A DNA stretch of 63,659 bases, the filler included, from Folioceros fuciformis (Eukaryota): assembly GCA_049999805.1 (NCBI GenBank). It is 6 parts of 6 records of this genome, joined end to end, with 100 filler letters (N's around TTAATTAATTAA, not from the genome) between each part and the next. Parts side by side here need not be neighbours in the genome. Positions count along the whole stretch, not along the records: positions 15,998 to 25,585 come from JBNGIO010004118.1; 5 more parts are not named here. One strand, given 5' to 3'. Both the position numbers and the translations under genes were made by a program. The notes below the pieces were generated by a model, which saw only the letters and a list, made by a program, of their open reading frames with translations, was not told where the DNA came from and ran no database searches. Positions 1 to 63,659 of the stretch are shown piece by piece. How positions within the stretch are numbered: position 1 is the first letter of the stretch; each line of letters begins with the position of its first letter.

Positions 1-555
1 TTCCAGGAGTGGGCGGATGGGAACATGCTGGACGCTGTAATGGGACAAATTCTAGGTTGGAACTCTCATCCTTCTCACCTGAATTTGGATTTGCAGTGCA
101 GGATGGCACAAGTCCTGTTTGCCTTACCGTGGCGCCGTTGCCTCAGTGTTCAGGTCCAATCCACGCTCCAACAGTACCGTCGTTGTCTTCCCAACCAGTG
201 ACCAGGGCGTGATAGCACAAAACGTATGCCAGGCTGTGGTAGGGGCCCCCCGTGGGGGCCCACCATTTCACGACTCAAGTGAGCCTCGTGTTGCTCAAGG
301 CTGGGGTCACGTACTGGTTTCTCAGGGAATGCAGAGGACTGTGAGGCTGGGATGGCCTTCAACGTCACTGTAGGGAGTCCGGGACCAGGCCCTGTGCCTG
401 ACGTCGGACAGAGGGAAGTTGGCGTGGCGTACAACGTCGAGTATTTGGATTCCAGTGGGGTGGAGGTTTCTGGCTTCGGCCCTCTGATAGAACACCAGCC
501 TACCTCGGCTGCAAATGCAACGAGCTTTTTCGAAGGAGATGTTTTCAGTAAGTAA
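1..555 (+). pseudogene. Possible degenerate phytocyanin/cupredoxin-like (ENODL-type) coding fragment
   Basis: Pieces in three frames read FQEWA...VFRSNPRSNSTVVV...VCQA / VSLVLLKAGVTYWF / SGNAEDCEAGMAFNVTVGSPGPGPVP. This resembles the phytocyanin C-terminal motif VxLxxxGxxYFISGxxxHCxxGMKLxVxV followed by a Pro-rich linker. Joining the pieces needs frameshifts near 260 and 321. Confidence 0.3.
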
Positions 556-1554
556 ACTTGCCTTCAACAAGCTTCAGCTCTTGCCGGGGGCCGGAATAAC
601 TTGACGTGAATCATGGTTGATTCTGCACTGCAGATATCGCGTTCTTTCAGCACAACACGCTGTTTGTGAACAGGAAATCGGGGGGTGAGGCCTCCTGTCA
701 CAATTTTACAGCGCAGATCTATTTGGGCGGTGTACCCCCCTCAGAATTCCTCCAATTTGCTGTACATGAGTACCGTCATTGGTCATCACGACCAGTACTC
801 GGCCTTCGTGTCTACCACTGACAACTGCGATCAAGGCGTCAAAATACTAGACATCTCCGTCCACACAGCAACTTCCTCAGATCAGAGCTGTTGAAACCCA
901 GGTGGGAGCATACTTTACCTGTTTTTCACCACCACGCTTACAAGTGACACTCTCTCAATGGGCGCAGATACTTGTTTCGAGAATCCGGGGCCGCCGTACA
1001 TCTGCTCCCCAGTGCCGTCACACGCAACCAGATTAACCGCAATTCCAGGTTTGGTTGCCACTGTCTTCCAGTACATTATAGAAACATGCATATTTCTTTG
1101 AACATTCTGTTCCGTGAAGAAACGGGTGGTGGCTCGCAGGCTACAAGCTCGTCCTCGGCTTGTCCTTTCTCTTCGCTGCACAGTTGTTAGTGGTGTGAAC
1201 ATGAGTAGCACGGCTGGAGGACGACATTTTTTTTAGTATAATATTTTGATAAATAAAAAACTCCGGGGGAGAAATGATCGAGCAATACATCGTACCATCC
1301 CAGAATGCTCTTCCCCAGATGATGCGTCTGAATCGTTTCTAGATAGTATGGGACTTGGGAAGATTGCTCACCCACCATAACTTCCCTCCCCCTTAGGTTT
1401 GCCGGAGGCACGAAATGATTAGACGTAAAAGTTTGCATATTTCGTTGTGGTGTGTAGTTAATTTTCAGATCGTGTTACAATACAGCTTTTCCAGTTTGGG
1501 GTGGATGCAATTTCGTCTCTTTTTCGCATTGCACTTTTTTGCACACCGCCACAT

Positions 1555-1845
1555 GTGAGCTGGACGGTAATTTTACACAAAGCTCTTCCCTTTTCCAGAT
1601 ACCTCGCGAATCAGACACTCCCACNNNNNNNNNNCAAAGCTCTTCCCTTTTCCAGATACCTCGCGAATCAGACACTCCCACAACTTGGACTCTAGTTCAA
1701 TTGAGCTGCATGGTGATTTTACCCAAAGCTCTTCCCTCTGCAGATACCTAGCGCATCTGAAAATCCCACAACTTGGGCTCTACTTCAATCGAGCTGGATG
1801 GTGATTTTACCCAACGCTCTTCCCTTCTGCAAGTAGCTGAAAGCC
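1555..1845 (-). repeat. Tandem degenerate copies (~88-nt period) of the last ~17 codons of the oxidoreductase gene
   Basis: The motif gagctg..ggt.attttac.caa.gctcttccc recurs at ~1557, ~1635 (partial, after a 10-N gap), ~1703 and ~1791; the last copy is the real gene end. Confidence 0.85.
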
Positions 1846-3074
1846 TTGAGGACATCAGTGAACTTGTATGGCGAGGTTGGGTCCAGGACGGGCTTCACTG
1901 TTCCGCTTTCATAGTATGGGTTCAACCTGGTCAAGTTCGCTCCAGAAGGAACGAGGCTGAAGGACTGGAAGTTTGGTGCCAGATTTTGGAACTCGGCTAT
2001 TGCAACACCAACTCCTCCCTCTTTAAGAACCTGTGCGCCTTTGGCTGACTCTCCTGCAGATGTGGAAGTCCCGGTGACACACATCAAAATACGCAACAGC
2101 CGACTGTGCAGACTCTCAGGGTTCCTTCACAAGGCGAGCAGACCTAAGCTCATCAGAAGGTTATGTTTTCGAACTCACCAATGGTATCGAACACTAGGTC
2201 GTACTTTTGAGGCAGCTCCCAGTAGTTGCTTTTACTGTAATCGATCCCGACATCTGCACCAAGGCTTTTAATGAAGTCCTGCTTCGTGCTGCTTGCCGTT
2301 GCTGCGATGAGCGAGGCTTTGAACTCATGTTTCGCAAGCTGTAACACCCAAGACAGGAGTGAGAAACAGAAATGCAGGCTCATCCAATGGACACCTGGAT
2401 CAAAACCGGCATCCACAACAGCACCTGGATGGCAACAGAACCCACGCCCCCGGCACCCCCGACAATGAGCACCGACTGCCCAGGCTTGAAATCAGCAACG
2501 TCAAAAGCACTCTGCGCAGTAAGAGCAGCCACAGGCAGGCCCGCAGCCTCCACGAAGCTCAAGTTCTTGGGCTTGAAGGCGACCAGCCTCTCTTCCACCG
2601 CAACATGCTCTGCTAGTGTCCCAAACCTCTTGGGCTTCACAATCGAGCTCTCGTGCACATCGGCATACACCTCGTCACCGTGCTTGAAGCCTTTCACATC
2701 CTTCCCCACCTTCACCACTACCCCCGCCACGTCGTACCCGGGGACGTGCTGCTCGGTCAGGCCAAGAAATACAATACAGACCCTGAATCAGAGAGAGAGT
2801 GCGAAAGCGCCTAAAATGCTCCCACAACGCTACATTCGAATCACATTAGCGTGGTTAGCCAGATTACCGGAACTTCAGAATCAACTGCTGCAAATTGTCC
2901 TCCAGCTCGCGCATAGTCGATTGGGTTCAGACTGGCAGCCTTCACCTTTATCAGCACCTGGTCGTCGGCCACTTTTGGCACCTCGACGTTCTCCTCCAGT
3001 TTGAGCACATCCTGGACGGGGCCATACTTCCGGTAGATCCAAGCTCGGTGAGTGTCGGGAACTTGGTACGCCAT
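1785..3074 (-). CDS. NADPH-dependent quinone/alkenal oxidoreductase (MDR family, 2-methylene-furan-3-one reductase/AOR-like), spliced
   Basis: Exons encode MAYQVPDTHRAWIYRKYG...KVKAASLNPID, HVPGYDVAGVVVKVG, FGTLAEH, AAGLPVAALTA, IVGGAGGVGSVAIQ, SLGADVGIDY and YLQKGRALGKITIQLD*. Introns are GT-AG. Confidence 0.92.
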
Positions 3075-3654
3075 GATTTCGGGTGCTGTCGGTATGCCCT
3101 TTACACACCGCAGTGCTAACGAGCACTCTGTACTGACTCACACCGTTTGGGAGACAGCCACTAGAATTATATACGGGAATGGGCTACTAAAATCCACGAA
3201 ACTTCTTCAGAAGCTTCCTCGCTCCTCCCTGCTTGTGGCCACATCAAACATTTTCGCTTCAGACGGGACCAAGTGCATGCCCCATACGGTTCCGACCTGT
3301 AGACGTGACCAGGTGCATGTAGACGTGACAGAACACGCTGGGTACGCTTCGAGAATTTACGAATAATATGCGAATGATCCATATTTCGGCTGGAGTTGGA
3401 CACTGGAAGATAAGCTGTAGTGCTGGGAGGAGAGAGGATGCTCGAGCAGAAGTACATCACAGGATCGCTGGCTATTTTTGGATCGCCCTGGCCGTACTTA
3501 TTGCCAGCAAACGACGCTGGTCATCTTGCGGACAATATGGGTTATTCTTGATGTTGGAAATGAGAAACGTAGTTGATCCACGGCCCTTGCACATAACCGT
3601 GTACGGTAATTCAGATGCGGGTTCGAGGGCTGTGTGTTACTTCGTAGAGCGACT

Positions 3655-5633
3655 ATGGGTCGAGATTGCGAACTCTGCAAGGACAGGAGAGCTGCTCTTC
3701 GACGGCCCAATACATCGCAGCAGGTGATTTCTGGGTCGGTTTGGAATAATCTGCTCCCCTCCGCAAGGGTCAACAGGTCTGACAAAACACTCTTCACTGC
3801 GGCAGATTTGCCGGGATTGCTTTTACAGTGTGTTTGAAGAGGAGATTCACAGAACGATTGTGGACAATTCCCTCTTCAAGCCGGGGGAACGCGTGGCCAT
3901 AGCTGCCTCGGGTGGTAAAGGTGGGTGCTGGCAAGGTAGAACGTTTTTGTGTTCAGATTTCAGATTCTTACTCATGAAACAACTTGCAGATTCTACTGTG
4001 TTGGCACATGTGCTGACGGAGCTGAACAGGAGGCACAAGTATGGGCTGGATTTGTTCCTCCTTTCTGTTGATGAGGGTATTACAGGTTACAGGGATGACT
4101 CGCTTGAGACTGTGAAACGCAATGAAGTCCAGGTAATTTAGGGCTTTGTCAGCGGCCGTGCTGTGGCTCAGGGTTCAGAGTAGGATGGTGCTTTCGTGTG
4201 ACCGGCCTTCGTCTCCTTGGGTTTGCAGTATGGGATTCCGCTGGAGGTGGTCTCATATAAGCAGCTCTATGGATGGACTATGGATGAGATTGTCAAGGAA
4301 ATAGGTCGGAAAAACAATTGCACTTTTTGCGGAGTATTTCGTCGCCAGGTAACAACTCGTTCGGAGGATGGGCAGGCACTCGTTTGGTGTGATGCCGTTT
4401 CGGCCTGGCCTTTCATGTTGCATCAGCATTTTCTTTCACAGGGGCACTCCTAGCAGCTGTGAGAGTTTGATTGGACTGTTCCTGTGTCCCTAGGCCTTGG
4501 ATAGAGGAGCTGCACTGATGCGGGCCGATAAAATGGCAACAGGTCATAATGCAGATGATATGGCAGAGACAGTGTTGCTCAACATTTTGAGAGGGGATAT
4601 TGCGCGGTACTAAGTGCCGAACTTGCTTCAGCTTCTTCATTTCTGTCAAGGGTGTGACTGGATCTTGTGCTCACAACCTTAGTTTCAGCCCCAGTGACTG
4701 ATGACACCCACAGGCTGCAGAGGTGCACGTATATCACAACTGGAGAAGATGGAGCTCTGCCTCGCTGCAAGCCTTTCAAGTACACGTATGAAAAGGAAAT
4801 CGTCATATATCCTCCTAGTGGGCCATGATGGGTCTTTGTTGAGTCGTCCCCTTTCTGTTCAGTCAGGTCCCCTGTTTCTTTCGTTGCGTGTTGCGCAGTT
4901 CCATGGTATGTTGGGTCTTTAACAGTGGTGCTGCACGTACGCATACTTCAAGAAGCTGGACTACTTCTCTACTGAATGTAAGCCAGCTGCCTAGAAACCC
5001 TCTCCTTCGCTCTGTGGTCTGTGAAGTTGTTGCAGTCAAGCTCAGCTAGTTTGTCAGGGAGGTGGGTTACACGGCTCTTATCTAATGTGTGTGCAGGTAT
5101 CTATTCACCAAATGCCTATCGAGGCTTTGCTCGGGAATTTATTAAGGACCTCGAGCTCGTAAGGTGTGAGTTGAGGTTTGTCAAGTTGTGAATTCAGCCC
5201 CTGGTTGACACGTTGATTATCAGTACAATGACCCGTCTGTGTGGCGAGGATGATCAGACCCAGAGCAATCCTGGACATTATCAGGTCTGCGGAAAGGTTC
5301 CGAATATCTTCCACGGCAAAAATGCCTGAGCAAGGAGTCTGTGAGCGCTGTGGCTACATATCCAGCCAGGTAATTGTTGGCAAAGATTCTTTTGGTTATG
5401 AGTTTTGTCGGAGGGAAGACGGTCACGAGTGACGGGACCTGTGGGGTGATCCACAGAGATTGTGTAAGGCCTGTGTGCTATTAGATGGCCTCAATAAAGG
5501 CGAACCGCGGCTTGGTATCAGCCGAACAAGAGGATCCACGAACGTCACGACTGGAAAGTTGTCACCAGCCGTGGTGAAGAAGTTGGTAGAGGTTAAGTTG
5601 GATAATACCGTCAACACTTATCTGGATTTTTAA
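3655..5633 (+). CDS. CTU1: Cytoplasmic tRNA 2-thiolation protein 1 (Ncs6/ROL5), spliced
   Basis: MGRDCELCK...ICRDCF, PP-loop [75 protein letters not shown] and terminal YLDF*. Confidence 0.96.
4807..4936 (+). other. U12-type AT-AC intron in CTU1
   Basis: 5' site ATATCCTCC, branch site TCTTTAAC at 4916-4923 and 3' AC. Removing it restores EIV-M-YAYFKK. Confidence 0.9.
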
Positions 5634-6308
5634 TTGGCGGGTTTTCGTCTCGGCAGACAACCCTGCCTCCTGTCGTTTTGGTACTGCTCACCAAGACATG
5701 GAAAACGTGTGTATGTAATAATCTTTCTTGATAGATTGTACAAATGTCCTGTTCGCACAGTCCTAATCCGTCCTTGGGAAGGTCGCCACCCCAGAGTTTG
5801 TGGCGTGTACGCGGCCGCACAGTGCAGAGCAACTTCCATCCGTATAACTTACCGCAGAGACAGTAAAACACCTTTCCGGTTCATGTCAAGCTTCGCAAGA
5901 TCAATTCAATGAGTCAGCAACAAAAGTGACGCACACAACATCCAGGTCAAAGGTTGGCTGGCACCTGTACTGTGTGGGCCAAAGTTGACCGTGATGGCTG
6001 CTGGATCTGAAGGCGTGCCTCCAAGACTTGAGTCACGCTACCCATGTGGTGCAGGCAGACACTGCAGCCCAGGCACTTGTGTCGGTTAACCGCTAGGAGG
6101 ACACAAGTACATGTGATACACAGTAAACACAAAACACTGCCATCCCCTGCTGGAAGCAACTCACCACCTAAAGCACTAGTGAATCAATTACATATCATGG
6201 CCTAGGCTACAGCGCATTCAAGGTACAGCTGCTCCCACCGGCCTTCCATGTGACATGCGCCAGCAACGTGGGTGCGGAACTTGGAGTCTGACATCTGCCA
6301 CCCAACTC

Positions 6309-7270
6309 TCAGGTTTCTTGTTCCATTGCAGGGACCTGCCCCGTGTGCTTGCGAATAGCGGTCAGTATTCTATTCTTCTCTCGGGTGGGGAATGCCTCAA
6401 CCAGCTCCCCATTCTTGTAAAAGTGGAACAAAGGTACAGCCTGTCACAGAGGCGCACATAACTGCGTTGGTTCCGACGCATGCCATAAGAAACGGAAACG
6501 ACAACAGCGGCACCATCCCAGGGTTTCAGTCTTCATTCAGATATGACAATCATTCCCGAAGGCAAGCCAAACTTCGCGGAAACACATCCATCATACCCGG
6601 ATTTTGAAACCTGCTGCAACCTCAGACTGCTCCTCGTACTCGTCCACAACCTACAGAGCGCTCCAGTTAGCTTTCCCCTAGAATTCACGTCACTGCAAAA
6701 GTAGGGCACACCTGCCAGGAATGCTACCACTCAGTTTCGAAAGCGGCTTCTCACATTGTGCTTGAGGAAGATGACCGCTGCATCGCCGTTGCCAGCCCCT
6801 TTACAAAGCTTGATGAAGCCCTTCTCAATGTACTTGCAGCTGCCACAAGCTGTCCGAAAGAAGTCCACCACAACTAGGGAATTGTTCAACTTTGAATCTG
6901 CCAGAATCTGTTCAAACTCGCTGCTAGTTTTGAACTCCCTCACACAATCCACAGGACAGGTACCCTCATCGTCGTCATCATCCTGCAACAAGGCCCTCCG
7001 AGCTTCCTCCTCTGCCTTCTGCTTCCTATACTTCGCAGAATCCAGAAGTGCTCTAGGGCTTGATGAGAGACTGTCGCAGTCCCTCATCAAGACCTTGATC
7101 CCTCCATGTTCCATCCTCGCATCCAACCGTGTCCCCATCACTCGATGACTACGACATATTCTGGCAAGAGAAAAAGGTACGGCTTGCCGAAACCTGGGTG
7201 AACACACGGGCGTGTCTGCCTGAACAGATGAGCAACCAAAACCTAAAGCTGCCGAGGATGAGCCTGCCAT
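6309..7270 (-). CDS. Chloroplast thioredoxin-like 4 (atypical CGSC thioredoxin), 3 coding exons
   Basis: Transit-peptide-like N-terminus, then CPVDCVREF, VVVDFFRTACGSCKYIEKGF, FLKHN|VVDEYEEQSEVAAGFKIR|AVPLFHFYKNG...QET*. Confidence 0.88.
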
Positions 7271-7367
7271 GGGCTGCACCTGACGGCTCAGAAGAAACCC
7301 GAATTCAATCTACCGGATCGCCGAGCGCCTCCAACTCACTGCAGCATCGATTGCCTCGCTGCACCTG

Positions 7368-7467
7368 NNNNNNNNNNNNNNNNNNNNNNNNNNNNNNNNN
7401 NNNNNNNNNNNTTAATTAATTAANNNNNNNNNNNNNNNNNNNNNNNNNNNNNNNNNNNNNNNNNNNN
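7368..7467. other. Artificial contig linker N44-TTAATTAATTAA-N44
   Basis: Identical 100-nt spacer with stops in all six frames; the same linker occurs five times in the window. Confidence 0.97.
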
Positions 7468-7575
7468 TGCTTGCCCTAATGATCTCCTCCGTTGCTTGCC
7501 CTAATGATCTCCTCCGGTGCTTGCCCTAATGATCTCCTCCGGTGCTTGCCCTAATAATCTCCTCCGGTGCCTGCC
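7468..7575 (+). repeat. 25-nt tandem repeat (TGCTTGCCCTAATGATCTCCTCCGG), about 4 copies at a contig end
   Basis: Direct reading of the sequence. Confidence 0.9.
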
Positions 7576-7905
7576 CTTGCCGTTGCTTGTAACTTGTGAT
7601 TCGCCCCTTCCCCCAATCACCCTGCTTCGTCCATCTCCCCGTGAGAAAGTGGTTTGGCCCACCCTCCCCTTCAGCAGAGGAGAGGATTATTTCACTTGTA
7701 CTCTCTTTCGGCGTTTGGAGGTGAAGAAAAGTCTCCATGCCAATGCCAGCAACCTCGTGAAATCTGTCCACACCTCCATCACAGGTGAAGGACTTTCTAC
7801 AGGGTCATCAAACGAGGAACCTACTCGTAACATACATCAACCTCGTTAAATCTGTTGGCGAAAGGTTTTGCGTTTCTCTACTACTTCTTGATCAGAAGAT
7901 ACCAA

Positions 7906-9836
7906 CTAGACCATGCATTGGTAAACTAGTAACTTGACAAGTTGGTCATGACGGACTCCTCCATTAGAAGCCAAAACTGAGCCACCGAGAAGTGGTAATG
8001 GCCCACCATCCATCGCTGTTACTCGTCCTCCCGCTTCCTGTGACTTAAGTATTTACGGGATAGAAATGCACGACAGGTAGGACTAAGATCTGAGCAGAGG
8101 CAAATAAGATGCACTCAAACCGACAAGCATTGATGGATACACCTATCTCCACGATCAACCTTGCTGCTGCAATATCCCAAGGCTGCAAAAACAATTGGCC
8201 ACACTGGGGTCATGATTAGTCTGGGAATCCAGGAGGCGAAATCGTAGTACCACAAAGTAATCCTGAACTAAACACAAGCGTTCCTCATGGATTGATATAT
8301 CATCAGCCATGCAGAGCCACCCAGAAAGGCATTTCAACTCGAGGATCCACTTGGTGGGCACAGACCTTCAAGCCATGCTCAAAGAAACAACCCAGTCGAC
8401 CAGCACCTACGTAGCCCATATGAAGAGCCTAACCCCGGGCAACCGTTGTTAGAATCTCAACAACAGTAGGATGGAAGGCTCACTCTCAACTGCTACAGCA
8501 CTCTCTAGGAGCAACATAAGATGATAAGACCACAACTTTTCAGGATGTACTTCAACTCACAGCAGTGCCTAAAGCCCGGACAGACCGAACTTTAAGAGCA
8601 ACTTTAGATATGGCATCCACCATTCGCAACCGAAGTTCTGGCTGCAAACATAGATTAGCAGTATTAGCTGATGAAACCAAAGATCTTCTCATACGTGGAG
8701 CTACCTTTCAAAGCCCAAAAACACCTTAGAGGGGAAGCCCAGTGATACAGTAGCATCTTACAGTGGCGTCTCACGTGTTAATACGGATATGGATTTTCCA
8801 TTGAGGTAAGCACCTATACACGGTCGGACAGCATGAGGAGATCAACACTTCCCTGCCCCATCACAGTGGATTTCGAACTAAACACAATGACCTAGTGCCA
8901 AGGGAGGTTGAGCTGAAAGGTTGAAGAAGATAGAACAGAACTGGGGACGTTACCACAGCCTCTTCGAGCAACAAAGAGTCATTTTGAAAAGAGTTGTACA
9001 CAACTTCAAGCTCGATCTTTCCACGATGTGCCACTCCAATGGACACTACAGACAAGGATACTCCCCCAACCTATAGGCACAAATGGAGGGCAACCAACAA
9101 GAAGGAGCTGTCAAATTAGGAGCGGGAAAAGAGTGTTCATTCCAAGCCGCGCAGCTTTCGTGAGCACTCACAAAATTCAGAGTTCCATCGATAGGATCAA
9201 CAATCCATATCCAATCAGAGCTATCCGTGGTACCGAGAAGCCTCTCCATCTCGACGCGTGTAGCAGTTTCCTCCCCCACGCAAACGTGAGTGGGGAATCG
9301 GGCCTGCGACAGTCCTCATCTTAGAAGCCCTTGCACGGTGATGAACCCTTTGCCATCCAGACTGTACCTGCATCTCAGCTTGTATGACGCGCTCAATGCT
9401 GCGGTCCACCTCAGTAACCAAGTCGTATCTCACGTCCTTGACATCAATCTGAAAGCGTAAGGCTCTGACAGGAGTCAGCGTCAGTTAAACCTGTGTGTCA
9501 AGAAAGCAGCTGCTGCTACCGCTGGATGCGATTCTCATGGGTGCCCAAGAGAAAGACTAACAACATGCCGGGCTCGACCCGACTTGGATCGGATTTGCTC
9601 TCCAGCCTGCGGAACCCGTGACTAGAATCAGCTTTGCACCTTGCAGCAGCAAAGCTTGTGGCAACGAGAGCATGCCGTACCTGAAGTGCTAATCGGAGGG
9701 CAAGATCCTCGATCTCTGCTGCACCTTGCTTTGAGCTGGCAGCCGCAGCACGGGTCCTGACAAGAATCCGCTCACAACGTGAAAGGGGCCAAACAGGAGA
9801 TCCCCTTGCTCCCACAATCGCCGTGGCCAAAGCCAT
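7906..9836 (-). pseudogene. Inositol monophosphatase family (IMPL/SuhB-like, plastid-type presequence) pseudogene retaining introns
   Basis: Motifs DLVTEVD, GEE, WIVDPIDGTLNF, VSIG, VRALGTA-ALHMGYVGAGR, PWDIAAA and EAGG. Lesions: 1-nt frameshift near 8979 (QND/LFVARRGCG), in-frame TAA at 8758-8760 and an apparent GT>AT donor mutation near 8146. Confidence 0.82.
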
Positions 9837-10409
9837 CTCTGCTCGGCCCTGTAACCTGTCTCCGGTCACGTCCACCGGCCCCGACGTCAGTCTCAGTGAA
9901 AGACCTACATACACCTGCGGACACATACATTATATCTCCACGTGGGATGAGCGCAGTTGAGATGCTGAGATTCTGGATAACCGGAACGAAGCTAACAAAA
10001 GCTATGAGAGTGCGTTTAGTCTGTGGGCATGCAAGTACACTTGTGCTCACAGTCTCTCCCGCTGCTTGCGACACAGCGAGAGCCAATCCTCTGGCGCTCC
10101 TCAGCTGGACCCAAGATCGAGGCATGGCTCCGGCTGTTGCATCTCTGCAGCTAATGAGACAGCCAGGCCCAGTTTCCTCATCATCCAGCCAGCCAGGTTC
10201 AGTAACCTCGTCAGCTAGCCAGGCTCACTTCCGTCACCAGGCTGCAGCAAGCTCGCAAGTGCCTGTGCCTCTCGGACTGAGAGCATGTCTATGTCTCTTT
10301 CTACTCCCACTGCTCCTACCCCTACACCTCCTTTCCTTCCCTGGCAAGCCAACGCAGGCGTCGAGGCCGAGTGGTGGCTCAGGTTGAAGCCGATGCCCCC
10401 GGTAGAAGC

Positions 10410-11064
10410 AATGCCAGCATTCTTATCCGGGTGTATTTGTAGCAGCAGTGCCAGCATTCTTATCCGCTTGTATTTCTAGCAGCAGTGCCAGCATTCTTAT
10501 CCGCGTGTATTTGTAGCAGCAGTGCCAGCACTCTTATCCGCGTGTATTTGTAGCAGCAGTGCCAGCATTCTTTTCCGCGTGTATTTGTAGCAGCCGTGCC
10601 AGCATTCTTTTCCGCGTGTATTTGTAGTAGCGGTGCCAGCATTCTTATCCGCGTGTATTTGTAGCAGCGGTGCCAGCATTCTTATCTGCGTATATTTGTA
10701 GCAGCGGTGCCAGCATTCTTTTCCGCGTGTATTTGTAGCAGCCGTGCCAGCATTCTTNNNNNNNNNNNNNNNNNNNNNNNNNNNNNNNNNNNNNNNNNNN
10801 NNNNNNNNNNNNNNNNNNNNNNNNNNNNNNNNNNNNNNNNNNNNNNNNNNNNNNNNNAGTGCCAGCATTCTTATCCGCGTGTATTTGTAGCAGCAGTGCC
10901 AGCATTCTTATCCGCGTGTATTTGTAGCAGCAGTGCCAGCATTCTTATCCGCGTGTATTTGTAGCAGCAGTGCCAGCATTCTTATCCGCGTGTATTTGTA
11001 GCAGCAGTGCCAGCATTCTTATCCGCGTGTATTTGTAGTAGCAGTGCCAGCATTCTTATCCGCG
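10410..11064 (+). repeat. 37-nt minisatellite (GTAGCAGCAGTGCCAGCATTCTTATCCGCGTGTATTT), at least 14 sequenced copies plus an internal N gap
   Basis: Head-to-tail, near-identical units with no unique spacers. Confidence 0.95.
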
Positions 11065-14000
11065 CATGGTACTTAGGGCTATAGGCAAGCGACATAGTTC
11101 CCTGGTTGTCACGGTAGAGGGGTACTTAGGGCTATAGGTAAGCGACATAGTTCCCTGGTTGTTAGGGCAGAGGGGTCTTGAAAGATGTTGAGCTTCTCCT
11201 AATTCCGATAGTTGTAGGAGTTGCCATAGTCCTTGTTTGCAAGTGTGTGTCAGGGAGCAATATTTTGCTTCTGTGGAGGTTAGAGCAATCACCTGTTGCC
11301 GCTTGCTGCTCCAACTCGTGGCTATGCCTCCGAGCAAATACACATAGCTACTTGTGCTCTTTCTAACGTCCTTGTCCCCTACCCAATCAATGTCACTATA
11401 TCCTTGAAGCTGAAGGTGCTCATCTTCCTTAGTATAGGAGTCCCGTATCCAAAGTAGATCTAAGATATCTAAATATGCGCTTAATAACCTTCCAATGTTC
11501 TTGTGTGGGAGATGATAAAAACTGAGAGAGTGCTCTCACTGGAAAAGCAAGGTCTGGTCTAGTGCAGATCATTAAGTACATAAGGCTTCCAACTGCTGAA
11601 GGGTAGGGTACCCCATTTGTGTCAGGATCTGGAGTTGAGTCTTGATCTACCTTAATTAGCTTAAGGTTGACTTCCATTGGTGTGGATATAGACTTAGAGT
11701 CTTGCATCTTGTACTTAGTTCAAACTTCTTGAATATGTTTGGATTGATGTATAAATATACTTCCGGGCTCTCTATGTCTAACTATTTGAATGCCTAAACA
11801 AGAAGATAAATCCCTGCAAGTGGTCATAGCAAAACGCTTCGAAAGCATTGACCTAGTCTCTTCTAGCATGGGTTTGGAGTTGGACATTAGAACAATATCG
11901 TCCACATATACAACAAGTAGAATAAAACAACCATATGATTTTCTAATATAGATGTTGCTATCGAAGTCTAGTTTGGTAAACCCTAAGGCCTCAAAGGCTT
12001 CATCTAACTTAGAGTACCACTCCATAGCGCTTTGTTTGAGTCCATAAAGTGCTTTCAATAATTTGCATGCATTGTATAGTCGTCTGTTGACCTTAATGCC
12101 CTCGGGTATCTCCATATATATAGTGTGTTGTAGGTCACCGTATAAGAAGGCAATTTTTATATCCAGTTGCATGAGCTCATAATCATGGTGAGAGGCTACT
12201 GCTATAAGGGTCCTAAGTGATGTAATCTTGAGTATCTGGCTGAACGTTTCATTATAGTCAAACCCATGTTGTTGAGAATAGCCCTTAGCTACTAACATTG
12301 CCTTATACCTCTCTATGCTGCCGTCAGCGTTTAGCTTGATCTTAAATGTCCATTTCGGGCCCACTAATTTTCTGTGTGGAGGTAAAGTGGTGTTAGTCCA
12401 AGTTTTGTTCGCCCTAAGTGAGTCCAATTCTGATTTAATAGCAATTTTCCAATTTTTGCTTTCGGAACATGTAATAGCCTCATGATAAGTTGCAGGTACA
12501 AATTGATCAATAGCTGCAGATAAGCAATGAGCTAAATTCGTTTTAGGGTCCCTCCAATTGGATGGAGAATACCTCCGTATGGTACCTGCACTCGTACATT
12601 GTGATCGTCTGCCGGGCCTCATATCCGCGTGTGTTATCCTCGTCTTGTGAGTTGTCTGGCCTGAGATGAGCGTTGTTTCCTGAGCCTAAAACATCTCTGC
12701 ATTGAGAGCGGGAAGATGCGTCCATCTTCACGCTCTGGTGCTGAGGATGGAGGTTTTCGTCCTCCGGGCTTCCAATGCCAAAGGGGTCATCCTCCGCACC
12801 GCTATCTCCTGCAGATTGTAGGTGATGGCCAAGGCTAGAGGCCGCACGCTGCGATGCAGTTGAGGAGGCGAGCTCCTCCTCTTCGAAATTGCCGAAGGTG
12901 AAAGAGTCTGCAGGTACGGGTTGGTGATGGAGATTTGGAACTGGTTGGGCAGGCTGTTGTGCTGCAGGTTGGATAGGTTTTGCCTGATTTGGTTGTGGTG
13001 TGGGTTGTGCAGGAGGAGCTGTTCCCATGGAAATATCGTCGTCCCTGTCTACATGATCTGTAGGGAGGTTGGATGCTCCCACTGCAAATGAGCCCTGCAT
13101 ATCTTCTAAAAAAGTGACAACTCGTGAATGGGTCACTTTGTGAGTCTGTGGGTGCATGATTTTGAAGCCCTTGACGCCGTTGGTGAAGTCGAGAAAGATG
13201 TGTTTACTTGCACGATCCTCGAACTTGGTTCTTGTGGCTTTAGGTACATATGCATACACGGGAGAGCCAAACACTCTGAGGTTGGATAGATCAGGCTTGT
13301 GTCCCGTCCATGCTTCGTAAGAAGTTTGTTGTGGCAAAGTAGCTGTTACAAATCTGTTGATGAGGTAAACTGCATGGGCCATTGCTTCTGGCCAATATGT
13401 CTTGGGCAGGTTGGCATGGATCAGCATGGTCAGTCCATAATCTTGGACTATTCTGTTCATACGTTCTGACACCCCGTTCTGCTGAGAGGTGTGAGGTGTG
13501 GTCACCTGTCTATTGATGCCGTATGTCTTGCAGAATTGCAAGAAGGCATTGGATCCATATTCTCCTCTTCCATCTGAACGGAGTCTTAGGAGTTTCTCTC
13601 TTGTCTGTGTTTCAGCCCAAACTGTGTATTCTTAGAAGCAGGTGAGGGCTTGAGATTTGTGCTTTAGCATATACAGGATGGTGAACCTGCTCATGTCGTC
13701 TATGACCAACATGAAATATAAGTATTCGTGAATGGATCTCTTGAAGGGTCCACAAATGTCTGAGTGTGCTAACTCTAGTTGTCTTATGGATCTGCTGGTG
13801 GATTTAGGGAAAGAAGTACGGTGGCTCTTCCCAAGCGAGCATGCCTCACAGATGCCGAACTCCTCCACATTTGTGAGTGTAATGCCTTTAGCTGCGCCTG
13901 CTATAACCATTTGTTTTATCCTTTGTATCCCCATATGGCCAAGTCTTGCATGCCATAAATATGATTTGTTGTGCTTGGCTGCGGCAGATAATGAAAGAAG

Positions 14001-15353
14001 GGGTTATGACTTCTGTCCATGTTGAGATGATACAGGTCATCGTTCTTGACGTCTCCAGTGGCGATTAGCTCTCCTTGAGGTGTCTCCACAATGCAATGGC
14101 CTTGTCCAAAACACACATAGTAGCTAGATTCATCAATTTTACGGACTGAAAATAGGTTTTTGGTTAGTCCTGGGTCGAGTAGGACGTCTGAAATTTGGAG
14201 TGTGCTTCCTGGCTTTAGGTTTAAGTCTATTGATCCGTGTCCTTCTATGGTGTGCCTTGTGTCGTCACCCAGGCTAACGAAATGAGGAGGCTTAGAGGGT
14301 GTGAAGTCTTTGAAGTATTCTCGATGTGGGGTCATATGCTGTGATGCCCCTGAGTCTATGTACCAGGAGTGCTGGCCTTGAGCAGTTAGGCATGAGGCAA
14401 CCAAGGCTGATGGTGATGAGTCTAACCTGGTGTTTTGTAGGCATAGGAATGCCTTTGAATGTCTTTTCATGGTTAAAGCTAACTGGCCTGATGCTTCTCC
14501 TCTATTTCTTCTTTGATTGTTGTCTGCCATGCGTTTCCGGCACTCCTCATAAGTGTGGCCCGGAATCTTGCGGTAGCCACATATTTTTCTTCAACTTGGG
14601 TTGAAGCTACCACGTCCTTTAGAATAAGAACCTATGCCTCTGTGTTGCTGTTGGCCTCTATAGTTGGGCTGGCCACGACCTCGAGCTCTACCTCTACCTG
14701 TGAAGTAGGCTGCACTTGATGATTTCTCCGCCGAAGGAGGTAGCGAATACTTTTCTCCTTGCTTCTTCTGTCAATATTGCACTGATCACTTTGTTAATCG
14801 TGAGTGGGGCTACACCTTGTAGGGACTGGACTACGGAGGTCCATGATTCAGGTAGAGTGGAGAGCAGTATTGCTGCCATTAAATCTTCAGAGATGGTGAA
14901 GCCGCATGATTGGAACTTGGCATTCCAGCTCCTAAATAGCATGGTATGTGCGTCCACTTGGTCAGTTTCTGATATTCTTAGAGAGAAAACTTTTTTGATA
15001 GTGTGCACTGTGTGCATGATGTCTGTTGCAGCGTATACGTCGCGGAGCTGTTGCCATGCCTTCGCGGCTGAATCTGTCCCTTCCAATTGCTGTACGTTTC
15101 TTGATTTCATGCCTTGTATGATGACGTTCCTGGCTTGCTGGTTTTTGTCATCCCATGCTTCCTTTTGAGCATTTGTGGTGTTGGGACCTGAGGGGCGTGT
15201 TGTGATCACAGGTGGTGACCCGACTCCTCCTACGAACTCCCAGAACTTCCTCTCTTTGAGGATATTTGTGATTCTGAACTTCCATATGGGGCAGCTATGT
15301 TGTTGCCCATCAAATCTATCCTCTTTAGACAGTGAGATATTGGAGGCTGCCAT
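11060..15353 (-). mobile_element. Decayed Ty1/copia LTR retrotransposon internal region (gag-PR-INT-RT-RNase H)
   Basis: Gag (14694-15353), protease WYIDSGASQHMT, integrase CEAC/HSDICGP/QQNGVSERMNR, RT YKAMLVAKGYSQ...LYGLKQS...VYVDD and RNase H SWSSKRQ...STEAKY. Integrase precedes RT, the copia order. Several stops and frameshifts are present. Confidence 0.95.
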
Positions 15354-15897
15354 TTTGTGTTGCTTATTTCTGTTGTGTGTGTGTGTGAGTAGATGCTAAC
15401 GTGCGTGGCTATTTGCTGTTAGCTTATGTCTCGAAGACAGATTCCTTAGGAGGCAAGTAGTGTCCAAGTGCATGGTGAGTAGAACTCTCACTGTTTTGGG
15501 TTCGTTGGTGTTTCTGGGATTTTGCAGTTGGTTAATTTTGTGGATTACTGACATCTCTAATCCTTTGATTTCAAGTTGTGGAGGATTCCTGAAGAAATTG
15601 TTCTTTCTAGATAGGGTGTCTAGATGAATGTGAATCCTTTGTTTGATGTAGTCGACTCTGCAAGGGATGACCACATCGAAGGATGTGGTGTATTCATTGA
15701 TCATTGTTGATGAATAGGAAGGAAACCTGAATGTAGGAGAGCTTATTCTGTAAGGTCTGAAAATCCCCTTAATAGCAGCTCTTCCCCTAAGAGGAGAAGA
15801 ACACCATAGACTTTGGACCATGCATAGACTAGCAGGTCCTCGTGGGCTTGCTTTAGAAAAGCCTGTTTTCTGTGGAATCTTTGAAATTCCAGATTTT

Positions 15898-15997
15898 NNN
15901 NNNNNNNNNNNNNNNNNNNNNNNNNNNNNNNNNNNNNNNNNTTAATTAATTAANNNNNNNNNNNNNNNNNNNNNNNNNNNNNNNNNNNNNNNNNNNN
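15898..15997. other. Artificial contig linker
   Basis: N44-TTAATTAATTAA-N44. Confidence 0.97.
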
Positions 15998-15999
15998 CG

Positions 16000-17874
16000 T
16001 TGATGGAGAATGTGTGCGACTCGCGCTGGACATATTCCATCTTCTGGCAGCTGACGGGGACGGGCATAGCGCCCGGGCAGCGGACGTTGGGCTGGGGGGA
16101 CGGGGAATTGCGGCGGAAGGAGTCCGACATGCACACGGAGCGGACGGTGGACAGCGAGCAGCAGGCGGCCAGGATCCGGGTTCTGCAGGAGCTGGAGGCG
16201 CTTGTGAGCCGCGAGTCGCGGGATACCAGCCAGGATCTGTCGCAGGATTTTGTGTCGGATACGGAGTGGTTCTTTCTGTTCAGCATGTTGCAGACTATTC
16301 CGGAGGGGAGCTGCGTGCCCGGGAGGGCTCTCATGAAGGGCGGGTTTGAGTGGCTCAACGAGCCGGCCAACCCGGAGCTGTGTGAGAGGGCAACGTTTGC
16401 GGGAGGGGCGGGCTTGCAGACCATTGTGGCTCTGCCCGTGTCGCAAGGGGTTGTGGAGCTTGGTTCTACCGAGCGTATCTTGCCGGATGTGGGCTTTATT
16501 GATCGAGTAGAGCATCTGTTCGAGGGGGGGGATTCTCGCTCGGCCTGGCCGGTCGGGGACTACCACTTGCCGCTGGCTCATGAGGAGGTGGAGACGCTCT
16601 CGTATTTCAACTCGGACTACTTTTGGAACGGGAATGGCTTGCCTCCGGCCATGGATCACCCTAAGGACCACGACTACAACCAGCAGCTGCAGCACCAGCA
16701 TCAGCAGGTCAGGCAGTTTCCGGCTCAGCAACAGGCTCCTGCTGACGACTTTCTTGTGGAGAATCTTGCCTTTCTGAATTCCATGGGCGTGGACATCCCC
16801 ACCTTCCACCACAACGCCTTCGCCATGCCGGAGCAGAAGGGATACGGTGTGCCGCAGCCTAGGATACATGTTGAGATACAGGCTCACACTCAGATCCCGC
16901 TGGGGGCTGGTGAGATTTTGAACCCGACAGCGGCTGTGGTTGCCCGCGCACAGCCGCCGCTGTCGCTCAAGCCTGAGGTTGCACCTGTGCAGAATGGGCT
17001 GCACATGTTGCGGGAAAAGCCTCAGCTTGTGAAGCAGCAGCAATATTCTGATGGTCTGGTGCTCCCCTCTGCCACCAACATGGGATCCAGCATTGAGCCG
17101 GAGCAAGAAATGGACTCTGAGGCTGAGGTTTCCTTCAAGGAGTCTGAGGAGAGCAGCCTCAACAATGGTCAGAAGCCACCACGCAAGCGAGGACGAAAAC
17201 CGGCTAACAACAGGGAGGAGCCTTTGAACCATGTGCAAGCTGAGAGGCAGCGTCGTGAGAAGCTGAATCAGCGCTTCTACGCTCTCAGGTCTGTGGTGCC
17301 CAATGTTTCCAAGATGGACAAGGCGTCTTTGCTAGGTGATGCGATTGCGTACATCAAGGACTTGCAAACCAAATTGCAAGAGTCGGAGGTCAAGATCAAG
17401 ACTTTGCAGTCACAGGCACCGCCGCAGATGGACAAGGCAGCCATGGAGGCAGCCTCCAAGGGTGATCAGGAGGCTGGGAATTCTGGAGGAGGGCCCGGTG
17501 GAAGGCTGATGTGCGTGAGCAATCGGGTTCCACCAGATCAGAAGCCGTCCATTCAGGTTGACATATGTGGTCTGGAGGTGTTTATCAGAGTTCGGTATAA
17601 ACGAGAAGCGTATCCCATCACACAACTGCTGTCAAGCTTGCAAGACTTGCAGTTGGACGTGAGGGATGCAAATATTTCCACTGTGGACGGCTCCATGGTT
17701 CATCACGTTGTGTCAGCCAAGTTGAAAAAGGAGCATGAAGAGATCAAGAAAGAAATGTTTCTGGAGGCTCTGGACAGAGCATTTCAGTTTACTCCTTTGC
17801 CTACAAAGCCAGAAAATGGGAGCATTGGCAACAGCAAGCAACCTAGTACAAGATTTGCAGAACCTCAGAGGTAG
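16000..17874 (+). CDS. MYC-type bHLH transcription factor (subgroup IIId/e, MYC2-like), intronless, probably 5'-truncated at the contig edge
   Basis: bHLH-MYC_N motifs [22 protein letters not shown] and GVVELGS; b[60 protein letters not shown]-like C-terminus. Confidence 0.93.
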
Positions 17875-18729
17875 ATCTTCTGACAGCGAACGTTAAATGG
17901 TGTCCTCCCGCTTGTACACGTAGTGCCTTGTATGGTCAGGTTGGGTGCCGAAGTTAGCTGTCGGTAGAAAGATGGAGTTGACCCTGTCTCTTGTATGCTG
18001 CAGGAGGACTGTACACTAAGCATACTCTGTAAGATGGGTGGGGTAGCCTCCGTTTAGGGGTGCCTGCAGAGGGTGAGGTGAAGGGCGTGTGCTTCTCACG
18101 CTTGTATCCCTCTTACACCTACTGGGATGCAATTTATTCAGGGTACGTGGTAGGTAGCAGGCCTGTCAACTTGTAAATCATCTTGTTGCTCCTCTTTGTT
18201 TGAGAGGAGGAAAGTTTGTCAGCCTTCGAATTAAATTGTACTTTGCCTCTCTTGTACGTGTGCAACAGATTCATCAACTAGGGGAAACCACCTATAAGCG
18301 GGGGCACATGTGCCAATTCATGTACAAAGGGGCTAAGCTGGGGGATATGCATCAGTTGGTGGTTTGTGGGCATTTCTCTACTTATTCAAGGCTTTATGTA
18401 AGACAAGCTTTTGGCACATCTAGACAATTATATGGAGGATAGACTGTTGTACTCAGGGTCGGAGCGTGATCCAGGCCTGTATAACAGAAAGCGCTGCTAC
18501 TTCTTGGAAAGTGACCATGTAACGTAACACAAATCTGAATATCGGCTGGTTAGTTGAGACGGAGCAATTTTCAGGTGGGGGTGGCAGGATGGTGGATGAA
18601 GCCGATGGGTGGTTTGGCGTCGTGGGACAAGGTTCTGTTCCTGTGCCATGAAATGCCACCCACAAGTTTCAGTCTAGGATCAGACCCACGTGGATCTTAA
18701 CGATGATGGAAGGAAAAACTTGAATCCAT

Positions 18730-21488
18730 TTATTCCCGATTGTCACCCTGAGTCTCGTGAGTCACAAAAGGGTTTCCCATCCTTGCTCCCGTTGTCAATT
18801 GGAATGGCGGACTTTGCAACGCGAGTTGAGGTGGAGATTCGGTCGTATATTGCCATGCCGGCTCGCTCACTTGCAGCCGCTCCGACAAGACCCTTGTCAC
18901 GACCGTCATGGTCGGGCGCGCATGACGGAGAGTGTCCACGCAAGCCGCGGCCAGGCGCAGCAACAGGTGCAGGTCGGGCGCATAGAAAACGCCCTCCAAC
19001 CGAGGGTCGACGACCGAGTCCGCCACCGCCCGCCTCTCTAACCAGGGCGCCGCCCAGGTGGTGAGCAGGCAGCCGTCCCGAAGCGCCGGTCTCCCGCTCA
19101 CCAGCTCCAGCAGCAGCACTCCAAAGCTGTAGACGTCGCTCTTGGCGGAGCACAACCCCGTCTGCTCGTAAGCCGGGTCGATGTACCCGGGGGATCCCCG
19201 CACTAGCGTCACCTGCCCGGACTCCGACGTGTTGTCGCCACCCGACGTGGCCATGGACGAGGCCTTGGACGTGGCCTTGGACAACCCGAAGTCCGCCAGC
19301 TTCGCCACGCCGCACTTGGACAGCAGCACGTTCGCCGACTTCACGTCCCGATGCAACACCTGCGGGTTGCACCCGTGGTGCAAGTACTCCAGCGCGCTCG
19401 ACACCTGCAGCGCCACCTTCATCCGGCACCTCCACGGTAGCACGTTATCCGGCGTGTTGTTATGCAGCCGGTCGAACAGGCTCCCTCCCTCCAGGAACTC
19501 GAAAACAAGGGGCCACGGCACTGGAGTTTGGCAATCCAATGTACTGCAGTCAGTCGTCAAAGACGTTGGCATGGGAGGGAGGAGGTACACAAGGTTCAAG
19601 CGGCGTTTCTACCATCGCTCCCACCTATTCCTTACTTACCGGCTTCGGTGCAGTAGCCGATGAGATTGACGAGGTAGCGGTGATGGATCCGCATGAGAAT
19701 GGTAGCTTCCTTGACGGACACGTCCGCCTCGGCCTTGGCCTTTGGCTTGTTGGGGTCCACCCGACTCACCTTCACGGCCCCCAAGCTCCCGTCTGGGAAG
19801 GTCGCCCTGTAGACGACGCCGTAGCCCCCGGCTCCCACCCTGGTCCTGAAGCCGGCAGTGGCCGTGTCCAGCTCCTTCCATGTGAAGGGGCGCATTTTGG
19901 ACACGCAGTCGGTTCCCGCGTCCGAGAGCGGGGGTTTGGGTTTGGATGCGATGCTTCGGCAGAACCACATGGCACACCACGCCACGCCCAGCAGCAGCGC
20001 GCTGAGAGAGACCGGGATTATCACAGACAGCAGCAGGCTGTGGCGGGTGGCGGGGGGACCGGGACCAGTAGCAGTCGTAGTCGTACTAGGGTCCGGGCCG
20101 TAGGACACGACGGCGTTGAGGGTGACGTCGTCGATGGCGGGCCCGCACTGTGAGTCTGTGTCACCCTTGGAGAAGGCGATGACAACGGGGTTGTCCAGCG
20201 TCGTGAGGTAGAGCTGGCAAGATGTCCAGTGCATGGTGGTGGGGGTGTTGTTTCCGGCGTCGTAGGTGAAATCGGTGTCGCCTTGCGGCACGGCGTTGTA
20301 GAGCTGCACGCTGAGGTGGCGCAGGTTGGAGTTGGGGCAGAGGTACTGGGGGGGCGGGTGGCCGGACAGCTTGAATGAGAGGGAGAAGTTGGAGCTAGGC
20401 GGCAGGGTCAGGGTCTGCGCGATGACCGCCGACTCGTAGCCGAACCAGCCGCAGCTGAGGTGGATGGAGGTGTCTCCACTGGACGCGGTCCATTTCAACT
20501 GCTGCACGTACTCGATGCACATTTTCTGCAGCGGATCTCCTTCCTGGTCCGAGATGGACGAGTTTACGTGCAACACCATCTCCGCGTCCCGCACCACCTG
20601 CCATGAGCCGATGGGGAAGAGCGTGAGGCGGTCCGCGATGGTGAAAGATCCCTCGCCACTTTCCAGCCGCACCGTGGCATGCTCGAAGCTCCCGTCCCGG
20701 ATGATGTTGATAGTAGGGTCGGGATCACTCGCAACCGGCACTGCCACTGCGTCGAGCACCTGCAATCGCTGCACACGCACACAACGCTGTGAATTCTCAC
20801 GAATTCCGCTTCCATGCAACGCCTCGTGATCGGGACGACCGGCGCTCAGTACCTGCTGCGTGGAGGAATAGGCGGCGTAGCTGTAGGAGTCGACAGGCAA
20901 GACAATGAAGTAGGAGGTGAGCGAGCCCCTGGGTTGCAGAAACAGGTGGTACTTCCCTCTCGCAGCAGTGCTGTTTCCCGCGATGAACAGCGGCTGAGGC
21001 CAAGGGATCATGCTCTGCACCGTTCCATCATCCAGCAAGTGCCACTGCTGCGCCTGCAACACCGGGTTGCACGCCCGGAGCTCGAGCCGGAAAGGAAACG
21101 GATCGTCCTTGCCATAGGGGAGACGCACCCCGGTGATGCACACGGCGGGGCCGCTGCTGTTGGCGTGATCCTGCATCATGATGGCCCCGGTCTGGCTCGC
21201 CATCGAATTCCCGAATCCGGACAAGAAGGTCCACACTTCGTTGGACTCGAACGCCCAGCAGGGGTAGATCCCGACCTGGAGCTTCTGGTAGGTAGTGAGG
21301 TTCGCTTGATGCGGCCCCGTGAATGCGTTGAGGCAGAGGCGGCAGATGGGGAGCCCGGGAGACTGCTCCGGCTTCCCTACAATGATCCATGACCGCTGCA
21401 GCCCGTCCAAGGCCACGCTCACCCCGCTCCCCCCTCTCCCAACACAAATCAGGAGCAGTAGCAGCAGAGCCGCGGCCCAGCTCCGCAT
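18730..21488 (-). CDS. Receptor-like Ser/Thr kinase (RD type): signal peptide + ricin-B-like lectin + DUF642/choice-of-anchor-C-like domain + TM + kinase; one intron at 19521-19639
   Basis: Signal MRSWAAALLLLLLICVG; TM LLLSVIIPVSLSALLLGVAWCAMWFC; kinase GAGGYGVVY, AVK, HRDVKSANVLL, DFG, GSPGYIDPAY and SDVYSFG. A GTAAGT...CCAG intron joins YCTEA to VPWPLVFEF in frame. Confidence 0.88.
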
Positions 21489-21490
21489 CC

Positions 21491-21673
21491 CTACGCCGGT
21501 TCGCGTAATGCGGTCCCGCGAAGGCGTTGAGGCAGAGGCTGCAGATAGGGAGCCCGTCCGTCTCCTCCGCCTTCCCCTGGACGATCCCGGTGCTGCCCGT
21601 CCGAGGGCGCGCCGGGCTCACCCCGTTCCCAGCGCACAGCAAGAACAGCAGCGCCGCGGCCCAGCTCGCCATC
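21491..21673 (-). pseudogene. Partial tandem duplicate of the RLK N-terminus
   Basis: MASWAAALLFLLCAG...GKAEETDGLPICSLCLNAFAGPHYAN matches MRSWAAALLLLLLICVG...GKPEQSPGLPICRLCLNAFTGPHQAN, and is out of frame with the full gene. Confidence 0.8.
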
Positions 21674-22804
21674 GTGCCCAATCCTACGCCTAGCAGCGCG
21701 GCCCACAGGCGGAGGCGGGATCGTCCAGGCCGTCGTCTGTCTCGGTCCCAGAGCCCGGCCGGCAGGAGCGATATACTCGAGGCTCCTTTGTTGCTGTGTG
21801 GCCAGCGTCGATACAAGCTCATGGTGCCCGGCACAACATGTGTAATTCCACTGCACGAGGCTGGTATGCTGGTAGACAGAAACAGCAATGCTTCATGACC
21901 AGCATTCACAAGGCGGGTACTGTCATTCGGTCGGGTTTGGGCAGAGGAATACAAGGCTGGTCCTTCTTCTCCTTCTTCCGCTCCAATTCCTCCCTCCACA
22001 CATGCGGTTGCCATAGACACCACCGTTCAGGAACCTGCGCTGGCGTACTGCAGTGTAGTGGCTTTGCTTTAGGGTTGGGCAGAACTTTGGTCCTCGGAAG
22101 GTAGGTGACACTCTCGTCTTCATCTAGAAGATCAACGTCGTTGATCAACAAAACTGGCTTGATCCTCCACCGCTTTGCAAGAGTCGGGGCTTCCGTTTCT
22201 GCACCTGGGCCAGAAACTCCAGATCCATCCCCCAGCCCAATCAGGACGGCTCACAGGCCAAGCACATCCTAAAATGCTCACCTCCCGAATGCTACGTCAG
22301 TGTTCGCCCCGCACTTTCTCACTCATGCCAACCATGGTTCTGCAGCTAGAAGTCTGGAAACCATCGCTTTTGTAATGCCGGCGGCTGGGCTGGGAGTGAT
22401 CTACCTCATGATCTGATTTCTGTATTTCTATTTGCGTAGTTATATATTTTGTTTCGAATTACATTACCTTCCATCGCACACTCAACATGAATAAAATTAA
22501 TTTATTAATTGAATGATATAATATTATTTATTTATTATATGGAATACAAATACGAATGTACGGTGGACGGTTATGCTTTTTTTTCTCCTCAATTGTATAT
22601 TGTACACGAATATTCTAGGATATCTCTTACATACATACTAGTTTTAAGGTTCATGTCACATTATGAAATGTCCTAGGTACGGACTTTTTTTTTTTCTTTT
22701 GTCTTTGCTACCGTGTGGACCTATTAGGAACCATAAACTTTCTTTCTTCTTGGTACACAAGATTGGTGATGTTATTTTTCTTCCCTCCTCCCACATCATG
22801 TAGG

Positions 22805-23780
22805 CAATCGTCGGACCTCGGTCTACACTTGCATATTGTCCCACCGGTCGGACCTCGATCTGCACTTGCACATTGTCCCACCGGTCGGACCTCGATACAC
22901 TTGCATATTATCCCACCAGATTGCGTTGACTTTGCAAATTGTCTTGCAAGGTGGATCTTGGGGATTGTTCTTACATAGTGAGTTGTTGCAAATTGCCTTG
23001 CAAAGTGGGTAGAACTGGGGGATTGTACTTGCACAGTAAGTTGTTGCATATTGGCTTGCAAAGCGAGTAGAACTTGGGGATTGTCCTTGCACAATAAGCT
23101 ATTGCAGATTGCCTTGCAAAGTGGGTAGAACTTGGGGATTGTCCTTGCACAGTGAGCTGTTGTAGATTGGCTTGCAAAGTGGGTAGAACTTGGGGATTGT
23201 CCTTACACAGTGAGCTGTTGAAAATTGGCTTACAAAGCGGGTAGAACTTGGGGATTGTCCTTACATAGTGAGTTGAAGATGGTTTATCGTACACTATGTT
23301 ATAGATGGTCCACGCACACTGCATGGCATAATGTCCCTATAAATTGCCCTACAACTGGCCCCATAGATTGCCATGCAGATTGCCAATTGTTGTGGGTGTG
23401 TTGCATTGGAGATTGTAAGACCCTAAAGCCTTGCAAACCAAGTGGAACTTGCATATTGCCCTTACAAACTACGTTGGCCTTGTAGATTGACCTTGCAAAC
23501 CATGTAGAACTTGTAGATTGTCCCAATAGACTGCGCTACACTAGCGTAGCAGATTGTCCTTGTAGATTGTGGTGACCTTGCAGATTGTCCTTGCACAGTG
23601 GGTTGCAAATTGTCCTTGCACAGTACCTTGCAAATGGTCCTTACATAGTGGGTTGCAAAGATTGTCCCAACACACTGAGTTGCAAATAGCCCGTACAAAG
23701 TGCATTGTAGATGGTCCATGCGCATTGCGTTGCACAGTGCCCTTCAGAATTGCCATGTAGCTTGCCCCCATATTGCCTTG
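22805..23780 (+). repeat. Compound degenerate minisatellite: ~37-nt units, then ~58-nt units (TTGCAAAGTGGGTAGAACTTGGGGATTGTCCTTGCACAGTGAGCTG...), then decayed variants
   Basis: Recurrent ttgcaaag/attgtccttgcaca motifs read directly. Confidence 0.8.
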
Positions 23781-23850
23781 TACATTGCAAATTGTTGTGG
23801 GTGTCACTCTTTCACACACCCTACGGTGAGCATCTAGAGGGAAGGATTGG

Positions 23851-23996
23851 AGAGTGTGATTTCAGATAAGGGTCCTATGCAGTTGGGCTTGTAGATCGAA
23901 GAGTGTGATTTCATATAAGGGTCCTATGCAGTTGGGCTTGTAGATCGAAGAGTGTGATTTCAGATAAGGGTCCTATGCAGTTGGGCTTGTAGATCG
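23851..23996 (+). repeat. ~49-nt tandem repeat x3 (AGAGTGTGATTTCAGATAAGGGTCCTATGCAGTTGGGCTTGTAGATCGA)
   Basis: Direct reading of the sequence. Confidence 0.9.
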
Positions 23997-24783
23997 TCTT
24001 AGGGGTTGCAAGAGTAGTGTGGAGATGTTGACCTTCGTCGTAGATTTTCTTGTAGATGGCAAATCCCGATTGTCTCATAGATGGCCTTGCACTATGTAAT
24101 CGTATAGAACAGAAGCAACCTATACACAAGGATTGCAGATGCAAGTTGTTTTGAAGGTTGTGGCTACTAGGTTGTTTTGCCTGCTAGGTTTGCGAGAAGG
24201 AGGTGAGGCAGCACNNNNNNNNNNNNNNNNNNNNNNNNNNNNNNNNNNNNNNNNNNNNNNNNNNNNNNNNNNNNNNNNNNNNNNNNNNNNNNNNNNNNNN
24301 NNNNNNNNNNNNNNTTTTATCCTTATATCACATCTCAAATAACATATCACAAATCACCCTCTAAGTGCTTTAAAAAATGATACCCGCTATTCCCCTCTAG
24401 TCGTTAACACGGATGTTTAAATCAAAGATCTGGAAAGCAGCTCAAGGGCAACGCCCAATTCTTCAATACAACACTTTTATGAAAACCAAAATTTCCACGA
24501 TGAACGCTGACGACTGTTGCGAAGGACGCAAAAACAAGGCACCTTCTACTCACGGCTTCATCTACAAAACAATCACATAGCATGACACCGGCAAACGAAC
24601 GTCTTCCGATCCCACTTAGGTTGAAGGAATATTTCATAAATAAATGAGCTACAATCTAACTCCAGATTTCCTCCTGCCTGATTCAGCCGTCCAGAAAATG
24701 CAATTGGCTTACTCCAATCTCAAGAGGGGCGAACACTACGAGGAGAACAATCAGAGGCCTGTTCTCCACGTGATTCAGCATTG

Positions 24784-25585
24784 CTACTTTAGCAGGAGAT
24801 AATCTTCTATATCATCAGAGTCCTTTTCTGACCTGTTCCTCCACGCGTAGTACACAAATTGGAACAGAATCTGCAAAAGGTTCATTAAGGAAGGCATACT
24901 CGCAAGCATGGCAACAACTGAGAAACAAAATAATAAGAAGCAAAACATGCCCTCCTTGAGTGCGGGGAACGAGGAAGGATACGAAACAATCCAATAGGAT
25001 GCAGACAACGGCATCTACTAGCCAGGGCATGTTTGGTTTTATCTTCAGCCACTCCGTACTACGCACTAGTATACTACAACCATTTTTGAGACAAAGGCGA
25101 GTTAGCAAGAGACGGTGGGTCCTATCGTCCAGCGCCACTCAAAGGACAAAAAAAGCGGGTTAAGGGAGCTGCACAAGTTTCAGGGAGAAGACTGCCGTAC
25201 CTGCCAACGTAGAATGCGTTCCCCAAAAGAGCACACAAGAACATGAGAGGATTTAAACCCTGCAGCCGACCAACCCCCGGTGAACACTTTGCTACAAACT
25301 TGCAGACAGAAATGGCATCTGGCAGAAACGCACACCCACAATCCACTTTACCTCGACTGTGCCACGCGCCATCTTTCCGGTTTTAAATTTGACATGTTAA
25401 CAATCTCAACAGATCAGTACAAGGAAACAGTTGAAGAGAATCTTAAAGTCACGAAACGTGGAACAATGGGGCTGATCACTTCCGGCGTCATTTGAGCCCA
25501 CGAGTGGCTAAGATAATGATCAGAAGGGAACATGAAATTTCCAAGTTCACGGCATTGTTCTGGGGCTTACATTTAGCCAGATCTG
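24784..25585 (-). CDS. PQ-loop repeat (YPQ1/PQLC2-like) vacuolar amino-acid transporter, 3' exons only (cut by contig end)
   Basis: Spliced product QIWLN|MARGTVE|GLNPLMFLCALLGNAFYVGS|ILVRSTEWLKIKPNMPWLVDAVVCILLDCF|ILFQFVYYAWRN...LLK*. Confidence 0.85.
24871..24982 (-). other. U12-type GT-AG intron in the PQ-loop gene
   Basis: 5' site GTATCCTTCC; branch-like TTCCTTAAT about 13 nt before the intron end; no long polypyrimidine tract. Confidence 0.8.
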
Positions 25586-25685
25586 NNNNNNNNNNNNNNN
25601 NNNNNNNNNNNNNNNNNNNNNNNNNNNNNTTAATTAATTAANNNNNNNNNNNNNNNNNNNNNNNNNNNNNNNNNNNNNNNNNNNN
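25586..25685. other. Artificial contig linker
   Basis: N44-TTAATTAATTAA-N44. Confidence 0.97.
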
Positions 25686-27155
25686 CCACAGAAGGTCACA
25701 CATTGCTCCATCATGTGGCACTTCTTGCTTTCGGTCAATTGTCCTGATCTGCCAGAATTAAAAAAAAAAAGAAACACAGTTCAATACGAAAAACAGATGC
25801 CCACGTTTCCCCACGCAGCGAATCGGTACCAGATGGACTCCAGCTTACCTGATCCAAGGTTGTGATGGACGGAGAAAGGCCACCATGTACACCAAAGATC
25901 TTAGACTCAATCAAGGCCGACAAGCTGAAAGACAGAATGGGTCAAACAAATAGCGCGAAATACTGGTGCAGAACCAAGATGACGGAAAAAAAACCATACA
26001 CGAAGAGAGATGTGTAAGTAGCACGGACCTCAGATAATCAAATATATCAGTGCAATATCGCCAAACATTGACAGAACCATACTTCCTCAAGCATTCATCA
26101 TAAAACCCATACACCTGTCAAAGTTGGCGCAAGCACAAGCGATGACGAAATCGTCAGAAATCCAGTTAGCACTCCTGAGATCAATGTACACAGATAGCGG
26201 TCAGACATGAAGACCTAGCAATCACACCAAATCAAAGACCTTAGTGCCAGCACCTGAGTGATTTGACGGCTTTCGTGATTCCCCCGAATCAGCGTAATCC
26301 GATCTGGATACCTGACCTGAGAACATGAACCATGTCAACGTAACAGAAAGAATGTGACGGCATACCAAGACGATTCCACCAAGCAAACGCCTACCTTCAA
26401 GGCAAGCAGCAGTAAAAACGTCTCCACGGAATAGAAACCACGGTCGACAAAGTCACCTAAGAAAAGATAGTTTGTTTGCGGACAGTCGCCACCAACTTTA
26501 AAAAGCTCTACTAGATCATAGAATTGTCCATGGATATCACCACAAATCTGCGTGAACAAGCCAGCTACTAATCAGATCAAAGACGCCATTCAACTGCTAC
26601 ACATTCAAGCTGGTATTCAGGCAATCTAGGTGAAAACCAAAAAATGTTTCCTGACGCTGTTAGATGCCTCCACGGCCCAAAACAAAGAAGAAATCGGTCC
26701 AGATAACTGCATCCTGTCGGTGCCATTCATTATGGTCATATCAAAGCCCCTGCTCGCCGGTGACTCTAAAAGAAAACAAGACGTTACAGCCAACTACACC
26801 TGATCCAAAGGCCTGACAAGCCCCGGTCAGTAGATACTGAATTGAAAATGTACAACCCGCCTGCACACCACATCTCCGGAACGGAATTTCGAAAAATCGG
26901 AGGCTGCTGCAGACCAAAAACACCATGTCCATGCACCCTACACCTCCCGGCCATCCAATCTGCCCGAAGGGCTGAAATTCGCAGTCTGCAATGGAGAATG
27001 GAAGCCATACTTACTGTCACAGGGGCGTCAACTCTCTGGACATTGCTTTCCTCCACAAGAATCTCCATAGCCTTGAGGCACAGTGCTTTCACCTCCGATT
27101 CTTTCAGTGACTCGCATCGTTTGAGCTGCTCTATCTGCCTGTCTAGGTCTGACAT
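25686..27155 (-). CDS. PPX: Protein phosphatase 4 (PP-X) catalytic subunit, 3' end cut by contig edge
   Basis: [15 protein letters not shown]...[57 protein letters not shown] and [13 protein letters not shown]. Confidence 0.93.
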
Positions 27156-30100
27156 GGTGTGGCGTGCACGGTTGCACCACACCGCTGGCGCCAACCCAGC
27201 CCTAATCAACGAATAGACGAGGTTCCCTCCTGGAGGCCGGCATGGAGGCAGCTTTGTGGCAGGAACATGCAAGCTCGCAAATCAGCCGCGGCTCTGGGTT
27301 TCCCGCCACTGACCATGGAGAGGGGGAGATGATACGCAGATACGAAAGAGTAAATCCCACGCCCAGTGCCACCCCGCACGCAGCTTATCTTGCAAGTCCA
27401 GCACCGCTCATGACTACGCGCCACAGCCGTCCCCCCATCACATAATCCAGGCAGCCAGCAAGCTGCGCTCCACGAATCAGGATGATTCTCGCCCTCTCCT
27501 CCCAACGCCTCAGAAATCCAAGCAACCTGTAGTGAGCAGCCGAAGAAGGAAGTCGACTGATCACACCTACACCTCCAGGTGCTGCCTGGCGATGGCCGCA
27601 GGGGCGGAAGTGTGAGGCGGTCCACAGTCAGTACATGCAGCGCTGCCTCCTGGCTCTACTATTTTGCAGCGTAAAGGCTGGATAGCATCAGGCCGCCATG
27701 GCCGCTCGCTCTGGTCGGTCCCTCTCCTCTCCACGCCGCTAATCTCGCCATCGTATTCGTCTCGTCACTGTATACGGTGAGGACGATATTTTTTTGGAAC
27801 CCTTCTTTCATAGCCCATGTATGCGAGTACCTAAAAGCTAACAGCATCCATTTCGAGAATCCCTCTCTGAGAGACTCACAAATTGCTCTACTACAAATCA
27901 GGTCCTTGTGTGGTTCCTGTGCTCTGTTGTATTCTTTCAGAAGAATCCACGTGGTAAGCGTACTGCCCATAAGAATCTTCTGACTCCCCTAGTGGCCCGC
28001 AATGGCGAAGGTGCACTTATCCTACAAGTTTCCTATGTATTTCGGTTGCAGTCCGTAGTTCCGTGCTCTCTAAAAATAGGTGATGAGGGATGTAGCTCTG
28101 GTGCCTTCCGGCGTAAGCTATAGGTGGAAAAATGGAATGTGGACAAGAAGCATGATTCTGGGTTCAGTGGAGATGCACAACCCAACCGCAGGGACAGACT
28201 ACTCTAATGGAACCACGTGGTACAAAATTGTTTTGCCAGGAATATCCTTCGTTGCAGGTAGGGATCTCAAACGGAATGCAACCTCCTCTTCGCCCTGGAG
28301 GACGATGGTCAGCCCCGCACAGCTGGGAGTGGAGAGGTGGAATTCATTGAACTATAATATGTACGTGAGTGGGTGGGTATTGCCGGACACGGGTGCTCCC
28401 ACGATCCATCTGGGATATGGAAGACAACTATGTTGCTCCAGAAACGCCAGCTTGTGTCGTAGGCACACCACACTCGCTGTCACCCACACACAAAGTGCCC
28501 TCGATGTTTGCCGAGTCTAGGACTAGTCTGCAATTCGAGAAATTTGTCCTGTTGATCCATGGGTGTGCCTGTTTCGGAGGCGGAGTCCTAGGGCTCCCTC
28601 TGCAGTAAAAGCGTTTCAATGTTCTTACGCTGGACAGTCATCAGCTGCGGAGGGCGTTCATTACCCGAGTCGTCTCCAGATGCCAAAGTTAGGCTGCTGG
28701 CTTCACCCTGAAACAGATTCCCTCGACCAAGGAAGAATCCCAAGCTGAACATGATTCTGAGTTACGTCCAGTTCCTTACGCAGGTGCAGAGAGACTCGAA
28801 CTCCTGAGTTTCCGGAGACTCGTTGAACGGGGCTGGACTGCCGACATCAGGGAGTCCTTGGCTTCCTCTGAAAATCCTCTCCAGCACAGAAGATTCCCAA
28901 GTTACCCCCCGACCAGACGGAAGGGTCTGTACTCCCGGATCTCTCTTGACCGCCTGCTTCACGAACCCTATGTCACCCATCTACCCGGCACCACATAGTG
29001 CGGAGGAGAGAAGCTGAGAATTCGGAGGAAGGAAGGACAAGCTTAGGGCAGCTTCTGCCTGCGGCAGCCCGCGGGGCTGGCAGTCGGGGGCCAGGCAACT
29101 CGGCTGGTACCCCACAACCCGCACAGGCGCAAGCAGTGGCATAGCGCGTTTGGAGGAAGCCCCCGCCTTCTCACCTCTCAAGACAAAGGCTAGAAAACGC
29201 GGCTGGGCTGTCTCCGAGCGGTGCTTGCATTGTGACTTCCTTCCCATCCTTGGAACTTCCAGCTGGGTCCGAAAGTTTCAACTGTGTCCGACTCCATTCC
29301 ACTCCGGGCTGAAGCCCAGTGAAGGTTGCACCCATACAAACGATAGGAGCCGGATTCCTCGTCTGCATCCCCCGCTTCTGGTCTGAATCCGAAACCTTTA
29401 TTTTCACCACAAAGTCCACCTCCAGTTCGCTGGGAGTATAGTCCTCGTGGTAGCCCCTCTCGCTCGTTGTCGCTCCAAGTTCACAAAAAAGGGTCCCAGT
29501 GGCCTAATTGTTCACAAGTGCCTCATCAGGTGGTGCTGTTTTCCCTGACTACTCAGCTCACAACTGCTTCCGGGAAGCTCTTTCGTTAGACAGCTTCTTA
29601 CTCAACCTGATTAGCAGATTGCAGCTCCATAGGTGCAATAGATATGCTTTTCGGGAGATGGGCCGCATCACGTAATGGGAACTGGCACAACGGCCGTAAC
29701 GGCACGGATGCAATTTCGGGAGACGCAACGCATTCAATGTTTTTTTTGGTCGAGAGATGGAACGCACCAATGCAGCACGCTGCTCCTGGAAAAAAATCTA
29801 CATCCAGCAAAACAACTGGGAGCAATTCTTGGCCGTACCTGTGACAGGCAGCCCAGAGGAGAGAAGAGTCTCTCAGGATACACAACGGGGCATGTGTTAT
29901 GTACATCTGTACTGTATGTATGTATTCTTCGCCGCTCATCGCTGAGAGTAAACCCAGGCTGATACAATACTTAGTCCAAGTGTGTTATGGATGGCTGGGA
30001 AGGCATTAGTCATCAATGCTACCAAGATTCTTTCAGGCCTCCCTGAATGTAAGAGCCTCCCTTATGGCCTGACAGCTTCCGTACGCGTCTGCGAGAAGCA

Positions 30101-31388
30101 GGGCTGAGATCCAGGTGAGGGAGACGAGTGCGGTGAAGGTAACTGTGACCCTATCCAAACAATGTATCTGGCTAGTGTTACCTGGCGTTCAAAATAGGTG
30201 AGGTCCGCATTCATCTTGTCTTCATCCTTGCCGGCCGTGTTTGATTTCAAGAGGTGTTTCCCTCATCGACCTCGCTCCCAGTGCGTTAGCAACATCGGTG
30301 GCGGCAGCAACTGCGACGGCAGCCCGCGCCTCCGGCGCTGCGCTGTGCGCACTGTTTCCCCAGATTCTCGATTCCGGCATGTCGTAGTGCAGAGGGGGAA
30401 GTTACTCTTATGTGCATCCTCCAAGTCTGTCAACGTCGAAGGACAGCACGAGCGGGTGTTTGCGTTCATCAGCAAATTATGACACTTGTATGGTTCACAC
30501 CCCCTTCTCTAAGTTGAGATGCTAGCGGTCCAATCAAAGTGCTCGTTCCAGGGAGAGGTCGCCAGCGCCTAAGTAGGCATACTATGCACAGATCCTTCGT
30601 GCTGCACACATAAATCTCACCTCAACCATCGCACAGTCCCGACCGTCCTGCGTGACAGGGTCCGCGGTCAAAAGCAAGAATTATTTGCTTTGCGTCCTCA
30701 GGCCCGTCAAGAACAGGATCCAGGGAACCTTTTGCAGCAACAATGCGCGGTCCTGCTTCCTGGTTCCCTTTGACAGGCCCACTTCCTGCCCATCATAGCA
30801 GTCACAGGCTCAGGCGTCTTAGCAGCAACCTCTCAACTTATACTCTTCATCCGCATGAATAGAGCCCCGATGGTGACCTCCAGACAACTTCGTCAAGCCG
30901 CGGTGTGTAATAGCAATATCCAGGGCTCAATTGGAGCATCACGGCAGATGCCAGGAGTAGAAGAGTCTCACCTAGGGTTGCTGGCTTCCGGCAATCGCGA
31001 AGTATGTCGAACCAAGGCGTCTTTCATGAAGCCGATCCGTCAGCAAGGGTCCTTTTTGTCACATTTGCTGTCTTGGCTGAATCCGGGATCATCACCAGGG
31101 CGACTTTATTCCAGGATCTTCCACCCCTGTTGTTTGGCCCCTATGAAAATAAAAAGGCATCCATCCTATCCGTGCCCTCAAGGAAAGGAATCCGTGTCGT
31201 GGAATCCTGCAATGTGCCACCCGTTCCGTGCCAAGTCCGCACAGCAAGTGAACAGCTCGTTTCTCCCAACCGTGAGGCCAGGCACTCATCGTCTTGTGAC
31301 GCAACACAGTTGGCCCGTCGTGGTGCTGTGACAGGGATGGTGTGATAGCAATTCGCTCTTGGCAGCCTTCCACCGGCCTGGTCCCGAT

Positions 31389-32843
31389 ATGGCAACTGTG
31401 TCCGCCTCGATCTGCGCAGCAGCTGCAGCTGTTGCCTGCACCAGGGCGCCTCCTTCGAGTGCTTCTCCTCCCGGGCTCCACAGCCGGGGCCGCGGCGGGG
31501 TGCTGCACTGGAGGAGAAGCAGGAGGACACTGGAATTGTTGCATTCACGACGCCATCTTTTGTCACGGAGAATTCCAGGACTGCCACACCTTGCTGCTCC
31601 TCGGATTCTGAGAGCTCAACTCAAGTCGGATTTGGACGAGTCCTCTCCACTGCCCTCGACAGCACCAGCATCTGGAGAGAGTGACACCGCGCTGCAGGGT
31701 CTGGTTGGGGAGGATGCCGCCGTGTTCGAGCTCAGCGAGCAGAAGACATCTTCTTGGGTGTCTTTCACCATCGTACTCGTTGTGGTCCTGGGAGCCTTGT
31801 ACGTGTTGTGGATGGATCCTTCTACGGGGTTTGGGACCAGCTTCGTTGATGCCCTGACATCGTTGTCGGACGACCCTGAGGTGAGGAGGTTTGCGCGTCA
31901 AGGCCACCACACCTGTGTCTCTGTCGTTTCCAAGCTCCAGCTCATATGAACTTTGCTCTGCACTGCTCCAGGTGGTGATGCTGGCCATTCTCTTCGTATT
32001 CGCACTGGCCCATAGCGGACTTGCTAGCCTGCGTGATGTTGGAGAGAAAGCGATCGGTGAACGCGCATACAGGGTGCTCTTCGGCGTGGTCTCGTTGCCT
32101 CTTGCAGTATCTGCTGTGGTACGATGTAACTCATGCTATTCAGGATTGAGCTCAAGTTTTGCCCTCACCTCCTTTCCTCACCAGGAACCGCCGCATAACA
32201 TTGATGCCAGGTGTACTTCATCAACCACAGGTACGCGGGTGCACAGCTGTGGCAAGTGCGGACGGTCCCTGGTGTCCATGAACTGGTCTGGCTGCTCTCC
32301 TTCGTCTCCTTCTTTTTCCTTTACCCATCCACCTTCAATCTCCTCGAGGTCGCAGCTGTGGATAAGCCCAAAATGCACATGTGGGAAACCGGTATCATGC
32401 GGATCACAAGACATCCACAGGTGGGTTTTCCTCCTGCTCTGCTGCCTTGTTTCCCAATTTGCCAACATGTTCTCCAAACTTGACGAATGCTTAGATGTTG
32501 TACTCAGATGGTGGGGCAGTTCATATGGTGCTTTGCGCACACTCTGTGGATAGGCACTTCCTTCACCTTGGTCACCTCCCTTGGGCTTTGCGCGCACCAT
32601 CTTCTGGGAGTCTGGAATGGTGACAGAAGGCTAGCTAAACGCTATGGCAAGGCTTTTGAGGAGGTGAAGCGCCGCACCAGCATTGTGCCATTCGCTGCTA
32701 TCTTCCATGGCAGGCAAAAGTTACCACAGGACTATTACAAGGAATACTTGAGAGTGCCTTATTTTGTCATCGCTGTCCTGACTGTCGGTGCCTACTTCTC
32801 TCATCCTTTGCTCCAGGCCGGAAGTGCGTACCTTGGATGGTAG
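31389..32843 (+). CDS. Z-ISO: 15-cis-zeta-carotene isomerase, chloroplastic (NnrU domain), 4 exons
   Basis: LVGEDAAVFEL, HSGLASLR..GE..IGERAYRVLF, YFINHRY, LYPSTFNLLEVAAVDKPK, ITRHPQ and HHL.GVWNGDRRL. Confidence 0.94.
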
Positions 32844-33114
32844 GATGGACCACTGCCAAGCAGTTTTGCACATACCAAAGATTGTTCCTGGACTTGAAAA
32901 TCGATTGGACATTTGATATAATTCATTTTCTGGAGATTAGATAAATATACAAGACGCACTGCACCAGGTGCTTGTGCTGGAAGCTTGGTGATCAGCTTGA
33001 CCACCTTCAGGCAGGACCTGACAACGAAACCCCTTCTCTTGTCCCACTGAAACCCTGTGCAGACATCTTCCAATAGTCGAACCAATGATGAAAGGAAAAT
33101 AAGATTACGGTCGC

Positions 33115-34363
33115 TTACTGGCCCCTCAAAGGTGGCCTGTCGAAGTCATCCCCATCTGATGTTAATTTCACTGTTTGAATGAGACGTTCCCTCAGAATCT
33201 CTAGGTTCTGCTCTGTGATGGCCTTGTGCATCTGCGCATGGTTGTACTTCTGCAGGCAAAGGGAAATGAAGCCAATTAGCATTCTAACCTCTGACACACC
33301 AGCTGGGAGTGATGAAAGGTGCACGACGCACTCTGCCTAGCCAAACGAGAGGTGGAGACAAGACATTGGACCAGAGGAAGCAATGGGTCACACTGACCTT
33401 CACCCAGGCGTTGAAAAGATGTAGTCTGGTTACCATGACCCTCTCGCCAAGCTCTTGCCTTTCCTGTCCGCGACATGAAGACAACAATGTAAAGAACACA
33501 GAATCGTCATCCAGACACACAATATTGAGTATGTATGAGGACACCAAAAAACGAAAAAGATATCGGGCCCGATCGGTCCGCGTTACCTTCACTAATAGGC
33601 GCACAAAGTATTTGCTATCTTGAGGTCTATTACTCACAACAAAGCTGCAGAAGGGACGTTGAAAATACAAAGAATTGAGCAACATGACTGATTGATATCA
33701 GTCGGGGTCCTACTAGACAGCAGAAAGGACATGAAGACAATCACTCTCACTCCACGTACTTATACAACCAGGCATACTGCTGAGGGTTCATCTCTGACAA
33801 CTGTGCCAGAACAGTCTTCACCGCCTTGAACGTGAAGTAATCAAGAAGGTGCTGCAAACACAGAAGCCACATGCAAGCGAGGTTAGGGCAGCCAAAATTA
33901 ACCGTAGCTCAAAATCTTTCTGAGCCAGCAGACTGAAGGCGAAAACGATGCAGGATTCTGTCCTCAGTAAGCAAGAAACGTAATGAGAAGGCCAGAAGGA
34001 AAGAAATCCAACCTTGTCAACATCTGCAAAACTTTCCTCATAGTTCCCACCAAGCTCACATACAACAAGAGGTCTCCGTGATCCGTCTTGACCATATGAA
34101 GGCACGAGGCACTGTAACGATCTGGCAGTGCGTCTGCAATCCTGCCAAGAATCTGTAAACGAGCTCCTAAGGTCGCAACCGTGAACTCGAGCCTGTTTCC
34201 TGGAACCTTGCTTCATCTGCTTTCCCACGTCCCTAGCGGGGGCGGACAGTGCTGAACGCGAGCTGCCCGAATGATTCAATCCCTCTGAGCCAGCAGCCAG
34301 ACAAACGCATGGTGGAACTAAAAGCACAGCTGGACCTACTACAGCAATGCCTCCCCCTGCCAT
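33115..34363 (-). CDS. RBCX2: Rubisco assembly chaperone RbcX (RbcX2-like), spliced
   Basis: ELGGNYEESFADVDK|HLLDYFTFKAVKTVLAQLSEMNPQQYAWLY|...NRPQDSKYFVRLLVK|ERQELGERVMVTRLHLFNAWVK|KYNH...NLEILRERLIQTV. Confidence 0.88.
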
Positions 34364-35824
34364 TGCTCACAAAAGGTCCTCCAAAGTCAGGTCCTGCTAC
34401 GAGACCTAGGCCTCGACCACAATGACAGCAAAGCTACCGCGACGATTTGTCACCAAATATCCGAAACTGAATGTACCGCGGCTCCCCCTCGCCGAGCGCC
34501 TTGCTCATGGAAAAGCGCACGTGGAGATGCTGCAGAGAGAATAGAGCACCTGCATCCAGGTGCCAGCTCCTATACCAGGGACCGATCCCCCCATGTCCTC
34601 ACAGCCATTCTCAGCCAGTCCCTGTCGAAAGGCCTTTCAACATGACTCCATCGGCCGAAATGCCGATCCGCGAAGGCAGTTGATTGGAAAAACGGGGGAA
34701 GCCAGCCGAAAAGCAACAGGAGAAGGCAGAACGTACCGACAGCAGCAGCAGCAGCAGCGGGGGAAGCAGAAGCTTCAATGAGGCGCGCGCTCAGGGAGAG
34801 GGAGACGCTCCCCGGCCGCTGTGTGTCAGAAGCTCATGAAGCTGGCCAGATTCCTGGCATGCCGCCGGCATCACAGGTCACGTCCACAACATCCTCCCGA
34901 CCTGCGCTCCGTCCGTCCGTCTGCGAGCAGGAAGCGTGAGGATTTCGGCAGCATGCCACAGGGGGACTGCGACAGCCAGATGCCCGGAGTCCCACCCGAG
35001 TTGCCAACAGCACAGGGGGACCAAGCGAAGGAAAGCAACAGTAGCTGACCAGTTGGTGAGAGCAGGCGGAAGGCGCAACGGAGGCAGCGTATGTGCGAGG
35101 CCAAGGCAAATTCGCGTCGTGCGGTAGACAGGCCAGGTGGATCCTGGCTCAAGCGTAAGGCGGGCGTGAAGCGGGGCTGCAGCAGGCGTCGCACATTCTC
35201 CTGCTCCACTGAAAGCTGAATCTCTCATCTTGNNNNNNNNNNNNNNNNNNNNNNNNNNNNNNNNNNNNNNNNNNNNNNNNNNNNNNNNNNNNNNNNNNNN
35301 NNNNNNNNNNNNNNNNNNNNNNNNNNNNNNNNACCTCCCCTCCCCGGCTGGTCCTGGTCCCATGCACCCACCCCAGCCCTGGCAGCCCGGGCCCCGCCGC
35401 TGGCGGCCCGTCCTTTCCGTCTGTCTATTCACTTGGTGAACGATCCCAACTTGAACGCCTCAGGAAACCGGACATATCGGCTGTAACTTGTAACCAATGA
35501 ACTGCAATATCTCTCTCGCTTGATTTGAATTAGCTTAACATTAACTTCTTCTGATCTCTAAACTGAAGTTATCAGATAGGCAAAGCACTTAAGTAGGAGT
35601 CACCGCGCGACCGGGCTGTGCATTTGCATGTTTCAGCAACAGAACAAATGAGTCAATCAGACACATGAGTGATGTAGTAGATATTCTAAACAATTTTTTT
35701 TATCGGGCGACTGATGTGAAAAAGTGACATCCATGCAAAATCGAACAGCCCAATGGTTCTCGTCTCCACACCAACATGTTAGGTCTTGTCAATCATGTCC
35801 AGTGACAACATATGAAAGGACATG

Positions 35825-36960
35825 CTACAATTTGGAGTAATTGTAGACACCACGGCCCGTCTTGCGACCCAGCCAGCCAGCGTCCACATACTTGGCGAGG
35901 AGGGCGCAGGGCTGGTACTTGGCCCCCAGCCGGGACTGCATCACCTGCATGATGGCCAAGCAAGTGTCCAGACCCACCAGATCTGCAAGAGCCAGGGGCC
36001 CCATGGGCTGGTTTGTTCCCAGCACCATCCCCTTGTCGATGTCCTCCGCTGAGGCTATGTCCTCCATCAGGGCGTAGAATGCCTCGTTGATCATGGGCAT
36101 GAGGATGCGGTTTACTACGAATCCAGGGTAGTCCTTAGAGCAGGTCACTGTCTTGCCAAGCCTGTCATGCAAATTCATCACCCCATGGAGATAGCACCAG
36201 GCTGAGCTGAACTATTAAAGCTGGTGTTGAGAAAGAGAGATGAGCTGACGAACCAAGCGTGCGCTTGCTTGGCGTACCTCTCAGCCAGGGACTTGATGGT
36301 GTCGAACACAGAGTCCTCTGTGGCAAATCCTCGGATGACCTCCACAAGCTGCATGATCGGCGGGGGGTTCATGAAATGCATGCCGATAACCTGCAGGCAG
36401 TGCAGGGTGATAGTCAGCACTGGAGCGAGGGAAGGGCAAGATTGGTGTCCACAGGAAGGGGAGCGAACCTGAGAAGGCCGCTGCGTTGCAGTGGCTAGGC
36501 GCGTGATGGAGATGGAGCTGGTGTTGGATGCCAGTATGGCGGCTGGTTTTACCAGCTTGTCCAGCTCCGACAGAATCCCCTTCTTCAGCTCCTCGTTCTC
36601 TGACACCGCTTCGATGACCACGTCTGCAGAGCTCATGTCCGCCAAGGAGGTTGTGGTCTTAACCCTGGCGATGGTCGCGTCCGCGTCCCCCTGCACTTCA
36701 GCCCGCGAAGCGCATGAGCAACCACACGACCATGCCATGGTGCCGCCTGCGGCATCTGCAACTCTTACCTGCGACAAAGTTCCTTTCTTCACAAACCGGC
36801 CCAACGATTGGGAGATGGACTTGAGCCCCCGCCCAAGAGCTGCGGAATCCAAATCCGCCATCACCACTTCGATTTGCGCCGCAGCTGCCAGCTGAGCAAT
36901 TCCTGCACCCATTTGGCCCGCACCAACCACTCCCACCAGCCTCACCGCAGGAGCGGCCAT
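35825..36960 (-). CDS. 3-hydroxybutyryl-CoA / 3-hydroxyacyl-CoA dehydrogenase, with C-terminal SKL peroxisomal signal
   Basis: VGVVGAGQMGAGIAQ, VIEAVSEN, LASNTSSISIT, IGMHFMNP, PGFVVNRIL, PMGPL.LAD.VGLD and GWLGRKTGRGVYNYSKL*. Confidence 0.93.
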
Positions 36961-39527
36961 TGCAACGGTAGCTCCGATTCTGCTATGCTAATTCTGCGCT
37001 CCACCAGCTAAATATGTAGCAAGCCTTAGGGATCTCGGAAATCTAGCGAGACTGCACCTGCACCTGCACCTTCTCCGCCTCGGTTGTAGTCTCGGAGTCC
37101 TTCCCTAAAGCTAGGAGCAGCAGTCCCAATTCCACACTCATGACTCCACATGCGGCCGGAATTGGTATCTGCAAAGCCTCTGCGTCGGGTGGCTTGGGTC
37201 GCAAGAGAATGGAAAGAGTCCCCTGGTTCGTGCAGTGTCCATCTCACACCCTGCAACGTGAACCGCCAAGTGGATTAGACAGTACGGCGATCACTTCCTC
37301 TGGATGGCCGCATACTCAGCATGTATGCAATGCAACATCTCTGCTAATGACGTCACATGATCAGGGATGTCTTACACTTACGGAGAGACGTGGACACTAC
37401 AATTTGCAGAGCTACCGGCTGTCCAATCCGGAATCCGCTCTCACAAAGCTGCACTGGCTTCAGATCGCCTTCTGATCTGAAGCCGCTCTCTGACACTATT
37501 GGTTCTCAAGCTAGGCCCGGTTTTGACCAAGAGGATAAGATGCGGTGAAGAGGGATAAAAGGAGCTCCAGCGGGGACAATGACAACATTCTTCGGCAAAT
37601 CACACAATCGAAAGAGCCTTATATCTCTGCGGCGGAACAAGACCATCCAGACAGTGCGGCCTTGATCTTCTGCCCGGCGCATATCTGCCGCCATTACAGG
37701 GTGAGGGCTCGCTCCCCACGTAGGCTGGATGTCAGCAACTCATTTTTCTCCTCAGCGAAGGTTCCACCAGAGGCACCTAATACTGCGCGGAGTTCATCCA
37801 GCTCCGTTAGCATATCACCATCACCTCTTGGACCGTCTTGCAACAACAGGCACAACCTAATTGGGCAAGGGAAGACCGAGATCCTCTAGGGTAACCGAAC
37901 CGTCTCAAGCACGAGCGTCAGTAGAGTGAGTGTGTTCGGCCTGCTGCAGTGCAACATGCTGCCTTTTGCAACATTCGTAAGTACAGTACAAAGAAAAGGC
38001 GTCCAGAGTCCGCACAATCTACAAAACCGTCATCCGCAGTACGGCATGACCAAGGAAAGGTTCAATCTCATCTTCCTCCCCCATTTCCGAAAGCTGTTCC
38101 CGGAAACTCTTGTGCTCTGCCAGGCGAGGCCCCTATTCCTCTCGAAACTAGCCTACATCCCACACTCCTTGGACAAGTTGGCGGTGCACCAGATGGTCAG
38201 ACTGTTGAACAACCTTTCTTCACGTAACGGTAAGCGAATTGCCTGTGGTCCGAGGTCGTGAAACCACAGGGAACAAGAAGATGGCCAGCAGACCGCTCGT
38301 GCCACGTACACACAAGATTTTCGGATCTCAAGAAAAGGCAAGCTCCTGACACAGCCAGCTTCGTGCTAAACTCTGTCATCCAATTCGTATGCTTGCACAT
38401 CCATATGTCTGTATCACCCGGTGACGGTGAGCTGAGTCAAGGTATCAAATGACGGTGGAAACTAGCGTCTCTGGATGCCCAGTCCGCCTCTATGACCACC
38501 AGGCCCACCAGTTACAACCTCCCGTAATTCCGCACGGAGTCCCACGACGAGCGTGTTCTACTCGGGAACTTTAGGTCCAAGACTCCTGAAAGCGTGCACC
38601 TGTATATGGCGCTGACAAGCTCCCCGGTCACAAATACCTGCGCTCCAGCATACCGTTTGTCTCCGAGCGGATGAAGACAAGCGCACCAAGAGAGTACTGT
38701 ACAGGGCTCCGGCTCGGACCAGGGCCTGTCTTGAAATGGCATACCTGTCGTGGCACTCCTCATTTTGATTGTGTGAAGCGCATGTAGACGGATCTCAAAA
38801 AAATCTTCTGGAGATCACCTCTCGAACATGTGGAGATAAGAGATAGACGACCCTCAAACCGAAGGTTGCCCTTGGGATGCACCCAACAAACAGACCACCA
38901 CTGCTACATGGCCAGCCTACGGGCTCTTGACCGACAGTCTGGACATCTGGAGGGGTGTTCGTGGCTCGACCAAGGAACTTCACATCTGGACCACACTACA
39001 GAAACAGCATTTGTAGATTGCTAGCCTGCTGGACTTCGACGAAGGCTCCGAATATCTGGACCAGTCTCAGTTACCAAAATAGACAATTCCTGAAACTTCC
39101 ACAAGGATCACGACACTGACTCAACCGAAACGCCCACCGACGACAGATGCTCACTGAACCGAGGGTTCTCCTCATCTGCAACTTCAGTCTCCTGCTCCGT
39201 CTACAGAACCCTTAGTCAATCAATCAGTCCCAGTCACGCAACACACAAGACATGGCTGTGTTGGAGAAGGGGTACTGACTTCGCAGGTCAGCAGAAACCT
39301 TGACATAAGCAAGACAACAGAAACGGTACATACAAGAGCGTTTAGAGCATAGATATCCTTACGGACTTCAAGACAGCTGAAACATTTAGTCCAAACAGTT
39401 GATTCCTCCTTCCACAAACGGTCTTATCAAGGTCGGAGTCTACGGACTGTACCTGAATACGCTATAGGGTAGACAGGGGATTGCTTTGCCTCCCAAGAGC
39501 TTTGTTTGGATGGGCCATCCACTCAAA

Positions 39528-41523
39528 TCAATTGACCATTCTGCCAAGCCAAGGCACCTTCCGCCTACCCCTTTTCCCTTCCGTAGCTGCTTTGAGGAAG
39601 TTTCGAAAGGTCAACACCAAAGTGTCGCGGGAGCCGGCATCGGGAAGATCGAGATTGCACTGTCTGCCGCTGGCACTTGCTAGAATACACTGCTTCAGGT
39701 TGCCCACAGGTATCTTTATTGAAGCTGCCGTGGTAAACTTTTCAGTCAGAACTACTCTTCGAGTAGCCACCTTCCGGAGCTCAAATCCACTGCGCTTGAT
39801 TGAGAGAACCGCTGGCTCCCAAGTGTCGTCCATAGACCCATCAAATAGCAGCTGCAACTCGAAAGTCGCGAGCCCTGCCGTGGAATACCCATCAATTTTT
39901 TCTTGCAATTCGGCATCACAGCTGATCCAGTTGGCGGAGACTGTCACTAGGTTACCTCGCCGATTGCGCTCATCCATAGGGACACACTCGATTGCCACCA
40001 TGCTATCGATGTCATCGGCCGTGACTGTGTACTCTGGCTGGGCAGCCCCGTCAATGTAAGCGGCACTCCCATTCTTGTGATGGCGGACCCATTGGAAAAT
40101 ACACAAGGATGTGCCGTGGATGGAATGACCACAAGCAGTGAGCTTCCCACCAAGAACAGCATCTCCAATGATGCTAAGTCCATCAATTGCTGGTAAAGGA
40201 TCCTCGTCTTCAGAAGCAGAAGCATTGGGCTCTTCAGGTAGGGTGGGAAGAAGACGTCGGTCAGCCTCACTCTTTTCCTGGTCCTCCTTGTCGACCAGAG
40301 GGTAAGGTGGATCATACAAGTCTCTGTCGACAAAGGCCTCCTGGTCTTGTTCGTCGTTATGCTCGCTGTCATGGTGCTCTGCTGAAGGATGAACTGCCGG
40401 TGACGATTGGCGTTCTGCAGGCGATTCGGACGCTCCCGTATGATCCTGCCCCAGGTAGTGAGCATGCCTAGAGATATCAGGCCTGAACGGAACGTCATTA
40501 CCATTACCATTACCATTGCCATTACTACTACCATTACCCCCATGAGGATGAGGCACAGAGGGCGACTCCCAGGGGGCAGACCGTTGAGCTTGGCCCGATG
40601 GCGACGAGATCAACTGTGATTGTACAGCACGCTGCGGAACAAGCTCCATACCATGGCCTTCAGCTTGATACGGAGTCTGATGCAGTTGGGGAGCAGGAGG
40701 AAAAGCCGCTGAATGTTGGTACATGGGATCACCTTCGTTGAGGCTGTACTCGGATCGCAGGTGCTGCACCAGAACCTTGACCGCACCCACAATGGAGTGC
40801 GCATCCGCAACCGGAGGTTGCAAGTCGAAATCCGTGAGCATGGGCAGCAAGGAGGTGAGAAACACAGATCTGTCCCGTTCAGCTGTCTGGAGAGCGTACG
40901 TGAGACGGATATTCTCCTCAATGACGTCCTGCCTGTAGGACAGAGCCTTGGAAGCCGCATCCACCAATCCCTGCTGCTGCTGATCATAAGCCAAGCGCAA
41001 CTCGGCAACCCTCCGCTCCAATATCCTCTTCTCACTCAGAAGCTGAGCCTCCTTGATGGAGGCATCCACCAAGCGCGTCCGCAGCTGAGCGTTCTCCTCC
41101 TCGTACATCCTGGCCGTCCTAAGATACACGTCCGCATAATGCCCCTCGGAAGGGCGCGCCACAGCCATCCCGTTGGGATACGATCTCACATCCAGCCCCG
41201 AGCCCGGGTGATGCCCGCCATGGCCATGAGGAGACAAGGAAGCCGAGGACAGCGCAGGACTGGACGTATCCAAATGAGGAGGCCCGTAGCCCGACCCCAC
41301 CGGCCCGCCGTTGTTGTTCCCCGCACTCCTGCTCATGCCTTGCCCATGCCCATGGCCATGCGCTCCATTCTGCAAGCCCTGGTTGGGAATCCTCTCATTC
41401 TCAGAATCCGACGGGCCATTGGAATGCAGCGCCAAAGAATTCTCCATGTCCTCCTGCAGCCGGATCATGGCCTGGTCATCCGCCGACAAGCCATGCCCCA
41501 GATGCGGCGGCTTCTTCATGGCC
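39528..41523 (-). CDS. Plant coiled-coil protein with C-terminal AIR9-like Ig domain and PH-like domain (At5g08440/At5g23490-like); intronless over the visible part, probably 5'-truncated
   Basis: Open 663-aa frame with EKRILERRVAELRLAYDQQQQGLVDAASKALSYRQDVIEENIRL, LPAIDGLSIIGDA, FQWVRH, GA.QPEYTVTADD.D and RDTLVLTFR. Confidence 0.75.
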
Positions 41524-41623
41524 NNNNNNNNNNNNNNNNNNNNNNNNNNNNNNNNNNNNNNNNNNNNTTAATTAATTAANNNNNNNNNNNNNNNNNNNNN
41601 NNNNNNNNNNNNNNNNNNNNNNN
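41524..41623. other. Artificial contig linker
   Basis: N44-TTAATTAATTAA-N44. Confidence 0.97.
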
Positions 41624-42011
41624 CACTCCCGAGCTGCCGCAGATGCTCGGATGGGGGCAAGGGCAAAACAGCAGGTTTTCTCGGCCAAACCGTTATTCAA
41701 ACAAAATACTTGCTTTACTTAGGTGCCCGATCCGGTGCAGCCTGAGGACTTTGGAAATTTCCGACTCAAGCATCGCCTCATCCGGTACGTCACCCTTGCA
41801 AATCAGACCGTCATGTGCAACGCGAGGCCTACTTTCCTGCTGCCGCTCTCTGCGGGTCCGATCACTTGTGCTGGACTGACCTCCTTTGTTGCATCGCTCT
41901 GATTTTTCTCGTGCCCATTCCTTGCATTCTTCTTTTCCTTACTAACGGAAGGGGGTTGTGTGCTGTCCTGTCAGACTATTTTGTCCAGGTCCGTAGGGAA
42001 ATTTGGCGGTG

Positions 42012-43271
42012 ATGCGGTTAGCGCGGCTGGTGCGGTCACACATGACCTCGTCTCGGGGTGGTGTGGCCGCATGGAGACAAGCAAGTGCAGGATTTTCGTC
42101 GAGGGTGCCAAATGATGCTTTAGGTGGCACGGACCCAGCAGAGTCTGGGACATGGTTCCAGAAACTTAAGGGGATGTTCAAAGGAAAGCAGCAGCATGAG
42201 GAGCAGCGGCAAGACGTGCAGCAACAGCAGCACGCACCTTCGCAGGAACCCGAATCTGAGATCGTGGAGAACCTTTCGATGATAGGTATCGACGCAGTCA
42301 CTGCCAGAATTAGGGTTGAAGGTTTGGGTTTTGCACCGGTTGGTGTGGTTGTGCCTGAGTGGCAGTCTTGTCTGTCCTGTGGACACCAGACTTTGCAAAT
42401 CAAATGAAGAAAGCTCGGCAATTTGGGAGCTTGACTGCGTTTGGGCGTGGGCTTCCTCGAGGCGGGGAGAAACAGGTCGCAGCTTCGTTGGAACGACAGG
42501 AGCAGATACTGCGGGCTCTTGCCCGATACGACCCAGAGGTATTGAGAGCATCTGTGATTGGAATGTTGAGCATGTGCTAGTACGCGTGGGTGAGGGGTAA
42601 GTAAGATGAGAGCTGTTAATTGAGTGTGTGCCTGAATGGACTTGAATGTATGGGTGCCTGGTTTTGTGGTTAGGAGAGGTCCGAGGGCAAGGTTTTGCAG
42701 ACTGTGTTTCTCCCAGTGCACGGGAAGTAAGGAAAGGCTGGGCTGGGCTGGGCTGCGTAGCGCTTGGGAGCCCAGCAGAAAGCTGAAGTTGCAGCAGAAT
42801 GCAGCTGTACTGCGAAGGATGTGGACGCTGTGCTTGGCAAATATGAGTGGATGAAGGAGGTGCACAAACGGTGTGCGAAACTGAAGGAGGAAGGAAAGCC
42901 CCTTCCCAAATCCATGCAGGAGGTAACCATCCTCGGGACATCTTTGTTCTTTTCTCTCGTGTTTGCCTACAGCTGTCTCCCCACCCCCGGCCACCTTGTA
43001 ACACTTGCATTCCAACTGAAGGTAGAGGAGATGATGAAAGGGTGGTGGAGTCCGTCCGCTTCAGTCAACCTGGGAAAGAGTTCAGATCTCAGCCGAAATG
43101 CGAAGTGCCCCTGTAATTCAGGGAAGAAGTACAAGCGGTAAGGAAGATTTTGTCGCGGGCCCGAGCATGTACGGCTCTATCTCTAGCCGACCACCTTACT
43201 TACAGAGCCATCTTGTATTATGTCGCCCCTGCTACAGGTGTTGTGGGATGGACCCAACTTCAAGTCTGTGA
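42012..43271 (+). CDS. Organelle-targeted SEC-C motif protein (At3g04950-like), spliced
   Basis: Arg-rich presequence, DFANQMKKARQFGSL, VAAECSCTAKDVDAVLGKYEW, EEGKPLPKSM.EVE and SEC-C motif SRNAKCPCNSGKKYKR|CCG. Confidence 0.82.
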
Positions 43272-44337
43272 GAGCGTTTGGGCCCTCTTTATTGTTTTTT
43301 GGCATTCAAAAGGGATTTTCACATCACTGCCGAACCGTGAACGGTCCTTTCTTTAGAGTGATGCAGTGGAAGCAGTGCTCTCTCTCTGCGGAGCGATCCA
43401 TTCGACAGATCCCGTGACGAAAATCTGCGTAAAGTAGTAGGAGGCCATCCTTCTAGGATACTTAATAACAACGATATCATCCATGTGTGACCATTTGGCC
43501 AAAGCCATTCTATCCTCCAAATTCATTCTTGATTATGACTTAGGCAAAATATTCAACAATACGATGGGAATTAGAGCAATTCTACATCATAAAGATGTCC
43601 ATGATGGTGTTTAGGACTATGTAGTTCATTAACAGAACCTTAGATTAACAAGGCTATTTATCGAGGAAAACTAAAGATCAAGAATAAGGCTTTTCACCTA
43701 AGGGAAACCAAAGATCGAGAAAACCTTCTCACATACGTCTATATGTGTGACTCACTACACCAATTGGTGGGAAGTATTCATAACTGTGTTATCTTCTACA
43801 TGCTTTGTTGTTTTCAAGTTTCTTTTCTATCTCCATTTTTTCACATGTTCTCTATATTGAAGTTGCATTATCCTCATTTCCTAAGTGCAAGCTTTATCTC
43901 TTCTTCTCTCAAAAGAGGAGGTTGGGAAGATTCTACAATTTAAAGCTCTCTCGTAAGGTCTTCCTAGGGCTAGCTTCTTACATTTTATTGCTTCCTTGAC
44001 ATGTACTCTTCTACTCTCAAATGGACTTTTTGGTTCTGAAGTTTTAGTTAATTTGTTCGTTAAATTGGTAATAAAAACGTAAAATATTTGAAAAAAATAA
44101 CAAGTTTCTTGCATTGCCTTTCTAACATAATGTACTTTGTGTGCAGAAACATTATCCTTTGCTTCGTCGTAACATCCTATTCCCGACTAGTGTTATCCCT
44201 TGTGCTAGTGTAAGTGTTAATGATATATCAACATCCCAGTTTCGTGATCACATCTACTTAGCTTTTGTATTGAGCCATTTTAGATGTCGTACCTAATAAA
44301 TCTATTGTATGTGTTAAAATAACAGCTCTAATCCGCG

Positions 44338-46408
44338 ATGGCAGCCATGCACGCTTTCACCATGTTAGTGGGCACTCCTCTAATGCATGTGCACCACAAG
44401 GAAGGCAACCCACATGCTATGCTTAGGACACCGATATTGGTTTCCTTTAAGAATAAGATCCAGGGATTGAATCTCTCATGGCTTGGAGCAAGCCAGCGGC
44501 TTCCTATTGCTCCAAAGGTTACACTACCCTCACATACCAAGAGACATCGCGGCACCATAATGTGTAAAAAGGACATGGATTCTCCTTATCTGCGTAGTGA
44601 AATCTATGCCTACGGACTTGTTTCTCTCGTGAGACTTGGAGGGATGGGCTTTCGGGTAAAGAAACAACCAGTGCTTTGAATGAACAAAATGTTGTACCTT
44701 ATGTTGTTGGATTCCTTAGGAGTCCAAGCACCATTGGATTTTAAAGACGTAGTCAAGTTTCAACTTTCTAACATTATGTTGTTTTTGCTTTGTTTAGGCT
44801 GACCTTATTCGCGTGTTTAAGACAAACAAGGCTGGCTATGTTGTCCAAGTCAATATGTATAATGTAGGTTTTTCATTCTTTTGCTCATATTGTTTGTGTA
44901 CAAGTAAGTTGTGAGAAAAATTGCATTGAATCAAGGAAAAATCATCCATTTATTTTAAAAAAACAAGATGGAAAACCCATTTACCCCTATAGAGGGAGAG
45001 AAATCATGATTGAAACCCTAAGGGCTAATCTATGAATGAATGTTACGAATAGCAATATTTGTGTACTGATTTGCTATTTCATTTGCCAGAAGCACATGCG
45101 AAAGTTTGTTATTTTGCAAGTTGAGGAATCAGAGGCCTTCAAAATTGCTACTCAATTTGAGGTAGGCTTTATTGTGTTGCATCTTCCAATGTTGACCTTT
45201 CTTCCAAGTATTAGGGAAAGTAGATGTTTCATAGAGACTAATTTAGAGTTGTTTGATTTGCTGTCACGAAATGACTGGATGAAGCCCATAAGGACTTTAT
45301 TATAGGAGCATAAGGAGGTCGGCTAATTTTTGTGTTAATTTTATTATGTTTGGTTGCAGATTTTAATTGAGAACGAGAAGAATTACTTCAAGTCCGGGCA
45401 TACTTTTCGTAGATCTAAGTATTGTAATTTGCAGCTCATCCTATTCTACTACACGAAGCTTGTAATATTCTTTTAACCTCGACTTTGTTTTTCACACTTG
45501 AAATGTGTCTTTCTTCAATATAATGCAGGTCTGTAGCATTTGAGTGCCCACTGTACATGGACTTTGTTTGGCATCGACATGTGATGTTCATGGATTGTGA
45601 AGAGGATCGTGCTCCTAAAGATCAACAAGAGGTATGGTTTGAGCACTTGCCCTTGAACAAGAGGCCTTGTAGTACCATCCCAGACACAATCAAATCTAAT
45701 GTAGTTGGTGAAGACTATGTTGTATCCAATGGTGGCCCTTGCGATCTTTTATGTTATCTAATTCTAAGCTACAAGGTAAGAAACCATACTCATGAAACCA
45801 ATCATCCTCCAACTTGAAGGCTACTATGAGTGAAGTTGTTGTGATCTAGATGTAAGGAATCATGTTCTTTGAAGTGCTAACAATGCTTCATGTCTCCTTT
45901 AGATCCTCCTAGTTGGTTTGTTTAAAGTGGAGAGTAAGGATAACAAGGCTACATATCATGCTCGCCTCGACATGTCAAATGTAAGTCTCTGAATGCATCA
46001 CTATAATCGTTTTGCTAGTAAAATCAAAGTGTAAGCTATATATGCATCATGGATGTGGATGTTCTAGAGTATTATTTGAACCCATTTTTTCTTTTCCAGA
46101 ATCTAAGTGGTGCACGCACCATAATGGATTTGGAACTAGAGGAGTCAGAGGCCATGAAATTCAAAGTTGAGTTAAAGGTAAGCTAAGAGCTTTGTGTCAA
46201 ATCCACTTAATTATGATTATGGGTTCTAGCCTTCTACTGGTTTTTGTTTTTTTCGGTCTTTTTTGTGTTGAACATGAGAAGTCGGCCAACATGTTTAGCA
46301 ATATGAATAATAGCACACATATAAGAAAGTGGAAACTCTTGAAAGAGCAACCAAGCTTTGTATGATTTTCTTTTCCATCCTTGTTCCTAGGTTCACATCG
46401 AGGAGTAG
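44338..46408 (+). CDS. Predicted multi-exon gene with two tandem diverged DUF151/bifunctional-nuclease-like repeats
   Basis: Frame-compatible GT-AG exons at 44338-44628, 44798-44863, 45090-45161, 45360-45418, 45529-45775, 45903-45980, 46100-46177 and 46391-46408 (VHIEE*). The EESEA motif occurs in both repeats. Confidence 0.55.
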
Positions 46409-46655
46409 TCCTCACTTTCTTTTGAAAGAACATCTACAATTGAGTCTATATGAACTGCACATCACATACCCTTAAGTTAGCTCATTGTTGTGATGGGGTT
46501 AATATTCATTTCTTATTGTAAAAAAGCTCCATGGGGCTACTTGTTATAAAAACCCTATTGGGTTACTCTAAATTAAATCCGCTATGAAGTTTGCTGTGGA
46601 AACATATATGGAGATATGATACACATACATTTTCAATTATGGCCCCAGTTGGCAC

Positions 46656-47040
46656 GCACAAGTGCGCTTCAGTAGACTTGGGAACAGACATAGCATGCAC
46701 AAGTGCGCTTTAGTAGACCTGGGAACAGACATAGCATGCACAAGTGCGCTTCAGTAGACCTGGGAACAGACATAGCATGCACAAGTGCGCNNNNNNNNNN
46801 GTGCGCTTCAGTAGACCTGGGAACAGACATAGCATGCACAAGTGCGCACCAGTCCAGCTGTGGCCCCAGTTGACGCGCACAAGTGTGCGCCAGTAGTCCT
46901 AGGAATAGAGTTGGTACGCACTTATGCACGCTAGTCCAGCTGTGGCCCGAGCTGGCGCGCACTTGTGCACGCCAATACAGGTAGGGCCCTTGCTGGGGCC
47001 GCAGCTCTCCTAACGTGCACAAGTGCCCACCAGTACAGCT
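46656..47040 (+). repeat. 41-nt minisatellite (GCACAAGTGCGCTTCAGTAGACCTGGGAACAGACATAGCAT) with decayed flanking units
   Basis: Period of 41 measured between 46661 and 46702; 10-N gap inside the array. Confidence 0.9.
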
Positions 47041-48965
47041 GGGTCAGTCCTTCAGTTTCAAGGTTCTAGTCTCTCAAGAAAAAGACACACCCATCAGGGT
47101 TTCGAATCCTATTGACAAAGTAAACATGGTGGAGAGAAATGCTAGAAGATTAGTTTAGATTAGTAGCTAGATTAATGGTGAGTCGATGGGGTCTAGGAGG
47201 GTGTGTGGTAGATAGGACACGGGCTCCAGTTCCTCAGGATAAGGCAACAGAGAAACAGGAACCCTAGAACGGGTCATGGGAGGTGAGTCGGGGTCCCCTC
47301 TGTCTGGTGCTGGTGGAAGCGGAAGATGGAGGTAGAGGTGCCTGAGGCCGAGGCCTGAGAGCAGACCTCCACGCAGGGAGGGGCTAAGGCTGGGGAAGCA
47401 TCGGCTCTGAGGGGTAGCTAGGTAGCCAAGGGAGCATGTGAGCGGTTACGTACGGGTGGAAGGGCCGAAGTCGCCAGGCTATAGGGGGGCTGTAGGGAGC
47501 GAGTTCCACTGGGCGACTTGGCCGGGTTCGGGCTCGAGTTTTGACTAGATCCAGCCAGCCCGTAGACTGGCAAGACGGGTAGCCGGGAGCAAGCCAGGGG
47601 CCCCCTAGCTGCTGAGGAACCTAACCGGCAGCCAAGTCCGCCAGCTGCATGCAGGTAGCGGCCAAGGCCGGCTGGGCTGGCAACGGGGTCAGGGAACCAG
47701 GAGTCAGACCGACCACAGGAGTGGGCCGGGACGAAGGTAGGCAGGTCAGCAAGCCGGCTGCCTAAGCGGATCAGGCATGGTGGCTGGTCAGGTTGAGCTG
47801 CTAGCAGGAAGGCGCCTAGCTTGCAAGGAGCCGGCTGGGGTGGCCTTGAGTCGGGCAGTTGATGGCTGCAGCGCCAGGCTGATTGGGAGGACTCGGGGGT
47901 GAAGTGCCTGGCTGGATCGGGAGGCCGAGCTGATCGGCTAGCCAGGCTGGTGGGCAGGCCGAAACTCGGTCGATGGTGTGGCTGGCGGCGGAGAGATCTA
48001 GCCAGCCGCGGCAGATCACGGCTGGCTGCCCGATTCAGGAGCCGGGCCGGTGGTGGCGAGTCGGGCCTGAACCTAGGCCAGGCATGGATCCGGGTCTGGG
48101 CTGGGGTCCAAGCTGGATCCGGTGGGCCGGAGGGCTGTAGGTGCAAGGATCAGCAGGGCCGTCAGCAGGCAGGCAATCGGTAGACCTGACTGCCAGCAGG
48201 CATGCAACCCGAAGTGCAGCAGGAGCATCTAGCTCGCTGATTGGCGGGCATACGAGTTCAACAGACGGCCGGGCTGAATAGGAAGCCTGGTTGATCAGCT
48301 AGCACGGGTGATTGCAGGTGGACGCACATTTGGACAAGCATCAACTGGCAGGTGGCTAGCTAGCCGGGTCTACCCATGCATCTAGCAATCGAGTTACAGG
48401 CGGATCCAGGCAGGTACATGCACTCGGGAGACGGCCAGGTCGAAAGGCAGGTGATGGCGAAGGGCTCTAACAGTGCTGTGGAGGGGTGCTGAATTGGGGA
48501 AGTGCGAAGCGGGGGCTGGTGTTAGGGAAGAATACGGGTCCCATGGTAGCAACGTGTACAATCAGATGGAGGACCGTATGCATTGGTGAGGAGCTTCTTC
48601 AACTATCAGCGGTTTTGGGCAACGTGCAGTGCAGGAGTACTTTCTGGGTCTAGAGAATGAGCAGCGGTGGAAGTGTCTGGCCGAGCGGCTGGTGTGGAGT
48701 TCCAGGTGCCCTCGCTGAAGGGGGGAAGCAGTGGGCCCGAGTTTCAGATCCTACTGGGATTGAGAGGAAGTAGGCTTGTTGTCCAGGGGGAAGAAGGGGG
48801 GTGTTCTGAGTGACACTCCAAGGATGACAATCTGAATTCCTAGTCTTGACCTACTGTCAGCTTATCGTGCATGCGGGGGGAGGTCCGAGGGAGTCAAGGG
48901 CAGTTTTGAGAGGCACTGATGATTGTTGGTAGGGGCAACTAGCAGTGTCCTAAGGGTAGCGGGCA

Positions 48966-49250
48966 ATTAGGGTTAGAATTAGGTTAGAGTTATGCTCGAC
49001 TTAGGTCTAGGTTAGGTTTAGGTGAGACCTAGGTTAGGTCTAGGTCAGACCTAGGTTAGGTTTAGGTCAGATCCAGGTTAGGTCAGACCTAAGTTAGGTG
49101 ACATCTAGGTTAGACTTAGGTTAGGTTTAGGTCAGATCCAGGTTAGGTCAGACCTAAGTTAGTTTAGGTCTAGGTTAGATTTAGGTTATGTTTAGGTCAA
49201 ATCCAGGTTAGGACAGACCTAGATTAGGTTAGGTTAGGATTAACCCTAGT
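48966..49250 (+). repeat. Degenerate TTAGG/CTAGG/TCAGA pentamer array
   Basis: Dense ttaggt/ctaggt/tcagac units read directly. Confidence 0.8.
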
Positions 49251-51889
49251 AGACAGAGATGGAGGGCTAGGCAGTATAAGAGCGGAGACCTGCTATTGAG
49301 AGGGGGGGTCTACGGTGCGGTTTTCCTTGACCTTGTGTGCAAAACTCCTGGCCTAGGGTGCTAAGCCGGTTTGAGACTGAACCAAGGTCCCGATTCCCCT
49401 TGCCACTAGGGGAACGTGGAGGATCCCAAGACTGCCAAGATCCGTGTGGCCGGATCTGTAAGGGCTGAATGTTTTGTAGGCTAGTTGAAGTGAAGTGACA
49501 TGACTGTGAGCCAGGAAGGCTATCCAGTCTTAGTATCCACACCAGGCTTGAAGACTGCAAGGAGTGAGGCCGTTGTGTTCAAATTTCCGGGGGATAGCTG
49601 AAGCAGAGAGAGGGAGAGCTGGAGTGAAATGCGGCGAAGTGAAAAGTGAGTTGCTGAGGTGCAGGAGTGGGTGTTGAAGTGAAGGGTGAATGATTGAAGT
49701 GGAGAAGGGAGGACTGAAGTGGGAATCATGAAGAGCTGAAGGACTGAAGAGCTAGAGTGTGAGTTTTGGGGGTTGATCTGAAGATAGGCTAGGGTTTTGG
49801 CCTTTTTGCTGGTAGCTGGTATGTGTGGTCAGGCCTAGAGGCCGGCGGGTAGGTAGAAGTGTGAGTAGACAGTCGTAGGTGTTCCTTGGCGCTAGTTCAC
49901 TCCCTTGGAAGGGGATCATAAGGCTGCAACGACAATAAGGGAAAGTGTGGCCCTTTGGTAGTTCTTGGGTGCAAGAAACCACTCCACAACAGGGATAGGG
50001 TCGAAATTGTCAACAATGCAGTCTGCTCCTTCTTCATGCACACACCATTCTTTGTCGGGCAATCATTGGTCAGATAGTATTACATAAATGTTCTAAAGGG
50101 CTTTCCTCTCCTTGATTGTAAAGGGATTCTCAATATCTAGGCCGGATACGACTCCCAAGTCTTCCAAAATTAAGGCCGCTGGATCTACATCCATTGCTAA
50201 TGCCCCTCTACCTTGTTTTGATTTCTGTCCTTCCTTCCCTGTGCTGACTTTGATCCACTTGTGACTCCCTTCCCGCGTGGAGCCACTAGTGCCCTATGCA
50301 GCATCAATGTCCAAAGAGGTGCCCTTTGGCTTGGGTTTCCCCAAACTTATTTCTTACCTTTTTCCACTATCCTGTGAACTCTTCTACTTTCCTGAACTCT
50401 TTGCCTCTCCATGAGGATCAACTCTCTTCCTCTTCTCCACGGAAGGCCAAGATGCAGTATCATCCACAATTGCATGCTTGGCACAAATTTGTCTTTGTGG
50501 CTGAGACTTATCTGGGAGAGGTGTAACACAATGAATGAATGAATGAGGTGTGAAGAATGAGAACACCAAAAATACGTAGGTCTCCCACCACGAATGCTGC
50601 CAAGAATACTAGATTTCACATGTCTCAAACTTGCTATTTCAGGATGTCGAAGTTGATGTGGACTTTGCAAGCTTGAATCTGTAAGCGGAAGGCCAAACAA
50701 TTCAAGGGTTGGACATGATTCTCAACAACAATCAGTCAAAGCAGCTTAGACACATGTGGATGTAGTGAAGCCTTCCTCCTGCACCAATTCCCAAATGCAC
50801 CTGAGGTTGAATTTCTACAGAAATTGAATGACGTTCGTCCCATCGGTTCCCGAAAACGCCTGCTGCTTCACAGAGTGCTGTTTCTGAATATTAGCCGCCA
50901 ACCAACAGAAGCTTTCCTAATCGCATTCAGAAGGAGAAACACAGAAGCCGTCCGCTGCCCCAATCGAGTACAAATCCTACCTCTGGCGAAGAATGACCCT
51001 CTCGTTGAAATCCCTACGTTTGTCAAGTACTGCGCCTGCTCACAGAAGGTGCAAGTAGCTTGTGGGCGCACCGCTGATATTTCTCCACCTCGCGGGAAGA
51101 GGAGGTCGGGTTCTGCTAATCCTGGCTCCCTCCTGCAAGTTGTAGTCGCTGGAAATGGCTCACACAAGCCTGCAACCTCTTCAAACCTTTATCCCTGGTG
51201 GCTACCGACCCTCCCGTTTAAATCCTTGAGACAGCAAACTCCTGCTCTTACTCATAGACCTGGCGAAAGGCTTGTCCGCGCCCAGGAATGAACTCTTCAC
51301 CGCTGTGGAACCCGGGGTCGCTGTGTGCTGAGCTTGGCTCCCTCCCGCAATTTTATGTTGCTGGAAATGGCACGCGCAATCTTCTATTCTTGCGCAAGTG
51401 TCGTATTCACAATGCATCTTCCGAGCGGAAATCACCGAGACCAACGCCAAATTGCTCTCGACGACTGGACAAGGGCACAGGCACTGATTTAGGTGACATT
51501 GATGATTTATGTAACTTTGACACGAATGCCAATGATTATCCAATAGCTAGGGCACAGTCTCCATGACCGTTCAGGCTAGCCAGGCAATCAGCCAGCCTGA
51601 CATCATACCCTGATCCCTGACACCGATTCTTATGTTCAGACCATTATTTTATTATTTTATATTACTATTTAATCATTTAATAATTATATATCTTAGATTA
51701 ATATTAAACTAATCACCAAACCTAGACTCAAACTTTCCCAACCCTATGGCTCGGTATCGGACCTAAACTTTTCCCTAAAGCCCTAAACTTTTCCCTAAAG
51801 CCCTCGTGCTTGGTATAAGCGCATCACACACTTTCTTCTCAAGGCTGGTTTCTTACAATCTTCAGCACATACCATTGTGTAATTACATG

Positions 51890-52873
51890 GCTGATTGTGC
51901 CTTCTTTGTTTTTATGGCCTTGTATGCAGATGATGCTATTCTCCTTAGTAATAGTGTGACCAAGTTGAACCAGGCGAAGAATTTGCTCCGCTCTGAATTT
52001 GAGCTATAGTTCTGTCTTGGAATTCAGATCCTACGAGATAGGCAACATGGCGCCATTATTCTACACCAGACAAAATATCTAAAAGAGATTTTGAAACGAT
52101 TTCATTTAGATTCTTCCAAGACAATTGCCACTCCTTCAGAAGTGGGAGAGAAGTTAACTGCTGACCAGTGCCCACGTTCTTTTGATGAAGAGAAGTCTAT
52201 GTCTTATGTTCCTTATGCTGAAGCAATGGGCTGCTTGATTTTTGTTGCTAATTGGATACGACTTGATATCAGTCATAGTGTTAGTGTGGTCTCTCAGTTC
52301 TTACAACATCTTGGCAAGGTCTATTGGGCAGTAGGTAAACTTATATACCGCTATCCGAAAGGCACAATCGACTATGGTTTACACTATGGTGCATCAATCA
52401 CTAAGGATCTGATGCTTACTGGTTTTGTGGATGCCGATTGTGTGTCTGACTCTGACTTCCGGCGTAGCCTATCTGCTTACGTTTTTATGTTGGCTAGTGG
52501 TGCTGTAAACTGGTCTTGTAAAAAGCAAACTTCCTTGGCTTTGTCCTCCACTGAGGCTGAGTACAAGGCCTTCATAGACGCATGCAAAGAGTTAGAGTGG
52601 GAGCGCCAGTTCTTGGCTTCTGTTTAGATCTAACAATTAGGACCTACACAACTATGGTGCGACAATATGTCAGCTATAGCTTTGGTTGCAAATCCACGCT
52701 TTCATGCCAGGACCAAACATATCGAACTCTATCATCATTATGTTAGGGATGTAGCCGAGAGAGGAGCAGACAAAGTTACCTATATACATACAAATGAAAA
52801 TATTGCAGACATCTTTACTAAGGGTCTCCTCAAGGGAAAATATTACAAGCATCTGGCCTCCTTGGGACTCTGA
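51890..52873 (+). mobile_element. Ty1/copia RT-RNase H fragment (5'-truncated, with stops)
   Basis: LYADD, CLGIQI.RDR, VPYAEAMG.L, GFVDAD, WSCKKQ..LALSSTEAEY, HARTKHIEL.HHYVRD and ADIFTKGL. Confidence 0.92.
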
Positions 52874-53959
52874 CAATCTTGTCTACCCATTCCTAAGGCT
52901 GCGTACTAGACACAAAAAATGACTTGCCTGGATATTTATAATCTTCTAGAGAAGACCACGCCTGCAGGCAATAGGGACTACTCAGTGGATGAAGCCTCTA
53001 CAATGCAATTTAGTCATGGGTAATTCACAAAGTCTATGTCTAGGGTTTACCTTAGTCGTCGTCTGGCAGACGTAGGTGTTTCAATTCTTCTAGTCTATCT
53101 AGAACTGCCTTGACCTCATCCCTAGTCAAGGGTATATCACAATTCTCTCTATCACACATTTTTGTTAGCTGTGTCTCAAGCTCCATTGTCTTCACTCTTG
53201 CATCCAAGCGTCTTCAACTCGTTACACTTTCGCAGTGTGTCATGTAGATTCCACAAGAGATCAGTGTCAGCGTGGGTTGGCCACCAAGTTTTTCCTTTCT
53301 CGACTTCAGTGGGAGTCGCATCTTGCTCAATCCTGCATTTGGGTCTTGCATCTTTGCTGTCACTAGCTTCTGGTTTCTCAGACTTCGGCGAAAGCTCACA
53401 GTCCATGGCGGAGGTGGAGCTATTCTCGTAGGGAGCTAAAGAAGATCGGAGCCTTTTCTATCGTGAAGCTCAAGAATCCTTGGAACTCATCGTGTCGTCC
53501 TCAGCAGCTAGAGCAATGAGAAGCACGATGGCGGTCATTCCTGATATAGCTATGCTCCAGACCTCGAGCATGGAGTCCATGTTGCGGCGCAGGAATCCGA
53601 AGCACCTGCAACATGTTTTGTGATGTTCCTCAAGTTTAATTCCAGCACATGGCGGTGCTCGTTGTTCGTGTAAAGCCCGTTTCTCATTAACACTAGAATG
53701 TGGTCATGAGTTAGCAAGTTTTTTAGCTTTCATACTTACATGAACCCCTGCGGGATAAGTGGTAGTGTTGGGGTTATTTAAGTAACCCGCAGTGGTTAAT
53801 GAACCAACTTTAGTTAAAACACTATTATTGTATTTAAGTACCGTTTTTGCTAAATTACATATCCATTCATTATGTTCCTAGCTCTGCTCTTGTTGTTAGT
53901 GTAGTATTAGAACAGATTAACATCATCGTGCCAGTGGCGGTGGCGGCTGCCGCCGATCC

Positions 53960-54059
53960 NNNNNNNNNNNNNNNNNNNNNNNNNNNNNNNNNNNNNNNNN
54001 NNNTTAATTAATTAANNNNNNNNNNNNNNNNNNNNNNNNNNNNNNNNNNNNNNNNNNNN
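53960..54059. other. Artificial contig linker
   Basis: N44-TTAATTAATTAA-N44. Confidence 0.97.
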
Positions 54060-54093
54060 CGGCCGGGCCGGGCGCGACTCTGTATCAAAAGAC

Positions 54094-54182
54094 GGGCTGG
54101 GGCTGGGGCTGGGACTGGGGCTGGGCTGCTAGCCTGCTAGCCTGCTAGCCTGCTAGCCTGCTAGCCTGCTGGCCTGCTAGCA
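54094..54182 (+). repeat. Microsatellites (GGGGCT)n and (GCTAGCCT)n
   Basis: Direct reading of the sequence. Confidence 0.85.
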
Positions 54183-56362
54183 GCATTCAAAGCCAAGTCA
54201 CGGGATCGGGGCCCTTCCATCCCGTCCCGTCCAGCTCTGACGGAGTTGGGGATGCCAGACGCTGGAAGGTCTGGAACGCCGGACCCACTTTTGACTTGAT
54301 GCCTGCCGAGTGTCCAGTGCCCATTGCCCATTGCCCTGTGCCCTGCGCCAGCATTTTCCCCCTCATCAAGAAGTCTGCATCGCCTGCTCCTTGCCGAGAG
54401 AACCTCGACTGCTGCGCCTCGAGACTGCAGGCACCAAGGCTCGCAGCCCCAACAGCCTGGCCTCTGAGCCCTGTGGACTGGACTGGACTGCACTGGACTC
54501 CTGCCCTGGCTCTGGCCCTGGCCCTGCCCCTGCCTCTGCTCTGGCCCACTTTGACCTTCATTTTCTCCCGCCCTTGCCGCCTCGGGAAATTGGAAGCGGC
54601 TGCCTCTGGAGGTCTGGGCTCTCCGACTCCGGGACTCGCCACTGCCACCACCCAGTTGTATCCGAAATGCATTCAGGCCGTGGGCACAGTACCCATCGCC
54701 TGACCGTCCCTGCCTCTGGAACCTGAAACTGCTGGCTGGCCTGCCTGTAGGTAAGGATGTCCTAAAAGCCACACAGACTGAGCTTGTCCTTGGGCTGCTT
54801 ACTTCTGCTCAAACCACACACACTTGTCCTCGGGGTCCTTAATTCTGCTCAGACCGCACACTCTGGTCCTTGGGTCCTTAATTCTTCTGCTCAAACCAGA
54901 GGGAGTCCTTGGGTCATATCATCTGCGTCGCTACCAACTGCATGTCACAGACTACACAAAGGGGATACCACTATCCAGCTCTACAAATGTATGTTTTGTA
55001 ACCATTTCCACAGCCTGACAGCGTGCACTTGAGCTGATTTGCATACCTTCTCACACGCGTTAAACATCACGTGAAGCGGCAGCTCCTGTCACGTGTTTTG
55101 GGTCCAGTCCCAGTCCCAGTCCCAGTCTCAGTTCCTGCGCCTGATAATCACACTGCCCGCACCTGCTTACACCCCGATAGCGATGCTTTGCTTCTCCCTC
55201 CGCCCGGGACCAGCTTCAGCTGCAACCAATTGGAATTTTGCTCCTCATTAGTTGGAATTTTGCTCCTCATTAGCTTTAATGTATATATCTCTACATACCC
55301 TGCCTTCACAAAAACATTTCTTCCTTCTTTTTCCACTGCCTGTTGGCGCTCATGTATGCAGGTTAGGCATTGTGCATATGCATGTAAGTAGGTGGTTCCT
55401 TTGGTTGGTGCAATCAAGCTGTCTGGCTGGTTGGCTCTGGCTGTTTCTGTGTCGCTGTGAGATGCAGGTGAGGTGGTACAATAGTGGGTTAGGTGACCAC
55501 CTCCCCAGAAACTGTAGTTTTCATTAATCCGTGGACTGCCTCTCATTAAAGCAGCAGATCGTGTTGGTTTCAGGGGTTGAGTGATCCAGTGACAAAGTGA
55601 TCAGCAACTCAGCAACTTATCAACTGACAAACGGCCGCGCAAGTTATAGGTACCTGGCTGGGCTGTGCTGTGCTGTGCTGTAGTGGAGTGGCTTTCACTC
55701 TGCTGGCGAACTGCTGCCCACAGAGAACAGTGCCGGACGCTCATCCACCACTGGCTCTGGCAGCGTCTCCCTGCAACCAAATGACATTGGCTAGGACTGT
55801 TATTATTACTACTACTACCGCTACCACCTGCGTCTCTCTGCCCTAGGCATTTCTTATGGTAAGCCAACTACTACCTACATTCTTTCGCTTAGCGTAAGTG
55901 AGGTCACGTTTAAGCACACTGGATACTTGATTCGTCCGATTCCACCCACAAAATTGACCATGATGATGATAACCCGAAAATATCAAAATTTTATACCCCA
56001 AGGCCCAGTTTTCTTCAAAATACAAGTATGGACAGAAGCCCTGTGGAAACCAGGCCCCCCTGGAAGTAGAACTGTACTGACAAAAATCACGCCCACAAAG
56101 CCAACCTGTTCCCTGAACAATTGACTCTGCCAACAACATAGGCCCATCCCGAGAGAATGCTGTCAAGCTAAAAAAATGGTCATCTACCTAGACGGTGATC
56201 AAGCAAATACCACTTGGTCAACTACCGCTCCCCCCACCTCAAATAGTGTAGTTGTCTTCCCAACAGCAGCAGGAGTCTAACCCCCTACCCCCACCTGTGC
56301 ATGTACGAGGAAGAAAAGCTATGTGTGTGTGTAAACACAAGAATCGAAATTCCCATCCTGAC

Positions 56363-59300
56363 TCACTTTGCCCACGCAACTGCATCAATCTCGTCGCGGG
56401 CAATTTTGTAAACCTCCAGCCTTTTTGCAAGATTCTCCCGACGTTCCATCAAGGCGGGATCCTCATCTAGCATAGTCGCGAGTTGCTTTCCCTGAAAGCC
56501 CCACAACCATAGCCAATTATTAAAACCTGCACGCATAGGCTTGCCATGATGCCACACCAAACCACGAACTCTGTACCTCTCGTTTTCCAACTTGAGCATA
56601 GAAGGTGTCCAGCAAAGATCTCTTTGCCTCACGCACTTGGCAATACACAACAGCTTTAGGTATGGAGTTCCGTAACAAGTCCATGACCATGCCAACGTAA
56701 GCAGAAACATTAGATCCTGACAGTTGACAGCAACAACAAAGTCAGCTCCATCAGAAACTACTATGCACTTTGACATGTGAGCAAACACATGTCGTCAGAA
56801 ATGGTTCCCGCTTTGACAATGTCACTGCCTTGCCTCATTGAAACCGAATTGGATCATACTGAACCATCAAAGAACATATGACCCATCTCATGGCTTAGCT
56901 TCTGTCTGGCGCGTACCAATTCTCCGGAGGTGACCCTCAGTATAACGCTCCAATGTTGATGCAACTGGATTTCCACCCTTTTCAATTTCTTGAGGGAGTT
57001 TTCTAAAAAAATCCACTGTCAAATAGCTAGATTCCATGTCTACAAGCCTTAATGAAGTCTTCCTGCTCTCCTCCCGGAACTTTTCCAGGGCCTCCGTGGC
57101 AGCTGCGGCTAGCTCTGCTTGCAAAGTCGGGAATCGCTTCAATTCCTGTAAAAACAAAGTGTGAGTTGCCTCCTTGCAAGGTGATGAAAATTATACTTAA
57201 GTAGCAGTGACCATGCTGCCATGTGACCATGCTGCCATTGATCAACAGCGAGGATAACCAGCTTCCGGAGATATAAATTTTACACAAGCAGGCCATAGCA
57301 AACATTTATAGAACTAAAAGACGGTGCTTACCTGAGTCTCATTTATTGCTTTTCGGACAAGATCTCTGAGAATGAAGTGCACCTGCAATGTCATCAATAG
57401 TTCTGTTTCAAGACCAGCCGAAATAGCATGTGGTTTCAAGGAGTAAGACAATGGCATGTTAAGAAGAAATCCATAGCGCAGGGAGCAAAACTAGTTGGCA
57501 GAATGATTCACTTTGGTTTCCTAGTCCAGTGCTTTACACCCAAAAGGAAAAGACCAAAGAGCGATGCTGCCTAGTGCTCCAAGACAAGATAATTCAAAAA
57601 GTGCAAGTAAAAGCTAAGAAATCACTTCTGTACCGCATCAACAACAGCTTCTGCTGGGCCTCTGAAAAGACTCAATGCCCCTTCAATCAGACGACGGTAA
57701 CCATGCTCAGGGGCTATCAGATGAGGCTGATAACCGTCCGCCTCTGTCACAATCTTGCGCACACTTTGGAGGGAGAGATGTTTGTCGAAGGGCAGCTTTT
57801 TCAACGCTGCAGGAAGCTGATTATCAAACACACCATAGATCCTCTCACCCCCAGGTCGCCTGCCATATCAATCGGCAAACCAACAGCAAATTACTACTTA
57901 GATCTTACGTCTTCCCTTCACACACTTCGCGGCTTTCAAGGAATCATACAATAGAAAAAAATAACCATACAGAGGCCTCAGTTTACTTCATACAGGAGCT
58001 TGAACCACAATGAACATTTTCCACAACGATCAACTCACCCTCCATCTAAATGATCTTTGAAGACGTGGTCAAATGCCCTGCAAAGCTCCAAGACTGTGTA
58101 TAGCTGGGCCTGCATATGGGAGAAGATAGAGAACTCTCTGTTGTAGCCTCTCAGTGTTTCCAGGACAAAGCAAACAAATGAAGGGAAGACTTTTTCAAGC
58201 AGTGAGACTTCTTTCATCATCACAAACCACCAGTAAAGGCACCAGACATTACCCCTGCATCCACAGCTATAGGCCTGCCCAACTGATTCATCTCTGCCTC
58301 AAGGTCGTCAATAGTCTTGTTGATAAGAGCCTGAATACTAGGGATCCGGGCCTTGATCACAGCTTCCAAATGCTGTGGCGTAGGAAACAGTTAGACCAAC
58401 ATTAGAAGACTTGAACCCCACAGCTGCCAGAACAACAAAATACTGGAATCTGCTGGAGAACAACATTGGCCAGGAACCCATTAAAGACGAAGCCATGAGC
58501 TACCTTCGACAACACTCTGCCAAGATACTCTGAGCCCATCCTGCTAGCTAAGTGAGAGTAATCTTGGCTGCTTTGGAAATACTCCCGCTCTCGTCGTCTT
58601 GCAGCAATCATATCCACATTCTTGTTGATATCTTGCTGCGAACGGTTTACAACTCCAACCCAAGGCATTTTCAATCTGTATGCGTTGCCTTCCAGAACCT
58701 GTAGATCTCTCACATAACAAACAGTTAGAATCCTGTCAACTAATTTTCCCCCAGATAAGTTGCGACATTCTGCAAAGGGAGACTTACATCAAGAGCGTTG
58801 GTACCCTTGTCCATGAGGTCTAGCTTTGTCAACACACCAAATGTTCGCTCTCCTACAGAAATCAATGAAGTACATCGATCAAATCCAAGATTCAGCAGCA
58901 AAACGCCCAGTGCTGGTCGAAACTTGACGTTTGCAACCACCAAAATAACAAATATTACTCTGGCAGCCAACCAGCCCTGCTATTAAATACCACAGCCTTC
59001 TTCAAATGCCAGCTACATTACTTCTTAAAATCCTTATAATTTGAGTAGTAATGTGGAAGTACTTAAGATCAACACTGTAATGTACTTTTAAGGTACTTCT
59101 CAGATCTTGAGGGACTGCCTGGACTGCACCTTAATTACAGCAGGAGACAGATTTGAGACTACTTGCACAGACGAGCTCAACCGCCCAGCATTGGTCCAAT
59201 GACAAGCTTCACTGACAATGACAGTCAAACGGCATTCTACACGAAAGGCCATTTCCGGTCTGCTGTCCCAAAGACAAAAACACAGACAAATTGTCTTCTA

Positions 59301-61013
59301 GAATACCGGCAACTCTTGCCCTGCTTAAACACAGAACCATCAACCACAGTTTTCACAGATTGGCCCCAACAACAACCATCAGACCACCCAGGATTATCAG
59401 TTACCTTGAGGGTCAACCTCCCGGGCCAACTTGATGGCATCTGAGGTGGCAATATCTTGATTTGCGGGAGAGATGGCCAAGATCAAGGAATTCGGCTGCA
59501 CACACGACAAATGTAATTTAATGAGCAATTGGATCTGGAGGAAGCCATGATGGCATTAATATATCAAGGATCAGGCAAATACCTTTTCAACGTAGGACCG
59601 GACCATATTTTCTATATCTGCCACAATGCTGTCAGGCTGTCCCTCTGCAGGTGAGAAAGCAAAGTTAATCAGCTCCAACTTAGAACTTGCCCCTGACTCA
59701 TCCAAAATTAGCCTCTAAAGGTTTGATCATAGGCATTCAAGGAGCACTTACCAACAGCAACTTTTGTCAGACCAGGAAGATCAATGAGAGTCAAGTTCAC
59801 CACTGCATCACAATCGTAGAATGACAACCTGTTATGCCACAATCTGACAGATTTCCAATCTTGCAAAGAGTCTTGACTATTGGCCCGCACACATTAGCAT
59901 GAGAGTCGACAATGCTGTCGACTTGTTTCCCAGTCTAATTCCATCGTTCATTTGATCCTAAGCCACAAGTAGATCTCTAAAACTTGAGATGCAGATCTTC
60001 GGGGTTGGTGGATATACCATGAGGAGAGTATATGCTCAATTGAATTGGGACGGGAGAGATCTGTTTGCTGCGCCCGGTGACTCTGTCAGTCTCATCAGAT
60101 ATCTCTTTCCTAATAGCAGCTGCAACCACATGCTCAATCGTCAGGTAGAAGCTCGCAAAAGTCGTATATACGTAGAAAGACCTAAACAGAAGTAAGTTTT
60201 TGAGCATTCACCGTCCGCGCTCGAAAAAAAGGACTCCTTCCTACCAACAAGACCATCAACCTAAGAAGAGTGAAACATGCGTTCCCTCACAATGCACATC
60301 AAACAAGATCCTCTGGACCTTCATATCCGGAGCAAGTACACAGCATTACCATAATCCGTGAACCTTCGCTTCGGCGCGTGGAGAAATTCGCCGTATTCGG
60401 AACCATCATCCGTCTTATGCAGCTGTAAAACTAGGGGACGCCTCGTCACGATACCTACAAATCACCGTAGCACTGTTAACGTTGGAAGCCATTTGCAATA
60501 CATTTGCTTTACCCAGCCCACATCTGAACGAGATCCTAAACCGAGGTGAATCCTAGATCTGTCACCATCCTAATGCTGGATCCAGCTGGGGCTTCGAGAA
60601 AAATGATAGCATGAAAATATGCATTTATAGATCCAATGCACATAACGTCCGATCCGCCCAAGTCCGTGATCCAGTGTGTAAGAGAAGAAGCAGACCTGAT
60701 CCTCGAGGCAAGAAATCCCTTCCCACGATGCTCTCCAGCACAGACGACTTTCCAGAACTCTGTTGCGAGATTACACAGTCAGAGGAACCAGATTTCCAGA
60801 CAGGCACCAAGCTGGAAACCAGCACGACGGCAAGAGGCATCACGTGAGGTGACGCTGGCGCAGTGAGCGAGTAAGTTTACTGACCTGGCCTCCCACAACC
60901 ACAACCGAGGGCAGCGCCTCCCATAACGTGGGCAACGCGTTATCTCCTCCATAGTCACCAAGAGCCGTGCATGCTCGCTGTATCCTATTGACGAGGCCAA
61001 TCAGGCTCTCCAT
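56363..61013 (-). CDS. DRP1: Dynamin-related protein 1 (phragmoplastin family), 16 exons
   Basis: [57 protein letters not shown] and GED ending [10 protein letters not shown]. All 16 exons can be traced with GT-AG boundaries. Confidence 0.96.
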
Positions 61014-61354
61014 TCAGGCCCCCCTACTCGTACAGGAAGCAGCAACCTGCGAAGCCCTGGCACCACGCCTCGCACCCGCCCCTGCTGTCCTGCTACCTTG
61101 CCTTCCCGTGCCTTGACTCCCAGCCCTCCCTTCCCCAACTCCTTCGATCCGATCACGACGATGCGAGCAGAGCCCTCCGACACAGCTGCCGAACCGTGTT
61201 GGGGCTGCTAGACGAAGAGGAACAGAAGGCCACCTCACTCGTTGTAATGGTAGTGTCGGGGCAGCTCAACTCAAGCCTTTAGGTCTTTTCCCGCAACACA
61301 TTTTAAATATGAAAAAAGGAAGCCTTTACGGCTTATGCACAATGTAGTTCTTTG

Positions 61355-61850
61355 TGAGGGCTCTAAATGCATCAAACCCTCATAACTTATCACTATTTCC
61401 CATAAAGTTCAGAATTTGGTTGGATAAGAACCCTCGTAACTTATCACTATTTCCCATGAAGCTCGGAATTTGGTTGTGAGGGCTCTAAATGCACCACACC
61501 CTCATACACCCACCACCTTGAATTAGGTTGCGGAAGAACCATCATAATTTATCACTATTTTCCATGAAATTTAGAATTTGATTGCATAAGAACCCTGGTA
61601 ACTTATCATTGTTTCCCATGAAGTTCGGAATTTGGTTGTGAGGGCTCTAAATGCACCACACCCTCATAACTTATCACTATTTCCCATGAAGTTCAGAATT
61701 TATCACTATTTCCCATGAAGTTCAGAATTTGGTTGTGAGGGCTCTAAATGCACCACACCCTCCTAACTTATCACTATTTCCATGAAGTTCAAAATTTGGT
61801 TGCAGAAGAACCCTCACAACTTATTACTATATCCCATGAAGTTCGAAAAA
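61355..61850 (+). repeat. Degenerate compound tandem repeat (core AACTTATCACTATTTCCCATGAAGTTCAGAATTTGGTTG)
   Basis: About 8 copies of the core, alternating with two linker types. Confidence 0.85.
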
Positions 61851-62068
61851 TTCTTTGTCTAGATATAGTGATATTTGGATGAGCCCTTATATCTACCCCA
61901 CATCTTTCTTTAAGAAGTTTTTTATGGATAGTTTACAACCATCATTTTCGTGACTACTTTTCTCATGANNNNNNNNNNNNNNNNNNNNNNNNNNNNNNNN
62001 NNNNNNNNNNNNNNNNNNNNNNNNNNNNNNNNNNNNNNNNNNNNNNNNNNNNNNNNNNNNNNNNNNNN

Positions 62069-62237
62069 GTTTCACAGGTTTTGGGTGCAAGTAGATTGCT
62101 AGCCATAGGGAAGTTGCCCTTCAAGTTTCACAGGTTTTGGGTGCAAGTAGATTGCTAGCCATAGGGAAGTTGCCCTTCAAGTTTCACAGGTTTTGGGTTT
62201 CACAGGTTTTGGGTGCAAGTAGATTGCTAGCCATAGA
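62069..62237 (+). repeat. ~56-nt tandem repeat next to an N gap
   Basis: GTTTCACAGGTTTTGGGTGCAAGTAGATTGCTAGCCATAG occurs three times. Confidence 0.85.
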
Positions 62238-63415
62238 GAAGGTCACTCCTAGTGTTCGACTGATCGTTGTGGGAGAGGCTTGCTTGTGGCTCATCAATTG
62301 GACTATTGCTATTTAGCTCTACGATCATTTCTAGTGTCATCTAAGTCCTTACCAATTAAGGATTGCTACCTCTATGGAGGCTGTGAATCCATCGCATTTG
62401 GGGTTTCAGTGGTTCTTGAGCCTCATCCACATTGGGCCACGAGCTGACTTTCTCCTCATCTAGGGTCATTAACAAGTTTTTTTTGTGTTGAAGTGGTCAT
62501 AATTAATGTAATATGGCTATCATATCATAACAGTCACAAGCATTCTAGAAGGAGGGAGCAAAATAGCCATACGTAGTAGAGATTTAAGAACATAAAAAAA
62601 GTGTACATATGCATGCATGAGTCATAACCGTTTTTAAATCTAAATAATTATTAATAGCCTAACCTAATAAAACGTTATTGGTGTTTAATAATCTTGAGTT
62701 AGATATGAACAAATATTAATATATCCAACATGTCCTCTTAGACCTAACTCTATAACAAACCCTATCCAATTTGTTTGGCTAAGAAATGGGTTTGTCTATG
62801 ATGGTTGATCCATATAGCATAGAAGCTGCACACCTGCTAGAGCTTGTAGCTTGATCATGCTGACCGTGTGGATCGTCCTTCCGCTACGGCACACTACATC
62901 ACATAGAGGTGGGGCACACTACATCACATAGAGGTGGAGTAAGGAAACAGAGTGAGACTTGAGTAAGAGAATTGGAAGGAAGGTATTGGAATAAAGATTC
63001 AAGCTGCAATGTAGAACGAAACATTGTTGTCTTCTACTGTCGTCAACACTCAAGTGACAAGAGAGGAGGAGCAAGTTATATTCCAACTTGCAAACTTGCT
63101 TCAGCTACCAGCGGATTCAACACATAAGTATAAATTTCAAAAATGCCCTAATTAAATCATAGTGTTGCTTCATCCAGGGCTCACAAAGGGGGAAGATTAG
63201 TTGAGATGATATGTGCAGCTAGGGATCTAAGAACTATACCATGCATAACACATAGGCATTGTGCAGTAAAAGGGCCATCCCTAGGCTGAATTGTAGGAGC
63301 TATGTACCCCTACATGCTTGTGAACCTCCAAAGTTTGGGGTAGTAGTTTGTTTTGGTTGAAAAAAGGTTAATAGTGGTATGGTTTGGTTTTCTTTTTCAA
63401 CTTATTTTCCCTAAT

Positions 63416-63659
63416 TTTCCTTGATTTTCTGGTCATTTTTCCTATTTTTCTTTGTGCTAATTGGGTTAATTGACTAGGAAATAGTTGGTTTGGTTATAAG
63501 AGTGGGTATAGGTTTGGTCCCAGACCTGGGAAGGTTTTGGTTTCCTTGATTTTCTGGTCATTTTTCCTATTTTTCTTTGTGCTAATTGAGTTAATTGACT
63601 AGGAAATAGTTCGTTTGGTTATAAGAGTGGGTATAGGTTTGGTCCCAGACCTGGGAAGG
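63416..63659 (+). repeat. 125-nt direct tandem repeat (2 copies, running off the window end)
   Basis: TTGATTTTCTGGTCATTTTTCC at 63421 and 63546. Confidence 0.85.

Follow-up and report, generated by a model that had tools for sequence, protein, structure and literature searches.

The receptor kinase classes studied in plants as receptors for wall or microbial glycans are the WAK, CrRLK1L/malectin-like, LysM, and L-, G- and C-type lectin kinases. Apart from receptor kinases of the kind treated here, DUF642 is, to our knowledge, known in plants only from secreted wall proteins tied to pectin methylesterification, and those of seed plants carry two tandem DUF642 domains. In the section of a 2025 review dealing with lectin receptor-like kinases (RLKs), only L-, G-, C-type and LysM kinases are listed. 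The secreted DUF642 proteins of seed plants have been linked, in the passages of the literature concerned with them, to wall polysaccharides and pectin methylesterification; a review section describes the Arabidopsis protein BIIDXI as interacting directly with PME3, and the rice OsDFOT proteins as interacting with PMEs, and Vazquez-Lobo et al. (2012), according to the title given in the reference list of PMC13516882, reported in vitro interaction with polysaccharides of the wall.

That RLK ectodomains are diverse outside angiosperms is already known, and the pairing of DUF642 with a kinase is in print: one sentence in the relevant section of a fern study (PMC12512272, 2025) places DUF642 among fern RLKs/RLPs that are unclassified, and gives a DUF642-kinase of Taxus chinensis (A0AA38CBH3) by name. 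A pointer in the text of PMC6362431 leads to a supplementary table of architectures with ricin B and a 'galactose-binding domain'. A literature search found no paper holding both 'ricin-B' and 'DUF642', a search on 'PF04862' with 'kinase' found the domain-kinase pairing only in the fern paper, and 'DUF642', 'ricin' and 'trefoil' are absent from the main text of metaRLK 2.0. The combination of a ricin-B-like module with DUF642 has been barely noticed in print, with no study of it found. An earlier reading of the present locus from its sequence alone (the sequence-only reading) had called the architecture apparently unreported, which is too strong given the DUF642-kinase of the fern paper, the public domain calls for two Ginkgo proteins and the pointer in PMC6362431.

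The gene described here is from Folioceros fuciformis and lies in a window of 63,659 nucleotides, the whole stretch of DNA that was analysed. It adds to the classes above an example, backed by a spliced contig, of a receptor kinase class built from two other carbohydrate-module folds.

Gene structure and transcript support

The locus is a real plant nuclear gene on the minus strand. Its coding sequence runs from the first in-frame ATG at 21488 to a stop ending at 18730, and is held in two minus-strand ORFs (19632..21617 and 18730..19608) joined in phase 1 across a GT..AG intron. A 5337-nt contig from one public run (143,725 records, 48.6 M letters, flagged only 'RNA?') matches the locus in three pieces, 18600-19520, 19640-20768 and 20853-21672, with 1 differing letter in 2870 aligned bases, and lacks two GT..AG segments, the 119-nt predicted intron and an 84-nt segment of the ectodomain. 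Two other runs (X2 and X3) contain almost none of the sequence words of the locus. Because the contig skips the 84-nt segment as well as the intron, the gene has three exons and a product of 851 aa (Table 1); the spliced coding sequence comprises 851 codons with no internal stops. The splice at 19521-19639 proposed in the sequence-only reading is supported by the contig, from which those 119 nt are missing, whereas its placing of the whole ectodomain in one exon is contradicted by the skipping of the in-frame 84 nt at 20769-20852. Retention of intron 1 would add 28 aa (VLSAG...CVRVQ) between the two ectodomain modules. The gene is most likely transcribed.

Table 1. Features of the Folioceros receptor kinase gene, in positions of the window; residue numbers refer to the spliced protein.
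Feature	Position	Strand	Description	Evidence
5' leader	21489..21672	-	Diverged tandem copy of the gene's first ~185 nt, ~80% identity with indels	
Exon 1	20853..21488	-	Start codon, signal peptide and ricin-B-like module, aa 1-212	ORF, contig piece 20853-21672, spliced model
Signal peptide (predicted)	21429..21488	-	aa 1-20, MRSWAAALLLLLLICVGRGG	Kyte-Doolittle windows >1.6 starting at residues 3-9
Ricin-B/CBM13-like module	20889..21392	-	~aa 33-200	Pfam, BLASTP to Ginkgo, 3-sequence profile, language-model lead
Intron 1	20769..20852	-	84 nt, GT..AG, in frame	Contig joint 20768/20853, side 255
Exon 2	19640..20768	-	Linker, DUF642, Ser/Thr/Pro-rich stalk, TM helix, juxtamembrane, kinase N-lobe	Contig piece, spliced model
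DUF642/choice-of-anchor-C domain, single	20100..20720	-	aa ~229-435	Pfam PF04862, TIGR04362, AlphaFold, VIA-align, Foldseek
TM helix	19971..20039	-	aa ~456-478, then CRSIASKPK	Kyte-Doolittle maximum 2.49, window from residue 457
RD kinase domain, RLK/Pelle type	18871..19850	-	Split by intron 2	Pfam, motifs, PDB relatives
Intron 2	19521..19639	-	119 nt, GTAAGT..CAG, phase 1, within the kinase domain after GYCTEA	Contig joint 19520/19640
Exon 3	18730..19520	-	Kinase C-lobe, C-terminal tail, TAA stop	ORF, Pfam Pkinase, contig piece 18600-19520

An artefactual fusion of two genes is rejected, as a single contig spans all parts and Ginkgo has the same architecture. An ORF on the plus strand (19065..20153) was set aside as a gene, being antisense within a GC3-rich coding region (GC3 of 0.825). 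No paralogue was found within the window by tblastn with the 879-aa two-exon translation, in which the 84-nt segment is read through, and only a partial duplicate of the 5' end was returned.

This duplicate occupies the 5' leader, where residues 20-73 match at 21630..21469 by tblastn, and the DNA alignment shows direct repeats (D1/D4) at a spacing of 184-199 nt. The leader also has an ATG of its own, at 21672, flanked by A at -3 and by G at +4. The ORF that begins there is 214 codons long, lies in a different frame, runs across the main start and reaches its stop at 21028. The public contig extends to exactly 21672, upstream ATG included; since the end of a contig is not a transcription start, transcripts possibly begin at or downstream of that position, with 21488 as the first usable ATG. 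The overlapping upstream ORF could lower translation of the receptor, and the upstream copy could also act as an alternative first exon spliced in frame to the main ORF; in the contig it is found in the colinear, unspliced form only.

Domain architecture and homologues

The order of signal peptide, ectodomain, TM helix and RD kinase given by the sequence-only reading was borne out by the ORFs, hydropathy, Pfam, kinase motifs and the Ginkgo pair, and the motifs that it quoted are all present in the translation (CLNA, VGIYPC, NEVW, VCIT, LELRACNPVLQAQQWHLLDDGT, NIIRDGSFE, SWQV, IEYV, IAQT, LSF and CGPAIDDV). Hydrophobic 19-aa windows in the spliced protein start only at residues 3-9 and 454-467, and by this hydropathy plot the protein has a type-I topology, with a signal peptide, and with a single TM helix separating the ectodomain from the kinase. 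The ectodomain contains six N-x-S/T sequons.

The kinase domain is recognised by Pfam (Pkinase, E 2.2e-24) and possesses the motifs GAGGYG524, AVK543, HRDVK645, DFG665, PAY704 and RPTM790, where PAY704 is the APE equivalent with its glutamate not kept (Glu to Ala in APE terms; PQY and PHY in the Ginkgo counterparts), and the activation segment is long and Ser/Thr-rich. The nearest solved kinases among PDB sequences are SYMRK (5.3e-36), BRI1, PBL2, FERONIA, BIK1, BAK1 and CERK1, followed by IRAK1/4. In a tree of 15 kinases with a haphazard reference set, taken from the matches of the 3-sequence alignment search described below, the Folioceros kinase falls in a polytomy with no supported union with the Ginkgo pair; by path length in the same tree the Ginkgo pair is nearest to it and THESEUS1-like kinases are next. 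Searching the exon ORFs with Pfam at E<=1 gave DUF642 and kinase families only, to which domain pieces at E<=10 added only Ricin_B (0.17). No ectodomain family of the classical lectin RLKs (L-, G-, C-type, LysM or malectin) matched the exon ORFs at E<=1; membership of a classical lectin-RLK class is rejected for want of corresponding Pfam matches, in agreement with the distinction from those classes drawn earlier from the sequence.

Two Ginkgo biloba proteins in the EukProt proteome, Gb_21948 (813 aa) and Gb_14982 (827 aa), both uncharacterised, share with the Folioceros RLK a collinear signal peptide, Ricin_B_lectin, DUF642, TM helix and kinase. Their precomputed domains are Ricin_B_lectin (PF00652), DUF642 and kinase, and Gb_21948 passes the Pfam Ricin_B_lectin threshold with 32.1 bits against 29. 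Landmarks common to all three proteins are SWI.G, P.C..LC, VG.YPC, E.W, CGP.IDD, LGAVKV and GYxDPxY, whilst identity between Folioceros and Ginkgo is 24–28% in the ectodomain and 37% (BLASTP) or 41% (columns of the tree alignment) in the kinase. The Ginkgo kinases read HSD (non-RD), whereas that of Folioceros reads HRD. An insertion in Gb_21948 at the position of intron 2 looks like an unspliced intron. The architecture in Folioceros is not a chance fusion, because two Ginkgo proteins carry it collinearly, and its presence there at so low an ectodomain identity argues that the combination is old and selected.

These two proteins are the only full-architecture homologues found. Among 1.84 billion representatives, phmmer gave 38 proteins at E<=1e-3, including a Ginkgo RLK (E 8.9e-11); ten of the 38 were looked up, none of them bearing a plant name and four being named 'choice-of-anchor C', and 12 others that were scanned have DUF642 without a kinase. 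A word-indexed protein search with ectodomain residues 21-480 scored 8000 candidates with none at E<=1e-3, and a Ginkgo query in the protein search found no relatives besides itself and Gb_14982. When the 3-sequence alignment was used as query instead, 113 proteins came back, every one with kinase families and none seen with PF04862 or PF00652, a result that was swamped by the kinase and is silent on the distribution of the ectodomain. The Folioceros RLK belongs to a small un-named family with the two Ginkgo members, and that family is probably the same as the 'DUF642-kinases' of ferns and Taxus.

The DUF642 assignment made in the sequence-only reading is upheld: where the gathering cutoff is 27, the Pfam model (PF04862) scores 35 bits (E 1.5e-8) for the exon ORF as a whole and 37.9 bits (E 2e-9) for the domain, with an alignment that covers positions 37-156 of the 157 in the profile. 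On the Folioceros domain Pfam is outscored by the bacterial model TIGR04362 (48 bits, E 1.6e-12; 73 and 74.5 bits on the Ginkgo proteins), and because its NCBIfam cutoff of 120 is missed the domain is filed under Pfam DUF642 and not under the bacterial NCBIfam subfamily. No match at E<=1 was found for this part alone among PDB sequences. In the AlphaFold model most 10-residue blocks have pLDDT of 75-98, with dips to 38-59 at an insertion; relative to Ginkgo, an insertion of ~22 aa lies inside the Folioceros domain. Comparison of the model by VIA-align gave CBM4-2 (Z 15.6, rmsd 2.5 A, 151 aligned of 166), CBM61 (Z 14.9) and CBM16 (Z 13.5-13.7), and the top ranks in Foldseek were CBM16, CBM4-2 and CBM61 modules (TMt 0.62-0.70, E 2e-6 to 5e-5). 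The domain as modelled is a beta-sandwich of galactose-binding-like or CBM-like fold, and the closest CBM folds are sugar-binding, several having been solved with bound oligosaccharides.

The claim of ricin-B-like repeats in the N-terminal part fared less evenly, being sustained through the Ginkgo homologues and their profile and failing for the Folioceros module alone. With Pfam Ricin_B (PF00652) that module gives 12.5 bits (E 0.17; cutoff 29) over 26 residues at the QQW motif only, and it is named 'ricin-B-like' instead of being filed as a PF00652 member because the threshold is missed. Alone against PDB sequences it has no lectin-like match, the best being Hsp110 (E 0.53). When a profile of the Folioceros module and its two Ginkgo counterparts was used, 13 of the 37 listed PDB sequences fell at E<1e-3, all of them ricin-B/CBM13 (ricin-type lectin B chains, GalNAc-transferase lectin domains and xylanase CBM13), with 1ggp_B as the best match (E 1.5e-6) and the first unrelated one at E 0.095, although most of this signal may come from the Ginkgo rows. 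The module matches the Ginkgo proteins in BLASTP at E 7e-6 (aa 33-88) and E 7e-4, in a collinear alignment with five Cys and two Trp among its invariant columns; several insertions relative to Ginkgo make it the more degenerate of the ricin-B modules. A feature search of the protein atlas gave a language-model lead of 0.95 to Ricin_B clusters, and its ten best named clusters, as a lead only, all belong to the Ricin_B family or clan. Two sub-repeats are recognisable (C52..C77..W86 and C117..C140..W149), in which the two Cys lie 25 and 23 residues apart, respectively, and the Trp follows the second Cys at a distance of 9 in both, and a third is degenerate or absent, without the Cys and Trp landmarks. 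AlphaFold, run with the 3-sequence alignment each time, gave block pLDDT of 27-55 on the module in the full ectodomain and a mean of 32.8 on the module alone. Judged by these comparisons, the module appears homologous at family level to solved ricin-B/CBM13 domains and would be expected to adopt a beta-trefoil fold. What we take to be the sugar-binding Asp of the ricin B C-L-D motif reads CLN and CIT in Folioceros, and the sites look unconserved.

What the receptor may sense

We consider it probable that this three-exon gene, most likely transcribed, specifies an 851-aa type-I receptor of the RLK/Pelle type, with a divergent ricin-B/CBM13-like module and a DUF642 domain, that works by binding glycan. 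Sensing of glycans or of the cell wall is plausible, and two carbohydrate-binding modules may take part in it. The analysis establishes the gene structure, the domain content, the fold of DUF642 and the homology with Ginkgo; we infer ligand binding, kinase activity and a biological role of the following kind: the ectodomain would bind a polysaccharide or glycoconjugate, whether from the wall of the plant itself or from a microbe, and occupancy or clustering would activate the kinase through phosphorylation of its activation loop, as happens in other RLKs of lectin type or that sense the wall. The gene model defines constructs for expression of the ectodomain (aa 21-455) and of DUF642 (aa 229-435).

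How much of the ectodomain meets sugar may be read differently. It is possible, if rather doubtful, that the protein is a DUF642 receptor kinase only, its N-terminal 170 residues being a Cys-containing spacer or the relic of a degenerate beta-trefoil that no longer binds sugar and perhaps serves folding, oligomerisation or contact with a protein ligand; only DUF642, if anything, would then see glycan. The score below the Pfam cutoff and the lack of a PDB match for the Folioceros module alone agree with this, but a Ginkgo homologue lies above the same cutoff and the family profile at E<1e-3 matches ricin-B/CBM13 exclusively. Likewise, the low pLDDT in both AlphaFold runs, the third sub-repeat stripped of its Cys and Trp landmarks and the several insertions that the Ginkgo modules do not have would suit a relic, whereas the C..C..W spacing occurs twice. 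The presumed sugar-binding Asp positions are occupied by N and T, yet R-type domains often function with no more than one or two of their sub-sites still active.

Pectin is not the only ligand of the malectin-like domains in CrRLK1L receptors, which also bind RALF peptides, and this lends some weight to an unlikely alternative in which the ligand would be a protein (a pectin methylesterase, an inhibitor of one, or a secreted peptide) and the lectin-like folds would be protein-binding scaffolds. The interactions of BIIDXI with PME3 and of OsDFOT proteins with PMEs, as given in the review section, point the same way; the sugar-binding CBMs closest to the DUF642 model, several with oligosaccharide bound, and the polysaccharide interaction in vitro in the title of Vazquez-Lobo et al. 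(2012) speak for a glycan instead. With its 851-codon frame open, all kinase motifs intact, a GC3 like that of an expressed gene, both introns cleanly removed in the contig and the landmark residues shared with Ginkgo retained, the locus is very unlikely to be one that is transcribed but decaying, where, through the 5' tandem duplication, the receptor ORF has come to be preceded by an ATG in strong context and by an out-of-frame ORF of 214 codons, and little or no receptor is made. The context of that ATG, the overlap of its ORF with the main start, the contig that extends to exactly this ATG and the strong divergence of the ectodomain from Ginkgo would fit such decay, but the contig end need not be the transcription start and 21488 may be the first usable ATG.

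Beyond the glycan-binding receptor that we favour lies a wider and speculative picture, improbable in its full extent. RLKs with ricin-B-like and DUF642 modules would form an old land-plant class of wall or glycan receptors, independent of WAK and CrRLK1L as well as of the classical lectin RLKs, kept in this plant, ferns and gymnosperms and lost in angiosperms. They may be membrane-anchored relatives of the secreted DUF642 proteins of seed plants, which would have arisen either from them or beside them, with a domain of bacterial choice-of-anchor-C ancestry. As ligand they would recognise an epitope of pectin, galactan or hemicellulose, the state of which is reported to the cell.

Comparison with known systems

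The DUF642-kinases of PMC12512272 resemble the Folioceros RLK in having PF04862 and a kinase on one polypeptide, in coming from non-angiosperm plants and in standing outside the classified RLK families; the one sentence that the paper gives to them says nothing of a ricin-B module, nor of structure, expression or function. The seed-plant proteins BIIDXI, TEEBE and OsDFOT1, which are apoplastic, have the Pfam DUF642 family in common with Folioceros, and appear to share with it a CBM-like beta-sandwich. They are, in contrast, soluble and without TM helix or kinase, whereas in Folioceros one DUF642 is fused to a receptor kinase.

The best sequence matches to the DUF642 part are bacterial choice-of-anchor C/DUF642 proteins (P0001, E 1.1e-16), and its best structural matches are bacterial CBM4, CBM16 and CBM61 modules, with 10–25% identity in the structural alignments. 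Some of these bacterial counterparts are secreted or sit at the cell surface, others are modules of glycoside hydrolases, and they have no kinase. The classical lectin RLKs and malectin-like CrRLK1L receptors, like the Folioceros RLK, join an ectodomain of carbohydrate-binding type to a single TM helix and an RLK/Pelle kinase, and the Folioceros kinase is similar to those of FERONIA/THESEUS1 and SYMRK. It is in the folds of the ectodomain, ricin-B-like and DUF642 beta-sandwich, that the Folioceros RLK is unlike them.

Gene structure, transcript evidence and surroundings

The receptor gene lies on the minus strand, with its earliest in-frame ATG at 21488 and a TAA stop ending at 18730. All motifs quoted by the sequence-only reading are found in the translation, and its coordinates and general description of a signal peptide, ectodomain, membrane helix and kinase are therefore right.

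One public sequencing run (143,725 records, 48.6 M letters), flagged 'RNA?' and with no library type on record, contains a fraction of 0.88 of the words sampled from 18600-21750. A 5337-nt contig from this run aligns to the window in three pieces (18600-19520, 19640-20768, and 20853-21672), with a single differing letter among the 2870 aligned bases, and extends 2467 nt past 18600, toward the neighboring bHLH gene. The predicted 119-nt intron is absent from the contig, as is a second, in-frame segment of 84 nt whose ends read CT..AC on the plus strand, which is GT..AG on the strand of the gene. Because of the size of the run and the loss of two canonical introns of one gene, the contig is read here as spliced mRNA, its library type being unconfirmed. 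As the contig skips both segments, the gene has three exons and encodes 851 aa. This contradicts the earlier claim of a single exon for the entire ectodomain, since the 84-nt segment falls inside the ectodomain, at the linker between its two modules, where retention would add 28 residues and leave the frame intact. The sole difference between contig and window, G>A at 20351, would turn Pro352 of the DUF642 domain into Ser; the sequence in the run is therefore not exactly the assembled one, and the difference is probably allelic, between sequenced individuals.

Features of the receptor gene and its surroundings, in positions of the window
Feature	Position	Strand	Details
Exons 1, 2 and 3 of receptor gene	21488..20853, 20768..19640, 19520..18730	minus
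Stop-to-stop frame, 661 codons	19632..21617	minus	carries features described by sequence-only reading
Stop-to-stop frame, 292 codons	18730..19608	minus	carries features described by sequence-only reading
Segment skipped by public contig	20769-20852	minus	84 nt
Predicted intron	19521-19639	minus	119 nt, GTAAGT..CAG, phase 1; joins GYCTEA to (V)PWPLVFEFLEGGSL
37-nt tandem repeat	22810-22883		two copies, 92% identity; upstream of receptor gene, AT-richer stretch
Repetitive reading frames	about 22700-23340		upstream of receptor gene, AT-richer stretch
MYC-type bHLH transcription factor gene	15997-17874	plus	bHLH-MYC_N E 8.1e-39, HLH 6.2e-13
Ty1/copia-type retroelement	about 11723-15395	minus	Retrotran_gag_2, Pol beta-barrel, SH3-like domain, RVT_2, in separate frames
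Thioredoxin ORF	6734-7309	minus	Pfam E 1.2e-5
NnrU ORF	31885-32550	plus	Pfam E 6.3e-6
3-hydroxyacyl-CoA dehydrogenase NAD-binding domain ORF	36181-36987	minus	Pfam E 1.1e-48
Assembly gaps	7368-7467, 15898-15997, 25586-25685, 41524-41623, 53960-54059		44 N + TTAATTAATTAA + 44 N

The genomic context is ordinary plant nuclear, and no second receptor kinase was found among the Pfam-scanned ORFs of the window. The bHLH gene is convergent to the receptor gene (855 nt from stop to stop), has its N terminus against an assembly gap, and shows an ACT-like domain match under the cutoff. The spacer in the five gaps carries stops in six frames, as used for stringing contigs together, so the way the pieces are ordered and placed side by side may be artificial. 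One piece, 15998-24214, contains the whole receptor gene.

Relatives, extracellular modules and kinase

Among 1.84 billion representatives, a HMMER search found 38 proteins with E<=1e-3, of which none reached E<=1e-30; it follows that the window protein is absent from the searched collections and, by sequence comparison, very divergent from its nearest relatives (24-28% ectodomain identity). Pfam scanning of 13 of the 38 found DUF642 in every one, with Ricin_B and a kinase beside it only in P0003, which is Ginkgo biloba Gb_21948. Another protein of Ginkgo, Gb_14982, shares 42% identity with Gb_21948 and has the same four Pfam families. Ten further matches were looked up, four of them named 'choice-of-anchor C domain-containing protein', one a cluster named 'hypothetical protein' or DUF642, and five without a name; the majority belong to JGI/IMG, ENA, and other run-derived collections, on short contigs (1-14 kb), and none of the ten bears a plant name. 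Gb_21948 has a low-complexity insertion of ~45 aa at residues about 553-600, exactly at the site of intron 2 in the window gene, after GYC.E, which looks like an unspliced intron in the annotation, and the kinase N-lobe of Gb_14982 looks mis-modelled.

The DUF642 part matches Pfam PF04862 above the gathering cutoff of 27, reaching 35 bits when the exon ORF is scanned and 37.9 bits (E 2e-9) for the domain piece. It also matches NCBIfam TIGR04362 (choice-of-anchor C, bacterial) at E 1.6e-12 with 48 bits, under that family's cutoff of 120. It has no sequence match to any solved structure. In an AlphaFold model built on a 28-sequence alignment, the pLDDT of its 10-residue blocks is mostly 75-98, dropping to 38-59 where the protein carries an insertion compared with Ginkgo. 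The galactose-binding-like jelly-roll expected by the sequence-only reading is borne out by this model, which points to a CBM-like fold: Foldseek retrieved CBM16, CBM4-2, and CBM61 modules (TMt 0.62-0.70), and VIA-align gave Z 15.6 to xyloglucan-binding CBM4-2 (rmsd 2.5 A, 151/166 residues), Z 14.9 to galactan-binding CBM61, and Z 13.5-13.7 to CBM16 (25% identity).

The N-terminal module (about aa 33-200) is the weak point of the original finding. Taken alone, it scores 12.5 bits against Pfam Ricin_B_lectin (E 0.17, cutoff 29), restricted to the LELRACNPVLQAQQWHLLDDGT stretch, finds nothing lectin-like among PDB sequences, and stays without a confident model in two AlphaFold runs, with three sequences aligned for this part (block pLDDT 27-55 within the full ectodomain, mean 32.8 when run by itself). 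Indirect yet consistent evidence for the ricin-B-like call comes through the Ginkgo pair. In BLASTP the module aligns collinearly with the Ginkgo N-modules (E 7e-6 over aa 33-88 with one, and E 7e-4). The columns invariant with the pair include five Cys and two Trp from the module. Of the two Ginkgo proteins, one exceeds the Pfam Ricin_B threshold (32.1 bits), and PF00652 is in the precomputed annotation of both. Of the 37 PDB sequences listed for a three-module profile, 13 score E<1e-3. These 13 are exclusively xylanase CBM13, GalNAc-transferase lectin domains or B chains of ricin-type lectins, and the best unrelated match is at E 0.095. A protein-language-model search, used as a lead only, placed Ricin_B, RicinB_lectin_2, and CDtoxinA clusters at the top (scores 0.93-0.95). 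Given the negatives for the window module alone and this indirect homology, the module is probably a divergent beta-trefoil, named here 'ricin-B-like' and left out of PF00652 membership.

By hydropathy only two segments are hydrophobic: a signal-like stretch at the N terminus, and windows that start at residues 454-467, after which come basic residues. The ectodomain contains six N-x-S/T sequons. The kinase motifs GAGGYG, AVK, HRDVK, DFG, and RPTM are present, HRDVK making the kinase RD-type. The APE-equivalent is PAY, in which the Glu is not kept; the Ginkgo proteins read PQY and PHY at this site. Its top solved relatives are plant receptor kinases (SYMRK at 5.3e-36, BRI1, PBL2, and FERONIA), with IRAK1/4 behind. 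In a small tree of a haphazard set of plant kinases its placement lacks support, the Ginkgo pair being the closest in path length.

Possible ligands and comparison with known receptor kinases

The analysis establishes that the gene is spliced and that its product has a type-I receptor architecture, a CBM-like fold in the modelled DUF642 part, a complete RD kinase and conservation with Ginkgo. In the mechanism proposed, the ectodomain would bind a polysaccharide or glycoconjugate and activation-loop phosphorylation would pass the signal on; that at least one module binds glycan is slightly favored. The CBM4/61/16 fold neighbors, together with what seed-plant DUF642 proteins do in the wall, suggest pectic, galactan or hemicellulosic epitopes of the wall as candidate ligands; a microbial glycan is another candidate. 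The seed-plant proteins have a role in pectin methylesterification and interact with PMEs, in a family called spermatophyte-specific (PMC13516882). A protein ligand such as PME is, beside the carbohydrate-binding modules retrieved by Foldseek, an improbable alternative.

Sensing by DUF642 alone, the N-module being degenerate, is possible but doubtful. Two sub-repeats of the N-module have like spacing (C52..C77..W86 and C117..C140..W149, with Cys-Cys of 25 and 23 residues and Cys-Trp of 9 in both), which is the pattern of ricin-B sub-domains. The third lacks these landmarks, and what we take to be the sugar-binding Asp position of ricin-B (C-L-D) reads CLN and CIT. That the locus, though transcribed, is poorly translated is very unlikely. 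The initial ~185 nt of the gene, spanning the ATG, signal peptide and GLPIC.LCLNAF.GPH.AN segment, are tandemly duplicated upstream (21489-21700, minus strand; repeat ~185-200 nt; the copies are about 80% identical and differ by indels). An ATG of the upstream copy, in strong context (A at -3, G at +4), lies at 21672, exactly where the public contig ends. It opens an ORF of 214 codons to 21028, which overlaps the receptor's start codon in another frame. By eye, a GT 3' of the upstream copy and an AG within the downstream copy could join the copies in frame; the contig holds the two copies in unspliced form only.

The observation made by the sequence-only reading is confirmed, apart from the number of exons and how strongly ricin-B was called. 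Its interpretation as a glycan-sensing receptor is partly supported. No paper containing both 'ricin-B' and 'DUF642' was returned by a full-text literature search, and the main text of metaRLK 2.0 (PMC13174206; supplementary tables may differ) contains none of 'DUF642', 'ricin' or 'trefoil'. A survey of ricin B architectures in 38 genomes, Ginkgo included, refers combinations of a lectin with a 'galactose-binding domain' to a supplementary table (PMC6362431). Lectin receptor kinases are given elsewhere as L-, G-, and C-type and LysM (PMC12355970). [quoted passage not shown] From these passages and the null search, the pairing of DUF642 and kinase is already in print as a listing, and the three-part architecture and its biology are absent from print as far as these searches reach. 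This lectin-type receptor kinase variant has so far been listed and never studied, and the receptor described here is a new, divergent example of it.

Follow-up and report, generated by a model that had tools for sequence, protein, structure and literature searches.

The bacterial-looking DUF642 module of a Folioceros fuciformis receptor-like kinase is probably native to an old plant receptor class

A receptor-like kinase (RLK) gene of Folioceros fuciformis carries in its ectodomain a DUF642 module whose motifs look more bacterial than plant, and the question raised by this locus is whether the module was acquired from bacteria. The gene lies in a 63,659-nucleotide stretch of DNA (the window), in which six parts of assembly GCA_049999805.1 are joined end to end, and the initial annotation had proposed that a bacterial surface-protein domain was captured here and fused to a plant kinase. 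The reading that we consider probable is that the region encodes the second of two ectodomain modules in an intact RLK native to the plant, and is not a recent capture; the RLK would be a divergent representative of an old class of Ricin_B-DUF642-kinases acting in glycan sensing.

The RLK gene occupies 18730–21488 on the minus strand, as do all of the features described below, with the ATG at 21488–21486 and the stop codon TAA at 18732–18730, as read from the ORF list and the minus-strand sequence. The encoded protein starts with a putative signal peptide, MRSWAAALLLLLLICVGRGGSG (21423–21488), recognized as a hydrophobic run in the translation, and continues into a Cys-rich N-terminal ectodomain region (20853–21422) that is ricin-B-like by homology only. 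This region aligns to the Ricin_B_lectin part (as assigned by Pfam) of two Ginkgo biloba proteins, with invariant Cys and Trp columns, and includes a QxW-like motif, AQQWHLL, at 21053–21033; searched alone against Pfam (21488–20853), it matched no family at E ≤ 1. A 93-nt segment just upstream of the DUF642 domain (20760–20852) is either a candidate in-frame intron (GT..AG) or coding sequence for a linker that joins the two ectodomain modules; its boundaries are splice-like, yet the frame is open and the Ginkgo proteins have linker residues at this position. The single DUF642/choice-of-anchor-C-type module, a predicted β-sandwich of 216 aa (P0002), is located at 20091–20738 and is supported by PF04862 and TIGR04362 scores together with AlphaFold2 and Foldseek.

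The module is followed by a putative membrane span, LLLSVIIPVSLSALLLGVAWCAMWF (19962–20036), a hydrophobic run that aligns with a hydrophobic stretch of the Ginkgo proteins, and by the juxtamembrane region and kinase N-lobe (19640–19961), identified from partial Pkinase and PK_Tyr_Ser-Thr matches and the translation. The N-lobe contains a GAGGYGVVY glycine loop at 19835–19809 and the GAVKV lysine. Intron 2 (19521–19639; 119 nt, phase 1), read from the sequence as G/GTAAGT ... CCAG/, uses the sole acceptor that preserves the kinase frame (..TEA-V-PWPLVFEF..) and is followed by the kinase C-lobe exon (18733–19520), which scores 86.7 bits against Pkinase and carries HRDVKSANVLL, DFG, and GSPGYIDPAY. 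In translation the RD-type Ser/Thr kinase motif set is thus complete, from GAGGYG and GAVKV through HRDVKSANVLL and DFG to the APE-like GSPGYIDPAY, and the kinase is predicted from these motifs to be catalytically competent. The order of DUF642, single membrane span, and protein kinase is that of Ricin_B-DUF642-kinase RLKs, and the gene is collinear with Ginkgo Gb_21948 and Gb_14982 across ectodomain, membrane span, and kinase. The RLK gene is intact, with a putative signal peptide, a Cys-rich ricin-B-like region, DUF642, a putative membrane span, and an RD kinase.

All three of the motif peptides on which the proposal of a bacterial domain was based are real and lie on the minus strand inside 20120–20710, within one uninterrupted DUF642 domain and in frame in a long ORF (21617–19632). 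The first, WTASSGDTSIHL (20457–20492), compares with the bacterial consensus YWxAxxGxxSxDL; the second, LSFKLSGHP (20355–20381), with FxLAGNP; and the third, DFTYDAGNNTPTTMHW (20226–20273), with FxFDxTGxxxxxMGW. A Cys follows the GHP motif (..PPPQYLC..) and pairs in the alignment with the Cys of QCGPAIDDV (20124–20150), the C-terminal CGPxxD signature. The domain also includes an insert specific to the window, DAEMVLHVNSSISDQEGDPLQKMC (20517–20588), of 22–24 residues with an NSS sequon, which is missing from both Ginkgo proteins and in which AlphaFold2 confidence drops to means of 57–74 over 10-residue blocks. The possibility that this insert (22 residues, 20588–20517) is a hidden intron was rejected, because its possible GT..AG pairs span just ∼42–51 nt and are too short.

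The module is present as a single copy, as first described: the 619-aa ORF translation contains one DUF642 stretch, and tblastn finds no second across the 63.7-kb window. The accompanying description of the sequence as free of introns holds for the domain, which reads without a break and, the insert apart, is collinear with the two Ginkgo proteins, but not for the gene, where the intron at 19639–19521 is clear. The motifs go beyond a chance resemblance: against Pfam PF04862 the isolated domain scores 38.4 bits (E = 1.4e-9), above the cutoff of 27, in an alignment that covers only profile positions 37–156 of 157; within the ORF translation it scores 35 bits. The best-scoring curated model is NCBIfam TIGR04362 (choice-of-anchor C), at 48.5 bits (E = 1.1e-12), which is below the cutoff of 120 for that model.

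The contrast that the initial annotation drew between bacterial and plant DUF642 motifs holds in the sequences compared. The three bacterial motifs are a consensus taken from an alignment of 45 mostly non-plant sequences; at the corresponding places, ARTCAQ/GDAGNSC and GNGW/KGGF stand in the six DUF642 repeats contributed by three legume proteins. The Cys pair, comprising the Cys after GHP and that in CGPxxD, is shared by nine of nine plant domains and by 11 of the 72 from outside plants, and was rejected as a plant-only marker on account of those 11. NGXFEXXP and CGPVXD are given as canonical DUF642 family signatures in a review (PMC6651502); the RLK domain reads DGSFEHAT and CGPAID, departing from the former at N and P and from the latter at V, and the Ginkgo kinases read NGGFEDCG or NGDFEECG and CGPIID.

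An AlphaFold2 model of the RLK DUF642 module (pLDDT 84.5, pTM 0.84) is predicted to adopt a CBM4/16/22-like β-sandwich fold. The top Foldseek matches of the model are CBM4-2 (2y64), CBM16 (2zew), and HpiC1-type cyclases, with a probability of 1.0 to CBM4-2, CBM16, CBM22, and CBM35, E values from 2e-6 to 1e-4, and TM scores of 0.5 by query and 0.63–0.71 by target. The β-sandwich is thus common to CBM4, CBM16, CBM22, CBM35, and the HpiC1-type cyclases, but sequence identity to these is just 10–17% at a query TM of ∼0.5, and a sequence-profile search against solved structures gave no meaningful match (best E = 0.21). Many of the bacterial homologues carry weak CBM_4_9 and HpiC1-like Pfam matches.

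The RLK matches Ginkgo Gb_21948 collinearly over its whole length in BLASTP (E = 2e-34). Both Gb_21948 and Gb_14982 are Ricin_B_lectin+DUF642+Pkinase proteins, and two more Ginkgo fragments exist. The window RLK and the Ginkgo receptors have in common the order of parts, the N-terminal Cys and Trp columns, a single DUF642 domain carrying both CGPxID and the Cys pair, the membrane span, and the RD kinase. Kinase identity is 43–44%, but that of the ectodomain is only 25–34%, and the window RLK differs further in an N-terminal region that falls below the Pfam Ricin_B threshold and has extra loops, in the DUF642 insert of 22–24 residues, and in the change of NGxFE to DGSFE. Table S2 of a published survey (PMC12512272) holds 24 RLK rows with DUF642, 11 of which read Ricin_B_lectin/DUF642/kinase; by our reading of the species codes, these are from Adiantum (two), Alsophila (seven), and Isoetes sinensis (two). 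Fern LRR kinases with two DUF642 modules are also listed there. A DUF642-kinase of Taxus chinensis, A0AA38CBH3, is cited in the same work, and the fern, Isoetes, and Taxus receptors are known here from those published rows and that citation rather than from sequences. The Ricin_B-DUF642-kinase class is therefore a catalogued, lectin-type class already known in Ginkgo, ferns, and Isoetes, to which the window RLK probably adds a divergent member; our literature search found no experimental characterization of the class.

Two other groups share parts of this module. The canonical plant cell-wall DUF642 proteins (e.g. DGR2-type) have PF04862, the Cys pair, and CGPxID in common with the RLK, but are secreted, with two repeats and neither membrane span nor kinase, whereas the RLK has one domain, a span, and a kinase; they score 274–292 bits against PF04862, as compared with 38.4 for the RLK, and lack the GNP-like and MxW motifs. 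Their genes have three exons, and the family divides into clades A–D. They are described in the review as exclusive to seed plants (PMC6651502). The bacterial choice-of-anchor C proteins (TIGR04362), which often carry PEP-CTERM or other sorting signals, share the single-domain format and the WxAxxGxxSxxL, GNP-like, and MxW motifs. Members of this group score 121–172 bits on TIGR04362 against 48.5 for the RLK, identity is no greater than 38%, and the RLK module lacks a sorting signal, being instead part of a eukaryotic receptor kinase whose gene contains introns.

The module does look bacterial, in that it is not of the canonical plant type and falls on the bacterial side by profile scores. TIGR04362 exceeds PF04862 for the RLK and for both Ginkgo homologues (61–69 bits on PF04862, 73–75 on TIGR04362), as in two bacterial proteins, P0027 and P0013 (76.4/121 and 88.7/172 bits, respectively), and unlike in three canonical legume proteins (274–292/92–104 bits); the Ginkgo and legume values are all below the TIGR04362 cutoff. 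The canonical plant sample consists of these three legume proteins only (P0062, P0063, and P0065), and the non-plant rows were picked as best matches to the window RLK or to the kinase-type profile (kinase-type domains being those of the RLK and the Ginkgo receptors), so that the comparisons are biased accordingly. On a profile of 30 short proteins of 160–260 aa, nearly all of them bacterial-type DUF642 and one a non-DUF642 Ginkgo fragment, the kinase-type domains score 103–122 bits and canonical repeats 29–61. The kinase-type profile gives actinobacterial-looking proteins 72–75 bits, above the 59–64 of canonical plant proteins. When 73 domains are ranked with a profile of the six legume repeats, the RLK domain comes 71st and those of Ginkgo third and seventh, which indicates no clear special affinity to canonical plant repeats. 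ESM Atlas features place three Streptophyta DUF642 clusters first, at 0.95 compared with 0.94 for bacterial clusters.

An exhaustive phmmer search of 1.84 billion representatives produced 50 hits at E ≤ 1e-3, of which 47 are DUF642 proteins without a kinase, many with bacterial sorting or surface domains, and among which canonical plant DUF642 proteins are absent. Best identities among the 50 are 24–38%, never more than 38% for a non-plant protein. The top hit, P0003 (a 3126-aa protein of an Omnitrophota MAG, E = 1.7e-24), was rejected as a homologue since Pfam finds no DUF642 in it, its score being the sum of 27 weak matches (≤12.6 bits each) of a CarboxypepD_reg-type repeat to query residues 57–119; P0031 is likewise without DUF642 by Pfam. 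A word-indexed search with ORF residues 262–470 returned none at E ≤ 1e-3 among 479 candidates of 340–1084 aa and is uninformative, as the exact words that this domain has in common with other sequences are too few. Searching genome loci with a three-sequence kinase-type alignment confirmed four of 98 pattern matches, at 21–31% identity, in Streptomyces, Fimbriiglobus, a Chloroflexia MAG, and Neolewinella. No donor candidate emerged from these four loci or from the 50 phmmer hits.

The domain set for the trees was assembled after setting aside P0001 (= P0002), P0053–P0055 (in the 90%-identity cluster of P0025), the fragment P0060, and partial domains that span under 120 positions of the profile; non-plant rows were labelled bacterial by default, and only some carry names. 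In the trees, the closest relative is the pair of Ginkgo Ricin_B+DUF642+kinase proteins. Each of the four trees containing the RLK domain unites it with the two Ginkgo domains as a clade, with SH-aLRT support of 91 and 94 in the quick trees and support of 79/38 and 83/80 in the careful ones, and by tree path the Ginkgo domains are the rows nearest to it. A reduced, 48-row tree retained 39 of the 72 non-plant rows, the longest branches and the extra repeats of multi-repeat proteins having been dropped; in the careful maximum likelihood (ML) search of these data, all 39 fall on one side of a branch (89/80), and they still do so when the long-branched RLK domain is removed (63/89). In the careful ML tree of 81 rows, the kinase-type clade again adjoins the canonical plant clade (59/13), and the sole non-plant row on the plant side of the split is the long-branched P0035. 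This protein is named as belonging to a Lobulomycetales (chytrid) MAG.

In quick trees built from these data, the kinase-type clade lies among non-plant rows instead; the careful searches reached higher likelihoods, and both are reported because they disagree. Bootstraps in the careful trees were unsettled (correlations of 0.947, 0.923, and 0.905), the stem branches of the canonical family are 2.1–2.3 plus 1.15 changes per column, and long-branch attraction between the plant groups is possible, long branches being flagged in the analysis. Constraining the kinase-type domains to a clade with the bacterial P0027 (Limihaloglobus) costs 2.26 lnL units and is not rejected (AU p = 0.455), but no tree contains a supported branch joining them to a particular bacterial group. 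Of the two outcomes that the initial annotation had set against each other, grouping with streptophyte DUF642 repeats is thus what the three careful ML searches give, at support that ranges from moderate to weak, and nesting within bacteria is not recovered in the careful trees, although a sister position to P0027 is compatible with the data. The trees tilt toward a single lineage for the DUF642 domains of plants.

A gene- or lineage-specific capture, in which the kinase gene recently took up that of a bacterial surface protein, did not hold up and is highly improbable. The motif resemblance and the intron-free domain are what speak for it, against full-length receptor homologues in Ginkgo that are nearest by tree path, the same architecture tabulated for ferns and Isoetes, and the low identity to the non-plant proteins among the phmmer hits. 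Nor does the locus show the patchy presence or the composition unlike the host gene expected of a horizontal acquisition, since the receptor recurs in Ginkgo, its architecture is listed for four fern genera and Isoetes, and GC3 along the gene is uniform (0.82, 0.86, 0.80, and 0.82), with the domain at 0.86 and the other coding segments at 0.80–0.82. The same composition counts against contamination with bacterial DNA or its misassembly into a plant contig, which is still more improbable, to the point of being negligible. Nothing beyond the resemblance itself speaks for it; runs of N do occur in the window, but 15998–24214, which holds a MYC gene and the whole kinase gene 856 bp from it, is without any N. 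Moreover, the domain shares one exon with the membrane span and kinase N-lobe, and that exon is flanked by the GTAAGT spliceosomal intron and then a plant-type kinase.

Since the same receptor design is found in Ginkgo, ferns, and the quillwort, any bacterial origin would be ancient, and it is unproven. One form of it is an ancient bacterial transfer of the kinase-type DUF642, separate from the origin of the canonical family and followed by fusion to a lectin-kinase in an early vascular plant. Such a transfer seems unlikely, though not far-fetched. It would fit the preference for TIGR04362 over PF04862, the scores on the short-protein and kinase-type profiles, the nesting in quick trees, the clade with P0027 that passes the AU test, and the report of DUF642-kinases in a lycophyte and ferns (PMC12512272), beyond a canonical family described as seed-plant-only (PMC6651502). 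Against it stand the three careful ML searches that put the kinase-type clade beside canonical plant DUF642, the missing branch to any particular bacterial group, the skewed distribution of the Cys pair, and the ESM Atlas ranking; retention of ancestral motifs combined with fast canonical divergence accounts for the profile scores equally well. We tentatively raise a further scheme, itself doubtful, in which the kinase-type single module is the older plant DUF642: a bacterial choice-of-anchor-C-type glycan-binding module would have entered an early vascular plant once and been wired to a lectin-kinase, and the two-repeat seed-plant family would have arisen later via internal duplication, kinase loss, and rapid divergence. 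If true, this would explain why the kinase-type domain has intermediate, bacterial-like scores, why it falls between bacteria and canonical DUF642 in careful trees, and why it occurs in Isoetes and ferns, outside the reported range of the canonical family.

The reading favored here, a native receptor of the Ricin_B-DUF642-kinase class, makes the bacterial look a property of the whole kinase-type class and not of this gene. Motifs general to DUF642 (GNP-like, MxW, and WxAxxGxxSxxL) are retained in the kinase-type domain, and from these the two-repeat cell-wall proteins of seed plants diverged on very long branches. In such a receptor the two lectin-like modules may bind a glycan that would come from the cell wall (pectin or hemicellulose) or be a polysaccharide of microbes, and occupancy would be relayed through the single membrane span to the putatively competent kinase. 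Glycan binding is suggested by the CBM-like fold and by the links of canonical DUF642 proteins to polysaccharides and pectin methylesterase reported in the literature (PMC13516882, PMC6651502).

In seed plants, an effect of canonical DUF642 proteins on pectin methylesterification has been reported (PMC13516882, PMC6651502). The origin of these proteins is not discussed in the papers searched, and a literature search combining DUF642 with horizontal gene transfer gave no paper on the subject, as judged by title or start of the abstract. At this locus the resemblance to bacteria is a trait shared across an old class of plant receptors and no sign of fresh transfer or contamination. An RLK whose DUF642 module is unduplicated and less diverged offers a natural way to approach the ligand of the domain, and may show how ferns, lycophytes, and gymnosperms used a wall-binding module in signalling, whether earlier than the secreted family or alongside it.

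The three peptides quoted in the initial annotation, WTASSGDTSIHL (20492–20457), LSFKLSGHP (20381–20355) and DFTYDAGNNTPTTMHW (20273–20226), were all found on the minus strand, in frame within an ORF at 21617–19632 identified from the ORF list and by strand reading. The encoded protein runs from a hydrophobic N terminus through a Cys-rich region (∼190 residues), one DUF642 domain and a hydrophobic span (19962–20036, minus strand, from the translation) to a kinase, with GAGGYG, GAVKV, HRDVKSANVLL, DFG and GSPGYIDPAY motifs present in the translation. The module is single copy, as had been described, with one DUF642 domain in the protein and no second copy found in the window. An insert of 22–24 residues with an NSS sequon (20517–20588, minus strand) lies within the module and is missing from both Ginkgo homologues; taken with the next ∼40 residues, it shows a weak resemblance to a CarboxypepD_reg-type repeat.

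By strand reading, the gene begins with an ATG at 21488 and comprises exon 1 (21488–20853), exon 2 (20759–19640) and exon 3 (19520–18733), followed by a stop codon at 18732–18730, all on the minus strand. A clear phase 1 intron of 119 nt (19639–19521, G/GTAAGT...CCAG/) separates exons 2 and 3, and a 93-nt GT..AG stretch between exons 1 and 2 (20852–20760), open in frame, is a candidate intron or linker. GC3 is even over the four coding segments of the gene (0.82, 0.86, 0.80, and 0.82) and is 0.68 in the adjacent MYC-type bHLH ORF (15998–17874, plus strand), which is convergent with the kinase gene and ends at 17874, a stop-to-stop distance of 856 bp. Both lie within 15998–24214, which contains no N, so that a chimeric assembly is of no concern. 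The 5′ end of the MYC-type ORF abuts two 44-base N-runs with 12 bases between them (15898–15941 and 15954–15997), a 44-12-44 pattern found at five more places in the window. Directly upstream of the kinase gene is a tandem duplicate of its first ∼55 codons (21469–21672, minus strand; ATG at 21672), reading MASWAAALLFLL...LPICSLCLNAF.. where the gene reads MRSWAAALLLLL...LPICRLCLNAF.. (50% identity over 54 residues, tblastn); since its frame differs from that of the main ORF, it may be an upstream ORF or a remnant. At ∼22700–23900, repeated peptide units in overlapping ORFs on both strands (e.g. ..QSPSSTHFA..TIPKFYPLCK.., from the ORF list alone) suggest that repetitive DNA, tandem or dispersed, lies downstream of the 5′ end of the kinase gene.

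The isolated window domain (P0002, 216 residues; 20738–20091, minus strand) passes Pfam DUF642 (PF04862), scoring 38.4 bits where the cutoff is 27, and is fitted better by the bacterial choice-of-anchor C model NCBIfam TIGR04362, at 48.5 bits, a score far under that model's cutoff of 120. The corresponding PF04862 and TIGR04362 scores are 61.3 and 73.0 bits for Ginkgo Gb_21948 and 68.5 and 74.5 for Ginkgo Gb_14982 (with the window domain, the kinase-type domains), 76.4 and 121 for the Limihaloglobus protein P0027, and 88.7 and 172 for the bacterial protein P0013; three legume DUF642 proteins of two repeats each, representing the canonical plant family, score 274–292 and 92–104. Judged by profile score, this pattern clearly places the kinase-type domain outside the canonical plant type and on the bacterial side. 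The contrast in motifs drawn in the initial annotation holds in the sequences: the consensus of 45 aligned sequences, mostly non-plant, reads YWxAxxGxxSxDL, FxLAGNP and FxFDxTGxxxxxMGW, and the GNP and MGW motifs are missing from all six legume repeats. A local profile of 30 proteins (160–260 aa, nearly all bacterial-type DUF642, with one non-DUF642 Ginkgo fragment) gave 103 bits for the window domain, 111 and 122 for the Ginkgo domains and 29–61 for the legume repeats, a comparison that favors the window domain because the set was picked by similarity to it, the bias being smaller for Ginkgo. With a profile of the legume repeats, the two Ginkgo domains came 3rd and 7th of 73 but the window domain 71st, giving no clear sign of affinity to them. 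ESM Atlas features placed three Streptophyta DUF642 clusters first (0.95), with bacterial clusters just below (0.94), and a Cys pair, one after the GNP-like motif and one in CGPxID, occurs in 9/9 plant domains and 11/72 others.

When 1.84 billion representatives were searched exhaustively with phmmer (E ≤ 1e-3), 50 matches were returned at 24–38% identity, 48 of them DUF642 by Pfam. One of these is a Ginkgo biloba receptor kinase, Gb_21948 (P0006); the other 47 have no kinase, and many carry PEP-CTERM, RHS, CHU_C, sigma-70 or Big_9 parts. The remaining two, including the top match, are not DUF642 proteins; the top match was rejected as a homologue, its score being the spurious sum of 27 weak repeat matches, produced by the weak likeness of the insert region to a CarboxypepD_reg-type repeat. 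A scan for the kinase-type motifs in one genome per bacterial species confirmed 4 of 98 pattern matches, from four phyla, at 21–31% identity.

Gb_21948 has a Ricin_B_lectin, DUF642 and Pkinase architecture, and its alignment to the window protein is collinear, running from the Cys-rich N-terminal region through the kinase (E 2e-34). Ginkgo also encodes Gb_14982, a second full-length paralogue, along with the fragments Gb_14980 and Gb_14985, and invariant Cys and Trp positions are common to the window protein, Gb_21948 and Gb_14982 throughout their length. The gene numbers of the fragments and paralogue (P0056, P0060, and P0068) lie near each other and the fragments are near-identical to Gb_14982, a pattern suggestive of local tandem clustering of this receptor class in Ginkgo; Alsophila rows 10850–10866 look alike. 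A 2025 fern immune-receptor paper describes DUF642-kinases in ferns, citing a Taxus chinensis example, and its Table S2 holds 24 receptor-like kinase rows with DUF642 (PMC12512272). Eleven of these combine Ricin_B_lectin, DUF642 and kinase (Adiantum capillus-veneris 1, A. nelumboides 1, Alsophila spinulosa 7, and 'Isosin' 2, the last taken as Isoetes sinensis per the species list), eight lack Ricin_B and have DUF642 or CBM_4_9-DUF642 plus kinase (Alsophila 4, Ceratopteris 1, and Marsilea 3) and five, from Adiantum and Alsophila, start with one or two DUF642 domains ahead of an LRR kinase (PMC12512272). Given the fern and 'Isosin' rows, the architecture would be at least as old as the lycophyte/euphyllophyte split, if the gene models are right. 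The DUF642-LRR rows could reflect genuine fusions or gene models that were run together; either way, they would put two-repeat DUF642 modules in ferns, the two-repeat family being called exclusive to seed plants in a review (PMC6651502).

The bacterial look first ascribed to the module stood, in the higher TIGR04362 score and the GNP/MGW-type motifs. Fresh capture of a bacterial domain by the kinase gene was not borne out, given the collinear Ginkgo receptors, the fern and 'Isosin' rows, the even GC3 and the 24–38% identities. The tree set comprised 81 DUF642 domains (three kinase-type, six legume repeats from the three proteins, and 72 others labeled bacterial by default), with careful searches run under LG+C20+F+G4 by PMSF; these tests are limited by long-branch attraction, canonical sampling from legumes alone, and non-plant sampling biased to matches. 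In the 48-row careful tree, one branch (UFboot 89/SH-aLRT 80; 92% of bootstrap trees) separates 39/39 non-plant rows from the kinase-type and canonical plant domains together, and the same split was obtained without the window domain (63/89). The kinase-type clade again adjoins the canonical plant clade in the 81-row careful tree, where P0035, a very long row, joins the canonical plants and the separation from the remaining 71 rows is poorly supported (59/13). In that tree P0035, whose name refers to a chytrid fungus MAG (Lobulomycetales), clusters with the canonical repeats at 86/81; it may be a DUF642 of eukaryotic origin, may come from a contaminant contig (3 kb) or may owe its position to long-branch attraction.

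The careful trees gave, with moderate to weak support, the grouping with plant DUF642 that the initial annotation, if it were well supported, had set against a bacterial origin. Taken as a whole, the evidence tilts towards a single lineage of DUF642 domains in plants, of which the canonical family would be a fast-evolving branch. A separate ancient entry of kinase-type DUF642 into plants, which we consider unlikely, would agree with the profile scores on the bacterial side and with quick searches of the same data, in which the kinase-type clade fell among non-plant rows, without support and at lower likelihoods; forcing this clade together with P0027 costs 2.26 lnL and is not rejected by the AU test (p 0.455). 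Against it, the careful trees set the kinase-type clade beside canonical plant DUF642. A bolder and rather improbable reading is that the receptor type keeps the DUF642 form ancestral in plants, gained from bacteria in a single event, with the seed-plant wall proteins as its descendants.

The window gene falls outside the canonical DUF642 family in domain count (one domain versus two), in both family motifs (DGSFEHAT for NGXFEXXP and CGPAID for CGPVXD; PMC6651502, available text) and in carrying a kinase, and outside TIGR04362 by its score under the cutoff. The Ricin_B-DUF642-kinase class does accommodate it, except that its N-terminal region alone has no Pfam match, and we rate it a divergent receptor of this class, which has already appeared in PMC12512272, in rows of a table and a single sentence; a dedicated study of the class was not found in the literature searched. 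The AlphaFold2 model of the domain, for which 45 aligned sequences served as input, is a confident one (pLDDT 84.5, pTM 0.84), less so over the window-specific insert. Foldseek matched it to CBM4-2, CBM16, CBM22, CBM35, a hyaluronan-binding module and HpiC1-type cyclases (E 2e-6 to 1e-4), and a sequence search of solved structures found none matching the domain. For the canonical DUF642 proteins, interactions have been reported both with polysaccharides of the wall and with pectin methylesterases (PMC13516882 and PMC6651502, available text). Based on the CBM-like fold and these reported links, a β-trefoil-like N-terminal region and the CBM-like DUF642 would form a putative glycan-sensing ectodomain, which may be coupled to a predicted active RD kinase.
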